The notes under the pieces: generated by a model
Databases searched by the model: none
What the model was told of the DNA's origin: nothing
Seen by the model: the letters and a program-made list of their open reading frames with translations, nothing else
Program-made: the position numbers and the translations under genes
In this document: in pieces, positions 1 through 64,000 of the stretch
How positions within the stretch are numbered: position 1 is the first letter of the stretch
Layout of the letters: each line of letters opens with the position of its first letter
DNA from: a bacterium
GTDB taxonomy: Bacteria > NPL-UPA2 > JAUVJM01
NCBI GenBank assembly: GCA_030606215.1
Contig: JAUWGW010000006.1
Coordinates: forward strand, 2,207-66,206
Direction: 5' to 3'
Length of the DNA: 64,000 nucleotides

Positions 1-477
1 AGGTGCAGATGCGGCAGGAGAGGATGTCTTGAGGCAATTGCTTCAGGCTGGGCTATTCTTTCCCGTGTTAGGGAGGAGTTAAGGCAAGGTAGAGAATCTA
101 AGATTTCAAAATTAGTCAACTCCCCACCAGAACATAAGGCAATCAGGTATGTCTTTCAAGCAGCAAGAGAAGGGGACAAATTTGCTCTTCAGGTTATTAA
201 TGAAGCAGGTCATTTCTTAGGGCTGGCAATAGCTAATGCGATAAATTATGCTGATCCGGGATTAGTTGTTCTTGCAGGTTATGTAACATATAAGAGTAGA
301 GGAATGCTTCTACCCATCATCAGGGAAACTGTTAAGGAACATACGGTTAATGGCAGGTTAAGGACAATCAGGATAGAAGAAGGAAGCCTGGGGGAAAACA
401 GCGCACTTATTGGGGCGGCAACGCTTGTTTATCAAGGTGTATTTGGTATAACTTCATCGTCCTGCATTTCACCTTAG
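1..477 (+). CDS. ROK-family protein (NagC/XylR/glucokinase-like), C-terminal part; 5' end lies outside the window
   Basis: Frame 1 is open from the window edge to TAG at 475-477. The C-terminal sequence ...IANAINYADPGLVVLAGYV...SALIGAA... matches the ROK-family C-terminal region. The ORF track did not list it because it has no in-window start. Confidence 0.55.
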   Translation, partial: RCRCGRRGCLEAIASGWAILSRVREELRQGRESKISKLVNSPPEHKAIRYVFQAAREGDKFALQVINEAGHFLGLAIANAINYADPGLVVLAGYVTYKSRGMLLPIIRETVKEHTVNGRLRTIRIEEGSLGENSALIGAATLVYQGVFGITSSSCISP

Positions 478-500
478 CTCTAGCTGCAGGGGATACACTC

Positions 501-1964
501 ATGTTATCCGTAGAAGACAGAGAGATACTCAGAGAAAAAGTTTATGCACTTCTTGAGGATGTTGGTATGAAAGTTGAGAATGAGGAAGTTTGCTCTTTCT
601 TGCTTAAGAACGGTTGTTTTGAGACTCCCTCTAAAAGAATAAGAATACCCAAGAAGTTAATAGATGGAATGGCAATTTCACAGAAAAAAACTCAAAGTGA
701 GGATGATAAAGACCAGGAGCTAATCTTTCCCTGTGGAGTGGATTGGGCGCATTCCATAATCTGGAATAAGAAACAAGATGATATGAGAGATGTATTAAAA
801 AAGAGATTTTTAATGTCTGCTTTTGATTGCGGTCCCACTAAATACTATGATTACAAAAAGAAGGAAAGTATTCCGGTGGATACGGAAATATTTATTGAAA
901 TGAAGAAGTTTGCTCAGGCTACTCCTGAGATAGGTTATATCAGCACGTGGTACAGGCAGGGTGTCCCTGCGAAAATAGAAAGATTGGATTCTTTGATTCT
1001 TGGGCTTAAGCATACAGACAAGTTAGATGGTATTGAAGCTATATATCCAGAGGTAATAAAGTATTTAAAGGAGGCAAGTGAAATAATAACTGGTAGAGAT
1101 GGTGATTCAAGTTATTTAGCCGGTTCGGAATGTATTACTTCTCCTCTTGTATTGGAGAGAAGGTCTGCTGAGGACATATTAGAAAGGAAGAAGAGAGGAA
1201 TAAACAGGTACCATGTTGCTTCCATGCCTACCATAGGAGTATCCACTCCGGTTACCGTAGCGGGAGCTATTGTAATGTCAGCAGCAGAAATCTTAGGTGG
1301 TATGGCTATCTGTTTCCTTCTTGACCCCAAATCAGACCTCTCCGGCAGGATGATTTCAATGGTTACTGATATGAAGACGGGGAATTCTCTCAGTAGTGGA
1401 CCGGAGGTAAGTCTGGTTAATATAGGGGTGAAAGAACTGTTTGATGCTTTCTGGGGAGGGCATCTCTGGGTTGAGGTATTTTTCAGTCCTTCAGCAAAAG
1501 AGCCAGGTTTAATGACAGTATATGAAAACCTTTATGGAGCTTATCGCTATTCTAAGCTAACCAGGAACCCGGATATTCCCTACCCGGGAATGGGAACTTT
1601 AGGCGATGGAGGAATAGGTTCTCCAACTCAATTTATTCTGGATATGGAGATAAGGAAATCTGAGTTTGCTCTCAAAGACAGTATAGATGTTGATGAAGAA
1701 ACCCTCCCTTTCGTCGATATTTGTAAAATGACTGAGGAAAGAAAAGAATTCTTAAGCAGTGAACATACCTTGAAACATTTCCGGGAACTCTGGTCATCAG
1801 ACATACTTAATTTTAAAGGAGATGGAAAAAATATTCTAAATAGATGTGATGAGGTGTGGAGAGAGAATGTCAAAAAATGGGAACCTCCTGAATGGCCGGA
1901 GGATAAAATCAAAGCCCTGAACAATTTATTGGAAAGGGCAAAAGAGGAGCTTTTAAATGCCTGA
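501..1964 (+). CDS. MttB-superfamily protein (trimethylamine/glycine-betaine:corrinoid methyltransferase family; no in-frame amber codon, so non-pyrrolysine)
   Basis: 487 aa. The N-terminus LSVEDREILREKVYALLEDVGMKVENEEVCSFLLKNGCFETPSKRIRIP fits the MttB/MtgB N-terminal pattern (IHxASLEILExxGV...EEAL.LL..AGA.V.G.RVRIP). Size is typical of the family. AGGGGA-like RBS upstream. A paralog lies at 6367-7827. Confidence 0.6.
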   Translation: MLSVEDREILREKVYALLEDVGMKVENEEVCSFLLKNGCFETPSKRIRIPKKLIDGMAISQKKTQSEDDKDQELIFPCGVDWAHSIIWNKKQDDMRDVLKKRFLMSAFDCGPTKYYDYKKKESIPVDTEIFIEMKKFAQATPEIGYISTWYRQGVPAKIERLDSLILGLKHTDKLDGIEAIYPEVIKYLKEASEIITGRDGDSSYLAGSECITSPLVLERRSAEDILERKKRGINRYHVASMPTIGVSTPVTVAGAIVMSAAEILGGMAICFLLDPKSDLSGRMISMVTDMKTGNSLSSGPEVSLVNIGVKELFDAFWGGHLWVEVFFSPSAKEPGLMTVYENLYGAYRYSKLTRNPDIPYPGMGTLGDGGIGSPTQFILDMEIRKSEFALKDSIDVDEETLPFVDICKMTEERKEFLSSEHTLKHFRELWSSDILNFKGDGKNILNRCDEVWRENVKKWEPPEWPEDKIKALNNLLERAKEELLNA

Positions 1965-3012
1965 GAAGATTCGGCTTGGTTTAGTTCGGTGTGACACACA
2001 CAGCTATTATTTTGGCGCAATGCTTAACAAATGCGACCCTCTGCTCTTACAGAAAAATAATTATGTTGTTCATCACTATCTCACCAATATATATAACCCG
2101 AAGCGCTTAACTATGCCAAAGGTCACAGGGTTCAGATTGGTCAAGGTGTACGACTATAATCCAGAGGAGGCAAAAAAGTTTTCTGAAACCTTCCTGAGTA
2201 AGCCTCAAATATGCGAGACCTTAGAGAAAATGACAGAGGGTATTGATGCAGTCTTCATCGCTGACTGTGATGGAGGAGGTGGAGACCATTTAAAGTTGGC
2301 GACCCCTTTCTTGAAGAAAGGCATCCCCGCTTTTGTTGATAAACCATTCGCATCAACTTTAAGAGATGCAAAAGCAGTTGTTGCATTGGGGAAGAAATAT
2401 AATGCTCCAATTTTCAATTCTTCAATTCTAAGTGTTGTTCCTGCTGCAGACCAATTCAAAAATAGGATTAATGAAATTGTCAGAGCATATTGGCCCGTTC
2501 CCTCTTCACTCCCTCCTGCAGGGAGTATTTTGGGTGTGGTGAAGGGTGTTGGAGGTGCCTTTTCCCAGGAACTTAAAGGTAAAGCGATTACTGGCGGGTT
2601 AGAAGAGCGGTTAGCCTATGTCATTCATGGTATTGCGCTCGGGCTAAACCTTTTTGGAAGAAGTGTGGAATGGGTGGAGTGTATGGGGACCCTTCCCCTT
2701 GAATATCTGCATATGCATCTTAAGAGCGGAGTTGAAATCTTGGTAATGAATACTTCCATAGATTTCTTTCCGGAATCTTGCTCCTTCTATGCCGCGGCAT
2801 ATAGTAAATTTGGCACTATCCACTCTCAACCTATAGGTGACCCCGAATTCATTGGAGGAGGTGCGAAGATTCTGCGGCTCTTCAAGAAGATGATTTTAAC
2901 AGGAAAACCACCTGTTCCATATGAGGACATCCTTGAACACATTGCTGTTGTAGAAGCCGGTCAATTAGCACAGAAGACGGGGAAGCGGGTTTATCTAAAA
3001 GATATCACGTAG
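1957..3012 (+). CDS. Divergent Gfo/Idh/MocA-like oxidoreductase-fold protein; the dinucleotide-binding GxGxxG is replaced by RCDTHSY
   Basis: 351 aa. The block [58 protein letters not shown] aligns with the Gfo/Idh/MocA core (DAVxIATP..H......AL.AGKHVLCEKP.A....EA..M...A.K.G). AAGAGGAG RBS 7 nt upstream. ATG overlaps the stop of the upstream gene. A paralog lies at 7847-8878. Confidence 0.5.
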   Translation: MPEKIRLGLVRCDTHSYYFGAMLNKCDPLLLQKNNYVVHHYLTNIYNPKRLTMPKVTGFRLVKVYDYNPEEAKKFSETFLSKPQICETLEKMTEGIDAVFIADCDGGGGDHLKLATPFLKKGIPAFVDKPFASTLRDAKAVVALGKKYNAPIFNSSILSVVPAADQFKNRINEIVRAYWPVPSSLPPAGSILGVVKGVGGAFSQELKGKAITGGLEERLAYVIHGIALGLNLFGRSVEWVECMGTLPLEYLHMHLKSGVEILVMNTSIDFFPESCSFYAAAYSKFGTIHSQPIGDPEFIGGGAKILRLFKKMILTGKPPVPYEDILEHIAVVEAGQLAQKTGKRVYLKDIT

Positions 3013-3021
3013 GGAAGACAT

Positions 3022-3981
3022 ATGCTTAATAAAATTAATATGTTAAGGTCGATGTATCGGATACGTTTCTTTGAAGAGAAAGCAAAGAAACTTTATAAAG
3101 AGGGTATGATGGCTGGCGATTCCTTAGGAGCGCTTCATTCCTATATTGGTGAGGAAGCCATAGCAGTTGGTGCTTGCGCTACACTTAAAAAAGGTGACTA
3201 TGTATTAAGCACTCATAGAGGTCATGGTCACTGTATTGCTAAAGGTGGTAACATAAAGAGGATTATGGCTGAACTTCAAGGGAAAGAAACAGGTTACTCC
3301 CGAGGGAGAGGCGGTTCAATGCACCTTTTTGCTCCTGAGATAGGATTCATGGGTGGGAATGGGATTGTAGGAGGTGGTATTCCAATTGCAGTTGGCACGT
3401 CTTACTCAGCCAGCTACAGAGAGACAGATCAGGTTACAATATGTTTCTTTGGTGATGGAGCTGCAACTCAAGGGACATTCCACGAATCCTTAAACATAGC
3501 TTCGCTATGGAAGTTACCGGTTATATTCGTCTGTGAAAACAATCTTTACGCTGTTACTACCCCTGTGTCAGAGACGATATCTATACCAAATATTGGAGAT
3601 AGAGCATGTGCTTATGGTATGCCAGGGAAGGTCGTAGATGGTAACGATGTTTTGCAGGTTTATGAAACTGTCTTAGAAGCTGTAAATAGAGCACGAGCTA
3701 AAGAATGGCCAACATTAATTGAATGCAGGACATATCGCTGGGACCCTCATTGTTTTGTTATCCCTGAAACGAGGGGAGGAGATGAGATAAAAGATTGGAA
3801 GACCAAGGACCCAATTGCCCGCTTTGAGAAGATTCTTTTAGATGAAGGCGCTATAACAGGAGAGCAAGTGGGAAAGATAAGGTCAGAGATTATTAAAGAG
3901 ATAGATGAGGCAGAGGAATTTGCCAGAAATAGCCCGTATCCAGATGTTGTGGAATTCAAAAGAGAGGTAGATGTTTACTGA
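3022..3981 (+). CDS. TPP-dependent 2-oxoacid dehydrogenase E1 component, alpha subunit (PdhA/AcoA family)
   Basis: 319 aa. TPP-binding motif FFGDGAATQGTFHESLNIASLWKLPVIFVCENNLYAV (GDG...NN). E1-alpha motifs ...THRGHGHCIAKG... and RGRGGSMH are present. Confidence 0.85.
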   Translation: MLNKINMLRSMYRIRFFEEKAKKLYKEGMMAGDSLGALHSYIGEEAIAVGACATLKKGDYVLSTHRGHGHCIAKGGNIKRIMAELQGKETGYSRGRGGSMHLFAPEIGFMGGNGIVGGGIPIAVGTSYSASYRETDQVTICFFGDGAATQGTFHESLNIASLWKLPVIFVCENNLYAVTTPVSETISIPNIGDRACAYGMPGKVVDGNDVLQVYETVLEAVNRARAKEWPTLIECRTYRWDPHCFVIPETRGGDEIKDWKTKDPIARFEKILLDEGAITGEQVGKIRSEIIKEIDEAEEFARNSPYPDVVEFKREVDVY

Positions 3982-4026
3982 ACCCCGTGTCATTCTGACC
4001 CTGAGTGAAGCGAAGGGGAAGAATCT

Positions 4027-5031
4027 ATGGAAGGCAGCATGCGAGAAATAAGGTATGTTGATGCTTTAAATGAAGCACTATGTGAAGAAATGGAGAGAGA
4101 TAAAAATGTCTTTCTCATTGGAGAAGATATAGGTCCCTTAGGAGGAGGTTTTGGAGTAAGCAAAGGGCTCTTTGATAAGTTTGGTGAGAAGAGAGTGAGA
4201 CAAACACCAATCTCAGAGTCAGCCATCATAGGAACGGCAGTTGGAACCGCAATGACAGGTTTGAAGCCAATTGCTGAGATAATGTATATAGATTTTATCA
4301 CCTGCGGGATGGATCAGGTAATAAATCAGGCGGCAAAACTTTCTTTCATGTCCGGAGGCGGTATAAAAATTCCTCTGGTTATCAGGACACAACAGGGAAT
4401 TGGAACGAGGGAAGCCGCCCAGCATAGCCAGAACTTAGAAGCCTGGTTTGTCCACACTCCAGGTCTTAAGGTTGTGATGCCTGCAACTCCCTATGATGCG
4501 AAAGGATTGCTCAAAGCAAGTATCAGGGATGATTCGCCTGTAGTCTTTATTGAGAATAGACTCCTGTATTTCAAGAAAGATACTGTGCCTGAAGGTGAGT
4601 GGTTAGTTCCCTTAGGAGAAGCTGAAATTAAAAGAGAAGGGAATGATATTACTGTAATTGCTACTTCTCTTATGGTACATAAGGCATTGGAAACCGCAGC
4701 TACTCTTTCGCCGGAAATAAGTGTAGAGGTAATTGATTTAAAAACTTTGGTGCCACTTGATATAAAGAGAATAATTGAGTCAGTGAAGAAAACAGGCAAA
4801 ATTTTGGTTCTTCATGAGGCACCTACAAGAGGAGGAGTAGGGGCAGAGATATTAAGAGAAGTAATGAAGGAAGCATTTAGGTATTTAGTTACTCCACCAA
4901 GAGTTCTTGGAGGTTTAAATACACCTATTCCCTTCTCTCCTCCTCTGGAGGACGTTTGTGTACCCCAGACAAAAGATATTGTCAAAATGGTGAGAGAGAT
5001 TATAAAGGAGAAATGGAATGAGCGAAATTGA
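4027..5031 (+). CDS. TPP-dependent 2-oxoacid dehydrogenase E1 component, beta subunit (PdhB/AcoB family; transketolase-like C-terminal domain)
   Basis: 334 aa. IRYVDALNEAL...VFLIGEDIG..GGGFGVSKGLFDKFGEKRVRQTPISESAIIGTAVGTAMTGLKPIAEIMYIDF is a typical E1-beta N-terminus. It lies immediately downstream of the alpha subunit. Confidence 0.85.
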   Translation: MEGSMREIRYVDALNEALCEEMERDKNVFLIGEDIGPLGGGFGVSKGLFDKFGEKRVRQTPISESAIIGTAVGTAMTGLKPIAEIMYIDFITCGMDQVINQAAKLSFMSGGGIKIPLVIRTQQGIGTREAAQHSQNLEAWFVHTPGLKVVMPATPYDAKGLLKASIRDDSPVVFIENRLLYFKKDTVPEGEWLVPLGEAEIKREGNDITVIATSLMVHKALETAATLSPEISVEVIDLKTLVPLDIKRIIESVKKTGKILVLHEAPTRGGVGAEILREVMKEAFRYLVTPPRVLGGLNTPIPFSPPLEDVCVPQTKDIVKMVREIIKEKWNERN

Positions 5032-6367
5032 AGATTTAAAAAAAGATGCTCTGGCTTACATTTGCCCGCATTTTGCATCTAACACAGAACTTTCTAAAGG
5101 ACCAAAGATATTTGTCAAAGGAGAAGGCTGTTACGTTTATGATATAGAAGGAAACTGCTATCTGGATACCTTTGCATCTCTTCTCACCACAATATGCGGT
5201 CATAATCGCTCTGAGATAGCGAAGGTGGTTCAGGAACAAATGAAGCAGTTAGAGTTTTTCCCAAATTATGTGGATACTTTCACCGTGCCGCTTATAAAGT
5301 TGGCAAAGAAATTAGCTGAGATTACTCCAGGAGACCTTTCGGTCTCCTTCTTTGTTAACAGCGGTTCTGAAGCCTGTGAGACTGCCATAAAGATGGCAAG
5401 ACAGTACCACTTAGAAAAAGGAGAACGTTCAAGATATAAGATTATTGCAAGGAGATATTCTTATCATGGGACAACCCTGGGTGGCGTATCAGCCACTGGG
5501 ATACCATGGTTCAGGGAATATTTCGAGCCTCTACTTCCTGGATTTATCCATGTAATTGCTCCACATTGTTTCAGGATGGGACTTGAGCCAGATGAATGTA
5601 AAGAAATCTGCTTAAAGGCAATGGAGGAGACAATTCTCTGGGAGGGGCCTGAGTCAGTTGCGGCAGTTATCCTTGACCCTATTCCTGGTTCAAATATGGG
5701 TTATCCACTTCCTCCTGATGGGTATCTTCAGGGCATAAGAAAGATATGTAATAAATATGGGATTTTGCTTATTTTTGATGAAGTGCAGACTGGTTTTGGT
5801 AAGACAGGAAAAATGTTTGCTTGTGAACACTGGGATGTGACACCGGACATTATGGCTATTGGTAAAGGGTTTACTGGTGGATATATACCTCTGGCTGCAA
5901 CCATAACCACACCCGGGATATATGAAGTATTCAAGAAACCCGGTTCTGAATTCCGCAGCGGCAGCACATATGGAGGGCATACGACTGCATGTGCTGCTAC
6001 TCTTACTAATATAGATATAATTGAGAAGGAAAATCTTGTAGAAAAAGCGGCGGAGATGGGAAAGTATTTAAAAAGTAAATTGGAGGAACTATATAAGTAC
6101 AGAATAGTTGCAGATTTTCGTGGTATAGGGATGCTCTGGGCAATAGAACTGATGGCGGATAGAGAAAAGAGAAAGCCGCTTGATACAAAGCTCAATGTAG
6201 GCAGCTGGATAAGAGAATGGTGCTGGAAGAATAAGATGATTCTCAGGAATAATGCCGATATTCTCGTTATTGCACCTGCGCTTGTGATGACAAAAGACCA
6301 GATAGATGAAATGCTTGGCAAAATTGACCAGGCTATAGGAGAAGCAATTAAACAATTCAATCTGTGA
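5018..6367 (+). CDS. Class-III (omega) aminotransferase, PLP-dependent
   Basis: 449 aa. Motifs GSEACETAIKMARQY, ILLIFDEVQTGFGKTGKMFA and MAIGKGFTGGYIPLAA (PLP-binding Lys) are characteristic of the aspartate aminotransferase fold type I, class III. Overlaps the upstream gene by 14 nt. Confidence 0.8.
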   Translation: MSEIEDLKKDALAYICPHFASNTELSKGPKIFVKGEGCYVYDIEGNCYLDTFASLLTTICGHNRSEIAKVVQEQMKQLEFFPNYVDTFTVPLIKLAKKLAEITPGDLSVSFFVNSGSEACETAIKMARQYHLEKGERSRYKIIARRYSYHGTTLGGVSATGIPWFREYFEPLLPGFIHVIAPHCFRMGLEPDECKEICLKAMEETILWEGPESVAAVILDPIPGSNMGYPLPPDGYLQGIRKICNKYGILLIFDEVQTGFGKTGKMFACEHWDVTPDIMAIGKGFTGGYIPLAATITTPGIYEVFKKPGSEFRSGSTYGGHTTACAATLTNIDIIEKENLVEKAAEMGKYLKSKLEELYKYRIVADFRGIGMLWAIELMADREKRKPLDTKLNVGSWIREWCWKNKMILRNNADILVIAPALVMTKDQIDEMLGKIDQAIGEAIKQFNL

Positions 6368-7827
6368 TGACAATGGCACTCAACTATGCTTATCCTACTT
6401 ATAAAATGGATATAACGAGTGAAATACTTGATGAATGCTGTGATATTGCTGTGAGATTATTGAAAGAAGTTGGCATGGAGGTAGGGCATGAAAGATTCCT
6501 GGATACAATAAAAAGGAGAAGTGGAATAAAAATTGAAGGGAAGAAGGTTCGTTTTGAAGAAGCCCTCGTGCGAAAAAATTTAGAGAGATGCATTGCTGAG
6601 AGTAAAGAGGTGTTGAAGCAGAAAGAAGAAGGGCGAGATAACAAGTGGAGGCTGATGTCAAATGGATATTCTATGTGTGTTATTGATATTGAAACTGATG
6701 AAATCAGGCCTGCGACCTGTCAGGATTTAAGAGACCTGATTAAACTGAAGGATTCTTTTGGAATAGTTGGGTCCTACCCGGTTATGCCACAAGACCTTCC
6801 TCCTTTAATGAGAGCTATCGCTTGTTTTAAAATCTGCTGTGAGGCAAGTGACAAAACCAGGCCATATGATTACCAGAATATAAAACAAACAAGATACATA
6901 TACGAAATGTGTAAAGTAATGGGGAAAAGTTTTGAGATAGTATTAAATATCTCACGAACAATGGCGATAGACAGGAATGACATGGATGTTTTCTTTGATT
7001 TTTATCCTGATTGGAAAAAGGGTGGTGATATATCTCTGACAGCTAATAGTTACCCCATGCTTGGAATAAATAAGCCTATCACTGCAACAGGGTGTATTGC
7101 ATTACACATGGCTGAGATGCTTGGAGTACAGGTTTTGTTTAACTTATTTGACCCGGAAATAAAATTAGCGTTTAAGGTTCGAGCTGGGTATCCTACTGAT
7201 ATGAGACACACATGCTGGGCATTTGGTTCTCCCAAAGCTCATCTTTATGCATACTTGAATTCCAGGATTTTTCCCAACCTATGCAAATGTGATAATGGAA
7301 ATTATACGCCTGACACTGTTCGGTTAGAAACAAGCTCAAGCGCAGTGGATGAACAGGCTGCTCTGGAAAAAATAGGGGTGGCAATGGTGGCGGCTCTTCA
7401 AGGATGCAAAAGTTTCTCATATGCTGGAAATCTCTGTGTGGATGACCTTTTTAGCGGTGTGCAGTTTGTAATAGATGTGGAGATATTTAATTATATCAAG
7501 GAAACGATAGAATCTTTCGATCCCCATCCGGACATTTTCAGTATGGACGGGTTATATGAAATGCTGAGGGATGTAAGCATAGGAAAGGAGCAGTTCCTAT
7601 CCCATCCGGACACAGCCGCAAAGTTAAGGAATATTCTACCGTCATCGGAGCGGATTCATCGTGAGAAACTGAGCTCATGGTTTGAGCATAGAAAGACACT
7701 CAAAGATAGGGCAAGGGAAGAATGTATAGAAAGGATAAAAAATTTCCCTGAGTATCATTTGCCTGAGGATAAGCAGAAAGAGCTGGATGCGATATACAAG
7801 AGAGCAAACGCTGACCTTGTGAAATAA
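6367..7827 (+). CDS. MttB-superfamily protein, second paralog (non-pyrrolysine)
   Basis: About 486 aa. ITSEILDECCDIAVRLLKEVGMEVGHERFLDTIKRRSGIKIEGKKVRFEE matches the same N-terminal pattern as 501-1964. ATG at 6367 overlaps the TGA of the aminotransferase; GTG at 6364 is an alternative start. Confidence 0.6.
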   Translation: MTMALNYAYPTYKMDITSEILDECCDIAVRLLKEVGMEVGHERFLDTIKRRSGIKIEGKKVRFEEALVRKNLERCIAESKEVLKQKEEGRDNKWRLMSNGYSMCVIDIETDEIRPATCQDLRDLIKLKDSFGIVGSYPVMPQDLPPLMRAIACFKICCEASDKTRPYDYQNIKQTRYIYEMCKVMGKSFEIVLNISRTMAIDRNDMDVFFDFYPDWKKGGDISLTANSYPMLGINKPITATGCIALHMAEMLGVQVLFNLFDPEIKLAFKVRAGYPTDMRHTCWAFGSPKAHLYAYLNSRIFPNLCKCDNGNYTPDTVRLETSSSAVDEQAALEKIGVAMVAALQGCKSFSYAGNLCVDDLFSGVQFVIDVEIFNYIKETIESFDPHPDIFSMDGLYEMLRDVSIGKEQFLSHPDTAAKLRNILPSSERIHREKLSSWFEHRKTLKDRAREECIERIKNFPEYHLPEDKQKELDAIYKRANADLVK

Positions 7828-7846
7828 AAATTGGGAGGGGTTGGGG

Positions 7847-8878
7847 ATGAAAAAGTTTCGTATTGGGATGATTCGTTGTGATACACATTCCTACTGGTAT
7901 GGAGCATTTATGGCAAAATGCGATATTGCGCTCTTGCAGAAAAACAGTGTTGCTGTCCATGATTACTTTTGCAGATTTAACGAACTGGCCATTTCGCTTG
8001 TTCCGGGACTTGAAATCGTCAGGGTATGGGATTATGATTCCGCTACGGCACAGAAATTCTCCGAGACATTTCTTGGCAAACCACAGGTCTGCGAAACAGT
8101 GGAGGAAATGACAGATGGTATTGATGCGGTGTTTATTGCTGATTCCACTGGAGATGGATCAGACCATCTGGAACTTGCTTCGCCTTTTTTGAAGAAGGGG
8201 ATACCTGCCTTTGTTGATAAGCCATTTGCTTCGAGGTTTAAAGATGCAAAGGCAATGGTGAGGCTGGCGAAGAAGAATGATGTGCCGCTTATGTCAGCAT
8301 CTTTATTGCAAGGATATACCGATACGGCGATAGAGTTTCGCCGTCGGTTCAAAGAGATCGGCCCTATCCAACTTGCGGTGAAAAAGGAAATAGAATTTCG
8401 CCGACGATTTAGAGAAACTAGCCCTATCCGACTTGCGGTGGTGAAAGGACTGACAAGCCTTGCCGGTGTCATTCACGGTATATCCATGGTGCAGGGCTTT
8501 TTCGGAGATGGTGTAGAGTGGGTGGAATGTATGGGTTCGCTTCCTCTGGAGTTCCTACTTCTGCATTATAAGAACGGGTTGCAAGCCATTGTGATGAGTC
8601 CTTCGAATGAGAGTTTTCACTACACCTGCTCCTTCCATTGTTCCGTCTATAGTAGGTTCGGTAAGATCCATAATCGTGGAGTTCTCCATATGCCACCCAT
8701 AGGTGATTTTGAATTTCCCACGGGCACACGGCGAATCGTACTTCAGTTTAAGCAGATGCTAAAAATACGTAAGCCTCCCATCCCTTATGAATTTCTACTT
8801 GAACTGATTGCTATCATGGATGCCGGAAGGATGGCTCAACAAAAAGGAAGGCGAATATATTTGAAGGATGTAAAATAA
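7847..8878 (+). CDS. Divergent Gfo/Idh/MocA-like protein, second paralog; contains an in-frame 2 x 20-aa tandem duplication
   Basis: N-terminus [20 protein letters not shown] and core [58 protein letters not shown] parallel 1957-3012. The GGGAGGGG RBS favours ATG at 7847; the track's 7841 is a TTG start. Confidence 0.5.
8330..8449 (+). repeat. In-frame imperfect tandem duplication, 2 x 60 nt, encoding [20 protein letters not shown] / [20 protein letters not shown]
   Basis: Direct comparison of 8330-8389 with 8390-8449 gives about 80% identity. The paralog at 1957-3012 has only one copy of the corresponding segment. Confidence 0.6.
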
Positions 8879-8895
8879 GAAAGGGGGAATCAGGA

Positions 8896-9528
8896 ATGTT
8901 AAAGAGGATGACTGACAAATTGCATGGTTTTACCCTCATAGAGTTACTTGTCGTAGTTGCCATAATTGCTGTCCTGGCGGCAATGCTTTTGCCAGCATTA
9001 AGCCAGGCAAGGGAGAAAGCAAGGCAGGCAAAATGCATCAGTAATTTGAGACAACTTGGCACTATACTTATTATGTATAGCATTGATCGTGGGGGATGGA
9101 TGGTACCCTGGTACGATGGTAGTAAAACCTGGACTAAGATATTAGACGATGAAAATTATGTTAGTAATACCTCTATTTACCTTTGTCCTTCCTATCCTCC
9201 CACGGAACACTCTTCACCTGTATACGCTTATGGGTATAATACAAAGGATCCGACAAAAGCTGATTTGGGTATAGGGGAAACTTATCGACTGGATACCGTG
9301 AGTTCTTCCAGCTCATACTTTATCCTGGCAGATAGTATAGAGATAGCCGTGAAAAAACAAACCTACTATATACCTAGTGGAAATACTAGGGAAATACATT
9401 GTCGGCACAACGGAATGGCAGATTTACTTTATGCAGATGGTCATGTAGAAATTGAGAGTCCTGAGGAAATAGATGCCGCCGATAATGGATACTACTTGGC
9501 TTGGGGCCACATATATGTGGGAGAGTAA
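8896..9528 (+). CDS. Prepilin-type N-terminal cleavage/methylation domain protein with C-terminal H-X9-DG domain (DUF1559-like)
   Basis: [45 protein letters not shown] is the classic type IV pilin-like N-terminus of this family. C-terminal [13 protein letters not shown] gives an H-X9-DG spacing. AAGGGGGA RBS. Confidence 0.7.
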
Positions 9529-9623
9529 AATTTAACATCGGACAGAGTGAAATTTAGCACTTAGTGTGGAATATTTCTGAAAAGGGGCAAAAACATGGAA
9601 ATGAAAGTAAAGGAGGGTTTGTC

Positions 9624-12374
9624 GTGCTTATAAAATCTGTATTGTTTGTTTGGTTAGCTCTTTGTTTTTCTTCTTTGGGTATCGCTGAAGAACAGGGGCT
9701 GGTAGCCTATTACGATTTTAACGAAGGCTCGGAGCTAATAGCACATGATAGGAGTGGAAATAAGAATGATGGGAAGATAATAGGAGCTACCTGGGTAAAG
9801 GGTAGATATGGCACTGCTTTAGAGTTTGATGGGATAAATGACTATGTTGACTGCGGGGAGAAACCAAGTTTTGATGTTAAAAATGTAGTTACCCTTGAGG
9901 CTTGGGTTTTACCTACGAAGGCCCCTTCTGGAGAACCAGCAATAGTAGGCAAAAAAATCTCCAGATATGCATTGACCTATTACAAAAATGGGAACTGTTA
10001 CTTCTATATATCTGCTGGTGTTAATCATTGTGTAGCTCGCCACCTTGCCGTTGGTGTTTGGCATCACATTGTAGCAACATTTGATGGAACAACAATGAAT
10101 CTGTACGTTGATGGAGATTTAAAGGACACTCGCACCTCACTTTACAAAACGATAGATAGTCGTGGTGGAAATCTTTTTATTGGCAAGCGGGATAACGATT
10201 ATTTCTGCGGCATAATTGACGAAGTTAGAATATATAATCGTACTTTATCCGAAGAAGAAATTCAAACCCATTATCAGTCAGATGCAAGAATGAAAAAAGC
10301 TGTAGTAAATAATAAAACCGGAACAGATACCATGACAAAATTCAGATATAGTCCTGATCAGAGAAGTGAACCCCTTCCACCCTGGCCGCCTGTAGAAGTG
10401 AGGAAGAGAAAAGTTATTGTATGGGGAAGAGAATACACCTTTTCTAATCTCCCTATCCCGGTCTCTATTATTTCTCAGGGGCAAGAGTTATTAGCTAGTT
10501 CTCCAAAGCTTGAAGTTCTGGTAGAGGGAAAACCGCTGGTATGGCAGCCAGTGCGAATTGAAAGAATTTCACCTGCGGTTGCCAAAGTAATTTCTCAGGG
10601 GAAAGCAGGAGACTTTCTAATTCAAGGAGAGAGCTTCGTTGAATTCGATGGGCTGGTCTGGGTTCAACTAAGGCTCAGTTGTACCCAGGAAAAGTTAGTC
10701 TCTATCAAAAATTTGAGCCTCAAAATTCCTCTGAAATCACCCCCAGTTCAGCTTTTTTCCCATCAGCTCGTTAGGACAGCTAATTTTCAAAGCTCGTTTC
10801 AGTTATTGACTACTCCAGAACAGTTCTATTACACTGGCGCATTGCCTCATGAAGGTTGGAAAGGAGAATTTACCCCACAGGTCTGGGTAGGAAATGTCGA
10901 TCGGGGACTGGCATGGATTAGTGAATCTCCACATTCATGGGAAATCGGTCATAAAGAAGCCGTATTGGAACTGATCCCAGACAGCAAAAAAGTGTGGCTG
11001 AACGTGACATTTGTATCAATTCCCATTAGATTGGAAAAGGAAAGGAATATAGAATTCGGACTAATGGCGACCCCTGTGAAACCTTGGCCAACTGATAGAT
11101 CTCTTTTGCGGGTATCCCATACTGGTGGGGGGGCTTTTGAAAAGCTCCGGGATACCTACATTATTCCGCGAAAGGAAGATGGAAAGACCGGACTTGACGA
11201 CTTTGCCAAGGAGGGGGTTCGTACGCTCGTCCTGTGGGACTACTACTCGGATGTCTGGGGGTTTCCAAAGATTGTCAGCTCTAAGAATAGAGAGTTTGCT
11301 AAGGCATTTGTACAGAAGGCACATAAGCTGGGTATTCGTGTCATGCCATATCAGGCTACGTTGCAGATCCTGCCCGAAAGACATCCTGAATTTGAGGAAC
11401 TCAAAAAGCGGTTTCAAGTTTATCCTCAGTGTGAAGAGAAGGGATATCACAAAGTTAAGCTAACAGATGACTTTATAATGTGGTATGCATCGCAAGCGGC
11501 AGCACATATGCGTGAATTTGACCTGGACGGTTACTACTTGGATACCTTTAATGACCCAGACCGTTTTAACCACAGTGATGTCGTAATGTATGATATACTG
11601 CAAACCCGAAAATTATACAAAGCCTTATATGAGATAGTTTACAAGGAAAAGGGTAAGCATGGCATTATTTTCCTTCATGATTCTGCACCGCCTCTATTTC
11701 CCCTGGCAAGTTTTTCTGACCTCCGCCTAACAGGTGAAATGCAATACTGGAGATTGGCTTTCCAGCACCTGACAAGAAGTAGCAATCCTTTGCTGCAGGC
11801 TATTCCACTTGAACAGATTCAGGTATGGGATATGGGGGAGGTTGTAGGGGTGCCAACGGTTTGGTGCTGGAAGCATCCCGACAAAGAGTATAGGGTGAGA
11901 ACCGGGTTGGATTTGCTAACATATAAGACTGGGGAGTTATTCGATACGGAGGAAGTGTTTAGCATTATGGGACTTTTTCACATACCAATTTTTGCTCGAC
12001 CTCTCTGGTGGCGATCCCCCAGCCCAGTGCCGAGAATGTCTCAGATATGGAAGCTGGAGGATGAATTTGGATTGCAGAATGCCAGATGGTACCCCTATTG
12101 GGAAAACGCAGGTCTCATTTCTGTCTCTCCCCCAGAAGTAAAAGTAAGCTTCTATCTCAAAGAAGACTGTTCATTACTAATGCATGTTGCTAATCTGGGA
12201 GAGAAGGAGAACATAACTCAGATTAAATTTACTAGCTCCTCCGGCCTGAAGAGCAAACGGTTTGAGATAATAAATGCTGTGGGAAGTTATCATGTTAGAG
12301 GAAGATTGGGGGGAGTGGAATTGAGATTACCTCCAGGTCAATCCACACTCTTGATGCTTCGGGTGAAGAAATAA
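9624..12374 (+). CDS. Secreted LamG/concanavalin-A-like lectin-domain protein with a large C-terminal domain of uncertain function (possibly glycoside-hydrolase-like TIM barrel)
   Basis: About 916 aa. GTG at 9624 has AAGGAGGG 7 nt upstream and yields a signal-peptide-like N-terminus (LIKSVLFVWLALCFSSLGIA). The LamG_3-like segment is GLVAYYDFNEGSELIAHDRSGNKNDGKIIGATWVKGRYGTALEFDGINDYVDCG...LYVDGDL. The track's ATG at 9564 is an alternative start. Confidence 0.55.
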   Translation: MLIKSVLFVWLALCFSSLGIAEEQGLVAYYDFNEGSELIAHDRSGNKNDGKIIGATWVKGRYGTALEFDGINDYVDCGEKPSFDVKNVVTLEAWVLPTKAPSGEPAIVGKKISRYALTYYKNGNCYFYISAGVNHCVARHLAVGVWHHIVATFDGTTMNLYVDGDLKDTRTSLYKTIDSRGGNLFIGKRDNDYFCGIIDEVRIYNRTLSEEEIQTHYQSDARMKKAVVNNKTGTDTMTKFRYSPDQRSEPLPPWPPVEVRKRKVIVWGREYTFSNLPIPVSIISQGQELLASSPKLEVLVEGKPLVWQPVRIERISPAVAKVISQGKAGDFLIQGESFVEFDGLVWVQLRLSCTQEKLVSIKNLSLKIPLKSPPVQLFSHQLVRTANFQSSFQLLTTPEQFYYTGALPHEGWKGEFTPQVWVGNVDRGLAWISESPHSWEIGHKEAVLELIPDSKKVWLNVTFVSIPIRLEKERNIEFGLMATPVKPWPTDRSLLRVSHTGGGAFEKLRDTYIIPRKEDGKTGLDDFAKEGVRTLVLWDYYSDVWGFPKIVSSKNREFAKAFVQKAHKLGIRVMPYQATLQILPERHPEFEELKKRFQVYPQCEEKGYHKVKLTDDFIMWYASQAAAHMREFDLDGYYLDTFNDPDRFNHSDVVMYDILQTRKLYKALYEIVYKEKGKHGIIFLHDSAPPLFPLASFSDLRLTGEMQYWRLAFQHLTRSSNPLLQAIPLEQIQVWDMGEVVGVPTVWCWKHPDKEYRVRTGLDLLTYKTGELFDTEEVFSIMGLFHIPIFARPLWWRSPSPVPRMSQIWKLEDEFGLQNARWYPYWENAGLISVSPPEVKVSFYLKEDCSLLMHVANLGEKENITQIKFTSSSGLKSKRFEIINAVGSYHVRGRLGGVELRLPPGQSTLLMLRVKK

Positions 12375-12393
12375 GATCGTTAAAAATGATCGG

Positions 12394-13710
12394 ATGATGT
12401 TAAAGAAGAAGTTTGCAGACATCAAATCACAGTCCTATTTTGACAGTGCCATTAGAACTCTATTCATAATACTGACAGCAAGCTCCATTTTTCTTTCTGG
12501 TTGTGGGAGGAAAGAGGAAGGCAAGGTCAGGTTAAAATATGCCATTTTCTCAACTCCGAAGTACATTCAGCTCGAGAAAGAACTGATTAAGGATTTTGAG
12601 AGTAAAAACCCTGACATAAAAGTAGAGTTGAGGACAGCGGGGTACGGGCTCCATCATGAAAAAATCCAGGTTGAGATAGTAGCCGGTATGGCTCCCGACC
12701 TCTGGCTTACTGATGGAGTTTATATCATGGAGTGGGCTGAACGCGGTGTCATAGAAGAACTGACAGAACTTTTTAATTCCAAGATGAAATCAGAAGAATA
12801 TTTCGGGCTGCAGGCATTAAGAGATCCGGAAGGTAGATTGTGGGGTATTCCAAAAGAAATCCAAACCTTCGGATTATTCTATAATAAGGACATTTTTGAC
12901 CGTTTCGGAGTCCAGTATCCGGACGATTCCTGGACATGGGATGAGGTTGTATGTGCCGCCAAATCGCTCACCAAGGATACAGATGGTGATGGAAGGGTAG
13001 ATATTTATGGATTTGGACAGGGAGTAGTTACTCTTATTTCAAACCTGATTTATCAATACGGTGGGTCCATACTGGATGAGAAACGCAGAAACTCGCTTCT
13101 CAATACACTTCCTGCACGACAAGCCATTGAATTTGGTCTCTCATTGTGTAAGCAAAAAGTCATGCCAACCCTTGCAGACAAGAGTACATTCAGCGAGCTA
13201 GAGATGTTTCGAATGGGAAAACTTGCCATGTGCATAGGAAATTATGCTTATGTAAATGAAATAGAGACGACTTTCAATTACTCAGTGGCCTTACCTCCAA
13301 AGAAGGTGAATCGCCGGTGCTACTATGACCCAAATGCTCTTGTCATAAGCCGGGGAAAATCCCAGGTTGTGAAGGATGCCGCCTGGAGGTATATTGAATA
13401 TCACTCCAGTTTGGAGGCGCAGATTAAACTCGGGAGGAGAGGAGAAGGACTGCCTTTTAACCGGAGAGCCGCCCTCTCAGTAGTAGATACTGAGGAAGCG
13501 AGGAAGCATAACCTCAAAGTATTTTATGATATGGTTGATGAGTCAGTTGACTATGATGTGAATGGATGCTGGAGGAAATGGAGAAGAGATGCATTTCAAA
13601 AAGAAATTGAAAAGGGGGCATTGGGAATAGTTCCTATAGAGGAGGTGCCAGATAACGCCCACAGGGAAGTGCAAAAGGTCCTTGATGCGTATTATGGAAG
13701 TGATTCATGA
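12394..13710 (+). CDS. ABC transporter substrate-binding lipoprotein (family 1, carbohydrate-type)
   Basis: 438 aa. Signal peptide plus lipobox (FLSGCG). GKVRLKYAIFSTPKY...FESKNPDIKVEL...MAPDLWLTDGVYIMEWAERGVIEELTELF is typical of sugar-binding proteins. There is no adjacent permease or ATPase gene. Confidence 0.7.
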   Translation: MMLKKKFADIKSQSYFDSAIRTLFIILTASSIFLSGCGRKEEGKVRLKYAIFSTPKYIQLEKELIKDFESKNPDIKVELRTAGYGLHHEKIQVEIVAGMAPDLWLTDGVYIMEWAERGVIEELTELFNSKMKSEEYFGLQALRDPEGRLWGIPKEIQTFGLFYNKDIFDRFGVQYPDDSWTWDEVVCAAKSLTKDTDGDGRVDIYGFGQGVVTLISNLIYQYGGSILDEKRRNSLLNTLPARQAIEFGLSLCKQKVMPTLADKSTFSELEMFRMGKLAMCIGNYAYVNEIETTFNYSVALPPKKVNRRCYYDPNALVISRGKSQVVKDAAWRYIEYHSSLEAQIKLGRRGEGLPFNRRAALSVVDTEEARKHNLKVFYDMVDESVDYDVNGCWRKWRRDAFQKEIEKGALGIVPIEEVPDNAHREVQKVLDAYYGSDS

Positions 13711-15245
13711 ACGAATACAAGTTATATTGGGGTGATTTACATACACATCTTGAGGATTTCGACAACAGCGATGCAATCCTTCGTGATGCCCAAGAGAACA
13801 TCGACTTTTGTGCCGTGCTCTGCTACCCATTTGCCTGGGAAAGAAAACGCGGATTGCTAGTTGAAAGTGTCAGGCAACGGCCGGAATTTCTTCAATGGTG
13901 GGAAAAACTCCGGGAGTTGGCTCGCACGCACCATCACCCCGGCCGCTTTGTCACCTTTCTGGGTTATGAATGGCATGGAAATCGAACACATTATGGTGAC
14001 CACAATGTGATCTATTTTGATGAAAATAATCCATTGGATGATGCATGGGCGTTAGAGGATCTGTACAGAAATCTACAGAAGCGCAGGGCAATTGCCATCC
14101 CTCACCACACGGGTTATTGTCGGGGATGGCGCGGTAAGAACTGGGATGTTTTTGACGAAAAGTTATCCCCTGTGATGGAGGTATTCTCTATACATGGCTC
14201 ATCCGAAGGTTGCAACACACCGTTTCCCCTGGAGCAGAATAGTAGCATGGGGCCCCGGACCACAGGCGGTACGCTTCACGATGCCCTCGCGCGGGGTTAT
14301 CAGGTTGGTGTTATTGGATCAAACGATGGTTCTGGACTTCCAGGTCGGTGGGGGATTGGACGGGCAGGTGTTTGGGCACGCGAGTGCACACGAGAAGCCA
14401 TCTGGGAGGCATTGCTGGCGCGCCGCACATATGCTACGACCGGAGATCGAATTAAGCTTGATTTTCAAATAAATGGTGCACCTATGGGATCAGTAATACA
14501 AAGAGATAGTTCAATAGATGCCGATGTAATCATTGAAGGCTCTCACGCCATTGACCGAGTAGAGTTATTGCAAAATGGATACGTTATTGATACATACTGC
14601 CACAGTGGTTGCTGGGAAGACCAAGTACAAAAATCCGGACGGTTCAAGGTTTTTATAGAAGCTGGCTGGGGACCTGCGGCACACTATGGATATCAGCCGA
14701 TGAATTGGAAGTGGTCGTGTCGTCTTGATGTTGAATTGGGTCGTTTAGTGAGTGTGGAGAGATGCTTTTCGCTTTTAGGTCAGAGAGTTAAGTCACATAG
14801 TGAGAGCCACTGTACTTGGGAGCTGACTACGGCAGGTCGTACAATCCGTAACAACCCCTTTGGAATGTGCCAGGGGATTGTCTTTGAGCTGGAGGGCGAC
14901 CTCAAGACACGGCTTCGTTTGCAGATGGAGGGGGTGACACTCGAGCTGTCAGTCGGGGATCTCATAAGAGGATCCCATGTGGTTCCGCTCGTGGAAGAAT
15001 CAAAACGCAGGGTGCAGGAGACCTTCGGCCTGGAGGAAAAGGAGTTGGGTAACTGTGATACATACTACTCCAATGCCCGAAAAATTAAACTGCACAAGGC
15101 AATTCCGGAGAGAGGTTACCGGGTCGCTCACACGTTTCGCAATCTCAATCTGACTAAGGGTCGCAATTACTTCTATGTAAGAGTGTCGCAGCTCAATGGG
15201 CAGTTGGCATGGTCATCGCCGATTTGGATGGACTCTAAGTCATGA
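13707..15245 (+). CDS. DUF3604/PHP-like metal-dependent hydrolase-fold protein (function unknown)
   Basis: 512 aa. N-terminus YWGDLHTHL...FLGYEWHG...IAIPHHTGY is rich in the His-containing motifs typical of PHP/DUF3604 proteins. Strong ORF. Its GC content is visibly higher than that of flanking genes. Confidence 0.4.
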   Translation: MNEYKLYWGDLHTHLEDFDNSDAILRDAQENIDFCAVLCYPFAWERKRGLLVESVRQRPEFLQWWEKLRELARTHHHPGRFVTFLGYEWHGNRTHYGDHNVIYFDENNPLDDAWALEDLYRNLQKRRAIAIPHHTGYCRGWRGKNWDVFDEKLSPVMEVFSIHGSSEGCNTPFPLEQNSSMGPRTTGGTLHDALARGYQVGVIGSNDGSGLPGRWGIGRAGVWARECTREAIWEALLARRTYATTGDRIKLDFQINGAPMGSVIQRDSSIDADVIIEGSHAIDRVELLQNGYVIDTYCHSGCWEDQVQKSGRFKVFIEAGWGPAAHYGYQPMNWKWSCRLDVELGRLVSVERCFSLLGQRVKSHSESHCTWELTTAGRTIRNNPFGMCQGIVFELEGDLKTRLRLQMEGVTLELSVGDLIRGSHVVPLVEESKRRVQETFGLEEKELGNCDTYYSNARKIKLHKAIPERGYRVAHTFRNLNLTKGRNYFYVRVSQLNGQLAWSSPIWMDSKS

Positions 15246-15246
15246 A

Positions 15247-16299
15247 ATGAAACAGGCAGAGGTCAAAAAAGCTTGGTTAACTGCAGGTAATCGAGCACGT
15301 GTCATAGCCACATTGAGTCATAAGAAATCAGACAAGGTGCCTTATAATGTAAGTTTTACCCGAAAGGCACGTGCTAAGATGATTGAATCTTATGGAGATC
15401 CTGATTTCGAATCAAAATTGGGAAATTGTCTGACAGTGATGCGTTGTGAGCCCAAAGATAGTTGGAAAGAGGTAAACCCCAATATTTGGGAGGACCAATT
15501 CAGAGTCCAGTGGAATCGGACCGTAGATAAAGATATAGGTGTGGTTTGTAATTGTTTAGTAACACCGGATAATATCAATGAATATGAATTTCCTGACCCA
15601 GATGATCCGTTAAGATATGATGATTATAACGAGATTATTAAAACAAAGAAAGATGGATTTTTTGTAGTAGCTCTCGGATTTAGCCTATTTGAAAGAGCTT
15701 GGACTCTCACCGGTATGGAGAATTTACTTATGGCGATGATCTCCGATAAGGATTTTGCCAATTCTTTGCTGGATAAGATTTTGGATTTCAATCTAAGAAT
15801 AATCGAAAATGCTTGCCTCTTTGATATTGATGCGATGATGTTTGGAGATGATTGGGGGCAGCAGACTGGTCTTATCATGGGCCCAAAACTTTGGCGGGAA
15901 TTTATCAAGCCTCGTATCAAACAGATGTATGAGTTAGTAAAATCAAAGGGCAAATTCGTCTTCATCCATTCTTGCGGCAAAGTGGATGAAATATTTCCAG
16001 ATTTGATAGATTGTGGTGTGGATGTATTTAATCCGTTTCAACCTGAGGTAATGAATGTATTTGAGATGAAGAAGAGATATGGTAGTTCACTAAGTTTCTA
16101 TGGTGGTATCAGCACCCAGCGGACTTTACCCTATGGGACTGTCACTGAGGTGAAAGACGAAGTCAAGCGACTGCTCGATGTTATCGGGGAAAATGGGGGT
16201 TACATTGCAGCTCCTGCACACGCTATACCAGCTGATGCAAAGCCCGAAAACATTGCTGCCATGATAGAAGTTTTACAACATCAATTTCCACAAATATGA
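15247..16299 (+). CDS. Uroporphyrinogen-decarboxylase (URO-D/MtaA-like) family protein
   Basis: About 350 aa from ATG 15247, the first codon after the stop of the upstream gene. The C-terminal region LWREFIKPRIKQMYELVKSKGKFVFIHSCGKVDEIFPDLIDCGVDVFNPFQPEV...YIAAPAHAIP fits the URO-D/methylcobamide:CoM methyltransferase fold. Confidence 0.55.
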   Translation: MKQAEVKKAWLTAGNRARVIATLSHKKSDKVPYNVSFTRKARAKMIESYGDPDFESKLGNCLTVMRCEPKDSWKEVNPNIWEDQFRVQWNRTVDKDIGVVCNCLVTPDNINEYEFPDPDDPLRYDDYNEIIKTKKDGFFVVALGFSLFERAWTLTGMENLLMAMISDKDFANSLLDKILDFNLRIIENACLFDIDAMMFGDDWGQQTGLIMGPKLWREFIKPRIKQMYELVKSKGKFVFIHSCGKVDEIFPDLIDCGVDVFNPFQPEVMNVFEMKKRYGSSLSFYGGISTQRTLPYGTVTEVKDEVKRLLDVIGENGGYIAAPAHAIPADAKPENIAAMIEVLQHQFPQI

Positions 16300-16414
16300 A
16301 GATTGGATTAGCTTGAAGTTTGATAGATGACATTTTTGACTTGCAATAACAGTAATGTCATTTACTACTTGTGATGAGAGGAAAAAGCTACATCAAGTTT
16401 CGAAACATGATGGG

Positions 16415-16479
16415 TTAATGATGATGTTGTCTATCAATCTTGTTTTGCCGATCCACACGGCGAGAGCTATGAGCACAGC
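16415..16479 (-). pseudogene. Relic copy of the panC 3' terminus (last ~20 codons); about 83% identical to 18443-18507
   Basis: Aligned by eye: ttaatgatgatgttgtctatcaatcttgttttgccgatccacacggcgagagctatgagcacagc versus ttgacgataatgttgtctatcagtcttgttttaccaatccacacggcaatggcgatgaggacagg. The minus-strand translation gives ...LIALAVWIGKTRLIDNIIIN, parallel to the real PanC C-terminus. Confidence 0.45.
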
Positions 16480-16645
16480 TTCAAAGTGTAGTAAAGTAAA
16501 CTATTCTTGATTATTCATTATTTAAATCTAACACAGGAATTCCGCAACTAAAAAACTTTTCTTGTAATCCACCATAAACTGGCACTTAAGTGCCCAATCT
16601 GTTGGAGGAGCAAATCCGCATTGATTTTTTTCTAACAGGATTTTC

Positions 16646-16673
16646 TTGACGGGGGGTGGGAGTGAGTGATAAT
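16646..16673 (+). promoter_or_regulatory. Putative sigma70-type promoter (TTGACG-16nt-GATAAT) for the 16747-18412 gene pair
   Basis: Read directly: ttgacg ggggggtgggagtgagt gataat. It lies about 75 nt upstream of ATG 16747. Confidence 0.3.
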
Positions 16674-16746
16674 ATCAGTTACTGGGGAAGACGGTCTCTG
16701 GAGTCAAAAGGTGGTATTAGCCTGCGTTAATTTGGAGGGAAGAGAC

Positions 16747-17697
16747 ATGGATTTAGTTTCTACGATAGAAGGTTCACTATTAGAAGGGTTTTTCCCTGAA
16801 GGTTGGGATTTGAAAAAATTGGATGAGTGCTGTAACAATGCACCTGAATCCATCACAGAATCTCAGGAATGGTGGCATTCTGATTTCAGACCTGTTCCCT
16901 GTGAGGATTTATCAGAGTTTAACACACTGATGGGACATGAAATAGCTCTCAGAATAAAGGAGAGTAAAGAGGAGGGAAAGAAGATAATTTTTATTCTTCC
17001 GGTAGGTCCAATGGGAATGTATAAATGGGCGGTATACTTCTTAAAAGAGTGGGGAGTGGATTGTAAACATGTCTATGGATTCAATATGGATGAATGGAGT
17101 GATGGGAAGGGAAATACTTTGCCTTCTGATAATCCCGGCGCATTTCAAAATGCTATGGAGGCGGCTTTCTATGGACCTTTAGGGGAATTAACTGTGCCGG
17201 CGGAACAGCGGCATTTTGCTGCTAAAGATGTTTTGCCTGCCTATCCGGAGAAAATAGCAAAACTCAAGCAGGAAGGAGCGCAACTCGTAGTTGTCTTTGG
17301 TATAGGCAGAATTTTCCATATTGCTTTCTGGGAACCACATTTTGCCGCTGAGTTTAAAACGGAAGAGGAGTGGAAGAACCAGAGTTACAGATTGGGCGCC
17401 AAGCTCCATCCATTAACTATAGAGCAGAATGCTATTACCAGTTTCAAAAGTAGAACTACACTGGTTCCCTGTTTTGCCAATACCATAGGTCCCGGTATAT
17501 TTCTTGAGGCGGATTGGATTATAGGGGGTTGTGATGGTAGTTTAGGTCGTGGTATGATGTGGCAGGGGTTATCGTTATGGGTAACCTTAAGGCATGGTCC
17601 AAGTATCTGGATACCGTCAAGTTTTATGCCGACATTACCAGGCAAACTCTTCTTCCTCAAGGAATTGGCAGGTCCATTAGAAGCAGAATGTAACTAA
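16747..17697 (+). CDS. Glucosamine-6-phosphate deaminase/6-phosphogluconolactonase (NagB-like) fold protein, tentative
   Basis: About 316 aa from ATG 16747, which has GGAGGG 6 nt upstream; the track's 16666 start precedes the [20 protein letters not shown]...GFNMDEW...[16 protein letters not shown] resembles the NagB/SOL fold. Paired with a PIG-L deacetylase. Confidence 0.4.
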
Positions 17698-17710
17698 TGG
17701 AGGATTACGC

Positions 17711-18412
17711 ATGAACATCTTAGCTGTGGGGGCTCATCCTGATGATCTGGAGATTCTTTGTGCCGGGACGCTGGCGAAGTATTCCCGGGATGGACATAGG
17801 GTAAGCATGGCACATCTCTGTAATGGTAACAAGGGACATCACCATATTCCACCAGATGAGCTGGCTAAAATTAGAGATAAAGAAGCTGCTTCTTCCGCTA
17901 AGATAATTGGGGCTGAGCACATCAACCTTGGTATAGAAGACCTGGATGTTTATCTGGAGCGGGAGCAGGTCTTAGCGTGTGTGGAATTGATTAGAAGGAC
18001 AAAACCGGATGTGATTATTACCCATTCGCCAGATGATTATATGCCTGACCACACTGTGACTTCAAGTTTGATATTTAATGCCAGTTTCATTGCTACCTTG
18101 CCTCATACGAAGACTGAAAGTAAGTATTTTGAAAAAATAACCCCGCTTTATTATATGGATACCGTGGCCGGGGCTAAATTTCATCCTACTGAGTATGTGG
18201 ATACCTCTGATACCTTTGCCATCAAGAAAAAGATGCTTTCCTGTCACCAGAGCCAGTTAAAGTGGCTTAGCGAGCATGATAAGGTTGACATACTGGAGTT
18301 TATAGAAGTAGTTGCCAGGTTTAGAGGATTGCAATGTGGTGTTTTGTATGCAGAAGGTTTTCGGAAAGCTGAAGTTTGGGGTAGGAATGTTACAAAAAGG
18401 TTCCTGCCATAG
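17711..18412 (+). CDS. PIG-L/LmbE-family N-acetylglucosaminyl deacetylase
   Basis: 233 aa. ILAVGAHPDDLEILCAGTLAKY...H...DVIITHSPDDYMPDH carries the AHPDDxE and HxxH motifs of the PIG-L family. GGAGGA RBS. Confidence 0.75.
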   Translation: MNILAVGAHPDDLEILCAGTLAKYSRDGHRVSMAHLCNGNKGHHHIPPDELAKIRDKEAASSAKIIGAEHINLGIEDLDVYLEREQVLACVELIRRTKPDVIITHSPDDYMPDHTVTSSLIFNASFIATLPHTKTESKYFEKITPLYYMDTVAGAKFHPTEYVDTSDTFAIKKKMLSCHQSQLKWLSEHDKVDILEFIEVVARFRGLQCGVLYAEGFRKAEVWGRNVTKRFLP

Positions 18413-18435
18413 AAGTCTTCACATCCAAATGACTA

Positions 18436-19281
18436 TTATAAATTGACGATAATGTTGTCTATCAGTCTTGTTTTACCAATCCACACGGCAATGGCGATGA
18501 GGACAGGTTTATCTATACCGGCTATCTCCTGAAGATTTTCAGGGTCAACTATTGTAATATAATCAATCCGTGCGAGTTTTTCACTCTCTATCATTTCGGT
18601 TATTTCTTTTCTTATGAATTTCAATAACTTGTCTCCCCTAATTATTTCATCCTTCGCTTTGAGGAGCGCTCTGTATAAAACTGTCGCGGCTTTTCTCTCC
18701 TCCTCATTCAGATACGCATTTCTGGAACTCATCGCAAGTCCATCTTTCTCCCGAACAGTTGGACAAACGTGTATTTCCACACCCATATTCAAATCGGATA
18801 CCATCTTTTTGATAATAACGACCTGCTGTGCATCTTTCTGCCCGAAATAGGCAGTGTCAGGTTCAATCAGATTGAATAATTTCGCAACAACGGTTGTTAC
18901 GCCGCGAAAATGTGCCGGGCGGTTCTTCCCGCACATTACCTTGCTTAGACCTTCCACTTCAACAAAGGTAGAATAACCAGATGAATACATCTCCGAAACA
19001 TCCGGAGCAAAGATAAAATCAACCTTTCCCCTTTCTGCTATTACTTCATCTCTATTCAAATCTCTCGGGTAACGTTCATAGTCCTCGCTTGGGTCAAACT
19101 GGGTTGGGTTGACAAATATGCTAACTATGAGAACATCACACTTCTTTCTTGCTTCTCTAATTAAACTTAAGTGACCTTCGTGAAAATACCCCATTGTTGG
19201 AACCAGAGCGATAGATTTCCCGTCTCTTTTAGCTTCACGCACAATTCCTCTCATCTCAGCGGCTGTTTTGACTGTCTTCAC
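18436..19281 (-). CDS. panC: Pantoate--beta-alanine ligase
   Basis: [22 protein letters not shown]... is the PanC signature. GTG at 19281 (GGAGGAGG RBS) gives an N-terminal length matching E. coli PanC. ATG at 19254 or the track's 19308 are alternatives. Confidence 0.9.
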   Translation of the reverse strand: MKTVKTAAEMRGIVREAKRDGKSIALVPTMGYFHEGHLSLIREARKKCDVLIVSIFVNPTQFDPSEDYERYPRDLNRDEVIAERGKVDFIFAPDVSEMYSSGYSTFVEVEGLSKVMCGKNRPAHFRGVTTVVAKLFNLIEPDTAYFGQKDAQQVVIIKKMVSDLNMGVEIHVCPTVREKDGLAMSSRNAYLNEEERKAATVLYRALLKAKDEIIRGDKLLKFIRKEITEMIESEKLARIDYITIVDPENLQEIAGIDKPVLIAIAVWIGKTRLIDNIIVNL

Positions 19282-20020
19282 TTTCCTCCTCCGATTCAAG
19301 AGCGGCAATTACAATCTCAACCTCGTGGATTCTGTCTTCTATTGGCGGGTGAGTACTCAAAAAAGTTATCTGCACACCCCTTGCCTGCTCCCCGAGCTTT
19401 TCAAGAACACTTATCATTGCGTGGGGGTCATACCCGCTTTGGTGTGTATAAATTGTCCCGAGACGGTCAGCTTGAAATTCATCTTTTCTGCTGTATCCAA
19501 GAATGATTAGTGTGAAGATGTCATCTGCAATTTGTTGTACTTGCCTTGCTTCAGTTTTGTCGCCAAGAACAGCTAAGGCAAGGGTAGCCGCAAGCTGGTA
19601 TCCGAAAACAGACTGGATTCTCTTAATCCCATGTCTTGCTGCTACATGTCCAGTCTCGTGACCGAGAATAGCGGCGAGTTCCGGTTCATCAACAATATCC
19701 AGGAGCCCTTTGTATATATAGATAAAGCCGCCTGGCAGGGCAAAGGCATTGATTTCAGGTGAATTTATTGCTTTGAAACTGTAAGGTATGTCGGGACGGT
19801 GAGAATTACTTGCCACAAGTTGACCAATTCTATTGACTCTACTATCCTCGTATGCCTCATTTTCCTTTTCAATCTGTTCAGCGACCTTTTTCCCGAGTGC
19901 AATTTCCTGCTCAACGGTATATAGAGTCCGCTCTTCTCTCCTGGTGACTGGATTGTAGACAGTAGCGCAACCGAGGAGGGAGATGAGGAGGAGGGATACG
20001 ATGCAATTTGCAGTTTTCAT
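19256..20020 (-). CDS. M48-family zinc metallopeptidase lipoprotein
   Basis: 254 aa. Signal peptide plus lipobox (LLGCAT). The HETGH motif (HEXXH) is in a ...AFALPGGFIYIYKGLL...AAILGHETGHVAARH context typical of M48 (BepA/LoiP-like) peptidases. Confidence 0.75.
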   Translation of the reverse strand: MKTANCIVSLLLISLLGCATVYNPVTRREERTLYTVEQEIALGKKVAEQIEKENEAYEDSRVNRIGQLVASNSHRPDIPYSFKAINSPEINAFALPGGFIYIYKGLLDIVDEPELAAILGHETGHVAARHGIKRIQSVFGYQLAATLALAVLGDKTEARQVQQIADDIFTLIILGYSRKDEFQADRLGTIYTHQSGYDPHAMISVLEKLGEQARGVQITFLSTHPPIEDRIHEVEIVIAALESEEESEDSQNSR

Positions 20021-20415
20021 GGAACTGTACTCAGTTCAAGAAGGCTTTCTTCAGCGAAAATTGGAGCCTCAGCACGAAGTGCGAGAGCTATACCATCACT
20101 TGGACGAGCGTCAACTTCCTTGCTTCGTCCATCGCCTGTCCTCAATATAAGTTTTGCGAAAAATGTCCCCTGACGGAGTTTATGAATTACTACCATTTCA
20201 AGTTCGGCTTCAAGTTCCCTGATGGTATTCCGCAAAAGGTCGTGTGTCAGAGGACGCGGCAGTTCTACTCCGCTTATCTTAAGTCTTATAGCATCAGCTT
20301 CGTGCACACCAATGACGATAGGGAGGACCCGGCTGCCATTCTTCTCTCTCAGTATGATAAGCTGGTCTCTCCTCTTATCATCTATCCTGATTCTGAAAAG
20401 TTCCATTTTAACCAC
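20017..20415 (-). CDS. Bifunctional nuclease (BFN/DUF151) family protein
   Basis: 132 aa. VLPIVIGVHEADAI...ARPSDGIALALRAEAPIF matches the DUF151 core. Its stop overlaps the ATG of the downstream M48 gene (ATGA). Confidence 0.6.
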   Translation of the reverse strand: MVKMELFRIRIDDKRRDQLIILREKNGSRVLPIVIGVHEADAIRLKISGVELPRPLTHDLLRNTIRELEAELEMVVIHKLRQGTFFAKLILRTGDGRSKEVDARPSDGIALALRAEAPIFAEESLLELSTVP

Positions 20416-20894
20416 TTTTTCCCACCTCCCTTCTCAATTAGCAATTCTCTAATTGTCTGCCCTGACAGGGGTGAGCGCAAATCAGGAGCAATTTCTGCCA
20501 GAGGCACAAGGACAAAACTTCTTCTCTCAAGTTCCCGATGGGGGACCTGAAGTTCTTCCTCTTTTACGAGAAGGTCGCCGTAGAGGAGAATATCAAGGTC
20601 AATTATTCTTGGGCCAAAGTGCCTCCCTTCAGTCCTGCCAAGTTTTTTCTCCAATTTCTTCACGCAGTCCAGAAGTTCCGCGGGCGTGAGAACCGTTTCT
20701 ATCTCAGCCGCGCAATTCACAAACTTTGGCTGGTTGAGCACTTCCTCAGGTTCTGTCTCATAGAGAGAAGAAACTCTGCATACCTTAATCTTGACTGTCT
20801 CGCGCAGTGATTTAATTGCATTTCTGATATTTTCTATACGATTCCCGAGATTTGACCCAAGTCCAAGATATACTTTCACCCACTTCTCTTCCAC
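20382..20894 (-). CDS. folK: 2-amino-4-hydroxy-6-hydroxymethyldihydropteridine pyrophosphokinase
   Basis: VKVYLGLGSNLGNRIENI...GPRIIDLDILLYGD is the HPPK signature. GTG at 20879 (GTGA overlap with the dapL stop) is a likely alternative to the track start at 20894. Confidence 0.85.
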   Translation of the reverse strand: MEEKWVKVYLGLGSNLGNRIENIRNAIKSLRETVKIKVCRVSSLYETEPEEVLNQPKFVNCAAEIETVLTPAELLDCVKKLEKKLGRTEGRHFGPRIIDLDILLYGDLLVKEEELQVPHRELERRSFVLVPLAEIAPDLRSPLSGQTIRELLIEKGGGKKWLKWNFSESG

Positions 20895-22048
20895 ACAGCA
20901 ATCCTTTCCACTGCTTCCTCTAATTTTTTCTTATCTATCGTCAAACTCATTCGTATGAATCCATCGCCATTTTCACCAAATCCTACTCCTGGTGTTGTGG
21001 CAACTCCTGCTCTCTCAAGGAGAGATAACACCAAACGCATGGAGCTATATCCTAAGAGAACAGGAGCCCATATGTAAAATGTAGCTTTTGGTTTTGGAAT
21101 ATCCCATCCTATTCTCTTCAACCCGTTGACAAATGTGTCTCTACGTTCCTGATAAATTTTCAGAGTCCTCTTTATCTCTTCCTGGGAACCGTTCAGAGCT
21201 TCTATCCCTGCCCATTGAATTGCCTGAAATATGCCTGAATCAAGATTGGTTTTAACTTTTCCGAGCCCGCTGATGATTTTGCTGTTGCCAACGATAAACC
21301 CTATCCGCCAGCCGGTCATATTATATGTTTTAGAAAGAGAATGAAATTCCACTCCAATTTCTTTTGCCCCATCCACCTCAAGGAAACTCGGAGCGATGTA
21401 ACCATCATAACAGATTTCAGAATAAGCCGCATCATGACATACGATTATGTTGTGTCTTTCAGCAAAATTCCGAACCTCCGAGAAAAAAGTTCTGTCTGCA
21501 ATCGCAGATGTTGGATTGTTTGGATAATTGAGAAACATCATCTTTGCTTTCTTCGCTATCGTTTCAGGGATACTGCTCAAATCTGGCAGGAAATTGTTTC
21601 CCGGGAGTAGAGGCATTGAGAAACATTTCCCACCGGCAAGTGTAATGCCTGCGCGATATACAGGATAACCCGGATCCGGAATAAGAGCAATATCCCCCTC
21701 GTTTATTACGGCAAGTGGAATATGCCCGATCCCTTCCTTTGACCCTATAAGAGGGAGAATTTCAAGTTCCGGGTCAAGCTCTACTCCAAACCTCTTTTTA
21801 TACCATGCGGCAAGACTTATTCTCAACTCTAACAAACCTTTGTAAGACGCATAACGGTGATTTTCATGCCTGGTGGAGAATTTCTGAAGAGAGCTTACAA
21901 TGTGTTCAGGAGTAGCTATGTCAGGGTCACCTACACCGAGATCAATAATGTCAACTCCCTTCCCTCTAACTTCTCTCTTCATCTCATCAAGTTTGGCAAA
22001 AAGATAGGGGGGCAGTTTTTTAAGCTTGTCTGAAAACTCAATATTCAT
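20876..22048 (-). CDS. dapL: Class I/II PLP aminotransferase, probable LL-diaminopimelate aminotransferase
   Basis: 390 aa. KLKKLPPYLFAKLDEMKREVRGKGVDIIDLGVGDPDIATPEHIV and SLSKTYNMTGWRIGF (PLP Lys) are present. It overlaps dapB by an ATGA junction, and no dapD/dapC/dapE is present in the cluster. The DapL assignment rests on context. Confidence 0.6.
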   Translation of the reverse strand: MNIEFSDKLKKLPPYLFAKLDEMKREVRGKGVDIIDLGVGDPDIATPEHIVSSLQKFSTRHENHRYASYKGLLELRISLAAWYKKRFGVELDPELEILPLIGSKEGIGHIPLAVINEGDIALIPDPGYPVYRAGITLAGGKCFSMPLLPGNNFLPDLSSIPETIAKKAKMMFLNYPNNPTSAIADRTFFSEVRNFAERHNIIVCHDAAYSEICYDGYIAPSFLEVDGAKEIGVEFHSLSKTYNMTGWRIGFIVGNSKIISGLGKVKTNLDSGIFQAIQWAGIEALNGSQEEIKRTLKIYQERRDTFVNGLKRIGWDIPKPKATFYIWAPVLLGYSSMRLVLSLLERAGVATTPGVGFGENGDGFIRMSLTIDKKKLEEAVERIAVWKRSG

Positions 22049-22845
22049 TGTTTTATAACATCCTGCATGTCATATAGTCCAGAACCTGCACCTGCTATAA
22101 ATCTTATTGCTTTTATCACTCCTCTAACGAAAACCTCCCGACTTTCTGCACGATGTATCAATTCCACTCTTTCACCTGCTCCAGCAAAAATTACATTGTG
22201 TTCGCCGGTGACACTTCCGCCACGCACAGCATGTATTCCAATTGCCCCTGTTTTTCTCTCTCCTGTAGTTCCCTTGCGACCATATACTGCAATTTCTTTC
22301 AAGCTTTTGCCTCTTGCCTCTGCAATAATTCCTGCCAACTTCAACGCTGTCCCACTCGGAGCATCTTTTTTCATACGATGATGGGTTTCCACAATTTCTA
22401 CATCATATTCAGTCCCGAGGATTTTTGCCGCCTCACCTGCTATCTTAAATAGGAGGTTCACCCCGATACTCATATTTGGTGAAAGAAGCACCGGGATTTT
22501 TGAACTAAAATTTTTTATCCTCTCCTTTTCTTCGTCACTAAAACCTGTTGTCCCGATAACAACCCCATTATTTTTCTCCACTGCTGCTGGTAGATGGGAG
22601 AGTGCTGCACGAGGGGTGCTGAACTCAACAAGAATATCCCCGCCACTTATAACTTTCTCCATGTCATCCACAAGCAAGATACCAGATTTAACCAAACCTA
22701 TTACTTCTCCAACATCCTTATTGAGAAACGGGTGTTCTTTCTTTTCAACTGCTCCGGCAAGTTCCATGTCGTCTTCTTCAGTCACTGCTTGCAGGAGCAG
22801 TTTCCCCATCTGTCCACCTGCTCCGCTTATAACTACCCTTACCAT
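22045..22845 (-). CDS. dapB: 4-hydroxy-tetrahydrodipicolinate reductase
   Basis: MVRVVISGAGGQMGKLL (Rossmann) and EIVETHHRMKKDAPSGTA (DapB signature) are present. Confidence 0.9.
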   Translation of the reverse strand: MVRVVISGAGGQMGKLLLQAVTEEDDMELAGAVEKKEHPFLNKDVGEVIGLVKSGILLVDDMEKVISGGDILVEFSTPRAALSHLPAAVEKNNGVVIGTTGFSDEEKERIKNFSSKIPVLLSPNMSIGVNLLFKIAGEAAKILGTEYDVEIVETHHRMKKDAPSGTALKLAGIIAEARGKSLKEIAVYGRKGTTGERKTGAIGIHAVRGGSVTGEHNVIFAGAGERVELIHRAESREVFVRGVIKAIRFIAGAGSGLYDMQDVIKQ

Positions 22846-22854
22846 TTTCCCTCC

Positions 22855-23913
22855 TCACTTATATGCAAGCGTATCCCAGTATGCGTCATTTGCGAGTCTT
22901 TCCCCAATATCCACTTCATAAGCTTTCTCTATCGGTTCTAATATCTGCGGATTTTTCTCCCAGACCAGCTTTGCGGCATTGCGGACAATCTCTACACCAG
23001 CGCGGGTCATTTTGCCGAGAGGCGGACGACACAGCCCCGCAGGCATTCCAAGACCGTTCATCAATGTTTTTATTGGAAGCGGGTTCCTGAATTTATCTTC
23101 AACAGCTACTTTTCTTTTCCGCGATAGAGTTCTCTCATTCTTGCATTTGACAGTCACTATTCCGAATAGCGGCTGAAGCGCTTCTTGAATTGCTCTTGCT
23201 TCAGCCTGTTCGCCGGCAATGACCTTCCTTGTCATTTCCTCAATAGCCCCCGGGACAACATTTGAAATTACAGAGATAACACCTGAAGATTTAATCTTTG
23301 GATTAATCATCATCTCAAATGTCAGGTCATCATCACCTGAGAGAATGTCAAAATCTTCCCCTATAAGTTCTCTTGTCCTCTTCATCCGCTGCAGATTACC
23401 TGTTGCCTCTTTCACAGCCCGTACATTTGGGCATTCCTGTGAAAGAATTGCAAGGTCCTCGGGACTAATGGCAGTTCCAGTCCGCCCAGGGATTACATAA
23501 GGTATAATGTAGATCTCAGGGCAGGTTTGAGCTATTTTCGCATAGTACTCCCTACGGAGTTCTATAGATGATGGTCCATTATAGTAACAATCTATGAGAA
23601 GCACAGATTCAATTCCTACCTCCTTTGCTTTCCTTGTCGCTTTGAGTGCTTCTTCCGTAGAATTACTCCCAGCCCCTGCTATAACACCACACCTTTTCTG
23701 GGAAAGGTCCAAACAGTTACTTATCACCTGCGTATGCTCCTCCCAGATAAGTGTTGGAGATTCTCCGGTTGTCCCTACAGGAAGGACCCCGGTTATGCTC
23801 TGTGAAATCTGGAACTCAATGTTCTTTTGAAACCCCTCCCAATCAATTTCATTCTCCTCTGTGAATGGTGTCACAAGAGCAGTCCATGCCCCTTCAAACT
23901 TCAATCTGCTCAT
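22855..23913 (-). CDS. dapA: 4-hydroxy-tetrahydrodipicolinate synthase (DapA/NAL family) with an extended C-terminal region
   Basis: WTALVTPF, VLPVGTTGESPTL and an active-site K context are present. At 352 aa it is about 55 aa longer than a typical DapA. Confidence 0.8.
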   Translation of the reverse strand: MSRLKFEGAWTALVTPFTEENEIDWEGFQKNIEFQISQSITGVLPVGTTGESPTLIWEEHTQVISNCLDLSQKRCGVIAGAGSNSTEEALKATRKAKEVGIESVLLIDCYYNGPSSIELRREYYAKIAQTCPEIYIIPYVIPGRTGTAISPEDLAILSQECPNVRAVKEATGNLQRMKRTRELIGEDFDILSGDDDLTFEMMINPKIKSSGVISVISNVVPGAIEEMTRKVIAGEQAEARAIQEALQPLFGIVTVKCKNERTLSRKRKVAVEDKFRNPLPIKTLMNGLGMPAGLCRPPLGKMTRAGVEIVRNAAKLVWEKNPQILEPIEKAYEVDIGERLANDAYWDTLAYK

Positions 23914-24731
23914 CTATTTACCTCCATGATTAGTTCCCCTTCATATACAAATGTAGCGTTGCCTTGCAGGTAAACATCTGTGACTTTTCCATCTTCAGGT
24001 TTGAAGTGGACTACTAATGTAGAGTTCCCTCCCGTCTCAACACTAGTAGGAGGGTTAACCTTCCCCAATAAATGCCCCACAATAGCTCCTGCCACAGCTC
24101 CTGTCCCGCAGGCAAGAGTTTCAGCTTCAACGCCTCTCTCATAGGTTCTCAGACGGATTTTTCTCCTGCCGACTACCTCAACAAAATCCACATTTGTTCC
24201 CTCTGGCTGAAACATTTTATGATAGCGTATTTTCCTGCCAAGCTCAATATCTATTGCTTCAAGATTTTCCACAATAAGCACAGTATGCGGGACGCCTGTA
24301 TTTATGGAACTTGCGGAGTATTCCCTGTTATCTATTAAAAGTTTAAAGGAGAGCTTAATCCCGGTGGGTTCATACATTTTCAATTTGACTTCAGTGCCGA
24401 TAACTTCAGCAGAAACCAATCCTGCAAGTGTTTCAAGGTTTACCTTCCTGCCGCTGATACCTTTACGGCTCGCAAATGCGGCAATACATCCGGCTCCGTT
24501 CCCGCACATCTCTGCTTCACTTCCATCAGGATTGAAAATACGCATTTTTAATTGGTCGGGTTTCCTGCTTTTTTCAAGAAGAAGCAATCCGTCTGCTCCA
24601 ACTGAATATGAGCGCTTGCATAACTTAAGGGCAAGGGAAGCTCTATCATGACAAGTCCCGAATCGGTTATCAATGACAATGAAATCATTTCCGCCTGCAC
24701 ACATTTTAGTAAACTTTAACCCTGATTGCAT
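23910..24731 (-). CDS. dapF: Diaminopimelate epimerase
   Basis: FTKMCAGGNDFIVID plus two catalytic-Cys contexts (MCGNGAGC, LACGTGAVA) are present. Confidence 0.9.
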   Translation of the reverse strand: MQSGLKFTKMCAGGNDFIVIDNRFGTCHDRASLALKLCKRSYSVGADGLLLLEKSRKPDQLKMRIFNPDGSEAEMCGNGAGCIAAFASRKGISGRKVNLETLAGLVSAEVIGTEVKLKMYEPTGIKLSFKLLIDNREYSASSINTGVPHTVLIVENLEAIDIELGRKIRYHKMFQPEGTNVDFVEVVGRRKIRLRTYERGVEAETLACGTGAVAGAIVGHLLGKVNPPTSVETGGNSTLVVHFKPEDGKVTDVYLQGNATFVYEGELIMEVNR

Positions 24732-24733
24732 AT

Positions 24734-25966
24734 TTAATATATTTCTCCACGTATTAAATCTTCATATTGTTCTCTTTCCCGTATAAGACGGAATTTATCC
24801 CCTTCTACAAGAAATTCAGAACACCTGGGACGCGAATTGTAGGTTGAAGCCATTGAAAACCCGTAGGCACCTGCACTGAATATAGCCAAGAAATCCCCCG
24901 ACTTCACTTTGAGGATTTTTCTATCACGTGCAAAAAAATCTCCTGTTTCACATATCGGTCCCACAATGTCTGCTGCAATTTCTTCAGACTCTCTCATTTG
25001 CACAGGTTTTATCTCATGGTACGCCCCATAAAGCGAAGGGCGGATAAGGTCATTCATACCAGCGTCTACTACAATGAATGTCCGTGAACCGGATTCTTTG
25101 ACGTACAGGACTTTTGTAACAAGTATACCGGCATTCCCGACAATAAATCGTCCTGGTTCTAAAATAATCTTCAAGCCTCTTTCCTTAACAAGCGGGATGA
25201 CTGCCTGTGCAAATTCTTCTGCAGTAGAAGGCTTTTCATCCCTGTAGATTATCCCGAGCCCCCCGCCAATATTGAGCCATTTTAATTCAAAATTTAGCGC
25301 CTCTATAAAACCGACCACTTTCCTTATGCTTTCAGTGAACGGAGTGACACTTGTAATCTGAGACCCGATATGAAGATGGACACCTTTTAGCTCAACATTG
25401 TGGAAACTATCCCTCTTCTTGAAAATGTTATCTGCTATATCAATTGTTAAACCAAACTTATCTTCACTTTTCCCTGTTCTGATATAAGCATGAGTTTCAA
25501 CTTCCACGTCAGGATTCACACGAATTGCAACCGCGGCTTTCTTCTTCATCCTGCCTGCTATTTCGTTTATGAGATGTAATTCTTGAATTGATTCCACATT
25601 GAACATGAGAATGCCTTTATTCAGAGCGTATGTTATCTCGTCTTGAGTCTTCCCAACTCCTGCATAGACTATTTTCCCGGGAGCTATACCTGAAAGAAGT
25701 GCTTTGAAAAGTTCCCCGCCTGAGGTTACATCCGCACCTGCTTCCATTTCAGCAAGGAGCTTCAGGAGATAGATGTTAGAATTTGCTTTCAAAGAATAGC
25801 AGATGAGATGTGGTATTGATGAGAAAGCAGTATTTAACTTCCTGTAATGGTCGCTGACCGTCTTTCTGCTGTAGAGGTACAGTGGGGTTTTACTCTGAGA
25901 GGCAATATCATTAACTTTCACCTTCTCACAGATAAGCTCCCCATTTAGATAGTGGAAATCATGCAT
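24734..25966 (-). CDS. lysA: Diaminopimelate decarboxylase
   Basis: CYSLKANSN (PLP Lys), VHLHIGSQ, EPGRFIVGNAG and GPICETGD motifs are present. Confidence 0.9.
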   Translation of the reverse strand: MHDFHYLNGELICEKVKVNDIASQSKTPLYLYSRKTVSDHYRKLNTAFSSIPHLICYSLKANSNIYLLKLLAEMEAGADVTSGGELFKALLSGIAPGKIVYAGVGKTQDEITYALNKGILMFNVESIQELHLINEIAGRMKKKAAVAIRVNPDVEVETHAYIRTGKSEDKFGLTIDIADNIFKKRDSFHNVELKGVHLHIGSQITSVTPFTESIRKVVGFIEALNFELKWLNIGGGLGIIYRDEKPSTAEEFAQAVIPLVKERGLKIILEPGRFIVGNAGILVTKVLYVKESGSRTFIVVDAGMNDLIRPSLYGAYHEIKPVQMRESEEIAADIVGPICETGDFFARDRKILKVKSGDFLAIFSAGAYGFSMASTYNSRPRCSEFLVEGDKFRLIREREQYEDLIRGEIY

Positions 25967-27308
25967 TTAGGGTTTTCCTTGCCTTTTCAATTAACCGCCT
26001 GACTTCTCGTGGAGATGTTGATTTTCTTCTTTTAACGGAAACCTCGGGTTTTAGAAGTTTCTTTACATCTGAGCCAAAACCGAAGGAATGAAAATCTTTG
26101 TCTGAGAGGTCAGTAAAGTTTTTCTTATTCTTAATACAGTGCAGAACCAGCTTCCCGACTTTCTCATGAGCTTTGCGGAAAGGAATACCCTTGGTCACAA
26201 GATATTCTGCTAAATCAGTCGCGGTAGTAAAACCTTCCTGAGCAAGGCTCGTAATCCTTTCAACATTCAAGTGTAGAGCCTTCAGAAACACTGGATAAAC
26301 TTCAAGAGACCTTTTCAAAGTATCAACTGTATCAAAGAGAGGCTCTTTATCCTCCTGCATATCACGGTTATAGGAGAGCGGTAAACCTTTCATCATAGTA
26401 AGTGTATTCACAAGGTTCCCATATACCCTTCCACATTTGCCGCGGATAAGTTCTGCGATATCGGGGTTTTTCTTCTGCGGCATCATACTGCTGCCGGTGA
26501 GGACAGTTTCATCAAGAGTTATGAAATCAAATTCAGGGGATGCCCACATAATGAGCTCCTCACTCAACCTTGAAAGATGCATCATTAATATGGCACCGGC
26601 AGAAAGGAATTCCAGGATAAAATCTCTATCGCTTACCGCATCTATGCTGTGTTCGCATACTCTTGAGAAGTTCAGGAGACGAGCGACGAATCTCGGCTCT
26701 ATCGGTAGAGTTGAGCCGGCGAGTGCTCCTGCACCGAGAGGCAAACAGTCAACTTCTAAAAGAGCATTTCTTAACCTCTTCTTATCCCGTTCAAGCATAT
26801 AGAAATACGTCATGATATGATGTGAGAAAAGTACCGGTTGAGCATGCTGAAGATGGGTAAAACCTGGCATTACTACATCAAGATTTCCTTCAGCTAAATT
26901 CAGGATACTTTTTTCCAGAGCTTTTAAAAGGTTCAAGATAGCCTTGATTTCATCGCGCAGGTATAGTCTCATATCAAGGGCGATCTGGTCATTCCTGCTT
27001 CTCGCAGTATGAAGTTTACCCGCTACCTTACCTATCTTCTTATGTAAACGCTTCTCAATTGAGAGGTGGATATCTTCCTCCGGTGCGAGTTTACCGACTT
27101 CATCCGCAATTTTCTTCAGACCCTTTATTATAATGTCTCTCTCCTTTAGCTTTATGATTTTGCATTTTGCAAGCATCTTTACATGCGCAATACTACCTTC
27201 TATATCATATTTAGCAAGCCGTATGTCAAATGATATTGAGGCCGCGAAATCATCTATAACGGAACTTCTCGCATCTTGAAAAGCTCCCCCCCATAGTTTA
27301 TCACTCAT
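25959..27308 (-). CDS. argH: Argininosuccinate lyase
   Basis: KLWGGAFQD at the N-terminus and the GSSMMPQKKNPD fumarase/ASL signature are present. Confidence 0.9.
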   Translation of the reverse strand: MSDKLWGGAFQDARSSVIDDFAASISFDIRLAKYDIEGSIAHVKMLAKCKIIKLKERDIIIKGLKKIADEVGKLAPEEDIHLSIEKRLHKKIGKVAGKLHTARSRNDQIALDMRLYLRDEIKAILNLLKALEKSILNLAEGNLDVVMPGFTHLQHAQPVLFSHHIMTYFYMLERDKKRLRNALLEVDCLPLGAGALAGSTLPIEPRFVARLLNFSRVCEHSIDAVSDRDFILEFLSAGAILMMHLSRLSEELIMWASPEFDFITLDETVLTGSSMMPQKKNPDIAELIRGKCGRVYGNLVNTLTMMKGLPLSYNRDMQEDKEPLFDTVDTLKRSLEVYPVFLKALHLNVERITSLAQEGFTTATDLAEYLVTKGIPFRKAHEKVGKLVLHCIKNKKNFTDLSDKDFHSFGFGSDVKKLLKPEVSVKRRKSTSPREVRRLIEKARKTLNA

Positions 27309-28486
27309 TTCTTATACCCCCTGAAAGGTAGTCCCCAGAGTTTAATAAATCCTTTTGCCAGAGTCCTGTCAAACTTATCTCCTTCTTCATATGTGGCAAG
27401 AGACAAATCATAGAGTGAGTTAGGAGATTTCCTGCCAACAGCTTCACACACACCTCTGTAAAGTTTAATTCTGACAGTTCCGGTTACTTTCTCCTGCGTC
27501 TTTCTGGTAAAGGCATCAAGCGCCTCTCTAAGAGGAGAATACCACATCCCATAATACACGACTTCCCCGAACTTCTGGCTGACCAACTCCTTGAAATGCG
27601 CTGTCTCCCTGTCAAGAATAAGGTTTTCAAGTTCCCTGTGAGATATATGGAGAATGGTAGCAGCCGGAGCTTCGTACACTTCCCTCGATTTAATCCCTAC
27701 TACCCGGTTTTCTACAAGGTCAACCCTTCCAACACCGTTTTCCCCTCCGAGTTTATTCAACTGCTCAACAAGTTCTACAATCCCGTATTCTTTCCCGTTG
27801 ATTTTCTTCGGAACGCCGCTCTCAAAGTATATCTCTAAATATAACGGTTCATCTGGTGCGTCCTGTGGATTAACAGTCAATTGATAGGCTTTCTCCGGCA
27901 CCTCTTTCCATGGATCCTCTAATTCACCACACTCAATACTTACTCCCCATATATTTCTGTCAATACTGTATGGGTTTTCCTTTGTTGCAGAGACAGGGAT
28001 ATTATGTTCCTTCGCATAATCAACCTCATCGGACCTTGTCTTTAAAGACCACTCCCTTAGCGGTGCTATTGCCTCAAGAGATGGGTTGAGAGCGCTGAAA
28101 GCAAGTTCAAACCTCACTTGGTCATTCCCCTTACCTGTGCAGCCGTGAGCTACAAATTGCGCACCAACTTTTTCTGCAATCTCGGTAACTTTCTTTGCAA
28201 TGAGGGGTCGTCCCAGAGCAGTTGCAAGGAGATATTTCCCTTCATAAGAGGCTCCCGCCATGAGGGCAGGGAATACCCAGTCTTTCAAGAAACTCTCCCT
28301 CAAATCTTCAATATAGGCCTTTTTTGCTCCGCTTCTGAGAGCTTTATTCTTTAACTCATCCTGATTCAACCCCTGACCGAGTTCAGCAGAAAAAGTGATT
28401 ACATCAAGTCCCTTCTCTTCCTGCAGCCATTTAACACAGACTGAAGTATCCAACCCTCCGGAATAAGCAAGAACGACTTTAGCCAT
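27305..28486 (-). CDS. argG: Argininosuccinate synthase
   Basis: VVLAYSGGLDTSVCVKWL (PP-loop) is present. At 393 aa it is the canonical length. Confidence 0.9.
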   Translation of the reverse strand: MAKVVLAYSGGLDTSVCVKWLQEEKGLDVITFSAELGQGLNQDELKNKALRSGAKKAYIEDLRESFLKDWVFPALMAGASYEGKYLLATALGRPLIAKKVTEIAEKVGAQFVAHGCTGKGNDQVRFELAFSALNPSLEAIAPLREWSLKTRSDEVDYAKEHNIPVSATKENPYSIDRNIWGVSIECGELEDPWKEVPEKAYQLTVNPQDAPDEPLYLEIYFESGVPKKINGKEYGIVELVEQLNKLGGENGVGRVDLVENRVVGIKSREVYEAPAATILHISHRELENLILDRETAHFKELVSQKFGEVVYYGMWYSPLREALDAFTRKTQEKVTGTVRIKLYRGVCEAVGRKSPNSLYDLSLATYEEGDKFDRTLAKGFIKLWGLPFRGYKK

Positions 28487-28487
28487 T

Positions 28488-29396
28488 TTATCCCCCTAAT
28501 AATAGTAAAAGAATTGCTTTCTGGACATGTAGTCTATTTTCTGCCTGGTCAAGCACAACTGACGCCGGACCATCTATCACACCCTCTGTTATTTCTTCTC
28601 CCCTGTGTGCAGGTAAGCAGTGCATCACAAGTGTATCTTTCCCTGTTTTTTTGATAAGTTTCTCAGTAACACGGAAATTACCGAAAATTTCCTTTCTTTT
28701 CTCTTTCTCTTCCTCCTTACCCATACTTGCCCACACGTCTGTATATACGATATCGGCATCCACAACTGCTTCAAAAGCATCTCCAAGGACTTCAATTTTA
28801 GAACCGGTTTTCTTCGCCGTCTCTATCGCAGACTGGACAATTTCAGGTAGTGGTTCATATCCCGGAGGTGTCGCAATTGCCAGATCAAATCCAACTTTCG
28901 CTGCTCCATACAGCCAGGAATGAGCAACATTATTTCCATCTCCGATAAAAGCCACTTTTATTTTTCTCATCCCCGCCTTCTCCCGTATGGTGTAAATGTC
29001 ACTTAATACCTGACATGGATGCAACTTATCTGAAAGTCCGTTAATCACAGGGACATCTGCCGCCTCAGCCATTTCTACAATTCTCTCATGAGCAAATGTC
29101 CTCATAACAATTCCATCAACATAGCGAGAGAGAACCTTCCCAACATCCTTGACTTGCTCTCTCACACCGAGCTGTATATCATCCTGCCCTAAATAAATAC
29201 TGGAGCCTCCAAGTTGAAACATTGCCACTTCAAAAGAGACCCGGGTCCTGGTGGATGGTTTCTCAAAAATAAGTGCCAGGGTCTTCCCCGAAAGTGGTTC
29301 TTTTTTAGGGAAGCCTCCTTCTTTTAGAAGAGAAGTTTTTGAGAAAATCTCTTCTATGAAATCCCTTTCAAGTTCATGAATGGAGATTAAATTCAT
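28488..29396 (-). CDS. argF: Ornithine carbamoyltransferase
   Basis: STRTRVSFE and HCLPAHRGEE motifs are present. Confidence 0.9.
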   Translation of the reverse strand: MNLISIHELERDFIEEIFSKTSLLKEGGFPKKEPLSGKTLALIFEKPSTRTRVSFEVAMFQLGGSSIYLGQDDIQLGVREQVKDVGKVLSRYVDGIVMRTFAHERIVEMAEAADVPVINGLSDKLHPCQVLSDIYTIREKAGMRKIKVAFIGDGNNVAHSWLYGAAKVGFDLAIATPPGYEPLPEIVQSAIETAKKTGSKIEVLGDAFEAVVDADIVYTDVWASMGKEEEKEKRKEIFGNFRVTEKLIKKTGKDTLVMHCLPAHRGEEITEGVIDGPASVVLDQAENRLHVQKAILLLLLGG

Positions 29397-30567
29397 TTAG
29401 AACCTCACCCAGCACTTTTATACCTGCGTCAATTTCTTCCTCAGTAACGATTAGAGGAGGAAGAAAACGGATAACGGTTTCAACTGTACAGTTCAGTAAA
29501 ACTCCCCGCAAGGCACATTCTTTAACAATTTCTTTGCATGGTGTATTCAATTCAATCCCGACCATCAGACCTTTCCCGCGAACATCAGAAATTAGATTGT
29601 GTTTTTCTTTGAGCCGGCAGAGTTTTTCAAAAAGGTATTTCCCGGTAGTTTTTGCTCTTTCAGCAAGATTTTCCTTAAGTATCACTTCAAGAGTTGCGGC
29701 ACCGGCAGAACATGCAACTGGATTACCACCGAATGTTGAGGCATGGCTCCCAGGAGTGAAAACTTCAGAAACTCTCTCAGTTGCAAGTGCCGCTCCGAGA
29801 GGGAGACCTCCACCAAGAGGCTTGGCTAGGGTCATTATATCAGGTTCTATCCCGTAATGCTCATACGCAAAAAGTTTGCCTGTTCTTCCAAGACCGCATT
29901 GAATTTCATCAAGAATCAAGAGTAAATTCCTCTCGTCACATAATCTGCGAAGGCCAACAATGAATTCTGCCTCAGCTGCTCTGACCCCGCCTTCCCCCTG
30001 CACAGGCTCAATCATAACTGCTATGGTTTTGTCCCCTATTACCTTCTCTACAGCAGAAAGGTCATTGAATGGGACATGTTTAAATCCTGGTATAAGTGGT
30101 GCAAATCCTTTTTTGATTTTCTCCTGTCCTGTTGCGGTCAGAGTAACAATGGTTCTCCCGTGAAATGAACCTTCCATTGTGATTATCTCATATTTCCCAT
30201 TACCAAACTTCCTGCTAAGTTTTATAGCTGCTTCATTTGCTTCAGCTCCGCTGTTACAGAAGAAAACCTTATCAGCAAAAGAATTCTCAATCAATTTTTT
30301 ACCGAGTTCTGCCTGAGGTCTGGTATAGTAAAGGTTTGAAGCGTGAATAAGTATCTCTGCCTGTTTCCTGATGGCATCCACAATTTCGGGATGGCAATGT
30401 CCCAGTGTGCTCACAGCTATACCTGCTATTAAATCCAGATATTCTTTCCCGTGCGAATCCCATACCTTTGTTCCTTTCCCCCTGACGATACTTATTACGC
30501 GCTCGCCATATGTATTCATCAAAAAATCATTAGAAAGCTTTTCAAAATCTACTCCGTCGGGGGTCAC
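29374..30567 (-). CDS. argD: Acetylornithine aminotransferase (class III)
   Basis: LLILDEIQCGLGRTGKLFA and TLAKPLGGGLPLGA (PLP Lys) are present. It sits in the arg context. Confidence 0.85.
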   Translation of the reverse strand: MTPDGVDFEKLSNDFLMNTYGERVISIVRGKGTKVWDSHGKEYLDLIAGIAVSTLGHCHPEIVDAIRKQAEILIHASNLYYTRPQAELGKKLIENSFADKVFFCNSGAEANEAAIKLSRKFGNGKYEIITMEGSFHGRTIVTLTATGQEKIKKGFAPLIPGFKHVPFNDLSAVEKVIGDKTIAVMIEPVQGEGGVRAAEAEFIVGLRRLCDERNLLLILDEIQCGLGRTGKLFAYEHYGIEPDIMTLAKPLGGGLPLGAALATERVSEVFTPGSHASTFGGNPVACSAGAATLEVILKENLAERAKTTGKYLFEKLCRLKEKHNLISDVRGKGLMVGIELNTPCKEIVKECALRGVLLNCTVETVIRFLPPLIVTEEEIDAGIKVLGEVLNEFNLHS

Positions 30568-31379
30568 TTTACGATCTCCGTCCCTACACCTTTATCTGTA
30601 AATATCTCGAGGAGAAGGGAATGGTCGATTCTTCCATCGATGATATGCGCTTTCCTGACACCTGCTTTCAAAGCTTTCACACAGGCAAGCACTTTCGGAA
30701 TCATACCACTGCTTATCACCCTTCCCCTTATCAGGACTTCACAATCATCAATTTTTAATGTTGAAATGATAGATTGCTCATTCATTATACCAGGAACATC
30801 CGTCATAAGAATAAGTTTTTCAGCCCCTAATTTGGCGGCAATTCCTGATGCGGCCTCATCTGCATTTATATTGAATGTTTCATCATTTTCTCCCTTACCG
30901 AGAGGAGCAATTACTGGTATAACTTTCTCCTGTATTATGCTCAAAAGTTTACTGTCTATCCCACCCACCTCACCTACAAATCCGAAATCTTGACTTAGTT
31001 TCTTCGCTTTGATAAATTCCTTTCCATTCAACCCAACTGCTTTCCCGCCCGCTTCTTCAATCAACCCTATAATTTCCCTGTTTATATTCATCAAAGTATT
31101 CTCTACAATAGCGAGTGTTTCTCTGTCAGTCACTCTTAACCCATTTATAAACTTTGACTTCTTCCCCCTCGCTTTCATTTCTTCATTTATGGCTGTGCCT
31201 CCGCCGTGGATAAGAATTGGTCTTAGCCCGACAAATTTCATAAATACGACATCCTTAACAAAATCTTTTCTGAGCTTCTCTCCTCCTCCATACTTAATAA
31301 CCACAAATTTGTCATGGAAACGCCTGATATATGGCAGTGCTTCCATTAATACATTTACTTTTTCTATCGCTCTTTTCAT
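30564..31379 (-). CDS. argB: Acetylglutamate kinase
   Basis: FVVIKYGGG..., LRPILIHGGG and TDVPGIM motifs are present. Confidence 0.9.
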   Translation of the reverse strand: MKRAIEKVNVLMEALPYIRRFHDKFVVIKYGGGEKLRKDFVKDVVFMKFVGLRPILIHGGGTAINEEMKARGKKSKFINGLRVTDRETLAIVENTLMNINREIIGLIEEAGGKAVGLNGKEFIKAKKLSQDFGFVGEVGGIDSKLLSIIQEKVIPVIAPLGKGENDETFNINADEAASGIAAKLGAEKLILMTDVPGIMNEQSIISTLKIDDCEVLIRGRVISSGMIPKVLACVKALKAGVRKAHIIDGRIDHSLLLEIFTDKGVGTEIVK

Positions 31380-31406
31380 TTTATGAACCAGGCTCTTGTA
31401 GTTTTG

Positions 31407-32594
31407 CTATGTATTAGTTCGCACGTACTCTTCAGTCAAATCACTCGTCCACACAGTATAGTCTTTCTTGCCAAGATTCAGGTAAATAGATACCTTTATC
31501 TCTCCGTCTGCTAAAACTTCTTTCACTTTTCTTTCATCGTAATCTGTCGCACATCCATTCTTCATAACCCGCACATCTCCCATAAAAATTGACAATTTCC
31601 GTTCCATTACATTGACTCCTGCGCTGCCAGCAGCAGATGCTATTCTTCCCCAGTTAGGGTTCTCCCCTCCCAATGCAATCTTGACCAGACTTGAATTAGC
31701 GATATTGAAACCTATTTTCTTTGCATCCTCCTGGCTTTGGGCACCAGCTACTTTTATCTCAATGAACTTTTTTGCTCCCTCGCCATCCTTTACAATCATT
31801 TTCGCCATTTTATGCGTTACATAGTTAAGAGCTTTCTGAAACTCATTAAAGGATTCACTGCCGCTGTGGATTTTTCTGTTACCTGCAATTCCATTTGCAA
31901 GGATGAAGACACTATCATTTGTGCTCCTATCTCCGTCTACTGTAATTCTGTGAAATGATTTATCAACGGAATCTCTAAAAGCTTTCTCAAGTGCGGATTT
32001 GCTTATTGACGCATCGGTTGTTATGAAACATAGCATTGTAGCCATTGATGGGCATATCATACCCGCTCCTTTACCCATAGCGCCAATTGACACACTTTTC
32101 CCGCTAACTTCAAAGCTCACGGCTGCTTCCTTGTGGAAAGTATCAGTGGTCATTATTGCCTGAGCCGCTGAAGTATTTCCCTTGCAGTTAAGGCTTTTCA
32201 CAAGATACCTGATTCTTGACCTTATTTTAGCCACTGGCAGGAACTGGCCAATGATTCCTGTTGAGGCGATAAGAATATCTTCCTTGCTTACCCCAAGTTC
32301 TCTTGCGACAAGAGCTGTTATGAGTTTTGCATCTTTATATCCCCTCGCTCCTGTACAGGCATTTGCATTACCGCTATTTACAATAATTGCCCTTGCTTTT
32401 GCATCTTGCAGATGTTCCCGGCTGAGTTTCACAGATGCTGACTGAATTTTGTTTGTTGTAAATACGGCTGAAGCCAGTGTTTCCCCTTCTGAATAAATTA
32501 GAGCAAGATCTTTCCCCCTCCTTTTTATTCCACAGTGGATACCACATGCAGAAACCCCGGCTGGTGCTGTAATTCCTCCAGAAATTTCTTTCAT
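31407..32594 (-). CDS. argJ: Bifunctional glutamate N-acetyltransferase / amino-acid acetyltransferase
   Basis: The PSMATMLCFITTDA self-cleavage site (ATML) is present. 395 aa. Confidence 0.9.
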   Translation of the reverse strand: MKEISGGITAPAGVSACGIHCGIKRRGKDLALIYSEGETLASAVFTTNKIQSASVKLSREHLQDAKARAIIVNSGNANACTGARGYKDAKLITALVARELGVSKEDILIASTGIIGQFLPVAKIRSRIRYLVKSLNCKGNTSAAQAIMTTDTFHKEAAVSFEVSGKSVSIGAMGKGAGMICPSMATMLCFITTDASISKSALEKAFRDSVDKSFHRITVDGDRSTNDSVFILANGIAGNRKIHSGSESFNEFQKALNYVTHKMAKMIVKDGEGAKKFIEIKVAGAQSQEDAKKIGFNIANSSLVKIALGGENPNWGRIASAAGSAGVNVMERKLSIFMGDVRVMKNGCATDYDERKVKEVLADGEIKVSIYLNLGKKDYTVWTSDLTEEYVRTNT

Positions 32595-32725
32595 ATGCTT
32601 AAGAATTATACCTCTTAAGAAGCTAAAAAGTCAAAAACAAAAAGTGAGCAGGATGCAATCCCGCTCACCCAATGGATAACTACTCTTCTACTTGTAAATA
32701 TTCGGTGGCCTGTGTTTGAGTCCCT

Positions 32726-32751
32726 GTCATTCCTGCGGAAGCAGGAATCCA
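32726..32751. repeat. REP-like 26-bp palindromic element, copy 1 (gtcattcctgcggaagcaggaatcca)
   Basis: 9-bp stem attcctgcg/cgcaggaat with loop gaag. The same 24-mer recurs inverted at 45691-45714, and a compensatory variant is at 45647-45672. It is intergenic between argJ and rpsI. Confidence 0.6.
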
Positions 32752-32781
32752 GAGTAGATGACCGACATAGATTCTCGCTTG

Positions 32782-33168
32782 TTATCTCTTTGAAAACTGG
32801 AAGCGCGCTCTTGCTCCACGCTGGCCGTACTTCTTTCGCTCTTTCATACGCGAGTCACGGGTCAAAAAACCACCTTTCCTGAGCGTTAATCCGAGAGCAT
32901 CATCTGATTGGAGAAGTGCTCGAGCTGTTCCCAGTCTTATTGCTCCAGCCTGCCCTGAGATTCCACCTCCTCTAACTTTTGCCATGACATTGAACTTACT
33001 GACTGTTCCTGTTGCCTCAAGAGGTTCTCTTGTAACCTTCTCGAGGATTTTGCTGCTGAAATATTTTTCAGGGGGAAATCCGTTTACAGATATTCCTCCA
33101 TTACCGGGCAATAACCACACCCGGGCAACAGATTCTTTTCTTCGCCCAGTTCCGTAGTAACTAACCAT
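32782..33168 (-). CDS. rpsI: 30S ribosomal protein S9
   Basis: The C-terminus ...[22 protein letters not shown] and the overall sequence match S9. Confidence 0.95.
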
Positions 33169-33550
33169 TAACCACCACCGGTTTCTGCGCAGAATGCGGG
33201 TGCTCCTCCCCGCGATACACCCTGAGCCTGCACAACATTCTCCGACTTAGGCGATTCTTTGGCATCATCCCTTTTACAGCTTTCATCAAAACTTTTTCCG
33301 GTCTCTCAGCAATTAGTTTCTGGAAACTAACAAGTTTCACCCCGCCAGGGAAACCGCTATGGGAGAAATATTCTTTGTTCTCCCTTTTCTTCCCCGTAAG
33401 CACAATTTTCTCGGCGTTTATTACAATAACGTGGTCCCCGGCATCCAGGTTTGGTGCATAACTTGCCCTATGTTTCCCGCGCAGTAAACTTACAATCCCT
33501 GTAGCTAACCGCCCGAGGACTTTCCCCTTAGCGTCAATCAGATACCACAT
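33161..33550 (-). CDS. rplM: 50S ribosomal protein L13
   Basis: [17 protein letters not shown]...[15 protein letters not shown] matches L13. Standard rplM-rpsI order. Confidence 0.95.
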
Positions 33551-33551
33551 C

Positions 33552-33800
33552 TCATTCTTCTTTCTTCTCTTCTCCAGGCTTTTGTTCTTCCTTCTTCTCC
33601 TCTTTCTTGCTTCTTATCTTGTCTTTGATTGACCCAAGCCCTGCTCCAATTGCGACACAACCACCGAGAATCAGTAATGCCGGGACAGTAGCCACAAGCC
33701 CTTTCAACAAAAAGATTATCCCTCTCTGTCCAAACCACTCAAGAATCAACCCGGCTATCCCGAGCACAATCGCCACTATTCCACCAAGTAGACTAAGCAC
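33552..33800 (-). CDS. Small membrane protein (2 TM) with Lys/Glu-rich C-terminal tail
   Basis: 82 aa. Two hydrophobic helices are followed by KKEEKKEEQKPGEEKKEE. It is tightly packed between rplM and the O-antigen-ligase-like gene. Confidence 0.4.
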   Translation of the reverse strand: MLSLLGGIVAIVLGIAGLILEWFGQRGIIFLLKGLVATVPALLILGGCVAIGAGLGSIKDKIRSKKEEKKEEQKPGEEKKEE

Positions 33801-33803
33801 TGT

Positions 33804-35480
33804 TCATCCACCCCCTTTCAATGTTTTCGGTGAATTATACAATTGCAATTTTTCCCTGTCAACTCTTTTTTCCTCTTGAATAGCTTTAAGAAGAGAAAAA
33901 CTCTCTTCATCATATGGATTCTGATTTAAAGCTTCCCTCAGATGATGGATAGCTTCTCTCTTTCTCCCCATAGAAGCTGAGACAACTGCAATATTGTAGT
34001 GAGCCCTGGCAAAGTTCGGGGATAACTTCAAAATCTCATTGTAAATAAAGAGAGATTCTCCCGGTCTATTTGAAATAGCGTAGAGATATCCGAGTTTATA
34101 GAGAGTACTAAGGTTAGATGGAAAATGTTTCAGGCTTCTTTCCAAAAAATAAATTGCCCCATCTACTTCCCCTTTATTCTGGCAATCCATCCCTTTTTTG
34201 TAATAAATCTGACTTTTTATCTCTCTCAAACCAGATGGGATAGATATGAGAATAGTTATAGAGAGAAAGATTGGAATAAAATAAGAGAGAACCTGACTCA
34301 CTTTTCTATTCCCGGGGAGAGAGCTTGATGCCAGACCAAGACTCAAATAAAAAAAAGGCGGGACGGAATATGTTCTTAAGTTTGTGGAAAAGAGGTTATC
34401 TGCGAGGACAGCTAAAACCCCCGCTCCGAGACCGGTTAAGATATGCCAGTTTTCACCTTCCCGTAACTTCTTATTAAGAAGGAAGAAGAAGAAGACAATA
34501 AAGAGGATGAAAAAAAATAAGGAAGGGATACCGGTCTCAGCCGCCATTTCAAGATATTCATTGTGAGCGTGGTCAGTTATTGCAACTGTCTCTTCTCTTC
34601 CAAAATATTCTCTTGGTCGGAACTTTTGAAAAGAAGTCTCAAATTTACCAGGACCAAATCCTAAGAGAGGTTTTTCTTTAATCATTCTTATTGTACCGGT
34701 ATAATACTGGCAGCGAATATTTTCTTGAAGCTCTGAAATTGAAGATGGTATGAAAAGTGTTGCAATGAGGAAAATAAATGAGAAAATAAAAAAAAGAGCT
34801 TTTCTACCCATCTTTATTTTATCTCTCAGGAAATAGTATAGAACAAATAGAACTGAGGCAGAAAAACCGAAGAAAGCCGCCTGGGACTTACTGATATAGA
34901 GGCTGAAGAGGAAAAGAAACAGCGCGGGGATAAGAAATGGCATGTCTTTTCTCTTTTCAAGGATAAGGGAAATTAAAATGGGTATTGGCAGAATTATGTA
35001 ACCTGCGAAAAAATTTCTATTTCCGAAAGATGCAATTATTCTGCCTTCCCTGAAATACTGTGAAATTACCCAGGTGGAAGCAATGCTGGCGGAAATGAGC
35101 CAGGCGTAAATTACCCATCGTTCCCTCAAAACCTCTTTCAGATTAAATCCTATGAGAAAAATGGCAAGAAAGGTGATAGAAATATTTAACTGTTTGAAAG
35201 AAACAAGCGGGGAAGATGAAAAAGCTAAGGAGATGAGAAATAAAATATAATAAAGGAAAAGGGGAAAGAAAAGTAAAGAATTAAAAAATAGATTCCTTCT
35301 CTTTATGAGAAAATAAAATAAAAAAAGAAGTACAAAACATTGACATAAAGGAAATTTTATTAATGTGTAATCATAAGCCGCCCGCAGTCTAAAAAGAGTC
35401 CCCACTAAAAAAAATAGGGAGAGGATAAAGAAAGGAGGGAAAATTTTCTTCCCTCCCTTAGAAGAGAAACGAACTGCCAT
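33804..35480 (-). CDS. O-antigen ligase (Wzy_C)-like polytopic membrane protein fused to C-terminal TPR repeats
   Basis: 558 aa. Multiple TM helices, then the ...ITDHAHNEYLEMAAETGIP (Wzy_C) motif, then TPR-like repeats (AIYFLERSLKHFPSN...YNEILKLSPNFARAHYNIAVV...). Confidence 0.65.
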   Translation of the reverse strand: MAVRFSSKGGKKIFPPFFILSLFFLVGTLFRLRAAYDYTLIKFPLCQCFVLLFLFYFLIKRRNLFFNSLLFFPLFLYYILFLISLAFSSSPLVSFKQLNISITFLAIFLIGFNLKEVLRERWVIYAWLISASIASTWVISQYFREGRIIASFGNRNFFAGYIILPIPILISLILEKRKDMPFLIPALFLFLFSLYISKSQAAFFGFSASVLFVLYYFLRDKIKMGRKALFFIFSFIFLIATLFIPSSISELQENIRCQYYTGTIRMIKEKPLLGFGPGKFETSFQKFRPREYFGREETVAITDHAHNEYLEMAAETGIPSLFFFILFIVFFFFLLNKKLREGENWHILTGLGAGVLAVLADNLFSTNLRTYSVPPFFYLSLGLASSSLPGNRKVSQVLSYFIPIFLSITILISIPSGLREIKSQIYYKKGMDCQNKGEVDGAIYFLERSLKHFPSNLSTLYKLGYLYAISNRPGESLFIYNEILKLSPNFARAHYNIAVVSASMGRKREAIHHLREALNQNPYDEESFSLLKAIQEEKRVDREKLQLYNSPKTLKGGG

Positions 35481-35489
35481 GTTAAGCCA

Positions 35490-36092
35490 CTACGGATTTA
35501 CAAGAGCACCCTTTGTTGTCGTGCTACCATAACCATCATTAGGAATCTCGGAACTTATATCTGCCTTCTTCACCCAATCTGAATGCCCATCCATGTAGAG
35601 TGCATTTATTCCGTCGGTGGAATGGTTGGTACCAGTAGTTAACTCATCTGCCCAAACCGATGCCGCGCTGCCAGACTGGTCAACTGCCATGGCAGTATCA
35701 TTCTCTGTGCTGGCATCGATGGCACTCAGGTTGTAAGCCAGTGCATAGGAAATGTTCCCTGCTGCAAGACTTAAATTATCCGTATCCTTGGTGTCAGTAC
35801 TGCTCGGGCAAAAGAGAACACCACCTGAACAATATGTTCCATCAGTTACCAGGACCTGGAAGTCATTCACTGTGTTTTGGGTAGAACCAGCAGGGTACTC
35901 CTCATCATAGTCCATCGAATACATTGCCAATCCCAAGGCAATCTGCTTCTGGTTGCTCATACAGACGGCTCTTCTTGCCTGCTCTCTTGCTCTGCTCAAT
36001 GCCGGCAGGAGCATTGCCGCCAAAATCGCAATAATTGCGATAACAACTAACAACTCTATCAACGTAAAACCTCTTTTCATTTTTGTTGTCAC
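35490..36092 (-). CDS. Prepilin-type N-terminal cleavage/methylation domain protein with H-X9/10-DG C-terminal domain
   Basis: [48 protein letters not shown] at the N-terminus; C-terminal [14 protein letters not shown]. Second member of this family in the window. Confidence 0.7.
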
Positions 36093-36140
36093 CCCCTTTC
36101 AACTTTGGTCTATTCAATTTATAACATACCTCACTTTATC

Positions 36141-36169
36141 TTGTCAAGCCCAAAATTAAATGATATAAT
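36141..36169 (+). promoter_or_regulatory. Near-consensus sigma70 promoter with extended -10 (TTGTCA-17nt-TGaTATAAT) for the leuC-leuD-icd operon
   Basis: Read directly: ttgtca agcccaaaattaaatga tataat. It lies about 40 nt upstream of the GTG start at 36208. Confidence 0.45.
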
Positions 36170-36207
36170 TGCATAGATTTTTGATGAGGCAATTTTGGGG
36201 GAGAACA

Positions 36208-37467
36208 GTGGGCAGGACTGTTGTTGAGAAGATACTGAGTGAGCACAGCGGGAGAGAGGTTTGCGCTGGAGAATTTACTGTAGCAGCTGTTGATTTAATC
36301 CTTGCCCAGGATGGAACAGCGCCGCTTGCAATTGACGTTTTCAATCAGCTTGGGGTGGGGAAACTGGCAATTCCCGGGAAGTCAGCATTTTTCATAGACC
36401 ATGCTTCCCCTCCACCGCGTAGAGAACTTGCAAATGACCATGCGAAAATACGAAAGTTTGTCTCTGAGCATAGTGCAGTTATTTTTGATATAGGGGACGG
36501 AGTTTGTCATCAGGTGATGACGGAAAAGTGTACCTCACCAGGCGATATTCTTATTGGTGCTGATTCACATACAGTAACAGGTGGAGCTGTTGGGGCATTT
36601 GCTGTTGGAATGGGTTCAACTGATGTTGCTGTAGGGCTCGCATATGGCAAGAACTGGTTTCGTGTGCCCGAAACTTTTAAGATTCTTCTAAAGGGAATGT
36701 TCAGCAAAGCTGTTTTCCCGAAAGATTTAATTCTTCACCTGATTGGTCTCATCAAAGCGGATGGTGCAAACTATAAATGTCTTGAGTTTACAGGAGAATC
36801 TCTCAGGCATATGAGTATTCCGGATAGGATGACAGTTGCAAATATGTCGGTGGAAGCAGGTGCAAAATGTGGAATATTTCCGTCAGATGAGAGGACAAAA
36901 ATGTTCCTGACTGAACTCGGCAGGGAAGATAAATTCAGAAGAATTGAAGCTGATAAGGATGCTGAGTATGAAGAAACAATTGAAATTGACCTTTCAACTT
37001 TAAGACCTATGGTCTCGCTCCCTCACAGAGTGGATAGAGTTCTGCCTGTAGACGCTCCTGAATTAAAGGAAATAGAAATCAACCAGATTTTTATTGGTAG
37101 TTGCACAAACGGGAGAATTGAAGATTTGAGAATCGCATCCTCCATCATAAAAGGGAAGAGGAAACATGAGAATGTTCGTCTCATTGTAATTCCGGCCTCC
37201 CGCCTCACTTTCAAGCAGGCGATGGATGAAGGGATTCTTGAAATATTCAATGAATTTGGGGCATCTATAAATAATCCTGGTTGTGGTCCGTGCTGTGGAG
37301 TTCATCAGGGCATTCCTTCTGATGGAGAAAATGTCCTTTCTACCTCAAACAGGAATTTCAAGGGCAGAATGGGTAATCCTGAGGCTTTTGTCTATCTGTC
37401 CTCACCGGCTACAGCCGCCGCTTCGGCAATAACAGGTAGAATTACTGACCCAAGGGAGGGGATGTGA
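36208..37467 (+). CDS. leuC: 3-isopropylmalate dehydratase large subunit family protein (LeuC/homoaconitase-type aconitase-family hydro-lyase)
   Basis: About 420 aa from GTG 36208 (GGGGGAG RBS). GADSHTVTGGAVGAFAVGMGSTDVAV, GSCTNGRIEDLR and the CGPCCGVHQG Fe-S ligand motif are present. Confidence 0.85.
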   Translation: MGRTVVEKILSEHSGREVCAGEFTVAAVDLILAQDGTAPLAIDVFNQLGVGKLAIPGKSAFFIDHASPPPRRELANDHAKIRKFVSEHSAVIFDIGDGVCHQVMTEKCTSPGDILIGADSHTVTGGAVGAFAVGMGSTDVAVGLAYGKNWFRVPETFKILLKGMFSKAVFPKDLILHLIGLIKADGANYKCLEFTGESLRHMSIPDRMTVANMSVEAGAKCGIFPSDERTKMFLTELGREDKFRRIEADKDAEYEETIEIDLSTLRPMVSLPHRVDRVLPVDAPELKEIEINQIFIGSCTNGRIEDLRIASSIIKGKRKHENVRLIVIPASRLTFKQAMDEGILEIFNEFGASINNPGCGPCCGVHQGIPSDGENVLSTSNRNFKGRMGNPEAFVYLSSPATAAASAITGRITDPREGM

Positions 37468-37961
37468 AACCTACAGGGAGAGTATGGAAATTTGGGGATA
37501 GCATCAGCACTGACCTCATCTGCCCTGGAAGGTATTACCACCTTCGTTCAAATTTGAATGAGCTTGCAAAACATGTTCTTGAAGACGCTCGCAGTGAATT
37601 TGCTGGTTGTGTCAAGAAAGGGGATTTTATTGTTGCGGGAGCAAATTTTGGTCTTGGTTCAAGCAGAGAGCATGCCGCAATAATAATTAAGATGGCAGGA
37701 ATCTCAGTGGTTTTGGCAAAATCCTGCGCGCGGATCTTTTATCGCAATGCGTATAATATTGGGCTTCCCGTAATTTTGTGCGATACTGTTAAAATAAATG
37801 ACAGGGATGAACTTCGTATAGAGATGGAGAGCGGAGAGATAAAAAACTGTACCACGGGCGAGACTCTGCATTTCTCTCCAATCCCGCAGATAATGGCAGA
37901 TATTTTAAAAGAAGGCGGGTTGGTTTCATATTTAAAGAAATATGGGGATATCAAGATATGA
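37464..37961 (+). CDS. leuD: 3-isopropylmalate dehydratase small subunit family protein
   Basis: 165 aa. [18 protein letters not shown]...[14 protein letters not shown] is the LeuD swivel-domain signature. ATGA overlap with leuC. Confidence 0.85.
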
Positions 37962-39148
37962 AATTTGACCGTGTAAAGCCGCCATCAAATGGTGAGAAAA
38001 TATCCTTCCACGGCGGTAAACTTCAGGTGCCGCAGAACCCTGTAATTCCTTATATTGAAGGAGATGGTGTGGGGCCGGACATTATGAAGGCTGCAAGGCG
38101 GGTTTTTGATTCTGCAGTCGCTAAAGCATATGGCGGCAGGAGAAAAATTATATGGTTTGAAATTTTCGCAGGTGAAAAAGCGAACAACTCCTGTGGAGAA
38201 TATCTCCCAAAGGATACTCTTGAAGCTATAGAGAATTATGTTGTTGCAATAAAAGGCCCTCTGACAACACCTGTTGGAGGCGGATATAGAAGTCTGAATG
38301 TTACAATCAGGCAGGAACTTGACCTCTATGCCTGTGTGCGTCCTGTGAGATATTTTAAGGGTGTTCCTTCACCTCTTAAACATCCGGAGAAATTAAATGT
38401 TGTCATATTTCGTGAGAATACTGAAGATGTCTATGTTGGAAACGAGTGGGAAGCAGGAACAGGGGAAGCAAAGACGATAATAGAGTATCTGAACACTAAA
38501 TTCGGAACGAAGATAAGAGAGGCTTCGGGAATTGGAATTAAGCCGATGAGTGAGTTTGCAACAAAAAGGCTTATGAGGAAAGCTATAAAGTATGCAATTG
38601 AGGAGGGCAGGAATTCTATCACTATAATGCATAAAGGGAATATAATGAAATATACTGAAGGCGCTTTCAGAGAATGGGCGTATGAGGTGGCAAGAGAAGA
38701 GTTCCCTGGCCTTAAAATCATAATTAAAGATAGAATTGCAGATAGTATGTTCCAGCAAATTCTGACAAGACCTGATGAATATGATATTATTGTTGCGCCC
38801 AATCTGAATGGAGATTATATCTCTGATGCGTGTGCGGCACAGGTAGGAGGTCTTGGCATTGCGCCGGGTGCAAATATGGGGGATTTCGTAGCTCTCTTTG
38901 AAGCAACACATGGAACTGCACCAAAATATGCTAACCAGGATAAAGTTAACCCGGGCTCTCTTATTCTGTCAGGGGTGATGATGTTTGATTATATAGGGTT
39001 GAAAGAAGCATCAAAGATAATTATAGATGCTTTTCAAGAAACAATTCTGCAGAAAAAGGTCACCTACGATTTAGCGCGCCAGATGGAGGGGGCTGTAGAG
39101 CTTAAAACTTCTGAGTTCGCCTCCGCAATTATAGAAAATATGAGTTAG
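37958..39148 (+). CDS. icd: NADP-dependent isocitrate dehydrogenase
   Basis: 396 aa. Near-colinear with E. coli Icd: ...[23 protein letters not shown]...[12 protein letters not shown]...[72 protein letters not shown] overlap with leuD. Confidence 0.92.
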
Positions 39149-39161
39149 AGGAGTAACTATC

Positions 39162-40721
39162 ATGCGAAAGATGAAAATTGCCTGCCTTGTTATTGCCATT
39201 TTATTAGTAGTAGCTGGTGTGGCACTGATGCACATTGAGTTTTCCCATCCAGAGCTCAGAAACGCAGTTGCTTCAAGATTGAGCGCTTCTCTCGGGATAC
39301 CTGTGAGAATGGAGAAACTTTCTCTCAGACTCTCGCAGGGAATAAAAGTCAAAAATCTCTCATTGGGCGCTGAGGACGCAGAAATTCTCTCTGCAAAAGG
39401 GATAATTCTCCAGTGTAATTTCCTTCAAATGCTTCGCAGACAATTCAATGTGCGAAGTGTAGTTGTTGAAAAGCCAGTTCTCACATTGCGAAAAGAGCAG
39501 ATTGGATTCCTGCTCCTTCCACTGATTGCCACCAGTCAGCATTCTTCTTCCAGTAACTCGGAATTCCAGTTTCAGCTTGCGGAAGCTCGGGTGCGTAGTG
39601 GCAAAGTAAATGTTGAGCGTGAAGAAAGTGGTTCTCTCGCGGTTGATGAAATTGACCTTGAGGTGTCTTCGGAGGGAAAAGGAAAGCCTGTTAAGATTAA
39701 AGGAGCGGGGACAATGCAGGCATTTGACTTCTCCATGCTTGGTTCATATCAAGCAGGTGAGAAGAGCCCGGTCGATTTTAGAATAACTACTGATGTAGAC
39801 TGGAGCAGAATAAATGAGACACTTAGCAAACTAAATCTGAGAGCGCCAGCCAATCTCAAAGGGAGAGGAAAAAGCACAGTTGATATTATCCTCACAGGCA
39901 GCCCCGGTGAATTGAATGTAGATGTAACCAGCGACCTCACAGAAAATGAGCTCTCCTATGGTAACCTGCATAAGCCAGGCGGATTTGTGACAAAATTTAA
40001 GATGAGCTCTGTATATTCTTCTGGGAGCCTAAGAGTGGATGATATTGTTGTGATTATTGGTGAAGGTAGGTTGACCGGCTCGGGGGAGATTTTGCAGGGC
40101 GGGAAATATAAATTCTCCATAAAAGGCGAAAACATAGATATGGAGAAACTTTTGAGTATAAAGGAGAAAGATGAGGTAAAACTTAATATGAGTGGAAAAG
40201 CAAAGATGCAAGCGCAAATTGCTAATAGTGGCGGGGGCACGCAGGGGCTAAATGGAGGAGGTAGTCTACAAATTCAAAATGGTCTGGTTAAATCGTTTTC
40301 ATGGCTTGAAGACCTTTTTTCAACAATTAATCTGCCTGAGCTTATGCCGTTTAAATATACAAAAATTATCGGAAGTTTTAATATTATAGATGGGAAAGTG
40401 GATATTACAGAAACTATAGTCCATGGGGAAGATGCTGTTCTTGCTACTGAAGAAGGGGAAATTGACCTTGTCAAAAAAACGAAGAATATCTCAGCTGACT
40501 TAGCACTTGCCCCGCATCTTGTGAAAAGGCAGCGTTTCAAATTCAAGGAGTTTGACAAATTTTTCTATGTGGATGAGAATGGTTTCGCACATTTAGCCGT
40601 TGTCTGGAGAGGACCGCTCTCAAAAGGAACTCCTGATTTAACAGCTTCCTTCCTCAAAACAGGAATAAAAAAATATGGCAGCGAGTTACTGGAGAAGTTA
40701 TTTGGGGAAGATGAGGATTAG
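39162..40721 (+). CDS. AsmA-family-like envelope protein (N-terminal TM anchor, long beta-rich periplasmic region)
   Basis: 519 aa. N-terminal TM (IACLVIAILLVVAGVAL) followed by a repetitive low-complexity region. The assignment is tentative. GAGGAG RBS. Confidence 0.45.
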   Translation: MRKMKIACLVIAILLVVAGVALMHIEFSHPELRNAVASRLSASLGIPVRMEKLSLRLSQGIKVKNLSLGAEDAEILSAKGIILQCNFLQMLRRQFNVRSVVVEKPVLTLRKEQIGFLLLPLIATSQHSSSSNSEFQFQLAEARVRSGKVNVEREESGSLAVDEIDLEVSSEGKGKPVKIKGAGTMQAFDFSMLGSYQAGEKSPVDFRITTDVDWSRINETLSKLNLRAPANLKGRGKSTVDIILTGSPGELNVDVTSDLTENELSYGNLHKPGGFVTKFKMSSVYSSGSLRVDDIVVIIGEGRLTGSGEILQGGKYKFSIKGENIDMEKLLSIKEKDEVKLNMSGKAKMQAQIANSGGGTQGLNGGGSLQIQNGLVKSFSWLEDLFSTINLPELMPFKYTKIIGSFNIIDGKVDITETIVHGEDAVLATEEGEIDLVKKTKNISADLALAPHLVKRQRFKFKEFDKFFYVDENGFAHLAVVWRGPLSKGTPDLTASFLKTGIKKYGSELLEKLFGEDED

Positions 40722-41158
40722 TGATGAACGTGAATATTGTATGGGGTGAAATTAATGTATCAACGGATAAACGGTTCAAGATAATAGATATAACTCAGGA
40801 CGTGAGAAAGATTGTCGAGAATGGAAAGGTGAAAGAGGGAACTGTAACAATTTTCAATCCCCATGTTACATGTGCCGTCTGTATTAATGAACATGACACT
40901 GAACTCTGGGAAGATTTGTTAGAAGCGTATCAGAAACTTGCTCCTCTAAAAGGAAACTACCGGCACAACGCCAAATACAGCGGCATCCAGGGTGAGCAAA
41001 ACACACACGCCCATATACTCAATACCCTGATTGGGGCAAGTGTGAATCTTCCTGTGAGAGATGGGAAACTGATTCTCGGAACCTGGCAATCAGTCCTGTT
41101 TGTAGAACTGGATGGCTGTAGAAGAAGAAAACTGACAGTGCAGGTTACCGGGAAATAG
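40721..41158 (+). CDS. YjbQ/UPF0047 family protein (secondary thiamine-phosphate synthase fold)
   Basis: 145 aa. TVTIFNPHVTCAVCINEHDTELWEDL...HILNTLIGASVNLPVRDGKLILGTWQSV matches the YjbQ family. Confidence 0.7.
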   Translation: MMNVNIVWGEINVSTDKRFKIIDITQDVRKIVENGKVKEGTVTIFNPHVTCAVCINEHDTELWEDLLEAYQKLAPLKGNYRHNAKYSGIQGEQNTHAHILNTLIGASVNLPVRDGKLILGTWQSVLFVELDGCRRRKLTVQVTGK

Positions 41159-41178
41159 ATAGTAGTTTCCGAGAAATT

Positions 41179-41198
41179 TTCCGAGGCCCTCCTCGGAA
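41179..41198. terminator. Bidirectional hairpin between convergent yjbQ-like gene and the korG-like gene (ttccgagg-ccct-cctcggaa)
   Basis: Perfect 8-bp stem with 4-nt loop read at 41179-41198. It lies between convergent gene ends. No clear U-tract follows. Confidence 0.4.
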
Positions 41199-41211
41199 CA
41201 GCTTCCACATC

Positions 41212-41751
41212 CTATCGCTGTGCAAAATCCCCCCCACTGATGAGGGATTTTCTATTTACTTCAAGTAATCCATGCCACCTTTCGGGAAGCACATCTTGCA
41301 GAAGACGGCATGCTTTCTCGACTGATGTTAACTTTTTCAACGAGAGATACGCTCCAAGCATGACCATATTTGCAGAGCGGATGTTTCCGGCATCTTCAGC
41401 AAGTTTATTGGCAGGCAATTTTATCACCTTAATATCGCTGCGCTCCGGTTCTTTATCAATAAGGGAGGAATTGAGAATTAATAACCCTTCTTTCTTAAGC
41501 CTTGGGCAGAACTTATCAAGTGATGGTTTATTCATAACAACAATGGTTGATGGGCTGGAACTGAGAGGAGATGCAATTTCTTCTTTTGAGATAATCACTG
41601 TGCAGTTAGCTGTTCCGCCTCTTACTTCAGCTCCGTATGATGGCATATAAGTGAGGCGATACCCTTCCTTCATTGCAATATAGGCAATGAATTTACCCAT
41701 AAACATTACACCCTGCCCGCCAAATCCGGAAATAACTATTTCTTCATGCAT
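41212..41751 (-). CDS. 2-oxoacid:ferredoxin oxidoreductase, gamma subunit
   Basis: 179 aa. [50 protein letters not shown] is the typical gamma subunit sequence. Confidence 0.8.
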
Positions 41752-42487
41752 CTTTCAAATTTCCCTTTATAACGCCCAATGGGAAATTGGGTATCATTTT
41801 TTCCTCAATCCATTCCTTTGCTTCTTTTGGCGAAAGTCTCCAGTAACTTGGACATGGGGAGAGAATCTCAACAAGAGAGAATCCTTTATTCTCAAGTTGA
41901 ACCTGGAAAGCCTTCTTTATAGCCAGTTTGGTTTTCCTGATATTTGCAGGATTACTGATAGCTGTCCTGCAGAGAAAAACTGTTCCAGGGAGGATAGCAA
42001 GTAATTCTGAAACTTTTAAAGGGTATCCTGCACTCGAATCTCGTCCGCCTGGAGTAGTAGCTGTTACCTGTCCGAGCATTGTAGTTGGTGCCATCTGTCC
42101 GCCTGTCATTCCATATACTGCATTGTTAACAAAAATTACAGTTATCCTTTCCCCTCTATTTGCGGCATGGATTATTTCCGATGTCCCTATTGCGGCAAGG
42201 TCACCATCACCCTGGTAGGTAAAAACTACCCTCTCCGGAAGAATACGCTTTATTCCTGTAGCAACGGCGGGTGTTCGTCCATGTGCGGCTTCTGTCATAT
42301 CTATATTGAAGTAATCATATGCAATAACGGCGCATCCTACAGGCGCAACTCCAATAGTCTTCTCCCTGATACCGAGTTCATCAATCACCTCTCCGAGCAG
42401 GCGGTGAATCACACCATGCCCGCAGCCAGGACAATAATGTGTCCAGACATCTTTCATTGATTCGGGAAGCGAGAAAACTTTTTTCAT
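41744..42487 (-). CDS. 2-oxoacid:ferredoxin oxidoreductase, beta (TPP-binding) subunit
   Basis: [15 protein letters not shown]... and GDGDLAAIG...[14 protein letters not shown] motifs are present. ATG at 42487 overlaps the TGA of the alpha subunit; the track's 42568 start would overlap alpha by 85 nt. Confidence 0.85.
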
Positions 42488-43536
42488 AGAAGTTCTCTTA
42501 TCTTCCGACTGATTTCCTCTGCAGTAGGTACTCCACCACCTGTTCTTCCATAGAAATGAACAGGACATTTTCCACTGACAGCTAATCTAACATCTTCCAC
42601 CATCTGCCCTGCGCTCATCTCAATAACGAGAAAACAATTTATCCGTGAGGATACATCTGCTATAACCTTTTCAGGAAATGGCCAGAGAGTTATCGGTCTT
42701 ATAATTCCTGCTCTTATCCCTTCACTCTTTACCTGGTTTAGAGCCGCTTTTGCAATACGGGCTGAGGTCCCATAAGCAACAAGGATTATCTCAGCATCAT
42801 CAATCCCTTCCTCTTCGTAGAGAATTTCCTTTTCCTTCATAACTCTGAATTTATCCTGAAGGTGTCTATTGTGTTTTTCAAGTTCCCCTTCTTTCAGAAT
42901 AAGTGAGCGGATGATTCTGGGGGAACGGCCTTTTGCACCTGTTAGAATCCAGTCTTTCTCAGGGCAAGCAAGCTTGCCAACCCTTTTTTTGATTTTAACA
43001 GGTTCCATCATCTGTCCGAGGATACCATCTCCAAGAATAAGCACAGGATTTCTATATCTGTCAGCTAAATCAAAGGCAGCTCCCATGAGTTCAGCAAGTT
43101 CCTGGACATTAGCAGGTCCAAAAACTATCAAATTGTAATCTCCGTGTCCTCCTCCTTTTGTTGCCTGGAAATAATCGGATTGCGCAGGAGCGATATTACC
43201 AAGTCCCGGGCCTCCGCGCATCATGTTCACAATTACAGCAGGAAGTTCATTCCCTGCAAGGTAGGATATTCCCTCCTGTTTCAGACTTATGCCGGGACTT
43301 GAGGAGGAAGTCATGGCACGTGCGCCGGCAAGAGAAGCTCCAAACACCATACTAATAGCCGCCAGCTCACTTTCTGCTTGTATGAATACACCGCCCTCCT
43401 CAGGCATCCTTCTTGCCATATAGGCAGTCAACTCATTCTGAGGAGTTATTGGATACCCGGCGTAGAACCTGCATCCTGCCTGGATTGCAGCTTCCCCAAC
43501 AACCTCATTCCCGCACATTAATACCTTTTCACTCAT
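42484..43536 (-). CDS. 2-oxoacid:ferredoxin oxidoreductase, alpha subunit
   Basis: 350 aa. [29 protein letters not shown]...[29 protein letters not shown] is the alpha-subunit N-terminal signature. Confidence 0.85.
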
Positions 43537-45604
43537 GGACTATCTCGTAAACAAATACGCCTCTTTCAAGAAATAGTTGCCTGAGGTATTTTTCGGATGT
43601 CAGGAACTCAGCAAACATCTCACTTGCTTTCTCGCTTGCCCAGTTAAATGAGTGGTAATGTTGAGCTACCCTTTTGACTTCGGAGGCATTAAACAGAATA
43701 TGTGTGATTCCAAGTGTGTGGAGCTTATCGCAGATCTCTTTGCTTGATGAGCTTTCATTGACAATTTCAACAATGATGTTTGTATCAAGCGGACTGTTTG
43801 ATACAACCTCGCGATTACAGTAGTATGTCTGGTTCTCCCCTATGAAAAGGAGCTTTGCATCCTCTGGAAGTTCATTATTTATGTAACGAAAGGCAGGATA
43901 CTGGTAGAGGGGTGAGTCAATCAGAAACTCATCCCGATTTTTTATGCCTGTAGCCACTTTCAGCAAATCATATTTAGCTATTGTCAGCGGTAGCCATGCT
44001 AAATTAAAAAGAAACACAAAAAGAATAACAAGATGTATGAACAAAGTCAACTGCTTGTTTCTTTTGTAGCTTTCCACAGCGTATGCTGAAGCTATGCTCA
44101 GAGCCGGGAGACAGGGGATGAGGAATCTTGTATCCTGATGAGTAAAGAAAACCCAGAGCAAAAAATATATACCACCATAAATTAAAAAGAGTTTTACAAC
44201 GGGTTTCACAGAACGGATGAATAAAAGACAGGGCAGTAATAATATAAATGCAGGGCCAATCTTTTTATCCATATTAATTCTCCAGAGGAGCGAGAGAATA
44301 TGCCCTATCCCTAAGTTTTGCGGCTGGTGATGTTTCATAAATCTTTCAGGGTTAAAAGTCTCGCCGAACGGATGCCCGAAGAATTTATAAAAGAAATTGT
44401 GAAAAAAAGGATATACAGGGTTATGAGTGAAAAAGGCATTTTTTATAAGCCATGGGGATGCAACCAGTAAACTGATGAAAATAAAAAGAGCTATTTTTTT
44501 AAAGCAAAGGATGGGAATTTCCTTATCGCTAAACTCTTTAATTACAATTGCTAAAAGCAGGATTGGAAGAAGGAGCAGTAAAGCTGTATACTTTGTTCCG
44601 ATGGACAACCCGCAGAATATGGCTGATACAAATAACCAGGTTTTTTTCTTTGCTGAAAACCAGTTGAGAAATGCCGCTACAGCCAGAAATTCATACAGGG
44701 TTAACATCAGGTCATTAAAAGCCCATCCTGAGAGAAGACCAACAAACGGAATATTGTAGAAAATGAGCGAGGCGAGTAAACTTACCTTCTTATTAAAATG
44801 TTTCACTGAAAAGGAATAAATAGCAAGTATTATGAAGATGCCCATTGAAAAGTGAACTAATTTCGCAAGTGTATCTCCATAGAGAAGCAAGCTGAAAAGA
44901 TAAAGAAATTCCGTTGTCATCGGGAAATTTGCGTATACATTGTGAGGTATGTAGAAAATCTGATGTTCTCCTGCATAAAGCTTCGGGATAGCAAGGTGAT
45001 ATGCGAGGCTGTCATAATTAAGTTCTGGAGTAAAAACCTGGATAAGGTAAAGACAAATGCTGATGATGAGGATAACGCCAAATATGACTACAAATTGGGA
45101 ATTGCCTTTTCCATTTTGAATTTCACACTTTTCTTGAGGAAAGTGCAAGTGCCCCGCTTTCTTTTGTTTCCCCTCCCTCGAGGGGAGGGGGTAAGGGGGA
45201 GGGTGATGGTTACGAAGTTTTCTTAAGAATGTGCGGAGTTGTGGGATGGAGAAGGCTAAGAGGATTACTAATAGTGTATAAGCAGCAGTTCTGTAAAGAA
45301 GGTGGAGAAAACCAAAAATAAAAATTAGAAAGCTCAAAATCCCAAATCCGAGTGAACTGGAAAAGACAAAAGTTTCCAGGGAAGAGCTAAAATATATTTT
45401 CAAATAGCGAAATACTCTCTCACCAAGAGAAAATGCAATAATAATTATGGCAAAAAGTAATATGAAGTTGATTGAAGAGGAAACAATGTGGTGAAGGAGA
45501 AGGAAGTGTTCATTATAGTTGATAAAACGCAGGGCCACCCCAACCACCCATACAAGGACGAAGCATATTACGATAGGTGATTTAACCCTGTAACTCATTC
45601 TCAC
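43529..45604 (-). CDS. Large polytopic membrane protein (about 16 predicted TM; possibly GT-C-fold glycosyltransferase-like) with an internal Pro-rich linker
   Basis: 691 aa. Highly hydrophobic with many TM helices. An internal hydrophilic segment RNHHPPPYPLPSREGKQKKAGHLHFPQ is encoded by a GC-rich near-palindrome at 45170-45200. Function is not assignable from sequence. Confidence 0.55.
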   Translation of the reverse strand: MRMSYRVKSPIVICFVLVWVVGVALRFINYNEHFLLLHHIVSSSINFILLFAIIIIAFSLGERVFRYLKIYFSSSLETFVFSSSLGFGILSFLIFIFGFLHLLYRTAAYTLLVILLAFSIPQLRTFLRKLRNHHPPPYPLPSREGKQKKAGHLHFPQEKCEIQNGKGNSQFVVIFGVILIISICLYLIQVFTPELNYDSLAYHLAIPKLYAGEHQIFYIPHNVYANFPMTTEFLYLFSLLLYGDTLAKLVHFSMGIFIILAIYSFSVKHFNKKVSLLASLIFYNIPFVGLLSGWAFNDLMLTLYEFLAVAAFLNWFSAKKKTWLFVSAIFCGLSIGTKYTALLLLLPILLLAIVIKEFSDKEIPILCFKKIALFIFISLLVASPWLIKNAFFTHNPVYPFFHNFFYKFFGHPFGETFNPERFMKHHQPQNLGIGHILSLLWRINMDKKIGPAFILLLPCLLFIRSVKPVVKLFLIYGGIYFLLWVFFTHQDTRFLIPCLPALSIASAYAVESYKRNKQLTLFIHLVILFVFLFNLAWLPLTIAKYDLLKVATGIKNRDEFLIDSPLYQYPAFRYINNELPEDAKLLFIGENQTYYCNREVVSNSPLDTNIIVEIVNESSSSKEICDKLHTLGITHILFNASEVKRVAQHYHSFNWASEKASEMFAEFLTSEKYLRQLFLERGVFVYEIVHE

Positions 45605-45646
45605 TCTCTTTATGGATTAGTGTGAGTTCAGTGAATCCCATTTCTT

Positions 45647-45672
45647 GTCATTCCCGCGCAAGCGGGAATCCA
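45647..45672. repeat. REP-like palindromic element, copy 2, compensatory variant (gtcattcccgcgcaagcgggaatcca)
   Basis: Same architecture as 32726-32751. The stem substitutions are paired (t->c with a->g), so the hairpin is preserved. Confidence 0.55.
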
Positions 45673-45690
45673 TCCCGGGCTCCAACTTTA

Positions 45691-45714
45691 GATTCCTGCT
45701 TCCGCAGGAATGAC
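45691..45714. repeat. REP-like palindromic element, copy 3, inverted orientation (gattcctgcttccgcaggaatgac)
   Basis: Its reverse complement is identical to the 24-mer core at 32726-32749. It is intergenic between the MFS gene and the 691-aa membrane protein gene. Confidence 0.6.
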
Positions 45715-45719
45715 GTGGT

Positions 45720-46949
45720 TCAGTAAACTTTCTCGCGTAGTCTGCGCGCCCGGAGAGAAAGTCCGCTCTGGATAAGCACTCCTGTAAGCACCACCGCTGA
45801 GCAAAACCAATATACAGTAGCCATTGAGTATCTCTGATAGATTATTCCGCCGATAGAGGAGCCGCAAATAAGACCGGCAGCAATAAGCGACTCGTGTATA
45901 GCCATACGTTTTGGTCTATCCGTGCTTCCAGATACACCGTGAAAAAGGCTGTACGTGTAGCCTAAGGCCATTAACAGTCCTATCCCTCCCAAAATGAGCC
46001 CCAATAATAAAGGTGAATGAGTATAAACCATCAAGATCAATAAAATTGCAAGAGATACCTGTCCCAAAAGCATCGGTAAACTTCTAAAGTGCCAGAAAGT
46101 TGTTCTCCCCAGCATGATAAAACCGGAAGTTGTAAATAGAGCGCGTGATAAGAATAACAGACCGATGACACTTTTCCTCATAAATAAATCAGCCCTCGCA
46201 GAGACAGGGAAAATGTTGAGTATTACACCCATTATAACATAGGTAGTATAAAGACCGACCCACGCTGGATAACGAACTAGTGTATCCTGCCCTTTTTCAA
46301 GACTCCGCCTTTCAAGCGGTAATTTAGTGTCTCTGTCCTTCCGGATACGCGGCAGTGAGAGGATTGCCCCGATAATCATGAAACTGGTTAAGAGAAAGAG
46401 TGCGCTGCCGGCATAAATTGGCAGTTCTGTCCCCTTTTCGCTCAAGTATCCTGCCAGAAAAGGACCGATTATCATTCCTGCACTCCAGGAAAAGTTAAAC
46501 TTAGATATTGTCTTACTCAGTTCAATCCCTTCAACCTTCTGTGAGAGCCAGCCCATTAGAGGTGGCCAGAAAAGAGAAGTCGAAAAACCGTACAAGCCGT
46601 AGAATATGTAGACCCAGATGAGTGAGTCAGAACTGTGTATTGCAAGAGTAAAAACACACATACAGGATGTGGCTATTACCAGAGTATACCGTGGCAGAAT
46701 ATGGTCAAAAAGCGGGCGTATGAATATGCAGCCTGAAATAAAACAGAGTGACCAAAATGCAACGAGGAGTCCGATCTGGCTTCCGGATGCATTGAAAATA
46801 TCGCGCATATAAAAGACTATTCCAAGGGATACCAATCCTGCGCCAACAGCTGCGAGAAAGGCCGATGAAAAAATGACCGTTGTTTTCCCAATACCAGTGT
46901 AGAATGACCTTATCAACTGGCGTCGTTGACTAATATATCGCGGTTTCAA
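45720..46949 (-). CDS. MFS-type transporter
   Basis: 409 aa. About 12 hydrophobic helices in two halves. The loop motif G..SD...RPK... after TM2 is like the MFS signature. Substrate unknown. Confidence 0.55.
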   Translation of the reverse strand: MKPRYISQRRQLIRSFYTGIGKTTVIFSSAFLAAVGAGLVSLGIVFYMRDIFNASGSQIGLLVAFWSLCFISGCIFIRPLFDHILPRYTLVIATSCMCVFTLAIHSSDSLIWVYIFYGLYGFSTSLFWPPLMGWLSQKVEGIELSKTISKFNFSWSAGMIIGPFLAGYLSEKGTELPIYAGSALFLLTSFMIIGAILSLPRIRKDRDTKLPLERRSLEKGQDTLVRYPAWVGLYTTYVIMGVILNIFPVSARADLFMRKSVIGLLFLSRALFTTSGFIMLGRTTFWHFRSLPMLLGQVSLAILLILMVYTHSPLLLGLILGGIGLLMALGYTYSLFHGVSGSTDRPKRMAIHESLIAAGLICGSSIGGIIYQRYSMATVYWFCSAVVLTGVLIQSGLSLRARRLREKVY

Positions 46950-47170
46950 AATAGATGTACACTCTCCTTTCCACTTCGGTTATGGGTCTTATTTTACAGT
47001 GCATTAAACCGAAAAACAATGGCTAAATAAGAAAGCGACAGGAGAAAGAAGTGAAGAAGTGAATGTGATTGACAGCACACTATCGAAGCTGTTATCATTG
47101 AAATGTTTGGGGCATAAAAAAATATGTACAGTGGGGTCAATAATCCTTTACAAAACACAAATGGAGGCAC

Positions 47171-47644
47171 ATGAGAAAAATTCGGATCTATGTTGATACT
47201 TCTGTGATTGGAGGTTGTTGTGATCCTGAATTTGAAGAATGGTCTGAAGGGCTCCTTTCAGATTTCAAAGTAGGCATATTCTCTTTAGTTCTCTCTTCGG
47301 TTACAGATGCAGAGATTGAAGATGGCCCCGAAGAAGTTAAAAAAGTATATCAGGAGTTTAAGGATTGCGAGCATGAATTTCTTGACCTGGACCCTGAAGC
47401 AATAGAACTTGCTGAGGTATACCTGAGACATGGTATTTTATCCTCAAATTATAGAGATGATGCCCGGCATATTGCTATGGCAACTGTGGCAGGTGTAGAT
47501 ATATTGGTAAGCTGGAACTTTCACCATATTGTGCATTTTGACAAAATTCGGCAATTCAATGCAGTCAATCTTGAGAAAGGTTATAGAACAATATCAATCC
47601 ATTCGCCAAGGGAGGTGACAACCCATGCCAGTGAAAGCAGTTGA
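47171..47644 (+). CDS. PIN-domain protein (VapC-like putative toxin/RNase)
   Basis: 157 aa. IRIYVDTSVIGG (first acidic residue), DARHIAMATVAGVDILVSWNFHHIV (PIN C-terminal D...H.A.A motif). GGAGG RBS. Confidence 0.6.
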   Translation: MRKIRIYVDTSVIGGCCDPEFEEWSEGLLSDFKVGIFSLVLSSVTDAEIEDGPEEVKKVYQEFKDCEHEFLDLDPEAIELAEVYLRHGILSSNYRDDARHIAMATVAGVDILVSWNFHHIVHFDKIRQFNAVNLEKGYRTISIHSPREVTTHASESS

Positions 47645-47792
47645 GATGGTTAGAAAGATACGCGATAAGCACTATGCAGAGACAAAAGACTTATCAGCAG
47701 GGGAACAATTGGAATATATACGGAGGAAAGCTGAGAGACTATCCCGAGATTTCCAGGGCAGTCAGCATTCGGCAGCCGGCAAGGTAAGGTAG
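47625..47792 (+). CDS. Small ORF (55 aa) overlapping the 3' end of the PIN gene; possible cognate partner (antitoxin-like), hypothetical
   Basis: ATG at 47625 with GGAGGTG 7 nt upstream. It encodes MPVKAVEMVRKIRDKHYAETKDLSAGEQLEYIRRKAERLSRDFQGSQHSAAGKVR, a basic/helical sequence. Overlaps the PIN ORF by 20 nt in a different frame. Confidence 0.3.
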   Translation: MPVKAVEMVRKIRDKHYAETKDLSAGEQLEYIRRKAERLSRDFQGSQHSAAGKVR

Positions 47793-47869
47793 AGAACTGT
47801 CCATGGCTACTCTATAGCAGCCATTTCGTCTTTGGACCCCAAAAGCGAAATAATATGCTAAAATAACCC

Positions 47870-48003
47870 ATGGAAATGCCAAAAATAAAGTCCAAATTGG
47901 TCCATGCCCTCTTGGACTGCATCCCCATCACCGAAGTCCAAAAACAAGTCGGCCACAAAAGATTGGCAACCACCCAGATTTACTCTAATCTTGCACCAGA
48001 GTA
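47870..48003 (+). pseudogene. Tyrosine recombinase/integrase C-terminal relic (5'-truncated and frameshifted)
   Basis: Frame A (from 47870) gives ...SKLVHALLDCIPITEVQ, similar to R-H-T-F-A-T-H-L-L-E-x-G-x-D-L-x-x-I-Q. Frame B (from about 47941) gives KQVGHKRLATTQIYSNLAPE*, similar to LLGH..L.TTQIYTH with the catalytic Tyr. The two halves are in different frames. A stop lies immediately upstream of 47870. Confidence 0.45.
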
Positions 48004-48031
48004 GGTTAGGGAAGCGTATGAAAAATGATAG

Positions 48032-48418
48032 ATGAAAGGGAGAAAAATGAAAAAGTACAATAAAATAATGGACGTTTCTATTCCCATTCTTTATTTGGGG
48101 ATATGGCTCGCGTTTGTATTTTTTTGTAAACGTTCCGGCTTTTTTGATGCCATAGACGCAACCTCCTTCTTAATTGTCTCATTTCTTGTTATGTTTTTCA
48201 GTATGATAACGAAATCCACCTCGTGGGGAATTGGAAATAAGTTCTTTAATATCAAAGGTAGTTCGGAAAGGCACATAGAGTATAGTTGGCATGAAAACTG
48301 GGAAAATGGTAAGCAAAAAAGTGGCTACACAATCACAATTGACCATGATAATCCTGAGGTAATTAAGCAATTAATGACCCACCACCATTGCTTGGTTAGT
48401 AATAGAGAAGACAACTAG
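48032..48418 (+). CDS. Hypothetical small membrane protein (2 TM)
   Basis: 128 aa. Two hydrophobic helices, then a hydrophilic C-terminus. No recognisable family. Confidence 0.35.
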   Translation: MKGRKMKKYNKIMDVSIPILYLGIWLAFVFFCKRSGFFDAIDATSFLIVSFLVMFFSMITKSTSWGIGNKFFNIKGSSERHIEYSWHENWENGKQKSGYTITIDHDNPEVIKQLMTHHHCLVSNREDN

Positions 48419-48698
48419 AAAATGAACCTTGAGTTTAATTGTCCATATTGCAATAAGGTACTCGTAGGTAAACTCCCTACCAAAAGCGCAGAAAAACCTC
48501 ACCTTCAGAGCCCCAATTTCTATGTCCCAAAATCGCCTTCTAATTCACATTTTTGCTAATTTCAGCAAAATAAACTTGCAAGTTTTTAGTTTTTATGTTT
48601 TAAATGGGGACAAGTGATAAGATATCCCATTATATTTTAGCGGAAATAATTTCCGAAACATCAGAAATGAAAAAGCTTTGAAATTGAGGGGGGGAGAG

Positions 48699-49238
48699 AT
48701 GGAGGTAAGAATTAATCATTCAAAACTTGAACTTAAGGAAGGGGATATTACAGAGGCCGACACCGAAGCAGTTGTGAATGCGGCAAACAGGAGTCTTCTT
48801 GGAGGCGGTGGGGTTGATGGTGCAATTCACCGCGTGGGAGGTCCAGAAATTCTTGAAGAATGCAGGAAACTTGGTGGCTGTGAAACAGGTGATGCAAAGA
48901 TTACAACCGGAGGGAATCTCAAAGCAAAATGTGTGATTCATACTGTTGGTCCGGTTTATCAAGGTGGAGGAAAGGGCGAAGCAGAATTACTTGCAAGCTG
49001 CTACCGCAGGAGTCTTGATGCTGCAAGAGAAAATGGTATAAAGAGTGTTTCTTTCCCGTCAATAAGCACAGGGGCGTATCGGTATCCTATGGAGGAAGCC
49101 GCTAAAATTGCTCTCAGGACTGTTACAGATTATCTGAAGAAACACCAGGAAGTTGAACTTGTCCGTTTTGTTCTATACGGCAAGTCAGCCTATGATACAT
49201 ATTCACAAGCGCTCGCTGCACTCACCGAAAACACCTGA
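48699..49238 (+). CDS. Macro-domain protein (MacroD/Af1521-type ADP-ribose-binding or processing)
   Basis: About 179 aa from ATG 48699 (GGGGGGAGAG RBS). DITEADTEAVVNAANRSLLGGGGVDGAIHRVGGPEILEEC...KITTGGNLKAKCVIHTVGPVY is the canonical macro-domain core. Confidence 0.8.
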   Translation: MEVRINHSKLELKEGDITEADTEAVVNAANRSLLGGGGVDGAIHRVGGPEILEECRKLGGCETGDAKITTGGNLKAKCVIHTVGPVYQGGGKGEAELLASCYRRSLDAARENGIKSVSFPSISTGAYRYPMEEAAKIALRTVTDYLKKHQEVELVRFVLYGKSAYDTYSQALAALTENT

Positions 49239-49320
49239 AGGTACACCTCCACCCTTCCTTCCCCCTCTAAATCCTCTCGCCGAATAGTTTTGTCCCGATA
49301 CGGACTATATTAGCTCCTTC

Positions 49321-49977
49321 TTACTCTTTCCTGAACAGCGGTATTAAAAAGAGTCCTGCGAAAAATCCGCCAATGTGAGCTAACCATGCGACATTTGTCT
49401 GATGCAAAGAGTAAGCGTTTATGAACTGCAGGATAATCCATAAACTCAGGATAATGAGAGCAGGTATTTCTACAAGCCGTATAAAGAAACCAAAAGTGAT
49501 AAGCGTAAGTATTTTGGCTTTTGGGGAAAGAATGAGATAAGCTCCAAGCACACCTGATATTGCGCCGCTTGCTCCTACCAGGGGAATTATTGATTCGGGA
49601 CTACTTCCTATATGAACAATACTTGCGACTACACCACATATTAAATAGAAAAAGATAAAACGCAAATGCCCGACTCTGTCTTCAACATTCCTGCCAAAGA
49701 TCCAGAGATAAAGCATATTCCCAATAATGTGAAGGAGCCCGCCATGAAGGAACATTGATGACAGAAGTGTCAGTTGAACCGGGTGTCCAAGTAGCGGGGG
49801 CTTATCCACTCCGTGTGAGATTTCATAGGGAATCGCTCCGGCCTGCATGATAAGTTCTTCCCTTGCTTCCGGCTCCAGGGAGAGTTGATACATAAAAACA
49901 GCTATATTTATGAGAATAATTAAGATGGTAACAAATGGGAATGTCTCTGTAGGAATATTGTCTTTTAGCGGAATCAT
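49321..49977 (-). CDS. Rhomboid-family intramembrane serine protease
   Basis: 218 aa. HGGLLHIIGNMLYLWIFG...GASGAISGVLGAYL (catalytic Ser in GxSG) ... catalytic H in AHIGGFFAG. About 6 TM. Confidence 0.8.
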   Translation of the reverse strand: MIPLKDNIPTETFPFVTILIILINIAVFMYQLSLEPEAREELIMQAGAIPYEISHGVDKPPLLGHPVQLTLLSSMFLHGGLLHIIGNMLYLWIFGRNVEDRVGHLRFIFFYLICGVVASIVHIGSSPESIIPLVGASGAISGVLGAYLILSPKAKILTLITFGFFIRLVEIPALIILSLWIILQFINAYSLHQTNVAWLAHIGGFFAGLFLIPLFRKE

Positions 49978-50195
49978 TCCTCCACTTTCTTATTTATACT
50001 ACTGCAGCGGGGGCAGGTGGATAGGTCATCTTTAGCATCAATATAGACATATGTACATATAGAACAGCACCAGATATTTTCTGTGTTCAGTGAAGGAAGA
50101 CTTTTCCTTCCTTCTGTGCGAATCCAGACAAACAGTAATATACAGCAGATTGTTAAGAGTTGTAATCCAACTGTAGAAGTGAAGCTACTTTCCAT
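49974..50195 (-). CDS. Small hypothetical protein with C-terminal CxxC...CPRC zinc-ribbon-like motif
   Basis: 73 aa. ...WCCSICTYVYIDAKDDLSTCPRC. Overlaps the rhomboid start by 4 nt. Weak call. Confidence 0.3.
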   Translation of the reverse strand: MESSFTSTVGLQLLTICCILLFVWIRTEGRKSLPSLNTENIWCCSICTYVYIDAKDDLSTCPRCSSINKKVEE

Positions 50196-50553
50196 CGCTG
50201 TCCTCCAACTCCTCAGTCAGCGGGGGAGTTTCCTTTTCATGAATTTCTATTTCCAGAAGCTCCTTATCCCCATTTTTCAGGAATGAACTAATATTCTCAG
50301 GTTCTGGTAAAAACTCAATATCAATCACGGGCCACAAGACTTCCCAGACCTTTCTGCTCTTTAAAAGGTTTGATCTGGCAGGGGCTGTTCCAGATAATTT
50401 TTCCCCAATCATTGAGAACTTTTCCCCGGGCATTCTTATGAATGAGATGGTTACTTTCTCCTGATGCTCTCTTCTCCCATTGAGGTTGAGGGCAGGATAG
50501 GTGGAAAGAATTGCAATATGCAATATGATGGATATAGGAATTGCTATTTTCAT
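50185..50553 (-). CDS. Short membrane-anchored protein downstream of exbD (possible truncated TonB/TolA-like partner), hypothetical
   Basis: 122 aa. N-terminal TM (IAIPISIILHIAILS), an acidic C-terminus, and no clear TonB C-terminal domain. Position as third gene after exbB-exbD. Confidence 0.3.
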   Translation of the reverse strand: MKIAIPISIILHIAILSTYPALNLNGRREHQEKVTISFIRMPGEKFSMIGEKLSGTAPARSNLLKSRKVWEVLWPVIDIEFLPEPENISSFLKNGDKELLEIEIHEKETPPLTEELEDSDGK

Positions 50554-50945
50554 TTCTCTGGTTCTGTTGCGATGGCAATTTGTTTGATCCCGCTATCCCG
50601 TGCAATACCCATAATTTCAATAACATCCTTATGTGTAACATTCCCATCTGCCTCTATGATAAGCAGAGGGTTTCCCCCTTTCTTCCCCGCAAGTTTTGCT
50701 GTTAGTTGAAGAAGAATTGACAGCCCTTCTTTGCTGACCTTCCTGCGATTTAAAAAGATTACCCCGCCAGGTGTCAGAGTAACTGTTGGATTATCCTTTG
50801 CCACAATATCCCCGCTGATTCTCGGAGGAAGTTCCACTTTCGCCGCAGATTGATAAAGAAAATTCCCTGAGAGAGTTAGAAAAGTTGCAATCAGAACGAA
50901 AATATCAATGAAAGGAATGAGAACCACACTCATATTTATTTTCAC
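50550..50945 (-). CDS. exbD: Biopolymer transport protein ExbD/TolR
   Basis: 131 aa. A single N-terminal TM (VLIPFIDIFVLIATFL) followed by ...LLIIEADGNVTHKDVIEIMGIARDSGIKQIAIAT matches ExbD/TolR. Confidence 0.8.
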   Translation of the reverse strand: MKINMSVVLIPFIDIFVLIATFLTLSGNFLYQSAAKVELPPRISGDIVAKDNPTVTLTPGGVIFLNRRKVSKEGLSILLQLTAKLAGKKGGNPLLIIEADGNVTHKDVIEIMGIARDSGIKQIAIATEPEK

Positions 50946-51070
50946 TTCTTTCCCCCTTACTACTTAATTTTCTATTTTGTGAAGTCTGTGGCCTGCATTC
51001 ACCCTCTCCTTAATCCTCCCCCTTGAAGCCCGCCTGCCGGCGAGGCAGGGCGAAGGAGATAGGTGGGGGC

Positions 51071-51697
51071 TTATTGTTCAGGGAAAATGTCAGCAAGTTC
51101 GGATATAGTCCTGTCAGAATCTCGTCTGATTTCATCTATTCTGCTTAAGAAATAGTTATGAGCTAAAATGGTTGGTATCGCAACCATAAGGCCCGCCGCA
51201 GTGGTGAACAGTGCTTCTCCGAAACCAGCGTCTAAATTTCCTTGACCGATAAGTTCCATCTCGCTCTGCAATTGCATGAAAACTTCAATCATTCCTAGGA
51301 CTGTTCCGAGGAAACCAAGCAGAGGCGCTATATAAGAAATGGTCGCAAGAACCGGGAGATATTTTTCGAACTGTGAAAGTTCAAGCTGTGCTCTTTCCTC
51401 CATTGCCTCGCAAATCTTCGTTTTCCCCCTGTCATGTTTCAATACACCGGATTTGATAATCCTTGTGATTGCAGAGGGATACTTATCACATAGAGAGATA
51501 GCTTCTATAATTTTTTCCCTTTTCAGGATTGGCGACAGTTTACTCATAAATTTTGCCCTGTTAAGTCCGCCCTTATGAAAACTTATGAAGCGGTCTATTA
51601 TCATAGCAAACGACACAACGGAACAGAAAAGTATGAGATAGATAAGAACCTGTCCATGAAAAGCAAGGTCTTTTCCCATCTGAAATAGATTAACCAT
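51071..51697 (-). CDS. exbB: MotA/TolQ/ExbB proton-channel protein
   Basis: 208 aa. YIAPLLGFLGTVLGMIEVFMQL and ...TTAAGLMVAIPTILAHNYF are the TolQ/ExbB signature helices. Confidence 0.85.
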   Translation of the reverse strand: MVNLFQMGKDLAFHGQVLIYLILFCSVVSFAMIIDRFISFHKGGLNRAKFMSKLSPILKREKIIEAISLCDKYPSAITRIIKSGVLKHDRGKTKICEAMEERAQLELSQFEKYLPVLATISYIAPLLGFLGTVLGMIEVFMQLQSEMELIGQGNLDAGFGEALFTTAAGLMVAIPTILAHNYFLSRIDEIRRDSDRTISELADIFPEQ

Positions 51698-51698
51698 T

Positions 51699-54338
51699 TT
51701 ATTCTCCCTTCATTATTTTTTCTATTCTCTGGCGTGCTAACTCTCCCTTCACCCCATCCGGGTCAGCAGACAGTATCTTCCTGTAAAAACTTACCGCTTC
51801 CTCAATCTTGCCCTGTTTTTCAAAGCAGATTGCGGCAGATTCCGTAGCCTTAAGCACCAGATTAAAACAGGCAGGATAGAGATAGACAACCTTTAAATAT
51901 TCAAAAATTGCTTCTTCAAATTCCCCGAGTTTATGGAAGCAGGAGGCTATTCTGAACTGTATCTCTGCAGACTGTTTTTCATCTCCTGTCTCCCCGATTT
52001 TTTCAAATGTCCGGACTGCTTCTCTATATCTACCTAATTTCTGTAAAGTTTTGCCCATCTGGAAGTATGTCTCTTGTGCAAATTCATCTTCGCCCTTCTT
52101 TACGATTTCACGATATATGCTCAATGCTTTATTATCCTTACCCTGAAGAGCTAATAGATTCCCAATTCGTAATTTCACTTCTGTAACTCTGGGATTCTCA
52201 GGGAAATTTCTTATAATCTCATTGAATTCTCCCGCAGCTTGCTCATATTTATTTTCTTTCTCAAAACATCTTCCGAGCCAGTAGTGAGCATCAGCTTTCG
52301 CCTCTTCCTCAGGAGATTCAATCAGTGATAATAATATATCTTTTGCCTTACCAAATTCTTTCTTCTCATAGAAGCCCCTTCCAAGCCAGAGTTTCGCTTC
52401 CGTTGAGCTCCTCCCTTCAGGGGAGAACGAGATATATTTCCCGAATATAAGTTCTGCAGTATCTAAATTGCCGAGCTGGAGCTGGCATAACCCCATCCTG
52501 AAATGAGATTCATGCGCTTCAACACTATCCGGGGAAAGTTTCCCGACCTTCTGGTAAGTGTTTATAGCTTCTTGATACAATTTTTTCTGGCATTGAATAT
52601 TACCCAGATTGAAGAAGGCTCCTGACAGAAGCTCACTTTCCGGGAACTTTTCAATAAAGTTTTCATAATACTTTCCTGCCTCTTCTATTTTCCCTGAGTG
52701 AAGCATACATACTGCAAGCCAGTATTGCGCATCATCGCTGATGTAATTTTCTCCATTAATAAGAGGTTTAAAAACAACTCCTGCCTTTTGAAACTTGCCT
52801 TCCTGATAAAGGAGCTTACCAGCCTGGAATTTTGCTAAGTTGGAAAGTTCCCCCTTAACATTATTATAACTTGCTATTGCTTCTTTGAGCAACCCTTCCT
52901 TAGTGAGACAATCCCCAGTCTTCATATATGAGAGGTCTTTATCTCCCACTTTCTCGAAAAATTTCCTTGCTTCCTGGTATTTGCCCATGTTTAAGAGTGA
53001 CTGCCCGATGCAACAGGTTGCCTCGGGCGTCAATTCGCTATCTGGAAACTTCTCACAGAACTTCTTGAATGCATCAATTGCGTCTCTGTAATTTCCTCCT
53101 TTGAAGAGGCTTGCTCCTATATAGAAATGACCTTTCTCTTCCCATTCTCTTCCAAACTCTCCGTCTATCAATTTCTTATATTCCTGACTTGCCTGTATAA
53201 ATTCCTCCCGGGAGAAGAAACTATTTCCCAATTGGTAAAGGATAACAGGTTGCGCTTTCTCCGCCCATTCACTTTGAGGGTAATTATTCAGCAAGTTTTC
53301 TAAAGTTGAGATAGCTTCCTTCTCCTTCTCAGGGTTTATTAAACATCTCCCGAGATGATACAGCGCAGGCGGCGTTACCTTGCTTGCGGGGAATTTCTCC
53401 AGCAGCTCACGATAAAGAATAATTGCAGTATTGAGTTCACCGCAGGATTCATGAATATAGGCAATAGCGTATTGAGCTTCATCAACATACTCGCTCTCGG
53501 GAAATGAAGTGATAAGTTTTTTAAAACTTTCGATTGCCTCCTCACTATTCCCGAGCTTGAAGAAGGTCATCCCAGTTCCATATTGAGCGTCATCAGCATA
53601 CTGGTTTTGGGGGAAATTCTTTAAGATCCTCTGAAAAGAGAATCGCGCTTCTTTCAATCTTCCAGATGAAAGATACACCTGGCCTAACCGGAATTGGGCG
53701 GGCGCGATGAGTTTACTGTCAGGGAATTTTGCAATGATAGTCTTGAATGAAGATATTGCATCCCCTAACAGGTTCATTTTGATGAGGCAGATGCCTCTTG
53801 AAAAAAGTGCGTGTTCAATGTAAGGAGAGTCGGGATATTTTTTCTGTAATTGTAGATATATTTCGCATGCCTCCTCAAATTTATTAGCTTTGATGAGCGC
53901 CTCAGCGAGCCAGTATGTAGCCGCTGGTGCAAACTCACTTTCTGGATAATCTCGCAGAAACTTTTCAAAAGTAGAGATGGTTTTAGCAAAATCATTTTCT
54001 CCAAAGAAACATTTGCCAATCCGGTATACGGCTTTCTCTCTTACCTCATTAGATTTACTGGCAAGCGTATATTCCTCTCTTGCCTTTGAAAATTTTCCCT
54101 GTTTGAATTCACATTCTGCGAGAAAAAAATGAGCCAGTGGCACTTTTTTACTTCTGGGATATTTAATGATGAATTTCTCAAGCTGCTTCCCCGCTATTTC
54201 ATAAAGTCCATCGGAATAAGCGCCTTCTGCCAGTGAGAAATCTTCTTCCTCCCCGGAGAAGGCAAACTGAGTTATTATGGAAAGAAATACAACAACAAAA
54301 ATGGGGAAAGGTCCTAATTCCTTATGCCGCATGGACAT
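51699..54338 (-). CDS. Large secreted tetratricopeptide-repeat (TPR) protein
   Basis: 879 aa. N-terminal signal peptide. More than 20 repeats of the ...A.Y..G.......G.Y..A...F..........P.S..A..A... type. Co-oriented directly downstream of exbB. Confidence 0.8.
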   Translation of the reverse strand: MSMRHKELGPFPIFVVVFLSIITQFAFSGEEEDFSLAEGAYSDGLYEIAGKQLEKFIIKYPRSKKVPLAHFFLAECEFKQGKFSKAREEYTLASKSNEVREKAVYRIGKCFFGENDFAKTISTFEKFLRDYPESEFAPAATYWLAEALIKANKFEEACEIYLQLQKKYPDSPYIEHALFSRGICLIKMNLLGDAISSFKTIIAKFPDSKLIAPAQFRLGQVYLSSGRLKEARFSFQRILKNFPQNQYADDAQYGTGMTFFKLGNSEEAIESFKKLITSFPESEYVDEAQYAIAYIHESCGELNTAIILYRELLEKFPASKVTPPALYHLGRCLINPEKEKEAISTLENLLNNYPQSEWAEKAQPVILYQLGNSFFSREEFIQASQEYKKLIDGEFGREWEEKGHFYIGASLFKGGNYRDAIDAFKKFCEKFPDSELTPEATCCIGQSLLNMGKYQEARKFFEKVGDKDLSYMKTGDCLTKEGLLKEAIASYNNVKGELSNLAKFQAGKLLYQEGKFQKAGVVFKPLINGENYISDDAQYWLAVCMLHSGKIEEAGKYYENFIEKFPESELLSGAFFNLGNIQCQKKLYQEAINTYQKVGKLSPDSVEAHESHFRMGLCQLQLGNLDTAELIFGKYISFSPEGRSSTEAKLWLGRGFYEKKEFGKAKDILLSLIESPEEEAKADAHYWLGRCFEKENKYEQAAGEFNEIIRNFPENPRVTEVKLRIGNLLALQGKDNKALSIYREIVKKGEDEFAQETYFQMGKTLQKLGRYREAVRTFEKIGETGDEKQSAEIQFRIASCFHKLGEFEEAIFEYLKVVYLYPACFNLVLKATESAAICFEKQGKIEEAVSFYRKILSADPDGVKGELARQRIEKIMKGE

Positions 54339-54383
54339 TTAACTCCTCCCTTGGAGAAAATGGGATGTGTCCCTATTTTGGGT

Positions 54384-55073
54384 CTACATTGCCATCTTAT
54401 GATCTTTCTGTCTGTTCACAACTTTTTTCCAGAGCCTATCATCAAGATGACTCACATCATTAATTGAAATGAGAACCGGGACTGCATCATTTTCTCCCTG
54501 GGATTTAAAAAGAATTCTCGCTATACCAGTTTCCAAAATTCCAATATGTGCATAGGCTAACGGAAGATGCCACTGGAGTAGATGAGACAGAATCACAATA
54601 CTCATGCCACCATGACATACAAGACAAATTGTTTTTTCTCTATTGGGTTCTTCTACTTTATATATAAATCCATCTCTTACATAACTGTATTGTGAGAGTA
54701 ATTTATCAAGCCCCGAAGAGACTTCTTCATAAACCTCTCTCAACTCTTTCCCTGCCCAGTATCCATCCTCCCAGAAAATTGGGTCAGCAAATTTCCCTTT
54801 CTTGAGATATTCGTTATGGGGTTTCGCCCAGGGGTAATCTCCCTTATCAACTTCCCTGAGCCAGTGAAGGACTTCTGGCTTAATACCTGTAGCCTTAGAG
54901 ATATGCTCTGCTGTCCTGATAGCCCTTCCAAGAGGACTCACATATAGGGCATCTATTTTTTCAAGTCTTGTGATTCTCTCCGCAAGTTGAACTGCCTGTT
55001 GTTCTCCTTCTTCAGTAATTGAATCTGTATCGTAGATTGGATTCGCATGCCTGACAATTAGGATTTGAAGCAT
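54384..55073 (-). CDS. Histidine phosphatase (phosphoglycerate-mutase-like) family protein
   Basis: 229 aa. LQILIVRHANPIYD...LYVSPLGRAIRTAE... fits the RHG-type catalytic-core architecture. Confidence 0.55.
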   Translation of the reverse strand: MLQILIVRHANPIYDTDSITEEGEQQAVQLAERITRLEKIDALYVSPLGRAIRTAEHISKATGIKPEVLHWLREVDKGDYPWAKPHNEYLKKGKFADPIFWEDGYWAGKELREVYEEVSSGLDKLLSQYSYVRDGFIYKVEEPNREKTICLVCHGGMSIVILSHLLQWHLPLAYAHIGILETGIARILFKSQGENDAVPVLISINDVSHLDDRLWKKVVNRQKDHKMAM

Positions 55074-55148
55074 TTTTTCACACTCCTTCCCTCATACAAT
55101 TATATGAACTAACGGGATGAAAATCAATAGAATTGATTTTGCATCATT

Positions 55149-56465
55149 CTATTTTGGCGCCATACAAAAATCTTTTGCTTTCGCCAGGTCTTCGGGTATC
55201 AAAAATCTTACAGTTGTTCGTTCAATAGCACGCTCACCTCGGAGTGCTAAATTTAAGCAATAAGCTTTGTCAGGTTTATATGTGCCAATGAAACTCCTAA
55301 GGGATTTGCTTATCTTGAATTCTCTTAAATCAACAGCTTTGACTTCAAAAGGAATGGGTTTGAGACTTGGAATCACAAAGTCTACTTCTGCGCCAGCCTT
55401 GGTCCGCCAAAAGTTTATGGGACTTGAATACTTCAAGCGCTCGCCCAAACAAAGGTAGGAGAAATTCTCAAAAAGGCTGCCCTTATCAGGGCGAAATTCG
55501 AAATCCCCAAAGCTTCCGATAGCAAAATTTCTTATACCGTGGTCACGAAAATAAACCTTAGGGCTTTTCAAGAGTTCTTTCCTGGGATTTCTATGAAAAG
55601 GTTTTACAAAATCCAGGATAAAGGTTTGTTCCAAATAAAACAGGTAGTGTTCTAGTGTATTCTTATGGATACTCAAAGTGTTGGAGAGCTCATGCTTATT
55701 TACCAGATTTCCTATTTGCGAAGAAAGAATCTTAACAAGGTTGCGGAATGCCTCTTCGTTTTCGATGTTAAGAAAAGACTTGATATCCTTCTCGATGTAA
55801 CTTTGGAATATCTCTTTGAGAAGCTGCAGTTTTAAATCTTCTTCCTTGGCCAGAGCAACTGCAGGGTATCCTCCATATGTGACATAATGATTCAAAACTC
55901 TTCTAAAGTCCTCTTTTTTCTCTATGACTTCATTGACACTCTTCCTTGGGAATAGGGCCTGAGAAAGTTCTTCCAGGTTGAAAGGATTAAGACGAAAAAC
56001 TACCTTTCTTCCAGTAAGAGCTTCATGAATTTTGCTTCTAATCTCCAGTGAACTTGAACCTGAGACTATCAGTTTAGCTGGTAGGTGAAGATCATAAATA
56101 CCTTTTAGAAATAAACCCGGTTCCTTTAAACGTTGAACTTCATCAATCAACACGTAGGACTTCCTTTTTGATTTGATTATTAAATCAACCAAATAATCCG
56201 GATTATCAAAAAACTGAAGCTGATGAGGAACATCAAGGTTAAAATAGTATATGTTGTCAGTCTTCGGGAGAAGGGCATCGTTTATTAACTGATAAAGGAG
56301 AACACTTTTTCCGGTTTGGTGAGCACCAGTAACAATAATTATTTCTTCTCTCTCAATCCATGGTGCTATTTTCTCTTTTATCTTACGCTGAACTACCTGG
56401 GGTGGCAGCTTTACCCCAAGCCTTTCCAACTCCTTTTTCTTTTTGCTATATCTCATTTTTGCCAT
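55149..56465 (-). CDS. AAA+-type ATP-binding protein with C-terminal DUF4143-like domain
   Basis: 438 aa. Walker A IIIVTGAHQTGKSVLLYQL and Walker B LIDEVQRL. The C-terminal region is typical of the ATPase+DUF4143 family often found next to R-M and defence genes. Confidence 0.7.
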   Translation of the reverse strand: MAKMRYSKKKKELERLGVKLPPQVVQRKIKEKIAPWIEREEIIIVTGAHQTGKSVLLYQLINDALLPKTDNIYYFNLDVPHQLQFFDNPDYLVDLIIKSKRKSYVLIDEVQRLKEPGLFLKGIYDLHLPAKLIVSGSSSLEIRSKIHEALTGRKVVFRLNPFNLEELSQALFPRKSVNEVIEKKEDFRRVLNHYVTYGGYPAVALAKEEDLKLQLLKEIFQSYIEKDIKSFLNIENEEAFRNLVKILSSQIGNLVNKHELSNTLSIHKNTLEHYLFYLEQTFILDFVKPFHRNPRKELLKSPKVYFRDHGIRNFAIGSFGDFEFRPDKGSLFENFSYLCLGERLKYSSPINFWRTKAGAEVDFVIPSLKPIPFEVKAVDLREFKISKSLRSFIGTYKPDKAYCLNLALRGERAIERTTVRFLIPEDLAKAKDFCMAPK

Positions 56466-56589
56466 GATGCAACTCCCTCACTATTTGCACATGTACTTTT
56501 AGCAAGGTTATTATAACATAGCAAAATAGTTAGTCAAGTACTTCTTGCCTTATCACGGAAATCCAGTTTGGTGTTCCTGCCCTTCCGTC

Positions 56590-56700
56590 GTTTAGACCTT
56601 GAGTCGTTTGTGAGGCGTTTATTAGGCATTTTAGGCATTTATTAGGCGTTTGAGCCCTTTGTGAGCCTTTCATGATTCCTTTGAGTCCTTTCAATCAAAT
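56590..56700. repeat. Low-complexity region with ~10-bp periodic T-rich motifs (cgtttattaggc / atttattaggc / ctttgtgagc / ctttgagtcc)
   Basis: Read directly. It lies in the 430-bp intergenic region between the hsdS 3' end and the ATPase 5' end. It is not a CRISPR (no spacers; unit about 10 bp). Confidence 0.3.
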
Positions 56701-56895
56701 ATTTTTGTCCGATATCTGTCCATTATTTGTCCTTTATCATTCATTCATAAGCTCGTTGCTGCAAGAATATATAACCTTTTTCCTATTTTGCGCAGGGGAC
56801 AGCCTGTTTTCTCCCTCCAGTTACGCCTTTGAATGGTATTTCTTGAAATTCCCAGGATCTCTGATATTTGTTCAACAGTTAAAATATCTTTACAC

Positions 56896-57732
56896 TCATA
56901 CTCTGACTTTTCCACTTAATAATACCTGCGTCAAACCTTTCTTGATATCTTCCAATCTTTCCTCATGAACAATTTCCTTATTTATTTCTTCATCAACAGA
57001 TGACAAAATTTCAGCAATCTTTTCCTGTTCGGCAAGAGTGGGAAGAGGAATTTTTGTCTTCTTAAACTTCTTATGGCCGATTCCGCGGGTCAGCAATTCC
57101 TGCATCAACCCCCTTTTTAGCTCTTTCGTCTTTTCTATGATCTCCTTCCTTTTCTCAATTGCCTCATCTACGGTTGATAGGATCTTGGCGATCTTTTTTT
57201 GTTCGGGCAGAGGTGGAAGGGGTATTACAATTCTCTCAATGCTTTTTCCACTAACATTAGGCTGTGCTCCGCCGGCAGCATCTATGAGCAAATCTTCTTT
57301 GAACCTTTTCGTCAACACTACCTGTCCTAAATATCTCTTTGCAATACGGTTTGAATCTTCAATCATAAATCTGCCAACACGTTGGTTAAGCAATGCTGGT
57401 AGGTCTTTCTTTGAAACAACCCCTATTTTTCCGGTTGTTGCACCGGACATAGCAACAAGTACATCCCCATCTTCAAGCAGAAAATCACTAAATTCCTTAG
57501 CAAAAGAGGCTGGAAGATATACACATTCATTTAACATAATCCCACTAGAGGTTACATTTGATATTCTGACTAAAGGCACACCTCTTCCTTTATAATCGCT
57601 ACTTTCAAAAGCGAATCCTCCCTGGAGACGTACTGTTTCCCCAAGATTGACAATTTCCCAATCCACTGGAATCTCGCCAATCTCCGTTTTCTTAAATTTG
57701 TCTTCGGTTCTTAAGCTATCTGCTTGTACCAC
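56896..57732 (-). CDS. hsdS: Type I restriction-modification specificity subunit, single-TRD (half-size) form
   Basis: 278 aa. One variable target-recognition domain followed by the conserved helical spacer, IPLPPLPEQKKIAKILSTVDEAIEKRKEIIEKTKELKRGLMQELLTRGI. A second conserved repeat (IPLPTLAEQEKIAEILSSVDEEI...) follows and the protein ends without a second TRD. Confidence 0.8.
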   Translation of the reverse strand: MVQADSLRTEDKFKKTEIGEIPVDWEIVNLGETVRLQGGFAFESSDYKGRGVPLVRISNVTSSGIMLNECVYLPASFAKEFSDFLLEDGDVLVAMSGATTGKIGVVSKKDLPALLNQRVGRFMIEDSNRIAKRYLGQVVLTKRFKEDLLIDAAGGAQPNVSGKSIERIVIPLPPLPEQKKIAKILSTVDEAIEKRKEIIEKTKELKRGLMQELLTRGIGHKKFKKTKIPLPTLAEQEKIAEILSSVDEEINKEIVHEERLEDIKKGLTQVLLSGKVRV

Positions 57733-58768
57733 TTTTGGCTCCCAAGACCCTGGTTATAAAGTTCTGGAATTCTTTCTCATATTTTTCAGCAGTAATATTG
57801 ATGTACGGAGCAGGAGGTAAGTCAAGACCGCTTGCCAAAAATCCAATACTGATTCCCTCCATCGCCTGACGCAGCTTTGAACTCCTCATATAATCTGACC
57901 CGGTTTTTTGAATATCGGCTAAGACATTCCACACATCTGTCAGCGCAGCGTAGAGTGAAATCCAATCAACCCAAAGCGGCTTTTTCGCATCTTCGTATTC
58001 CATTCCACAGAGAAATTCCCACCACCTTTTCTCTGGCAGCCAATACTCTATCTTCCGTTTACCTTTAATGCGCGTAAGCACTAAACCTGATTCTGCAAGT
58101 TCAATCAATGCATCCTGTGTTCCCCGAACAGACAGGCCGATTGCCTTAGCTACTTCGGAAGGATGTCCTGCGCCGTAGACTAAAAGATACAAAATACATT
58201 CAGAGCGTGAACCTATACCAAACATTGCTCTCAACAGAAAACGGATGGTGTTTCCTGCCATGACCGGTACGGGCTTCGACGTTTTCCGCACCGTAAAACT
58301 TTCGCGCAAAAATCCGTATTCTTTGAATATGTTTGATTCCGTAACCGGTTTTGGGTAGGGCTTTCCTTCTTTCGTTTTGAAAAGCATTTCGTCCTGCGTA
58401 CTTGTTTTAGCTCTATGGAGCAATGCTAAAGTCTTCCATTTACGCTGGTATGTTCCTGCCTCGCGCGACAGAAAACAAGCAACCGCGCTCATAAGTCGTT
58501 GCGTTCTTTCATCTTTCTGTTTCATAATTCCGCGCAGGCGCTGAATATCAATCCACTTTCCGTTTACAACAAGCCAGTCGAGTATCTCATCAAAGAAGCG
58601 TGGCTCGTACCGACCCATTTCCAGTGAAAAGAGAAGGAGAGCTTCCAGATCGATCGCCCATTCATGCTTTGAGCGCGCACCACCTGCTACACCCAGGGCA
58701 GACCACTGCCCCCAGAGAAAATCTAAAACTTCCTTCAGAAAGAATTCCCTAAAGTTTATCTGCGACAT
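57716..58768 (-). CDS. Hypothetical 350-aa protein with central winged-helix DNA-binding-like segment, embedded between hsdM and hsdS
   Basis: A wHTH-like segment ECILYLLVYGAGHPSEVAKAIGLSVRGTQDALIELAESGLVLTRIKGKRKIEYWL lies at about residues 200-255. No HEPN R-x4-6-H motif. Overlaps the upstream NTase gene by 20 nt. Confidence 0.5.
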   Translation of the reverse strand: MSQINFREFFLKEVLDFLWGQWSALGVAGGARSKHEWAIDLEALLLFSLEMGRYEPRFFDEILDWLVVNGKWIDIQRLRGIMKQKDERTQRLMSAVACFLSREAGTYQRKWKTLALLHRAKTSTQDEMLFKTKEGKPYPKPVTESNIFKEYGFLRESFTVRKTSKPVPVMAGNTIRFLLRAMFGIGSRSECILYLLVYGAGHPSEVAKAIGLSVRGTQDALIELAESGLVLTRIKGKRKIEYWLPEKRWWEFLCGMEYEDAKKPLWVDWISLYAALTDVWNVLADIQKTGSDYMRSSKLRQAMEGISIGFLASGLDLPPAPYINITAEKYEKEFQNFITRVLGAKSGTSR

Positions 58769-59354
58769 CTTTGTAACCTATTTCTTTAAGAAAATCCTTA
58801 AGGACTTTTCTGTAACCCTCGGAAATGTCATGTGTCATACTCCAACGAGCCGCTTTTTCTAATTCCTCTGCAATAGGTTTTAATGCAAGTAGGTCACCGT
58901 AATGAACATCACCTCTATCCCGATCTACTACAGCATAGAGCTTAAAATGAATCTGGTCATACCGGCTGAGAAAGTGAATTGTTAGATTCTTTCCATAAGT
59001 ACGGGTTTCCACCCTATCCATAAGACCGTCAGGCAATCCTAAATCCATAACAGACGCCGGTCCGGGATTAAGCCAGTTGTCGGTCAAATCAAAATCTTTC
59101 TGCACTCTCGTGGCTGCATCCTCAACTGCAGGATTCATAGGTTTGGTGGCTTTGACTAAAGTAATAGAGCCGTCACTCTTCTTATCTACAAATGCGACAA
59201 CATCCACGTCTTCGGTAACACGGCTCACGTACCCCAATATATTGAGAGCTGCCCCTCCGCACACAACCATTTCGCAGTGCATCACCCCCCGCACTTCCAG
59301 TTGCTCGGCGAGTGCTGTGAGTACAGATTCTATTTGTTGTTTGCCTTCAAACAT
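58749..59354 (-). CDS. AbiEii-like (DUF1814-type) nucleotidyltransferase-fold protein, short form; putative toxin-like NTase
   Basis: 201 aa. MVVCGGAALNILGYVSRVTEDVDVVAF fits the AbiEii/NTase-fold motif (GGTAL ... R.S.DIDh), i.e. a Gly-rich loop followed by a DxD acidic pair. It starts 3 nt after the hsdM stop. Confidence 0.5.
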   Translation of the reverse strand: MFEGKQQIESVLTALAEQLEVRGVMHCEMVVCGGAALNILGYVSRVTEDVDVVAFVDKKSDGSITLVKATKPMNPAVEDAATRVQKDFDLTDNWLNPGPASVMDLGLPDGLMDRVETRTYGKNLTIHFLSRYDQIHFKLYAVVDRDRGDVHYGDLLALKPIAEELEKAARWSMTHDISEGYRKVLKDFLKEIGYKDVADKL

Positions 59355-59356
59355 GC

Positions 59357-60844
59357 TTACACCCTATAACGCAATTCTCTTAAATAGCCTGACACCTTCC
59401 TATCAATATTTTTATATTCTTCCTTGAGTTTCTTCAGGTCATCGATAGTTTTCTGAATATCAATGTTCTCTTCTTGTTCTGTAACATCAATATATCGTGT
59501 GATGTTAAGGTTGTGGTCGTTCTCCCTTATTTCATTAATCCGTACAGGACGACAATACTTATCTATCGTGCTATATTCTCCAAAGGCTGATACAATTTTC
59601 TCAATGTCTTCTTTACGCAGCTTATTCTGCTTCTTTCCCTCTTGATAGTCGCCTGCACCGTAAAGGAAGAACGCCTTTCCTCTCCTCTCTTTAGGCTTGT
59701 CTCTGTTGATTATGAACAAGCACGCAGGAATGCCCGCGCCATAGAATAACTTAGGTGGCAAGCCTATGACGCCTTCAAGGAGGTCTTCTTCGACTATACC
59801 CTTTCTAATCTTTCCTTCTGCCCCTCCGCGGAATAAGACTCCATGCGGTAGGACAACACCGACTCTCCCTTTAGGGTTCGCAATAGCTATCATGTGCTGG
59901 ACAAATGCGTAGTCACCGTATCCCTTCGGAGGTATCCCGAACCTGAACCTTTTGTAGGGGTCATTCTGAGCATTTTCATAGCCCCAATTCTTGAGTGAAA
60001 AAGGCGGATTTGCTATTACAATATCAAATTGCATTAGTTGTCCCTTGGTGAGCAGCTTAGGTTCCCGTAAGGTATCAGCTCTCCGGATCTTTGCACTTTG
60101 TAATCCATGAAGGAGCAGATTCATCTTGCAGATTGCCCATGTCCCAACATTGATCTCCTGACCATACAGAGCAATGTTCTTAGGATTTTGCCCCTTTCCC
60201 TGTAAGTGGCACACGGATTGTATCAACATTCCACCTGAACCACACGCAGGGTCACAAATTCTCATTCCTTCTTTCGGATCCAGAATGTCTACTAATAGCT
60301 CAACAACCTCCTTGGGTGTATAGAACTCCCCTCCTTTCTTGCCAGCGCTTGAAGCAAATTGGGCGATAAGATATTCATATGCATCACCCAGGATATCGGG
60401 TTTCTCCAAATCTTCATTTCTCAACCTAATTTTGGAGAAGTGGTTGATAAGCTGGGAAAGTATATGGTCCGGCAGCCGGTCTTTATCGTTAAAGTCAACA
60501 GCAGAAAGAACGCCTTCCAGAGTTTCCGGGTTTTCTTCTTCCAAGGAGTCGTTTGCTTTGTTGATAGCTTCACCTATGTTCTGGGTCAGTGATTTAAGAT
60601 AATCCCATCGCGCCCTTTTGGGAACGAAAAAGTCGTGATAATCGCGGTCTTCATACGCAATCTTTTTGCTGCCTGTCTCATGTAGTATTCTCTCAACCTC
60701 TTCGTCAAACACGTCGGATAATCGCTTCAAAAACAAGAGCCCGAAAATGTAATTCTTGTAATCTGCGGCGTCAATATGACCCCGCAGAATGTCCGCGGAT
60801 GCCCAGAGGTGATACTTCAGGGCTTGCGAGTTTACCTTTTCCAT
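59357..60844 (-). CDS. hsdM: Type I restriction-modification DNA methyltransferase subunit (N6-adenine)
   Basis: 495 aa. N-terminal HsdM_N-like region, AdoMet motif I MRICDPACGSGGML and catalytic motif IV IVIANPPFS. AAGGAAAGG RBS. Confidence 0.9.
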   Translation of the reverse strand: MEKVNSQALKYHLWASADILRGHIDAADYKNYIFGLLFLKRLSDVFDEEVERILHETGSKKIAYEDRDYHDFFVPKRARWDYLKSLTQNIGEAINKANDSLEEENPETLEGVLSAVDFNDKDRLPDHILSQLINHFSKIRLRNEDLEKPDILGDAYEYLIAQFASSAGKKGGEFYTPKEVVELLVDILDPKEGMRICDPACGSGGMLIQSVCHLQGKGQNPKNIALYGQEINVGTWAICKMNLLLHGLQSAKIRRADTLREPKLLTKGQLMQFDIVIANPPFSLKNWGYENAQNDPYKRFRFGIPPKGYGDYAFVQHMIAIANPKGRVGVVLPHGVLFRGGAEGKIRKGIVEEDLLEGVIGLPPKLFYGAGIPACLFIINRDKPKERRGKAFFLYGAGDYQEGKKQNKLRKEDIEKIVSAFGEYSTIDKYCRPVRINEIRENDHNLNITRYIDVTEQEENIDIQKTIDDLKKLKEEYKNIDRKVSGYLRELRYRV

Positions 60845-60867
60845 GAGAGGTTCCTTTCCTTATGTGC

Positions 60868-60921
60868 TGTATATTTACTTACTACGTAAGTAAATATACA
60901 ACATGTTAGGAGAGTTGTCAA
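60868..60921 (-). promoter_or_regulatory. hsdM promoter (TTGACA-17nt-TATATT) with an overlapping perfect 15-3-15 inverted repeat (tgtatatttacttac-tac-gtaagtaaatataca), a putative operator
   Basis: On the minus strand: TTGACA (plus 60916-60921), a 17-nt spacer, TATATT (plus 60893-60898). The palindrome spans 60868-60900 and overlaps the -10 and the TSS. It ends 24 nt upstream of the hsdM ATG. Confidence 0.45.
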
Positions 60922-61313
60922 GTTTTATTTCTTATCTGTATAGTTTGACTGCACTAACAGTGAGGATAAACTATAATAAGAGGGATATTATTCGCTTTGA
61001 AAAATACCGCTCTTCTCTCTTAGGCTAATATGACCATGCGGTGTAACTATGATGTGGTCTATCGCCGTAATACCAACCGCAAGGCATGCTGAAATGATAA
61101 ACTTAATCTAAGAGATAAAAATACTTTTTCTTACATAAAACGAGCCTTTCCATAGTAAAGGTTAGTAGTGACTACCTTCTACGAAAATTGTTCTGACGAG
61201 AAAATTTCATTTACCGTCTAAGCAATTTCCGGAAAGTCCCGCGACGGTAATTATAGGGATTTGTGGATATGCATTGGATTCGGGGTCCGGGACGACCCCG
61301 ACTACCTGTGATG

Positions 61314-61403
61314 TGGCGGAGAGGCCGGGATTCGAACCCGGGGTGGAGTTGCCCCCACAACTGCTTAGCAGGCAGCTGCCTTCAACCGCTCGGCCACCTC
61401 TCC
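61314..61403 (-). tRNA. tRNA-Ser (anticodon GCU), class II with long variable arm
   Basis: Reverse complement is GGAGAGGTGGCCGAGCGGTTGAAGGCAGCTGCCTGCTAAGCAGTTGTGGGGGCAACTCCACCCCGGGTTCGAATCCCGGCCTCTCCGCCA. Perfect 7-bp acceptor stem, T-arm CCGGG-TTCGAAT-CCCGG, anticodon loop CU-GCU-AA, encoded CCA. Confidence 0.85.
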
Positions 61404-61611
61404 TGATCTGGTTACCAAGTAGGCTGTGTTATTCTCCCACATTTAACTTACGTCTGTCAAACAAAATTTATTGGAAGTGTGGGAAGTGAGTTATGGTTGG
61501 TGGCAGGATTCAGTACAGATGATTATGGAGAGGATAGCTCAGGCAATTGTTAGATTAGGCTAATAAAGGACCGATTATTGTATTTGACATAAAGCCGAAG
61601 GTAAATTTAAG

Positions 61612-61640
61612 TTGACAAAATTATATTTGTATGTTTTAAT
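61612..61640 (+). promoter_or_regulatory. Putative sigma70 promoter (TTGACA-17nt-TTTAAT) for the abiEi-like gene
   Basis: Read directly: ttgaca aaattatatttgtatgt tttaat. It lies about 30 nt upstream of the AAGGGGGG RBS and ATG 61671. Confidence 0.35.
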
Positions 61641-61670
61641 TCTTAATAGATACCTAAGGGGGGTATGTAA

Positions 61671-62450
61671 ATGGCTTCAAAAAATACTATTTTAACGGAA
61701 AAACGGCTCAAAGATATTGAGGATATTATTGCTTCTTTTGGTCGAATTGTATCCACTGACGATGTTTATAAGACTTTAGGCGGAAAATACTCAAAATTTG
61801 TCCTAAAGAAAAGGATATACGAGTTACGAGAAAAAGGGTGGCTTATCCCTTTAAAAAGGGGGCTTTATTTTATCTCGGATATTTCTTCACGTGGTTTTGT
61901 GAATATCTCGCCTTTTATCATTGCCAGTGCTTTTGATAAAAATTCTTATATTTCATTAGATTCGGCTTTAAGTTTCTATGGTCTCTTTGAGCAGATGCTA
62001 CGCACGACTTCATCTGTAACCAGCCTTAAGTCCAAAAAATACGTATTTCAGGATAACACTTATCGATATCTCAAGATAAACAAAAAACTATATTTTGGTT
62101 TTAGAACTGAAAATTTGGAAGGCTATTATGTCAAAGTAGCAGAGCTTGAAAAGGTAGTTTTGGATTACCTCTATTTTAAGAATGACACCTATTCCATAGA
62201 TTTGTTGTTAGAGAAACTACAAGAGGCAAAAGATAGGCTCGATTTTAAGAAACTCTTTAATTATGCACGAAAATTTCCCGAAACAACCAAGAGAAAATTA
62301 GGATTTATTTTAGATTTATTTAAAATAGATACCGAAGAGCTGCACAAGGATGTAGAAATGAAAGGCTATAGTAAGCTTACTCCCAATTCAAAAAAATTTA
62401 ACGCAAAATGGAGGCTTTATTATGAAGATAGATTTACTGGACAGGTCTAG
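61671..62450 (+). CDS. AbiEi-family (type IV toxin-antitoxin antitoxin-like) protein
   Basis: 259 aa. The N-terminal region ...IVSTDDVYKTLGGKYSKFVLKKRIYELREKGWLIPLKRGLYFISD fits the AbiEi_4 wHTH pattern (L..L...G.L..L.RGLY). Confidence 0.55.
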   Translation: MASKNTILTEKRLKDIEDIIASFGRIVSTDDVYKTLGGKYSKFVLKKRIYELREKGWLIPLKRGLYFISDISSRGFVNISPFIIASAFDKNSYISLDSALSFYGLFEQMLRTTSSVTSLKSKKYVFQDNTYRYLKINKKLYFGFRTENLEGYYVKVAELEKVVLDYLYFKNDTYSIDLLLEKLQEAKDRLDFKKLFNYARKFPETTKRKLGFILDLFKIDTEELHKDVEMKGYSKLTPNSKKFNAKWRLYYEDRFTGQV

Positions 62451-62571
62451 GCTTGAGATTTTAAATAAACGCGGCCCCAGATACCACTTACAGGATGCCG
62501 AAAAAGATTATTTTTTATCGGTGATTCTTAGCTCTGCTCAGAATGACGGGAGATTGTTTCCCCCGTATTAA
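62422..62571 (+). pseudogene. AbiEii-like nucleotidyltransferase toxin gene reduced to a 49-codon N-terminal stub
   Basis: ATG at 62422 overlaps the abiEi-like gene end. It encodes MKIDLLDRSRLEILNKRGPRYHLQDAEKDYFLSVILSSAQNDGRLFPPY* (AEKDYxLxxIL is the typical AbiEii N-terminus). It stops before the NTase core and runs into the convergent uvrA 3' end. Confidence 0.4.
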
Positions 62572-62599
62572 ATGCGGGGTCGCAATGACACTGTAATAG

Positions 62600-64000
62600 T
62601 CACATTTTCAGCCGCATAACTTTTCTTAAAAATTTCCCTGTGTAGGACTTGTCAACCCCGGCAACTTTTTCTGGCGTTCCTTCAGCTACAATCCAGCCGC
62701 CTTCATCCCCTCCTTCCGGGCCGAGGTCAATAATATAGTCGGCTGTTTTGATGACATCCAGATTGTGTTCAATAACGACAACAGTATTCCCTGCATCGGT
62801 AAGCCGCGCCAGCACATTCAGGAGTTTATCAATATCTGCAAAATGTAAGCCGGTTGTCGGCTCATCAAGGATGTAAAGTGTTTTCCCCGTGCTTTTCTTA
62901 CTGAGTTCTTTTGAAAGTTTCACTCTCTGCGCTTCACCTCCCGAGAGAGTTGTAGCTGATTGCCCAAGCTTTATGTAGCCCAGTCCGACATCGTAAACAG
63001 TCTGCAGTTTCTTCTTTATCTGGGGAATATTCTTGAAGAATTCAAGATTCTCCTCCACTGACATTTCAAGAACATCAGCAATATTTTTCCCTTTATAACG
63101 GATCTCAAGTGTTTCTCTGTTGTAACGCCTTCCTTTACACTCCTGGCATCTGACATAGACATCCGGGAGAAAATGCATTTCAATTTTTATGATACCACCT
63201 CCCTGGCAATTCTCGCATCTCCCCCCTTTCACATTAAAACTGAACCTGCCGGGTTTGTAACCGCGCATCCTTGCTTCAGGGACACGAGAGAGAAGCTGCC
63301 GTATGAAAGCAAATACTCCTGTATACGTAGCCGGGTTAGAGCGGGGGGTTCTCCCAATGGGGGACTGGTCTATCACTATAACCTTATCAATATGCTTAAC
63401 TCCCAGGAGACGATCGTGCTCACCGGGTTTAGCATGAGATTTGTATAAAATCTGGTTGAGGGCTTTGTGCAGGATTTCATCGATAAGTGTGCTTTTACCG
63501 GAACCTGATACTCCGGTAACACATGTAAGGACCCCTACCGGTATGCGCACATCAATATTTTTAAGATTGTTTTCCCTTGCTCCTTTTATAGTGATAAATT
63601 TAGCGCCAGTTGCTCTTCGCTTCTCGGGTATTCTAATGGAAAGTGCACCTTTTAGATATTTCCCTGTTAGAGACCTGCTGCATCTCAAAATCTCGGAGAG
63701 TTTGCCGCAGGCAACTACTTCGCCTCCACTCAACCCTGCTCCAGGTCCAAGGTCAATTATGTAGTCTGCACTGCGGATTGTCGTCTCATCATGTTCCACG
63801 ACAATAACTGTGTTTCCCAGATCCCTCAATTGACGCAGAGTCTTGAGGAGCCTGCGGTTATCTCGCTGATGAAGACCAATACTCGGCTCATCCAGTATGT
63901 AGAGAACTCCCGCAAGTCCTGAACCAATCTGTGTTGCCAGGCGAATACGTTCTGCTTCACCTCCGGAAAGTGTTCCTGCGGCTCTATCCAGCGTCAGATA
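62600..64000 (-). CDS. uvrA: Excinuclease ABC subunit A, C-terminal ~465 aa; 5' part lies beyond the window edge
   Basis: The minus frame is open to the window end. Zn-finger CxxC pairs (CENCQGGG...CQECKGRRY), Walker [11 protein letters not shown] and the ABC signature [12 protein letters not shown] are present. The revcomp of 63830-64000 continues ...[16 protein letters not shown]... The track's 63829 is an internal Met. Confidence 0.9.

What the first reader, a model, noticed from the sequence alone, without database searches (positions are those of the whole stretch)
501..8878. Duplicated two-gene module (MttB-superfamily protein + degenerate Gfo/Idh/MocA-like protein) bracketing an E1alpha/beta-aminotransferase core: candidate undescribed amine or quaternary-amine catabolic system
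Seen in sequence: two paralogous pairs (501-1964 + 1957-3012; 6367-7827 + 7847-8878) with the same order and tight or overlapping junctions. They flank a TPP-dependent E1 alpha/beta pair (no E2 or E3 nearby) and a class-III aminotransferase. All seven genes are on one strand with intergenic gaps of 20 nt or less.

Established knowledge: non-pyrrolysine MttB homologues (MtgB, MtpB, MtcB, MtyB) demethylate glycine betaine, proline betaine, carnitine and gamma-butyrobetaine. They need a corrinoid protein and a methylcorrinoid:THF methyltransferase. Neither is encoded here, and neither MttB-like ORF has an in-frame TAG.

Inference: in place of the corrinoid partner, each MttB-like gene is coupled to a Gfo/Idh/MocA-fold protein. 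Together with the aminotransferase and the E1 decarboxylase/dehydrogenase this suggests an unrecognised route: demethylation or C-N cleavage of a methylated amine, then transamination and 2-oxoacid decarboxylation. The ROK regulator fragment upstream and a URO-D/MtaA-like gene 7 kb downstream (15247-16299) may be relevant.
Basis: partly seen in the sequence, partly recalled or inferred. Interest (0 to 1): 0.75.

Follow-up and report, generated by a model that had tools for sequence, protein, structure and literature searches.

The report
Orphan MttB-like genes in sugar operon
Two very divergent relatives of the corrinoid-dependent methylamine methyltransferases sit, with no corrinoid protein nearby, in a sugar-utilisation operon beside thiamine-dependent enzymes, an aminotransferase and odd dehydrogenase-like proteins; the same gene set recurs in several bacterial phyla, so it marks an uncharacterised catabolic pathway and not a known betaine system.

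Summary
The seven genes exist as described and all family calls hold. "Duplicated module" is misleading. The two MttB-like proteins are only 23% identical and belong to two separately conserved clades. The two Gfo-like proteins are 48% identical. One junction is 45 nt, not 20 nt or less.

The segment opens an 18-kb operon, running from a ROK regulator to a PIG-L deacetylase, that has a glycan/amino-sugar character.

Two independent modules recur elsewhere:
- Clade A travels with the class-III aminotransferase (66% of 35 loci) and an E1 or split transketolase (66%). It rarely travels with the Gfo-like protein (11%).
- Clade B travels with Gfo-like proteins (6 of 8 loci), sugar aminotransferases and varied glycosidases.

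The Gfo-like proteins have a full Gfo/Idh/MocA fold, but an invariant R-C-D-x-H loop replaces GxGxxG.

No corrinoid protein, E2/E3 or cobalamin riboswitch is present. One related operon inserts a methylcorrinoid:THF methyltransferase and MTHFR beside clade B.

Best reading (confidence about 0.4): substrate-specific demethylases for glycan-derived methylated sugars or amines, feeding transamination and TPP-dependent cleavage, with the corrinoid carrier encoded elsewhere. A betaine substrate is unsupported. This is an uncharacterised, multi-phylum system: a new variant of a known kind.

The parts
1..474 (+). 3' part of a ROK-family regulator gene, cut by the window edge; likely regulator of the operon
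   Evidence: PF00480, 80.7 bits. Full-length homologues in the same position carry an HTH domain plus ROK (L085 and L001). ROK lies directly upstream of clade A MttB-like genes in L006, L085, L088, L090 and L098.
501..1964 (+). MttB-superfamily protein, clade A (487 aa), non-pyrrolysine
   Evidence: PF06253 79 bits; TIGR02369 101.6 bits against a cut-off of 525. The clade profile hits MttB 7xcl at E 2e-22, and the pyrrolysine position aligns to Phe. Homologues are 53-75% identical in Planctomycetota, Omnitrophota, Latescibacterota, Armatimonadota and Ratteibacteria MAGs.
1957..3012 (+). Gfo/Idh/MocA-fold protein A (351 aa) with R-C-D-T-H in place of GxGxxG
   Evidence: PF01408 only, 41 bits. 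48% identical to 7847-8878. Family motif shown in alignment A1. Its start overlaps the stop of 501-1964 by 8 nt.
3022..3981 (+). TPP-dependent E1 alpha subunit (PDH-E1 type)
   Evidence: PF00676 274 bits; TIGR03182 363 bits against a cut-off of 393.85. Best solved relative is human PDH E1alpha, E 1.5e-55.
4027..5031 (+). E1 beta subunit
   Evidence: PF02779 + PF02780; NF006667 374 bits against a cut-off of 321.
5018..6367 (+). Class-III (omega-amine:pyruvate type) aminotransferase
   Evidence: PF00202 344 bits. Nearest solved structures are omega-transaminases and putrescine or GABA transaminases.
6367..7827 (+). MttB-superfamily protein, clade B (486 aa), non-pyrrolysine
   Evidence: PF06253 97 bits. 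AF2 pLDDT 92.9. Foldseek to MttB, MtgB and 4yyc at E about 1e-21, TM 0.63-0.68. Start overlaps the aminotransferase stop by 1 nt.
7847..8878 (+). Gfo/Idh/MocA-fold protein B (343 aa) with the R-C-D-T-H loop
8896..9528 (+). DUF1559 protein with a prepilin-type N-terminal methylation motif (PVC-type secreted protein)
   Evidence: PF07963 + PF07596. Recurrent near Gfo-like genes.
9564..12374 (+). Large LamG/GH123_N-domain protein, a putative glycan-binding or glycan-cleaving protein
   Evidence: PF13385 107 bits and PF19543 67 bits. Homologues occur in 17 Gfo-like loci.
12394..13710 (+). Sugar-type ABC solute-binding protein
   Evidence: PF01547 and PF13416.
13707..15245 (+). DUF3604 / CehA-McbA-like metallohydrolase
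   Evidence: PF12228 58 bits. NF038032 57 bits, below its cut-off of 80.
15196..16299 (+). URO-D-fold protein of the MtaA/CmuA methyltransferase type
   Evidence: PF01208 100 bits. TIGR01463 78.6 bits against hemE 25 bits. PDB MtaA 4ay7 at E 1.4e-8. URO-D genes recur in clade A and Gfo-like loci.
16666..17697 (+). NagB-like (glucosamine-6-phosphate deaminase superfamily) protein, weak match
   Evidence: TIGR00502 41.7 bits, E 8e-11, far below its cut-off. No Pfam hit.
17711..18412 (+). PIG-L family N-acetyl-sugar deacetylase; last gene of the + strand block
   Evidence: PF02585 96.9 bits. The next genes (panC, M48 peptidase) are on the - strand.

Best explanation
The segment is the front of an 18-kb glycan/amino-sugar utilisation operon of an uncultivated anaerobe. 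The operon runs from a ROK regulator to a PIG-L deacetylase. The segment joins two modules that recur independently in other phyla.

Module 1 is the clade A MttB-like protein, the E1alpha/beta pair (elsewhere also or instead a split transketolase with an MtaA-like URO-D protein) and a class-III aminotransferase.

Module 2 is the clade B MttB-like protein with one or two Gfo/Idh/MocA-fold proteins. In these proteins an invariant R-C-D-x-H loop replaces the dinucleotide-binding loop.

Proposed mechanism, all inferred:
1. The MttB-like proteins are still substrate-specific methyl-donor:corrinoid methyltransferases (MT1). They strip methyl groups from methylated sugars, amino sugars or related amines released from glycans.
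2. The corrinoid carrier, its activase and the methyl-THF-forming MT2 are shared and encoded elsewhere, as in Eubacterium limosum.
3. The demethylated primary amine is transaminated by the class-III enzyme to a carbonyl compound.
4. The TPP enzymes cleave or decarboxylate next to that carbonyl.
5. The Gfo-fold proteins perform or assist a keto-sugar step on the same substrate.

Shown: the families, the folds, the operon structure and the conserved co-occurrence. Not shown: any substrate, any methyl transfer, or any cofactor of the Gfo-like proteins.
For: - Superfamily membership: Pfam scores lie above the gathering threshold. Clade profiles match MttB and MtgB at E 2e-22 and 5e-19. The clade B model matches MttB, MtgB and 4yyc over its full length.
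- Clade A co-occurrence: in 35 clade A-centred metagenome loci with at least 5 kb of flank, AT3 occurs in 66%, E1 or split TK in 66%, both in 51%, URO-D in 31% and a canonical GFO in 40%. This holds in varied gene orders.
- Clade B co-occurrence: in 8 clade B-centred loci, Gfo-like proteins are in the operon in 6, and an aminotransferase (AT3 or DegT) in 5. Different glycosidases are always present: GH29, GH4, BNR sialidase, GH42-like, GH123, DUF6259.
- L085 repeats the whole seven-gene set with both Gfo-likes downstream.
- Methyl-transfer link: L168 reads Gfo-like - MeTr-like methyltransferase - PanB - MTHFR - clade B MttB-like - GH4. The MeTr-like protein scores 293 bits against NF005719 (cut-off 259) and matches PDB 4o0q at E 6e-52. 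Gaps in that operon are 1-60 nt.
- The window's URO-D protein is MtaA/CmuA-like.
- Precedent for MT1 paralogues encoded apart from the shared corrinoid protein and MT2: PMC8604678.
- Sugar context in the window: ROK, sugar SBP, LamG/GH123_N, NagB-like, PIG-L.
- Anaerobic lifestyle: 2-oxoacid:ferredoxin oxidoreductase in the window.
Against: - No corrinoid-binding domain, activase or cobalamin riboswitch appeared in the window or in about 170 related loci. The precomputed Pfam lists agree.
- The MT2/MTHFR linkage is a single locus out of about 170.
- Scores against the curated MttB equivalog are far below its cut-off (about 100 bits against 525).
- Glycine-betaine-binding residues are not kept, so the active site is remodelled and could serve different chemistry.
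- No characterised MttB member acts on a sugar or on an O-methyl ether.
- Non-pyrrolysine members are known only with quaternary amines. Their products are tertiary amines, which are not transaminase substrates.
- The role of an E1 without E2/E3 is undefined.
- The Gfo-like proteins lack the NAD loop, so a redox role is uncertain.
Confidence: 0.4

Rival explanations
1. The MttB-like TIM barrels have been recruited to chemistry other than methyl transfer. They could act as a cofactor-free or metal-dependent isomerase, lyase or deaminase on amino or keto sugars. They would work in a keto-sugar pathway with Gfo-fold proteins, sugar aminotransferases and TPP-dependent C-C cleaving enzymes.
For: - No corrinoid partner was found in about 170 loci.
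- The active-site residues of MtgB are replaced. An invariant Asp-Asp sits where the cation-pi Phe lies.
- Both clades carry conserved Cys and His residues.
- At least four distinct MttB-like clades sit beside DegT or AT3 aminotransferases, canonical GFO dehydrogenases, AP_endonuc_2 and amidohydrolases. This is the usual toolkit of keto- and amino-sugar pathways.
Against: - Every characterised member of the superfamily is a corrinoid methyltransferase (PMC13080624, PMC8604678).
- L168 places clade B between MTHFR and a methylcorrinoid:THF methyltransferase.
- MtaA/CmuA-like proteins co-occur.
Confidence: 0.25
2. This would be a catabolic system for quaternary amines (betaines, choline, carnitine-like compounds). 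Each MttB-like enzyme would work with its adjacent Gfo-like protein instead of a corrinoid protein, followed by transamination and 2-oxoacid decarboxylation.
For: - Superfamily membership holds.
- Clade A is linked to the aminotransferase and E1.
- Clade B is linked to Gfo-like proteins.
- The Gfo-like loop D-x-H lies after beta-1, at the topological position of the DxHxxG cobalamin motif.
Against: - Regulators, transporters and neighbours are sugar/glycan-type throughout, with no betaine or choline transporter.
- MtgB substrate-binding residues are not conserved.
- Clade A is accompanied by a Gfo-like gene in only 11% of loci.
- Demethylating a quaternary amine once does not yield a transaminase substrate.
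Confidence: 0.1
3. The cluster is biosynthetic. It would make a modified (N-methyl) amino sugar or amino-polyol by oxidation (Gfo-fold), transamination and methylation. This follows the GenD2-GenS2-GenN or NtdC-NtdA logic, with the MttB-like enzymes running in the methylating direction.
For: - GenD2, WlbA and inositol dehydrogenases are among the best structural matches of the Gfo-like model.
- Aminotransferases are constant partners.
Against: - ROK, LacI and GntR sugar repressors, solute-binding proteins, exo-glycosidases, deacetylase and deaminase-like genes mark catabolic loci.
- There are no nucleotidyltransferase or glycosyltransferase genes in the operon.
Confidence: 0.07
4. There is no dedicated pathway. 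The E1 pair is the cell's pyruvate or acetoin dehydrogenase E1, and the other genes are unrelated neighbours in a gene-dense genome.
For: E1beta passes the NCBIfam PDH E1beta subfamily cut-off (374 bits against 321).
Against: - Start and stop codons overlap at four of six junctions.
- The same families recur together across phyla and gene orders.
- There is no E2/E3 in the window, and the organism has a ferredoxin-dependent 2-oxoacid oxidoreductase.
Confidence: 0.03

Closest known systems
Non-pyrrolysine MttB-superfamily quaternary-amine methyltransferase systems: MtgB/MtgC/MtgA of Desulfitobacterium hafniense, and MtpB, MtcB, MtyB and MthB with the shared MtqC/MtqA/RamQ of Eubacterium limosum
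   Same: - Same superfamily and fold, and no pyrrolysine.
- Several substrate-specific paralogues per genome, encoded apart from the shared corrinoid protein and MT2. This is the E. limosum arrangement (PMC8604678).
- One related locus links clade B to an MtgA/MeTr-type MT2 and to MTHFR.
   Different: - About 18-20% identity to the solved members, and about 100 bits against a cut-off of 525 for the curated model.
- MtgB residues R312, H348 and F356 are not kept.
- No corrinoid protein was seen in any of about 170 loci.
- The context is glycan/sugar loci of PVC-type and candidate phyla, not acetogen or methanogen C1 metabolism.
- The conserved partners are TPP enzymes, aminotransferases and Gfo-fold proteins.
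MttB/MttC trimethylamine methyltransferase of Methanosarcina (7xcl, 7xcn)
   Same: TIM-barrel fold with a C-terminal helical extension. The clade A profile matches it at E 2e-22.
   Different: No in-frame UAG. Phe lies at the pyrrolysine position in clade A. There is no MttC-type partner.
Gfo/Idh/MocA sugar dehydrogenases that work with aminotransferases (GenD2/GenS2, WlbA/WlbC, NtdC/NtdA) or in 3-keto-glycoside routes (DgpA, glycoside 3-dehydrogenases, GH109)
   Same: - The EKP-type Lys (as DKP) and a C-domain His are retained.
- Genomic pairing with aminotransferases, AP_endonuc_2 proteins and glycosidases.
   Different: - GxGxxG is replaced by an invariant R-C-D-x-H, with Asp at the second Gly position.
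- Only the N-terminal Pfam model matches, and weakly.
- No solved structure shares the loop.
- Often found in tandem heterologous pairs, and some paralogues have Arg in place of the His.
E1alpha/beta of 2-oxoacid and acetoin dehydrogenase complexes. From memory, not tested here: the E1-like AviB1/AviB2-type pairs that add or remove two-carbon branches on keto sugars
   Same: Heterotetramer-type E1 alpha and beta subunits with TPP domains.
   Different: - No E2/E3 in 64 kb.
- Conserved linkage to an MttB-like gene and an omega-aminotransferase, often together with a split transketolase.
- The alpha subunit falls just below the PDH equivalog cut-off.
Corrinoid-dependent O-demethylase systems of Desulfitobacterium and Acetobacterium (MT1, corrinoid protein, MT2, activase), and the aerobic P450 6-O-methyl-galactose demethylase as a functional analogue
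   Same: - MtaA/CmuA-like URO-D proteins are present.
- The MT2 in L168 is most similar to the D. hafniense O-demethylase MT2, 4o0q.
- The idea that methylated sugars must be demethylated before catabolism is established for aerobes (PMC6292453).
   Different: No corrinoid protein or activase is in the loci. The substrates of the known systems are aryl methyl ethers. No anaerobic sugar demethylase has been described in the searched literature.

Membership tests
MttB superfamily (PF06253) | Profile match above the Pfam gathering score | tested here: met
   79.4 and 97.2 bits against a cut-off of 25.
MttB superfamily (PF06253) | TIM barrel with C-terminal extension, superposable on MttB/MtgB | tested here: met
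   Clade B model has pLDDT 92.9. Foldseek to 7xcl, 9yce, 2qne and 4yyc gives E about 1e-21 and TM 0.63-0.68. Clade A was tested only by profile (E 2e-22 to 7xcl).
Trimethylamine methyltransferase MttB proper (TIGR02369) | Equivalog score, and a pyrrolysine encoded by an in-frame UAG | tested here: not met
   101.6 and 103.6 bits against a cut-off of 525. The ORFs are uninterrupted. Phe aligns to the pyrrolysine position in clade A.
Glycine betaine methyltransferase MtgB | Substrate-binding residues Y97, R312, H348 and F356 (PMC13080624) | tested here: not met
   In the clade B profile alignment to 9yce, R312 is variable (Pro in the window protein), H348 is Ser, and F356 is an invariant Asp. 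The Tyr is present in the window protein but not conserved in the clade.
Three-component corrinoid methyltransferase system (MT1 - corrinoid protein - MT2 - activase) | A B12-binding-domain protein and an MT2 encoded with the MT1 | tested here: not met
   None is in the 64-kb window. No DxHxxG..SxL..GG motif appears in real ORFs of 86 loci. An MT2 plus MTHFR occur only in L168. Separate encoding is known in E. limosum, so this does not exclude the mechanism.
Three-component corrinoid methyltransferase system | Substrate-dependent methylation of Co(I) corrinoid | not testable with these tools
   Needs anoxic enzyme assays.
Gfo/Idh/MocA oxidoreductases | Two-domain fold (N-terminal Rossmann domain plus C-terminal alpha/beta domain) | tested here: met
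   [not shown]
Gfo/Idh/MocA oxidoreductases | GxGxxG dinucleotide-binding loop after beta-1 | tested here: not met
   The loop is R-C-D-[TLS]-H-[GAS]. R10, D12 and H14 are invariant in A1. About 70 aligned N-termini from 79 loci carry C-D-x-H-type variants. The five regex matches to GxGxxG fall on sequences that carry the same C-D-x-H loop (GCDLH, RCDMH).
Gfo/Idh/MocA oxidoreductases | EKP-motif lysine and a C-domain catalytic His/Asp | tested here: inconclusive
   D124-K125-P126 and H210 are invariant. The Asp of the usual D-x-x-x-H is not kept, and C-terminal Pfam models do not match.
Gfo/Idh/MocA oxidoreductases | NAD(P) binding and redox activity | not testable with these tools
   Needs cofactor analysis of purified protein.
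2-oxoacid dehydrogenase complex E1 | E1alpha (PF00676) and E1beta (PF02779/PF02780) subunits | tested here: met
   274, 152 and 115 bits.
2-oxoacid dehydrogenase complex E1 | Cognate E2 and E3 genes | tested here: not met
   None is in the window. None was seen in the annotated related loci.
Class-III aminotransferases | Full-length PF00202 match | tested here: met
   343.9 bits. Nearest structures are omega-transaminases. The substrate was not determined.
MtaA/CmuA methyltransferases (URO-D fold) | Subfamily score | tested here: not met
   TIGR01463 78.6 bits against a cut-off of 235.4. This is still well above hemE at 25 bits.

The most novel reading that the evidence does not exclude
The R-C-D-x-H Gfo/Idh/MocA-fold proteins are a new class of cofactor carrier. 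In them a Rossmann dinucleotide site has been rebuilt to hold a corrinoid (His-on through the D-x-H loop) or a metal. Together with clade B MttB-like TIM barrels they would form a previously unknown type of demethylase, working on methylated sugars in anaerobic glycan degraders. The Gfo-fold partner would replace the classical B12-binding-domain protein.

The evidence does not exclude this:
- The D-x-H lies at the beta-1/alpha-A loop, where DxHxxG lies in B12 domains.
- A Gly-rich D-G-x-G-x-D-H follows beta-4.
- In L168 a Gfo-like gene stands beside an MT2 in an operon with an MT1 and no corrinoid protein.
- MtrA is a precedent for a non-homologous Rossmann-type cobalamin binder (PMC4915002).

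Against it:
- Only 10% of Gfo-like loci hold an MttB-like gene.
- Some paralogues have Arg in place of the His.
- The other NAD-site elements are retained.
Probability: 0.1. Interest if true: 0.9.

Novelty: new variant of a known kind. Interest (0 to 1): 0.6.

Why it matters
All characterised MttB-superfamily enzymes demethylate small methylammonium compounds in methanogens, acetogens and some marine bacteria.

This work finds at least two (probably four or more) deep clades of the superfamily. They are embedded in glycan-utilisation loci of Planctomycetota, Verrucomicrobiota/Lentisphaerota, Omnitrophota, Latescibacterota, Armatimonadota and relatives. Their conserved partners are TPP enzymes, aminotransferases and remodelled Gfo-fold proteins, which no described system has.

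If these are demethylases for methylated sugars or glycan-borne amines, they would fill a real gap. Methylated sugars are common in algal, plant and bacterial polysaccharides. Only an oxygen-dependent P450 route is known for removing the methyl group. How anaerobes do it is open.

If they are not methyltransferases, the superfamily has a second chemistry.

Either way the finding is directly testable. The proteins are soluble-looking and cytoplasmic, about 340-490 aa long. Both modelled proteins (MttB-like B and Gfo-like B) gave confident models. The Gfo-like family (88 clusters at 50% identity with E <= 1e-30, and more than 530 loci in species-representative genomes) is itself uncharacterised.

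Tried and rejected
- Corrinoid partner. A regex for DxHxxG..SxL..GG over all ORFs of the window and 86 loci gave one hit, on an antisense shadow ORF. Pfam on every sizeable window ORF found none.
- Cobalamin riboswitch. None in the window at the gathering threshold, none in 1-19500 at E <= 1, and none in nine related loci.
- Rosetta-stone fusions. A profile search of 1.84 billion representatives with the Gfo-like family found no fusions. All top hits are 474 aa or shorter. The one long hit, P0372, looks like a chimera or frameshift.
- Further recurrent unknown partners of clade A. Clustering 282 unassigned neighbouring ORFs gave no family in more than 6 loci. Those found were Amidohydro_2, extra URO-D, Peptidase_M55, SDR, GntR/LacI regulators, a cyclase and a sulfatase.
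- MT2/MTHFR/PanB homologues of L168 in all other loci: none.
- Promoter and terminator scan of 1-19500: counts equal to shuffled expectation, so uninformative.
- Source contig and organism. The exact-sequence look-up gave no names. The look-up of P0241 found no record, so the DNA upstream of the window and the taxon remain unknown.
- Substrate hint from the LamG/GH123_N protein. There are only weak LamG-domain matches in the PDB.
- Literature. Nothing was found on MttB-like genes in Planctomycetes or other glycan loci, on the MttB/URO-D/glycosidase combination, or on anaerobic demethylation of methylated sugars. One MAG paper describes a different uncharacterised MttB clade that is clustered with a corrinoid protein (PMC9324843).
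- The two 409-aa TTG-start ORFs at 45720 and 62600 were checked as possible repeats. They are unrelated.

Full report
**1. Observation check**

The seven ORFs lie on the + strand at the stated coordinates. Family assignments are correct:

| Coordinates | Family | Score |
|---|---|---|
| 501-1964 | PF06253 (MttB) | 79 bits |
| 6367-7827 | PF06253 (MttB) | 97 bits |
| 1957-3012 | PF01408 only | 41 bits |
| 7847-8878 | PF01408 only | 52 bits |
| 3022-3981 | E1_dh | 274 bits |
| 4027-5031 | Transket_pyr + Transketolase_C | 152 + 115 bits |
| 5018-6367 | Aminotran_3 | 344 bits |

Junctions are -8, +9, +45, -14, -1 and +19 nt. The genes are tightly packed, but one gap exceeds the stated 20 nt.

The Gfo-like pair is 48% identical (E 5e-117). 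The MttB-like pair is only 23% identical over 272 residues (E 6e-11). Their homology over the full length is visible only by profile comparison (hhalign 99.3%, 19% identity).

Neither MttB-like ORF has an in-frame stop. Pfam scans of every sizeable ORF in the 64-kb window found no B12-binding protein, no pterin-binding methyltransferase and no E2 or E3. Rfam found no cobalamin riboswitch.

**2. Extent and character of the locus**

The seven genes open a + strand block that runs to 18412. In order it contains:
- a ROK regulator, cut by the window edge
- the seven genes
- a DUF1559/prepilin-type protein
- a 936-aa LamG/GH123_N protein
- a sugar-type ABC binding protein
- DUF3604
- a URO-D-fold protein, closer to MtaA/CmuA methyltransferases (78.6 bits) than to HemE (25 bits)
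- a weakly NagB-like protein
- a PIG-L deacetylase

The rest of the window is housekeeping: panC, lysine and arginine biosynthesis, leucine-type enzymes, ribosomal proteins, and a 2-oxoacid:ferredoxin oxidoreductase that points to an anaerobic lifestyle.

The organism is unknown. The best relative of the first MttB-like protein (73% identity) is from a Candidatus Ratteibacteria MAG. A 13-kb Logan contig repeats part of the operon.

**3. The MttB-like proteins**

Both pass the Pfam threshold but score about 100 bits against the curated MttB model, whose cut-off is 525. Each belongs to its own well-conserved clade. Mean column identity is 68% for clade A (501-1964) and 59% for clade B (6367-7827).

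Clade profiles match solved structures:
- Clade A matches MttB (7xcl) at E 2e-22.
- Clade B matches MtgB at E 5e-19.

The clade B model (pLDDT 92.9) matches MttB, MtgB and the Sinorhizobium protein 4yyc over its full length. Foldseek gives E about 1e-21, TM 0.63-0.68 and 17-20% identity. Superfamily membership is therefore met.

Membership of the known functional types is not met:
- In clade A the pyrrolysine position of MttB aligns to Phe.
- In clade B, three of the four residues shown to bind glycine betaine in MtgB (Y97, R312, H348, F356; PMC13080624) are replaced. R312 is variable, H348 is Ser, and F356 is an invariant Asp followed by a second Asp.

**4. The Gfo-like proteins**

The family keeps the EKP-type lysine (as D-K-P), a C-domain His, the Asp at the end of beta-2 and a D-H after beta-4. 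The GxGxxG loop is replaced by an invariant R-C-D-x-H, with Asp at the second glycine position.

About 70 aligned N-termini from 79 loci carry this loop or a C-D-x-H-type variant of it. No solved structure shares the loop.

The family is sizeable. More than 530 stretches occur in species-representative genomes. There are 88 clusters at 50% identity with E <= 1e-30 among 1.84 billion representatives, and no fusions.

Members often occur as tandem, dissimilar pairs. Some paralogues have Arg in place of the His. "Degenerate" is therefore fair for the NAD loop, but the replacement is itself under strong constraint.

**5. Comparative genomics**

*Clade A.* In 35 clade A-centred metagenome loci with at least 5 kb of flank:

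| Partner | Share of loci |
|---|---|
| Class-III aminotransferase | 66% |
| E1 pair or split transketolase | 66% (E1 60%, TK 37%) |
| Aminotransferase and a TPP enzyme together | 51% |
| Canonical GFO dehydrogenase | 40% |
| URO-D protein | 31% |
| ROK regulator | 17% |
| R-C-D-x-H Gfo-like protein | 11% |

Further divergent URO-D proteins occur in 6 loci. Gene orders vary: MttA-E1a-E1b-AT3, MttA-TKn-TKc-UROD-E1a-E1b-AT3, and TKn-TKc-UROD-MttA-AT3. This argues for functional linkage and against shared ancestry alone.

*Clade B.* Eight clade B-centred loci were examined:
- Six have one to three R-C-D-x-H Gfo-like genes in the operon, often adjacent to or overlapping the MttB-like gene.
- Five have an aminotransferase (class III or DegT).
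- All have glycan genes, with a different glycosidase each time: GH29, GH4, BNR sialidases, GH42-like, GH123, DUF6259.
- At least a dozen further clade B proteins share a contig of identical length and source with a Gfo-like protein. This is indirect support.

*Gfo-like family.* Only 8 of 79 Gfo-like-centred genome loci hold any MttB-like gene. In the sub-family closest to 1957-3012, 9 of 16 loci hold an MttB-like or URO-D gene. The other Gfo-like loci are flanked by LamG, DUF6259 and DUF1559 proteins.

*The window arrangement.* L085 carries the whole set as ROK-MttA-E1a-E1b-AT3-MttB-Gfo-Gfo. The window arrangement is therefore a composite of two recurring modules, with one Gfo-like gene placed after clade A. 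It is not a duplicated two-gene unit.

*More clades.* Additional MttB-like clades that are neither A nor B sit in the same kinds of loci, beside DegT, Amidohydro_1 and SDR genes.

Other neighbours are sugar ABC transporters, AP_endonuc_2, zinc ADH, CBM9 and FMN reductase.

**6. Evidence bearing on methyl transfer**

L168 reads DUF6259-DUF6259-Gfo-like(RCDVH)-Pterin_bind-PanB-MTHFR-clade B MttB-like-GH4, with gaps of 1-60 nt.

The pterin-binding protein passes the NCBIfam model for methyltetrahydrofolate:corrinoid methyltransferases (293 bits against a cut-off of 259). It is most similar to the MT2 of a Desulfitobacterium O-demethylase (4o0q, E 6e-52) and to MeTr. It is not a dihydropteroate synthase.

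This is the arrangement expected if clade B delivers methyl groups through a corrinoid to THF. It is one locus out of about 170.

No corrinoid protein was seen in any locus (and the precomputed Pfam lists).

In E. limosum the MttB paralogues, the corrinoid protein MtqC, and MtqA/RamQ (with methyl-THF oxidation genes) are in separate clusters (PMC8604678). Marine Ruegeria uses a phylogenetically distinct MtgC (PMC12478193). Absence next door is therefore not evidence of corrinoid independence.

**7. Most likely mechanism (confidence about 0.4; every chemical step is inferred)**

1. The operon takes up a glycan-derived compound through the LamG/GH123_N protein and the sugar binding protein, under ROK control.
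2. The MttB-like proteins act as substrate-specific MT1 enzymes. They remove methyl groups from a methylated sugar, amino sugar or related amine onto a corrinoid carrier encoded elsewhere.
3. The MtaA-like URO-D protein may be a further MT1 or an MT2.
4. The freed primary amine is transaminated by the class-III enzyme.
5. The E1 pair (elsewhere also a split transketolase) cleaves or decarboxylates next to the new carbonyl.
6. The Gfo-fold pair acts on a keto-sugar intermediate or supports clade B.
7. PIG-L and the NagB-like protein handle N-acetyl and amino groups.

Each clade B paralogue sits beside a different exo-glycosidase. This fits a set of demethylases for different methylated monosaccharides. 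Aerobes need a P450 for that step (PMC6292453). No anaerobic route was found in the literature searched.

**8. Rival explanations**

- *New chemistry (0.25).* The barrels have acquired non-methyl-transfer chemistry within keto- or amino-sugar pathways. The remodelled active site and the complete lack of corrinoid genes support this. L168 and the family precedent oppose it.
- *A biosynthetic GenD2/GenS2/GenN-like route (0.07).* The catabolic regulators, binding proteins and glycosidases oppose it.
- *Chance neighbours with a housekeeping E1 (0.03).* Overlapping junctions and conserved co-occurrence oppose it.

**9. The most novel reading not excluded (about 0.1)**

The R-C-D-x-H Gfo-fold proteins could be a new corrinoid or metal carrier for clade B.

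In favour:
- The D-x-H sits at the beta-1/alpha-A loop, where B12 domains carry DxHxxG.
- A Gly-rich D-G-x-G-x-D-H follows beta-4.
- L168 has an MT1, an MT2 and a Gfo-like gene but no classical carrier.
- MtrA shows that a non-homologous Rossmann protein can bind cobalamin His-on (PMC4915002).

Against:
- Most Gfo-like loci lack MttB-like genes.
- Some paralogues lack the His.
- The other NAD-site elements are retained.

**10. Verdict**

It is wrong about the unit of conservation and probably about the substrate class.

The system is uncharacterised, widespread in glycan-degrading candidate and PVC-type phyla, and experimentally tractable. I rate it a new variant of a known kind, with interest 0.6.

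Noticed in passing
L168:5354-11901: An operon in a related metagenome contig reads Gfo-like(RCDVH) - methylcorrinoid:THF methyltransferase (MeTr/4o0q-like) - PanB - MTHFR - clade B MttB-like - GH4. No corrinoid protein is present. It is the only locus of about 170 with C1-folate genes beside an MttB-like gene.
   Followed up: partly
L002:3302-4699; L009:1752-3224; L167:14035-15495; L171:2701-4185: Further MttB-superfamily proteins that belong to neither clade A nor clade B (profile scores 74-169 bits). They lie in glycan loci beside DegT aminotransferases, Amidohydro_1, SDR and sialidase genes. This suggests a wider radiation of the superfamily in glycan degraders.
   Followed up: partly
L167:11617-12609; L045:4358-5362; L046:10869-11966: Some Gfo-like paralogues, usually the second gene of a tandem pair, have C-D-K-R-A or C-D-N-R-A in place of C-D-x-H. 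The loop His is therefore not universal.
   Followed up: no
L008:11059-13977; L084:3059-6905; L091:7045-9900: A recurring sub-module: split transketolase (N and C halves), sometimes a protein of about 340 aa with no family match, and an MtaA-like URO-D protein. It lies next to clade A MttB-like genes and is absent from the window itself.
   Followed up: partly
window 16300-16665: A 366-nt non-coding gap lies inside the + strand block, with sigma-70-like hexamers at 16646-16673. The NagB-like and PIG-L genes may form a separate transcription unit. There is no Rfam match.
   Followed up: partly
window 20876-32594 (- strand): Eleven contiguous lysine and arginine biosynthesis genes lie on one strand: class I/II aminotransferase, dapB, dapA, dapF, lysA, argH, argG, argF, argD, argB, argJ.
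   Followed up: no
window 56896-60844 (- strand): The type I restriction-modification genes hsdS (56896-57732) and hsdM (59357-60844) are separated by a 350-aa protein with no family match and by a DUF6036/AbiEii-like nucleotidyltransferase (58749-59354). This could be an inserted toxin-antitoxin or abortive-infection pair.
   Followed up: no
window 41212-43536 (- strand): Gamma, beta and alpha subunits of a 2-oxoacid:ferredoxin oxidoreductase. This indicates anaerobic metabolism and makes a classical PDH complex role for the E1 pair less likely.
   Followed up: no
window 33804-36092 (- strand): A second DUF1559/prepilin-type protein (35490-36092) lies next to a Wzy_C O-antigen-ligase-like protein with TPR repeats (33804-35480).
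   Followed up: no
window 61317-61403 (- strand): The only RNA gene detected in the window is a tRNA (60.9 bits).
   Followed up: no
P0372 (474 aa, representative library): A Gfo-like protein whose last 220 residues do not match the family. It looks like an assembly chimera or frameshift and not a domain fusion.
   Followed up: partly

What the first reader, a model, noticed from the sequence alone, without database searches (positions are those of the whole stretch)
1957..8878. Both Gfo/Idh/MocA-like paralogs share the same replacement of the NAD(P)-binding GxGxxG loop (RCDTHSY[YW])
The N-termini read IRLGLVRCDTHSYYFGAM and [18 protein letters not shown], where canonical family members have I.VG.IG.G.IG. 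The downstream core, including the EKP-equivalent VDKPFA, is well conserved. The change is identical in both diverged paralogs, so it is a conserved feature rather than decay. These may be cofactor-independent or pseudo-dehydrogenase partners of the MttB-like proteins, or may bind a different ligand.
Basis: partly seen in the sequence, partly recalled or inferred. Interest (0 to 1): 0.5.

Follow-up and report, generated by a model that had tools for sequence, protein, structure and literature searches.

The report
Dehydrogenase-fold proteins lacking NAD-binding loop
Two genes in one sugar-utilisation operon encode proteins shaped like sugar dehydrogenases, but the glycine loop that normally holds NAD is replaced by a strictly conserved Arg-Cys-Asp-x-His motif; they belong to a large, unstudied bacterial family, so the label 'oxidoreductase' is probably wrong and a different, still unknown activity is likely.

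Summary

The motif is not decay. Asp and His are present in 176 of 176 close homologues. The catalytic Lys (DKP) and the C-terminal His are present in 178 of 178. The one subfamily that lost Asp/His also lost that Lys, that His and Asp295.

The family has about 135 clusters at 50% identity, in Planctomycetota, Omnitrophota, Lentisphaerota, Armatimonadota and others. It has no solved structure, no curated model and no literature that I could find.

Best reading: an NAD-independent enzyme whose former cofactor cleft has become a new His/Lys/His/Asp site. It probably acts by acid-base or metal-assisted chemistry on a sugar-derived carbonyl compound. This is inferred, not shown.

The link to MttB-like genes is real but facultative. 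MttB-like genes occur in 16 of 36 family loci. None of 6 informative loci found from the MttB side carries this family. 'Obligate MttB partner' is therefore not supported.

The parts
1957..3012 (+). GFO-like paralogue 1 (351 aa), a member of the R-[C/A]-D-x-H clade of the Gfo/Idh/MocA fold
1987..2004 (+). R11-C12-D13-T14-H15-S16, the replacement of the GxGxxG fingerprint in paralogue 1
   Evidence: Coordinates. Beta1 is residues 5-10 and helix A starts at residue 14. D13 and H15 present in 176/176, R11 in 174/176, position 16 only G/A/S (plus one Cys).
2338..2346 (+). D128-K129-P130, the equivalent of the EKP motif carrying the catalytic Lys
   Evidence: Aligned to vEKP/vDKP of PDB members. 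Present in 178/178.
2626..2628 (+). His224, the equivalent of the His/Tyr of the C-terminal DxxxH/Y motif. The Asp of that motif is Ala220 here.
   Evidence: Invariant 178/178. Position 220 is A/G/S in 174/178. Assignment by position in the model's helix 215-233 and family knowledge (inference).
7847..8878 (+). GFO-like paralogue 2 (343 aa from ATG 7847; the ORF list starts at TTG 7841)
   Evidence: AF2 pLDDT 92.2 with the same topology. No close orthologue: the next best hit is 49% identical.
7874..7891 (+). R-C-D-T-H-S motif of paralogue 2
   Evidence: Coordinates. Sits at the beta1/helix-A junction in the model.
8216..8224 (+). D-K-P motif of paralogue 2
501..1964 (+). MttB-like TIM-barrel protein 1. 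Its stop overlaps the start of paralogue 1 by 8 nt.
   Evidence: PF06253 79 bits; TIGR02369 102 bits against a cut-off of 525.
6364..7827 (+). MttB-like protein 2, directly upstream of paralogue 2
   Evidence: PF06253 97 bits. Best PDB match is the glycine betaine methyltransferase MtgB (2qne/9yce), E 5e-10.
3022..5031 (+). TPP-dependent E1 alpha (3022-3981) and E1 beta (4027-5031) subunits
   Evidence: PF00676, PF02779 and PF02780. Co-occur with the family in 15/36 loci.
5018..6367 (+). Class-III (omega) aminotransferase
   Evidence: PF00202, 344 bits. Co-occurs with the family in 14/36 loci.
15196..16299 (+). URO-D family protein of the MtaA type (H-x-C zinc motif kept), part of the same recurring cluster
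   Evidence: PF01208. Best PDB match is 4ay7, methylcobalamin:CoM methyltransferase. Found in 9/36 family loci and 5/7 MttB-side loci.

Best explanation
The two genes encode members of a distinct, widespread and uncharacterised clade of the Gfo/Idh/MocA fold.

Shown:
- They have the full two-domain fold.
- The glycine-rich dinucleotide fingerprint is replaced by R-[C/A]-D-x-H-[G/A/S].
- This replacement is invariant across the clade.
- The canonical catalytic Lys (D-K-P) and the C-terminal-domain His are also invariant.
- Asp13, His15, Lys129, His224 and Asp295 are lost together in the one degenerate paralogue subfamily, so they behave as one functional site.

Inferred:
- Asp13 sits at the N-cap of helix A (the position of the second Gly) and Arg11 at the position of the first Gly. 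Together they fill or neutralise the anion hole that normally binds the NAD pyrophosphate, so NAD(P) is not bound in the classical way.
- His15 falls at the position just before the third fingerprint residue. This is 'site 5', which packs on the nicotinamide in canonical enzymes. His15 therefore points into the cleft next to Lys129 and His224.
- The old cofactor and substrate cleft has thus become a new His/Lys/His/Asp active site. It most likely does redox-neutral acid-base chemistry, possibly metal-assisted: isomerisation, epimerisation, elimination or Schiff-base chemistry.
- The substrate is probably a sugar-derived carbonyl or amino compound.
- The proteins act as homo- or hetero-oligomers of paralogues.
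- They are accessory enzymes of a variable glycan or amino-sugar catabolic cluster. The core of that cluster is an MttB-like protein, an MtaA-like URO-D protein, a class-III aminotransferase and a TPP-dependent E1 or transketolase.
For: Fold:
- AF2 pLDDT 91.1 and 92.2.

Motif position:
- Beta1 is residues 5-10 and helix A starts at 14. Paralogue 2 is the same.
- The Pfam and PDB profile alignments leave out the first 50 or so residues.

Conservation:
- D13 and H15 in 176/176. D66, H111, D128, K129, S156, H224 and D295 in 178/178. Position 16 is G/A/S only, apart from one Cys.
- The same set is invariant in 34 sequences spanning about 46% mean identity.

Co-loss:
- L005_12607 and representatives P0214, P0229 and P0241 have N/G and R instead of D13/H15.
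- L005_12607 and P0214, the two of these tabulated at the other positions, also have K129R, H224D and D295A, while H111 and D128 stay.

Site 5:
- It is Tyr17 in the GLGKYA fingerprint of AAOR and Thr13 in the 9-14 fingerprint of GFOD1 (PMC11612644).

Context:
- ROK, PIG-L deacetylase, a GH123-like protein, a sugar-binding SBP, E1ab and the aminotransferase lie in the window.
- The same gene set recurs in several phyla.
- Canonical GxG-bearing GFO dehydrogenases sit in the same clusters, so a redox step already has a candidate.
- At least two family members occur in 23/36 loci, and tandem pairs in 16/36.
- Tat signal peptides on some members imply export in the folded state to a compartment without free NAD.
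Against: - No coordinates of the model were available, so the proximity of His15 to Lys129 and His224 is inferred from register and from published descriptions, not measured.
- Several residues that contact NAD in canonical enzymes are kept: the acidic residue at the end of beta2 (D66), H111 and D/E-K-P. This would also fit a non-classical NAD site.
- From my own knowledge, Gal80p binds NAD(P) with a degenerate loop.
- Retention of Lys and His could reflect ligand binding rather than catalysis.
- No metal site, substrate or reaction could be tested.
- The co-loss argument rests on one subfamily.
Confidence: 0.45

Rival explanations
1. They are still NAD(P)-dependent oxidoreductases that hold the dinucleotide in a non-classical way, for example with His15 and Arg11 hydrogen-bonded to the pyrophosphate and Asp66 to the adenosine ribose.
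For: - D66 (end of beta2), H111, D-K-P and H224 are all positions that touch NAD or substrate in canonical members, and all are invariant.
- DKP in place of EKP also occurs in solved family members 1xea, 1tlt and 3uuw.
- Related clades keep the first Gly, as in G-x-D-x-x-H.
Against: - No Gly remains at the first or second fingerprint position. The second position, whose C-alpha touches the pyrophosphate, is an invariant Asp, which would be both a steric and an electrostatic clash (established Rossmann-fold knowledge).
- The Asp of the DxxxH motif is Ala.
- Canonical GFO dehydrogenases are encoded alongside in the same clusters.
- Pfam C-terminal-domain models do not match.
Confidence: 0.2
2. 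They are non-catalytic pseudo-enzymes: scaffolds, regulators or chaperone-like subunits that bind the MttB-like protein encoded just upstream.
For: - The start of paralogue 1 overlaps the stop of the MttB-like gene by 8 nt, and paralogue 2 follows the second MttB-like gene.
- MttB->GFO-like adjacency with gaps of -7 to 78 nt occurs in 7 loci.
- There is a precedent for cofactor-less family members in vertebrate GFOD1 (PMC11612644).
Against: - The catalytic Lys and His are invariant, and a separate, clearly degenerate subfamily shows what loss of function looks like in this family.
- 20 of 36 family loci have no MttB-like gene in reach.
- None of 6 informative MttB-side loci carries the family.
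- Some members are Tat-exported and sit in tandem pairs without an MttB-like gene (L023).
Confidence: 0.12
3. They carry a non-nicotinamide organic cofactor. The boldest version is a corrinoid held His-on by the Asp-x-His after beta1, analogous to the DxHxxG of B12-binding domains. They would then serve as the missing corrinoid protein for the MttB-like and MtaA-like methyltransferase homologues of the cluster.
For: - The cluster holds homologues of both methyltransferase types that act on corrinoid proteins: the MttB family, and a URO-D/MtaA type with H-x-C kept.
- No B12-binding domain protein appears in any annotated locus, and none in a motif screen of 736 kb.
- D-x-H sits after beta1 of an alpha/beta domain, as in B12-binding domains (analogy).
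- Gene order mimics mttB-mttC.
Against: - MttB-like/URO-D clusters without any member of this family also lack a corrinoid protein, so the family is not what fills that gap.
- The motif lacks the Gly at +5, and the related clades have D-x-x-H or no Asp.
- The fold is Gfo/Idh/MocA, not flavodoxin-like.
- No cobalamin riboswitch was found.
- Many family loci have neither methyltransferase homologue.
Confidence: 0.06
4. The motif is meaningless decay in pseudogenes or a mis-called N-terminus.
For: Paralogue 2 has no close orthologue and carries an internal duplication.
Against: - Both ORFs are intact, with full-length confident models.
- The motif is identical in paralogues that are 48% identical, and invariant in 176 homologues from at least seven phylum-level groups.
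Confidence: 0.01

Closest known systems
Canonical Gfo/Idh/MocA oxidoreductases (for example A. radiobacter oxidoreductase 5uhw, GenD2 6nor, 1,5-anhydrofructose reductase 2glx, inositol dehydrogenases)
   Same: - PF01408 match over beta2-beta6.
- The 'xDaVxIa...H' and (E/D)KP motifs, and the His of the C-terminal motif, are kept.
- They occur in sugar-catabolic gene clusters.
   Different: - The GxGxxG/A fingerprint is replaced by R-[C/A]-D-x-H-[G/A/S].
- An insertion of about 25 residues (two helices) lies between helix A and beta2.
- The 'aTP' loop after beta4 is replaced by a longer D-C-x-G-x-G-x-D-H loop.
- The Asp of DxxxH is Ala.
- Pfam C-terminal-domain models do not match.
- Identity is only 13-20%.
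Vertebrate GFOD1/GFOD2, described as the only cofactor-deficient members of the family (PMC11612644; 8y7p)
   Different: - GFOD1 still has a recognisable GxSxxA loop. It loses binding through neighbouring residues, and EKP is degraded to DRT.
- Here the loop itself is rewritten, D-K-P is intact, and a new invariant Asp/His pair appears.
- This family is bacterial, sits in operons with catabolic enzymes, and is no closer to GFOD1 than to any other member.
Yeast Gal80p (3bts), a Gfo/Idh/MocA-fold transcriptional repressor
   Different: Gal80p binds NAD(P) as a signal (own knowledge) and lacks the catalytic residues. Here the catalytic Lys and His are invariant, and the loop carries Arg and Asp at the Gly positions.
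Corrinoid proteins of methylamine methyltransferase systems (MttC/MtgC; B12-binding domain with DxHxxG)
   Same: An alpha/beta domain with Asp-x-His directly after beta1. Encoded next to an MttB-family gene.
   Different: Different fold and family. No Gly at +5, no SxL or GG signature, and no Pfam PF02310 match. The resemblance is an analogy only, and MttB-side loci lacking this family argue against equivalence.

Membership tests
Gfo/Idh/MocA family (PF01408 and its fold) | Two-domain architecture: an N-terminal Rossmann-like domain plus a C-terminal alpha/beta domain with an open sheet | tested here: met
   [not shown]
Gfo/Idh/MocA family (PF01408 and its fold) | Sequence match to PF01408 above the gathering score | tested here: met
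   40.8 and 52.3 bits against a cut-off of 24, but only profile positions 24/26-114/118.
Gfo/Idh/MocA family (PF01408 and its fold) | Glycine-rich dinucleotide fingerprint GxGxxG/A between beta1 and helix A | tested here: not met
   R-C-D-T-H-S occupies that position. No Gly at the first or second position in 176 homologues.
Gfo/Idh/MocA family (PF01408 and its fold) | EKP motif with the catalytic Lys after beta5 | tested here: met
   D-K-P in 178/178. It aligns to EKP/DKP of PDB members.
Gfo/Idh/MocA family (PF01408 and its fold) | C-terminal-domain D-x-x-x-H/Y catalytic motif | tested here: inconclusive
   His224 is invariant, but the Asp position is Ala/Gly/Ser. The equivalence was assigned by position, not by superposition.
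Gfo/Idh/MocA family (PF01408 and its fold) | Binds NAD(P) and catalyses hydride transfer | not testable with these tools
   Needs protein biochemistry or ligand-aware modelling.
Cofactor-less pseudoenzymes of the family (GFOD1/2 type) | Loss of NAD(P) binding together with loss of the residues at sites 3-5 and of EKP | tested here: inconclusive
   [not shown]
B12-binding (corrinoid) domain, PF02310 | DxHxxG ... SxL ... GG signature in a flavodoxin-like domain | tested here: not met
   No Pfam hit at E <= 0.1. The motif is D-x-H-[GAS]-aromatic-aromatic. The fold is Gfo/Idh/MocA.
MttB superfamily (the neighbouring genes, PF06253) | Match to PF06253; for a true trimethylamine methyltransferase, TIGR02369 above 525 bits and an adjacent corrinoid protein | tested here: inconclusive
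   PF06253 matches at 79 and 97 bits. TIGR02369 gives only 102-104 bits. No corrinoid protein was found in any of the annotated loci.

The most novel reading that the evidence does not exclude
The Gfo/Idh/MocA scaffold has been converted here into a holder of a non-nicotinamide cofactor, either a metal centre or a corrinoid ligated by the Asp-x-His dyad. It would work with the orphan MttB-like and MtaA-like TIM-barrel proteins of the cluster in a methyl-transfer or demethylation system that has no canonical corrinoid protein. Such a system could, for example, remove methyl groups from methylated or N-methylated sugars in anaerobic glycan degraders.
Probability: 0.07. Interest if true: 0.9.

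Novelty: new variant of a known kind. Interest (0 to 1): 0.55.

Why it matters
[quoted passage not shown] This bacterial clade has about 135 clusters at 50% identity. Related His-loop clades add to about 1,300 profile hits at E <= 1e-10, a count that probably also includes some ordinary family members. The fingerprint itself has been rewritten under strong purifying selection.
- All these proteins are currently annotated 'Gfo/Idh/MocA family oxidoreductase', which is probably misleading.
- If the cleft has been repurposed for NAD-independent chemistry, this is a clean natural example of a Rossmann cofactor site evolving into a catalytic site.
- It would also be an entry point to an unknown catabolic pathway that recurs in hard-to-culture glycan degraders (Planctomycetota, Omnitrophota, Lentisphaerota, Armatimonadota, Latescibacterota).
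- The same work exposes a conserved cluster of MttB-like and MtaA-like proteins with no corrinoid protein, which is a puzzle in its own right.

Tried and rejected
- Looking up the window's own contig by exact protein returned only a 2.7-kb Logan contig, and cluster look-up gave no names.
- My first crude ORF caller produced spurious antisense ORF 'families' (c2, c9) in high-GC loci. I replaced it with tblastn mapping of reference proteins.
- Literature searches for MttB plus Gfo/Idh/MocA, and for cofactor-less GFO proteins, found nothing on this family. The Taberman 2016 review could not be opened.
- The AFDB Foldseek library was unavailable.
- No cobalamin or other riboswitch was found in the window or in four loci.
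- The apparent fusion protein P0199 (474 aa) is a chimera or frameshift with a GHL10-like protein, not an informative fusion.
- Tandem Repeats Finder missed the internal duplication. The repeat finder found it.
- Pfam and a regex screen found no B12-binding domain. The regex hits were out-of-frame junk.
- I considered building a fused MttB+GFO-like chain to test complex formation with AlphaFold.
- I considered relocation of the dinucleotide loop to the 'DGGGGDH' stretch after beta4. I rejected this because only one Gly of that stretch is conserved.
Full report
**1. What is in the sequence**

The + strand of the first 18 kb of the window is one sugar-utilisation locus. Its genes, in order, are:
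- a ROK protein (1-477, cut by the window edge)
- an MttB-like protein (501-1964)
- GFO-like paralogue 1 (1957-3012)
- E1 alpha (3022-3981) and E1 beta (4027-5031)
- a class-III aminotransferase (5018-6367)
- a second MttB-like protein (6364-7827)
- GFO-like paralogue 2 (7841/7847-8878)
- a DUF1559 pilin-like protein
- a LamG plus GH123-N-like protein
- a sugar-binding SBP
- DUF3604
- a URO-D family protein (15196-16299)
- an ORF without any Pfam match
- a PIG-L deacetylase

The two GFO-like proteins begin ...IRLGLVRCDTHSYYFGAM and ...[18 protein letters not shown]. They are 48% identical.

**2. The motif really replaces the NAD fingerprint**

- Pfam PF01408 matches both proteins above threshold, but only from residue about 52-55, which is profile position 24-26.
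- A profile of the family aligns to solved family members only from about residue 55 onward. In that alignment 'aT..qdH' corresponds to 'aDCDGGGsDH' and 'vEKP' to 'vDKP'.
- The first 75 residues have no PDB match at all.
- AlphaFold2 models of both paralogues are confident (pLDDT 91.1 and 92.2, pTM 0.90). Strand beta1 ends immediately before R-C-D, and helix A starts at the Thr after the Asp. No other beta-alpha unit lies upstream.

The fold is therefore that of the family, and the fingerprint is not.

**3. It is a selected feature of a large family**

- Searches with the two paralogues return 341 and 381 proteins. Source names refer to Planctomycetota, Omnitrophota, Pirellulales, Verrucomicrobia and Armatimonadota.
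- A genome scan adds Victivallales/Lentisphaeria, Latescibacterota, Zipacnadia and Ratteibacteria. All of these are MAGs.
- In 178 homologues, Asp13 and His15 occur in all 176 with an intact N-terminus and Arg11 in 174. Position 12 is Cys (116) or Ala (53). Position 16 is Gly, Ala or Ser, apart from one Cys. D66, H111, D128, K129, S156, H224 and D295 occur in 178/178.
- The same residues are invariant in 34 sequences chosen for diversity, with 46% mean column identity.
- A profile search of 1.84 billion 50%-identity representatives finds 135 clusters at E <= 1e-30, 1,300 at <= 1e-10 and 6,313 at <= 1e-3.
- The best 150 show the core motif [R]-[C/A/V]-D-x-H. Further out are 290-300-residue clades with G-x-D-x-x-H, GG-x-x-x-H-G or G-x-S-x-G-N-G-H-P. 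All of these keep the His, D-K-P, S156 and H224.
- None has a curated NCBIfam model. I found no paper on them.

**4. What the conserved residues say**

By register with the models, Arg11 takes the place of the first fingerprint Gly. Asp13 takes the place of the second Gly, at the N-cap of helix A. The G/A/S at position 16 takes the place of the third.

His15 is then the residue just before the third position. In canonical enzymes this is 'site 5' (Tyr17 of the GLGKYA loop of AAOR, Met18 of PlIDH, Thr13 of GFOD1). That site packs on the nicotinamide and is counted as part of the active site, together with the EKP Lys and the C-terminal His/Tyr (PMC11612644).

An Asp side chain at the second-Gly position both clashes with and repels the pyrophosphate. 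It would also cap the helix N-terminus that normally binds the pyrophosphate. This follows from established Rossmann-fold knowledge and is an inference here.

A natural experiment supports a single functional site. One subfamily has the N-terminus C-[D/N/G]-[R/K/T]-R-A-L-W-Y-G-A-I-F (L005 12607, P0214, P0229, P0241). The two members tabulated at the other positions (L005_12607 and P0214) have lost Asp13 or His15 together with Lys129 (to Arg), His224 (to Asp) and Asp295 (to Ala). They keep H111 and D128, which are probably structural. It occurs next to intact paralogues.

The intact proteins therefore do not look like dead enzymes. They look like enzymes, or specific ligand binders, whose cleft has been rebuilt.

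**5. Genomic company**

From the GFO-like side, I mapped reference proteins by tblastn on 36 non-redundant family loci, many of them on short contigs. The counts are:

| Neighbour | Loci (of 36) |
|---|---|
| MttB-like | 16 |
| E1 alpha/beta | 15 |
| Aminotransferase | 14 |
| URO-D | 9 |
| PF04199 cyclase/formamidase | 9 |
| Amidohydro_2 | 5 |
| At least two family members | 23 |
| Tandem pair of family members | 16 |

The tandem pair is usually an 'A-type' member plus a roughly 328-residue 'B-type' member (IRCDLHAxYY). MttB->GFO-like direct adjacency (gap -7 to 78 nt) occurs in 7 loci, including both window pairs. Precomputed Pfam annotation of three long loci shows the same picture.

From the MttB-like side, homologues have the same phylum range. 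I examined seven further loci.
- They always show MttB-like with E1ab or a split transketolase, mostly with URO-D and the aminotransferase, sometimes with a small lipoyl protein.
- Glycoside hydrolases, SSF transporters and GlcNAc-2-epimerase-like genes surround them.
- None carries a core-family GFO-like gene (HMM scan; N-termini). One locus is cut right after the MttB gene.
- Three carry a canonical GFO dehydrogenase (G-Y-G-x-x-H-x-F-G). Two carry members of the wider His-loop clades.

The family is therefore a frequent accessory of a variable catabolic cluster, not an obligate partner of the MttB-like protein. Some members have twin-arginine signal peptides. This again argues for an autonomous folded unit, possibly carrying a cofactor or metal, that works where free NAD is absent.

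**6. The corrinoid idea, and why I rank it low**

The cluster contains homologues of both kinds of methyltransferase that act on corrinoid proteins.
- The MttB-like proteins match MtgB best in the PDB (E 5e-10), but reach only about 100 bits on TIGR02369 against a cut-off of 525.
- The URO-D protein matches MtaA best, with the H-x-C zinc motif kept.

No B12-binding domain appears in any annotated locus or in a motif screen of 736 kb. No cobalamin riboswitch was found. An Asp-x-His after beta1 is reminiscent of DxHxxG.

Four points argue against it:
- Clusters without the GFO-like family also lack a corrinoid protein.
- The motif lacks the Gly at +5.
- Related clades vary the Asp-His spacing.
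- The fold is not that of a B12-binding domain.

I keep it as the most novel reading not excluded (about 7%).

**7. Verdict**

Neither an obligate partnership nor a dead enzyme is supported.

Best explanation (confidence 0.45): an NAD-independent Gfo/Idh/MocA-fold enzyme with a repurposed cleft, built from His15, Lys129, His224 and Asp295, with Asp13 and Arg11 closing the pyrophosphate site. It would do acid-base or metal-assisted chemistry on a sugar-derived carbonyl or amino intermediate.

Rivals:
- non-classical NAD binding (0.2)
- non-catalytic MttB partner (0.12)
- alternative organic cofactor or corrinoid carrier (0.06)

Novelty: a new variant of a known kind. Interest is moderate to good, because the family is large, unannotated and contradicts the current statement that only vertebrate GFOD proteins lack the cofactor. 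However, the function remains inferred.

Noticed in passing
window 501-7827 and 15196-16299; loci L047-L053: A recurring, apparently undescribed gene cluster: an MttB-like protein, an MtaA-like URO-D protein (H-x-C kept), a class-III aminotransferase and TPP-dependent E1ab and/or a split transketolase, sometimes with a small lipoyl-domain protein. It sits in glycan-utilisation surroundings across several phyla. No corrinoid (B12-binding) protein lies nearby in any locus examined.
   Followed up: partly
window 8330-8380 and 8390-8440: GFO-like paralogue 2 contains a 60-nt direct duplication (80% identical; [18 protein letters not shown] / [18 protein letters not shown]). In the AlphaFold model it forms an extra, low-confidence helix (residues about 171-190, pLDDT 56-59).
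   Followed up: yes
window 7841-7849: The ORF list starts paralogue 2 at TTG 7841. The ATG at 7847, preceded by GGGAGGGG, and the 343-aa database copy (P0121) suggest that 7847 is the real start.
   Followed up: partly
L005 12586-13578; L002 11067-12053; L012, L013, L018, L026, L030-L032 (second gene of each tandem pair): The family splits into recurrent paralogue types. These are an A-type (like the window genes), a roughly 328-aa B-type (IRCDLHAxYY, or GCDLH in Armatimonadota) usually encoded directly downstream, and a degenerate type lacking Asp/His/Lys/His. This suggests hetero-oligomers, with catalytically dead subunits in some organisms.
   Followed up: partly
proteins P0026, P0090, P0098, P0249, P0253; L023 1065 and 2293: A minority of family members carry twin-arginine (Tat) signal peptides. 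In L023 both genes of a tandem pair do.
   Followed up: partly
L041-L043 (Pelagibacter, Salibacteraceae), L051 1953-2912, L052 3714-4601; proteins P0250-P0327: Much larger related clades of roughly 290-320-aa GFO-like proteins also lack a normal GxGxxG. They carry G-x-[D/E]-N-S-H, GG-x-x-x-H-G or G-x-x-x-G-N-G-H-P-Y-S-W instead, and all keep the His, D-K-P and the C-terminal His. They include SAR11 genomes and have no curated family model.
   Followed up: partly
window 16666-17697: A 343-aa ORF between the URO-D and PIG-L genes has no Pfam match at E <= 0.01.
   Followed up: no
window 18400-64000: The rest of the window reads as housekeeping genes: lysine and arginine biosynthesis, ribosomal proteins S9/L13, leuCD-like genes, 2-oxoacid:ferredoxin oxidoreductase subunits, and a type I restriction-modification-like set near 56.9-60.8 kb. 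These were judged by eye from translations only. One tRNA lies at 61317-61403.
   Followed up: no

Follow-up and report, generated by a model that had tools for sequence, protein, structure and literature searches.

Homology-facilitated illegitimate recombination (HFIR) is known from Acinetobacter, Streptococcus pneumoniae and Pseudomonas stutzeri, and single-crossover products of E. coli conjugation are related to it. Sequencing of such single-crossover integrations showed that between 109 and 950 bp of the homologous segment had been duplicated (PMC3240628). A model that pairs a homologous anchor with an illegitimate end, and that yields displaced 3′ gene ends, has been described with HFIR as the mechanism proposed for C-terminal displacement in Rhs, CDI and T6SS loci (PMC5361080). 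A displaced gene end also accompanies e14 at icd, where a 163-bp pseudo-icd is left behind (PMC6379469). Here we compare with these systems a direct repeat, diverged in sequence, that copies the panC (pantoate--beta-alanine ligase) 3′ end in a 64,000-nt stretch of bacterial DNA, referred to below as the window. The reading that we favor, with a probability of roughly 0.55, is that the repeat is a non-functional recombination scar, left when a 2,028-bp unit recombined in from a relative, one of its ends being guided by panC homology and the opposite end being joined illegitimately.

The resident panC occupies 18436..19308 on the minus strand (Pfam PF02569, E 1.6e-112; the database copy has 281 aa and starts at GTG 19281), and a repeat search shows that its end recurs as a 67-nt direct repeat, with 16415-16481 matching 18443-18509 at 55/67 positions (82%), ungapped and at a spacing of 2028. 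In a diagonal scan the offset of 2028 is the single ungapped register, with which MAFFT is concordant, and when the panC end is compared with the entire window by blastn, this match is returned with 52/62 identities (E = 1.5e-14), the next-best match having E = 0.55. Copy B of the repeat (18443..18509, minus strand) comprises the final 22 codons of the resident gene. Copy A (16415-16481) overlaps a panC 3′ relic at 16408..16475 on the minus strand, which in the panC frame carries the codons VLIALAVWIGKTRLIDNIIINP, followed by TCA at the stop-codon position, against VLIAIAVWIGKTRLIDNIIVNL and a stop codon in the resident panC; the relic is still readable as VLIALAVWIGKTRLIDNIIIN. The outermost ~6 nt of copy A (16476-16481) appear to be better explained by the promoter remnant described below than by panC. 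The sequence-only reading that drew attention to this region had proposed a copy of the panC terminus with about 83% identity and a recognizable peptide, flanking a NagB-like gene and a PIG-L deacetylase on the strand opposite to panC; its coordinates, identity, peptide and gene content are all correct, and repeat search, blastn and panC-frame translation agree with it that the outer copy is a genuine remnant of panC. On the panC/PIG-L/NagB-like side, the sequence is matched exactly by an independent Logan assembly (L179), and Logan run SRR14876848 contains this panC/PIG-L sequence. The relic junction is known from one assembly alone, and a 51-aa ORF that spans it was not found in the protein collection.

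The way in which the two copies differ is informative as to the origin of the relic. Over the 21 panC-derived codons, relic and resident panC show 12 nucleotide differences that change only two amino acids, both conservatively, and introduce no stop; the chance of so few amino acid changes is 2e-5 if all 12 differences arose at random, 1.4e-3 if nine did and 0.047 if six did. Most of the variant states of the relic are present in other functional panC alleles, and the relic is about equally close to the panC genes of the related loci L010, L001 and L180 and to the resident copy (its 55-nt core is 87% identical to L010 panC and 84% to resident panC), while its tail (INP) and ~30 nt beyond resemble the end and flank of L001 panC. 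Because the differences are so strongly skewed toward silent and conservative changes, and because the relic resembles the panC genes of other lineages no less than it resembles its neighbor, it probably derives from a diverged functional allele and not from slow decay after a local duplication. If the copies diverged as working genes in different lineages, the truncation would therefore be recent relative to that divergence. The earlier description of the insertion as old is thus not borne out by the divergence on which it rested, although the same divergence does count, as argued there, against a trivial assembly repeat. More generally, a diverged flanking repeat need not signify an old event, since divergence can pre-date the event.

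Between the repeat copies, the ORFs in 16482-18442 are the NagB-like gene and the PIG-L gene only. The NagB-like gene (16747..17697, plus strand) encodes a 316-aa distant relative of glucosamine-6-phosphate deaminase, with a match to TIGR00502 far below cut-off and no Pfam match; its homologues are all ~316 aa long and 75-90% identical, and its true start is the ATG at 16747, the public record being over-extended by 27 codons. The PIG-L/LmbE-family deacetylase (17711..18412, plus strand, PF02585, 233 aa) is BshB1-like but below cut-off, is 85% identical to its partner in L018, and converges on panC with the two stop codons 23 nt apart. The same pair of genes is found elsewhere in unrelated contexts, in L016, L018, L181 and L182. 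Just upstream of it in the window lies a stub, 52 nt long, that corresponds to the 3′ terminus of a Gfo/Idh/MocA oxidoreductase gene (16674..16725, plus strand), recognized by its match to the gene upstream of the L018 NagB-like gene, an ORF assigned to PF02894/PF22725. The stub agrees with that gene at 46/52 nucleotides and 17/17 amino acids, all six nucleotide differences being synonymous, and it is in frame with the NagB-like ORF. Toward the left, no extension of the match could be found, the local alignment score there falling below the shuffle mean. Since the stub precedes the pair just as the complete gene does in L018, the pair was apparently cut from another context, and the insert is, on this evidence, a patchwork that includes a second gene-end relic. 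Both the panC relic and the oxidoreductase stub diverge mostly by synonymous or conservative changes, in the manner of pseudogene fragments.

A third fragment lies directly against the panC relic. The minus strand from 16518 to 16476 aligns with the upstream regions of a conserved 103-aa gene, here p103, in L012, L008 and L010, and 16498-16518 is a 21-nt exact match to L012 8735-8755 (E 8e-5). In this promoter-region remnant of p103 (16476..16518, minus strand), decay has affected the -35 element, and the junction to the panC relic truncates the -10 element, homology changing from the p103 promoter to the panC 3′ end at the microhomology GTGCT.ATA; the p103 gene itself is absent from the window. 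Next comes a 155-nt spacer (16519..16673), which contains a perfect 14-nt palindrome, GGCACTTAAGTGCC, at 16581-16594 and a sigma-70-like TTGACG-16-GATAAT on the plus strand at 16646-16673 that probably drives the NagB-like/PIG-L pair. The spacer shows no similarity to any fetched locus or to any other part of the window, and no significant match in the fetched loci or elsewhere in the window was obtained for the 115 nt from the URO-D-like stop to the relic or for the 23 nt that separate the stop codons of PIG-L and panC. Searches against Rfam gave no match in the spacer between the relics or in the NagB-like leader at E <= 1, and none near the region at gathering scores. On the far side of the panC relic, the URO-D/MtaA-like gene (15196..16299, plus strand, PF01208; NCBIfam MtaA/CmuA below cut-off) is the last of a long plus-strand sugar-utilization array and ends 108 nt from the former stop position of the relic. 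For annotation, the short panC-like stretch beside it should not be called a gene.

Comparison with related loci places these fragments in a wider pattern. In the window, panC is the final gene of a conserved arg/dap/aminotransferase/HPPK/BFN/M48/panC array, and the synteny upstream of panC is conserved in L001, L005, L010, L011 and L012; relatives keep this array, and everything downstream of panC varies. In L008 and L009, p103 follows panC after 72 nt; in L010 and L012, 3-4 kb of aldolase, UxaE and NagB genes lie between panC and p103; and L001, L004, L005 and L180 carry other content. The stretch 3′ of panC is, by these gene orders, a variable slot for differing sugar-metabolism genes in this uncultured lineage, and in several relatives its far boundary is the small conserved gene p103 with its own promoter. 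The synteny comparison suggested in the sequence-only reading, which asked whether the URO-D-like gene directly adjoins panC in related genomes, gives no simple answer: no sampled relative has the URO-D-like gene beside panC, and the downstream content varies. Among the seven distinct relatives sampled, none carries the 2,028-bp unit at panC, and no relative was recovered that shows the locus before insertion, with panC and the URO-D-like gene directly convergent, or that shows the arrangement of the donor (panC, PIG-L, NagB-like, p103). Across 80 metagenome loci with URO-D-like homologues, tblastn detected no recognizable panC, PIG-L, NagB-like or array gene beyond scattered weak matches. A contig search with panC gave, among the matches listed, only distant relatives (<= 57% identity). 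A gene with a faint URO-D signal near L010 panC was considered as an orthologue of the URO-D-like gene of the window and set aside, as tblastn gave no match at 1e-5.

The resident panC itself shows a change in affinity close to the repeat. Maximum chi-square analysis together with segment identities marks a possible mosaic-breakpoint interval at 18535..18562 (minus strand), with the break placed in the panC interval from position 720 to position 747 (134 informative sites, seven comparison alleles; p = 0.005 by permutation). On the 5′ side of the break (higher coordinates), the gene groups with L008/L010/L012/L180; on the stop-codon side (lower coordinates), it is outgroup-like and closest to L001. 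The shift lies ~26-53 nt upstream of the repeat boundary. A crossover within panC would predict both such a shift and a relic core nearer to L010 than the resident end is, and in the 55-nt core the relic is indeed 87% identical to L010, against 76% for the resident end. We regard a mosaic breakpoint within the resident panC as suggestive only. A derived 3′ end in the comparison group could be an alternative cause of the affinity shift: in L010, L012 and L180 an aldolase gene abuts panC, and it overlaps the panC end in L010 and L012. Over positions 721-779, L010 and the resident panC are equally distant from the L008 group.

No mobile-element gene was recognized in or near the unit. A scan of 39 window ORFs found no integrase or transposase domains; there is no tRNA or tmRNA near the unit that might have served as an integration target, the only tRNA of the window lying at 61314-61403; and a transposon or IS signature is likewise lacking, with no transposase, no inverted repeats at the unit ends, and a flanking repeat that is 67 nt long and diverged. 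Nothing marks an att core, although the repeat may contain a short one; the longest exact runs in the 82% identical 67-mer are only 13, 11 and 9 nt. The search for integrase or att-like motifs that had been proposed as a check yields no such signature, and the outer boundary is instead a microhomology joint to a promoter remnant. The related proposal of an old insertion next to the panC 3′ end stands in part: the ~2 kb does behave as an inserted unit, but the age is not supported by the divergence.

Taken together, these features can be accommodated by a one-sided homologous event, which we infer to have proceeded as follows. A segment from a related genome would have entered this genome by recombination at the 3′ end of panC, the unit consisting of a panC end, the PIG-L gene, the NagB-like gene (with the Gfo/Idh/MocA stub already before it) and the initial portion of the p103 promoter. 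Homology in panC would have served for the exchange at one end; at the other, a broken end inside the p103 promoter would have been joined illegitimately to panC at GTGCT.ATA, ~22 codons before the stop. The outcome would be a 2,028-bp insertion with a version of the final ~64-67 nt of panC on either side; one of these completes a working panC, and the other is stranded as the relic beside the URO-D-like gene. Such a process would be HFIR, with no site-specific recombinase, and the passage from p103 promoter remnant to panC 3′ end at GTGCT.ATA is the kind of illegitimate joint at a short microhomology that characterizes HFIR; single-crossover integration of a fragment circularized at GTGCT.ATA would be an equivalent route. 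As to direction, we infer that the relic is the displaced native end and that the present panC end arrived with the cassette, on small numbers (87% versus 76% in a 55-nt core, and a 59-nt neighboring segment).

The direction is where the strongest competing account differs. It is possible, although we think it unlikely, that the order panC, PIG-L, NagB-like, p103 promoter is native and that the foreign part is the sugar array whose last gene is URO-D-like, brought in through the same kind of joint: an array from a relative, convergent on panC, would have brought the last ~64 nt of the donor panC, been joined into the p103 promoter of the recipient, and replaced p103 and what followed. The order of panC, cassette and p103 promoter does fit the clade synteny, the resemblance of the relic to a group panC such as that of L010 (87%) makes a group donor plausible, and the similarity of the relic tail (INP) and the ~30 nt after it to the L001 panC end and flank fits as well. 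Such an import nevertheless requires a second, unseen joint past the left edge of the window, gives no reason to expect a change of affinity within the final ~100-125 nt of the resident panC, and sits uneasily with the finding that 0/80 loci with URO-D-like homologues have panC nearby. Foreign DNA might be dispensed with altogether if the segment that begins with the end of panC and runs to the p103 promoter had been tandemly duplicated in situ and the downstream copy had then decayed and been partly deleted or overwritten. Microhomology-mediated duplications are common, and a joint of a segment end to its own start is the classic novel junction of a tandem duplication. We consider this improbable, since the copies would initially have been identical, and 18% divergence with two conservative amino acid changes and no indel is not what neutral decay would be expected to produce (p ~0.001-0.05, model-dependent); in addition, the relic shows no greater similarity to the resident panC than to panC of other lineages, and nothing like a second cassette, promoter or p103 gene follows it.

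Two further accounts are, in our view, very improbable. One is a site-specific integrative element directed at the 3′ end of panC, which would supply a replacement gene end and would since have lost its integrase. Such an element would leave a diverged 3′-end duplicate of just this kind, with mostly synonymous differences, as e14 does at icd. Yet neither in the 2 kb nor among the other window ORFs tested is there a gene for an integrase, an excisionase or any further mobile-element function; no identical core exceeds 13 nt; on the outer side the boundary is the remnant of a chromosomal promoter, which relatives have at the same locus; and the cargo is two metabolic genes that reside in housekeeping contexts elsewhere. 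That the contig is a chimera, with two co-occurring related strains misjoined in a metagenome-assembled contig, is about as hard to credit. To judge by L179, which Logan assembled from a read run, the 73-kb NCBI contig is of metagenomic origin; a single sample can contain several related lineages, as L001, L005 and L016 share one assembly; and the relic junction occurs in a single assembly; assemblers, however, join at long exact overlaps inside homologous sequence and do not link a promoter to mid-gene through a microhomology of 5-9 nt, the independent Logan assembly also has the right-hand junction, and the exact URO-D-like and PIG-L proteins are recorded from Logan too. Hardly plausible at all is retention of the relic for a function, whether as an RNA complementary to the panC mRNA 3′ end or in the URO-D operon, where it might act as terminator or spacer. 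The relic does lie on the plus-strand transcript path between the URO-D-like and NagB-like genes and is 82% complementary to the panC message, but it has no Rfam match and no terminator-like structure on the plus strand, its conservation pattern is that of codons and not of structure, and it is known from one genome.

Read as a one-sided homologous insertion, the scar is in itself ordinary: the mechanism is already known, there is no evident function, and no new question is opened. The locus does offer a base-resolved natural example of how the end of a housekeeping operon may anchor the capture of foreign metabolic genes without mobile-element machinery. A broader and quite doubtful extension is that the interval between panC and p103 is a lineage-specific exchange site, at which related uncultured bacteria repeatedly swap sugar-catabolism modules, independently of any recombinase, by reuse of short sequences that the panC end and the p103 promoter have in common (GTGCT.ATA). 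If that were true, the site would be analogous in function to an integron platform without integrase or attC, and the relic would be a captured intermediate.

The resemblances to described systems, and the points at which they end, can be stated for each in turn. With HFIR, the panC scar shares one illegitimate end, probably with homology as the anchor at the other, the absence of a dedicated recombinase, and a possible partial duplication of the homologous segment, but HFIR has been observed experimentally, whereas the panC case is drawn from a natural genome in which the alleles are only ~80-90% homologous. The C-terminal displacement arrays of Rhs, CDI and T6SS loci resemble it in that incoming DNA replaces a 3′ end and the old end is orphaned downstream; unlike the proteins of those arrays, panC encodes a housekeeping biosynthetic enzyme whose new end specifies essentially the same peptide, and its scar comprises a single relic and no array, with no toxin/immunity logic or selection for diversification of displaced ends. 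As with e14 at icd (PMC6379469), the insert is bordered by a direct repeat, diverged in sequence, from the 3′ end of a gene that remains functional with few or no amino acid changes; unlike e14, the panC insert has no integrase or marked att core, carries 2 kb of metabolic cargo, and is bounded on its far side by the remnant of a chromosomal promoter.

The 3' end of panC occurs twice in the window, as a 67-nt direct repeat (16415-16481 and 18443-18509) that is 82% identical at a spacing of 2028 and that the repeat search returned as the only long direct-repeat family between 11000 and 23000. A diagonal scan placed both copies in one ungapped register at offset 2028, with adjacent offsets at background, and the panC end, searched by blastn across all 64 kb of the window, gave 52/62 identities (E = 1.5e-14), the second-best match having E = 0.55; the repeat noticed in the sequence-only reading is thus borne out. 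The longest exact run common to the copies is 13 nt. In the minus-strand frame set by the panC stop codon, the copy at 16415-16481 (hereafter the relic) reads ...VLIALAVWIGKTRLIDNIIINP, with TCA at the stop-codon position in place of the TAA of resident panC (..VLIAIAVWIGKTRLIDNIIVNL*), and its reading frame is lost upstream of the V codon.

Across 21 strictly panC-derived codons, the relic and resident panC differ at 12 nt but at only 2 amino acids (I/L and V/I, both at sites variable among panC genes), with neither an indel nor an internal stop. When random substitutions were simulated on the resident sequence, the probability of at most 2 amino acid changes and no stop was 2e-5 with all 12 changes unconstrained, 1.4e-3 with 9, and 0.047 with 6. 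At most differing sites the relic base is also found in other functional panC alleles, and the relic's similarity to resident panC, measured across the 55-66 nt in common, is matched by its similarity to the panC of L010, L180, and L001 (these and the L-numbered loci below are homologous loci from relatives or metagenomes). The few amino acid changes, the bases of functional alleles, and the equal similarity to other lineages together indicate that both copies diverged mainly as parts of working genes in different lineages, and that truncation of the relic is recent by comparison. The fragment comes from a xenologous allele and is not an aged duplicate; an in situ tandem duplication is a less likely origin. 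The divergence had earlier been taken as the mark of an old insertion, a view that finds no support in the count of 12 nt against 2 amino acid differences and the presence of relic bases in functional alleles.

Beside the relic, 16498-16518 matches L012 8735-8755 at 21/21 nt (E = 8e-5 against all fetched loci), directly upstream of p103, a gene for a conserved, Cys-containing 103-aa protein (VKWFVRL...CDKCGEK...) that has a conserved extended -10 promoter, received no family assignment, and is absent from the window. Minus-strand sequence of the window (16545-16440) was aligned to the stretch preceding p103 in L012 (gene at 8790-9101), L008 (1151-1462), and L010 (7722-8024). Homology starts at ATGAATAATCAAGAATAGTTT and runs via a decayed -35 element (TTTACT for TTGACG) to ..GAAGCTGTGCT, after which the relatives go on with AATATCC..GTGAAATGG, comprising the -10 element and the p103 start codon, whereas the window goes on with CATAGCTCTCGCCGTGTGG, which is panC. 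Because GTGCT.ATA is common to the p103 promoter and the panC end exactly at this switch point, the outer boundary of the repeat unit is where a truncated p103 promoter meets a truncated panC end in a microhomology joint, and the six outermost bases that the repeat search assigned to the relic probably belong to the promoter side.

In relatives, panC homologues (67-82% amino acid identity) were located on their contigs. The array upstream of panC is kept (arginine and diaminopimelate genes, aminotransferase, HPPK, bifunctional nuclease, M48 peptidase, panC), and the content downstream is different in every lineage compared: a RACo-type protein in L001; LacI and giant glycoside hydrolases in L004; GidA in L005; aldolase II, a URO-D-like gene, and UxaE in L010; aldolase II, UxaE, a 338-aa gene, and canonical NagB in L012; and aldolase II in L180. 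In L008 and L009, p103 follows only 72 nt after panC, and it also closes off the inserts of L010 and L012 on their far side. Within the clade, panC and p103 therefore bracket a variable slot filled with sugar-metabolism genes; L008 and L009 look like its empty state. Each lineage has its own length and sequence for the final 5-10 codons of panC, and a convergent class-II aldolase gene runs 4-15 nt into the panC stop region (L010 4261-4264; L012 4325-4339) or lies ~95 nt beyond the stop (L180), so that the recombination boundary of the slot seems to fall inside the end of panC.

Between the repeat copies lie two plus-strand genes, a NagB-like gene (16747-17697; 316 aa from ATG 16747) and a PIG-L/LmbE deacetylase. 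The former is a distant glucosamine-6-phosphate deaminase relative with no Pfam match and a weak TIGR00502 match. The pair also occurs in unrelated contexts: between ymdB and queH (L016), after a Gfo/Idh/MocA oxidoreductase (L018), after a 710-aa protein (L181), and, with PIG-L preceding the NagB-like gene, between PSP1 and RNase G (L182). Just upstream of the NagB-like gene, 16674-16725 corresponds to the final portion of the oxidoreductase gene in L018 (46/52 nt, 17/17 aa, 6/6 nt differences synonymous), with no leftward continuation of the match to that gene. This stub indicates that the pair was cut from an oxidoreductase/NagB-like/PIG-L operon before or on reaching the panC slot; the insert itself is a patchwork. 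Because the stub and the NagB-like gene happen to share a reading frame, the public record has a 343-aa product from GTG 16666, whose first 27 codons (16666-16746) cover the stub. That start is probably over-extended, homologues being ~316 aa and starting MDL, as at ATG 16747. Directly before the stub is a predicted sigma-70-like site rated good (TTGACG-16-GATAAT, 16646-16673). The 155-nt spacer between the two remnants (16519-16673) has no detectable origin in all fetched loci, the window, or Rfam; it includes a perfect 14-nt palindrome, GGCACTTAAGTGCC (16581-16594), that has no match elsewhere and could be an operator or a weak hairpin.

We note in passing that the NagB-like protein shows 75-90% identity between contigs labelled Elusimicrobia, Omnitrophica, Ratteibacteria, Firestonebacteria, TA06, and Bryobacterales (proteins P0121-P0240), pointing either to unusually high cross-phylum conservation or to very wide horizontal spread; its usual partner, the PIG-L deacetylase, is sometimes only ~38% identical (L016, L182). 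The longest panC ORF (TTG 19308, 290 aa) extends 53 nt (19256-19308) into the M48 peptidase gene upstream, and the database start, GTG 19281 (281 aa), is probably the real one. Elsewhere, 501-3012 and 6364-8878 hold two tandem-like pairs, each an MttB-superfamily gene and then a Gfo/Idh/MocA oxidoreductase, with an E1 alpha/beta dehydrogenase and a class-III aminotransferase between them. They belong to a 16-kb same-strand array, also with a GH123-like enzyme, an N-methyl/DUF1559 protein, a solute-binding protein, DUF3604, and a URO-D/MtaA-like gene, which is an unusual putative catabolic cluster of unassigned substrate. An AAA_14/DUF4143 ATPase gene (55149-56465), a few kb from tRNA-Ser (61314-61403), and an ABC/AbiEii-like ATPase (62600-63829) may form a small defence or accessory region separate from the panC scar.

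Which panC end is native can be stated only with moderate preference. Informative sites place a switch in resident panC between gene positions 720 and 747 (window 18562-18535; maximum chi-square permutation p 0.005), 26-53 nt ahead of the repeat boundary, from the L008/L010/L012/L180 type to one that is outgroup-like and resembles L001, and over the 55-nt core the relic is 87% identical to L010 versus 76% for the resident end. These two observations favour the relic as the displaced native end, the present panC end having come with the cassette. This direction stands only moderately above its alternative, in which a native p103 promoter received the URO-D array together with the panC end of a donor, because the numbers are small and the panC 3' end of the comparison group may itself be derived, with the aldolase overlapping it in L010 and L012 and abutting it in L180. 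An assembly chimera is less likely: an independent Logan assembly reproduces the right-hand junction, although not the relic junction. A decayed integrative element is likewise less likely; no integrase, transposase, or other mobile-element domain was found in the unit, in the genes beside it, or in the further window ORFs that were tested, the repeat search returned no inverted repeats bounding the unit, Rfam had no match in the spacer and NagB-like leader or near region, and the sole tRNA in the window is 43 kb away. A functional role of the relic is also less likely, and the scar is without evident function.

Along the panC strand, the order is panC body, panC end (version 1), PIG-L and NagB-like (antisense), spacer, truncated p103 promoter joined to the relic (version 2), 108 nt, and the convergent URO-D-like array. 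With the relic as the displaced native end, a related genome's fragment, consisting of panC end, cassette, and start of the p103 promoter, would have integrated with one side anchored by panC homology and the other joined illegitimately at the microhomology; equally, the fragment could have circularised at the microhomology and then entered by a single crossover in the panC end. The earlier proposal, that DNA was inserted at the panC end and a relic stayed behind, was essentially right. Three details change: the relic is xenologous, its boundary is a microhomology joint to a promoter remnant, and the insert is a patchwork. The scar would be somewhat more interesting if the panC-p103 slot proved to be a recurrent exchange site. 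The model of a homologous anchor with an illegitimate end, including displaced 3' gene ends, has been discussed (PMC5361080), and sequenced duplications from single-crossover integration span 109-950 bp of the homologous segment (PMC3240628). The same picture is seen where e14 leaves a 163-bp pseudo-icd at icd (PMC6379469); e14 uses an integrase, whereas the panC locus is without one. In the panC scar, a process already known can be seen well resolved in an uncultured lineage.
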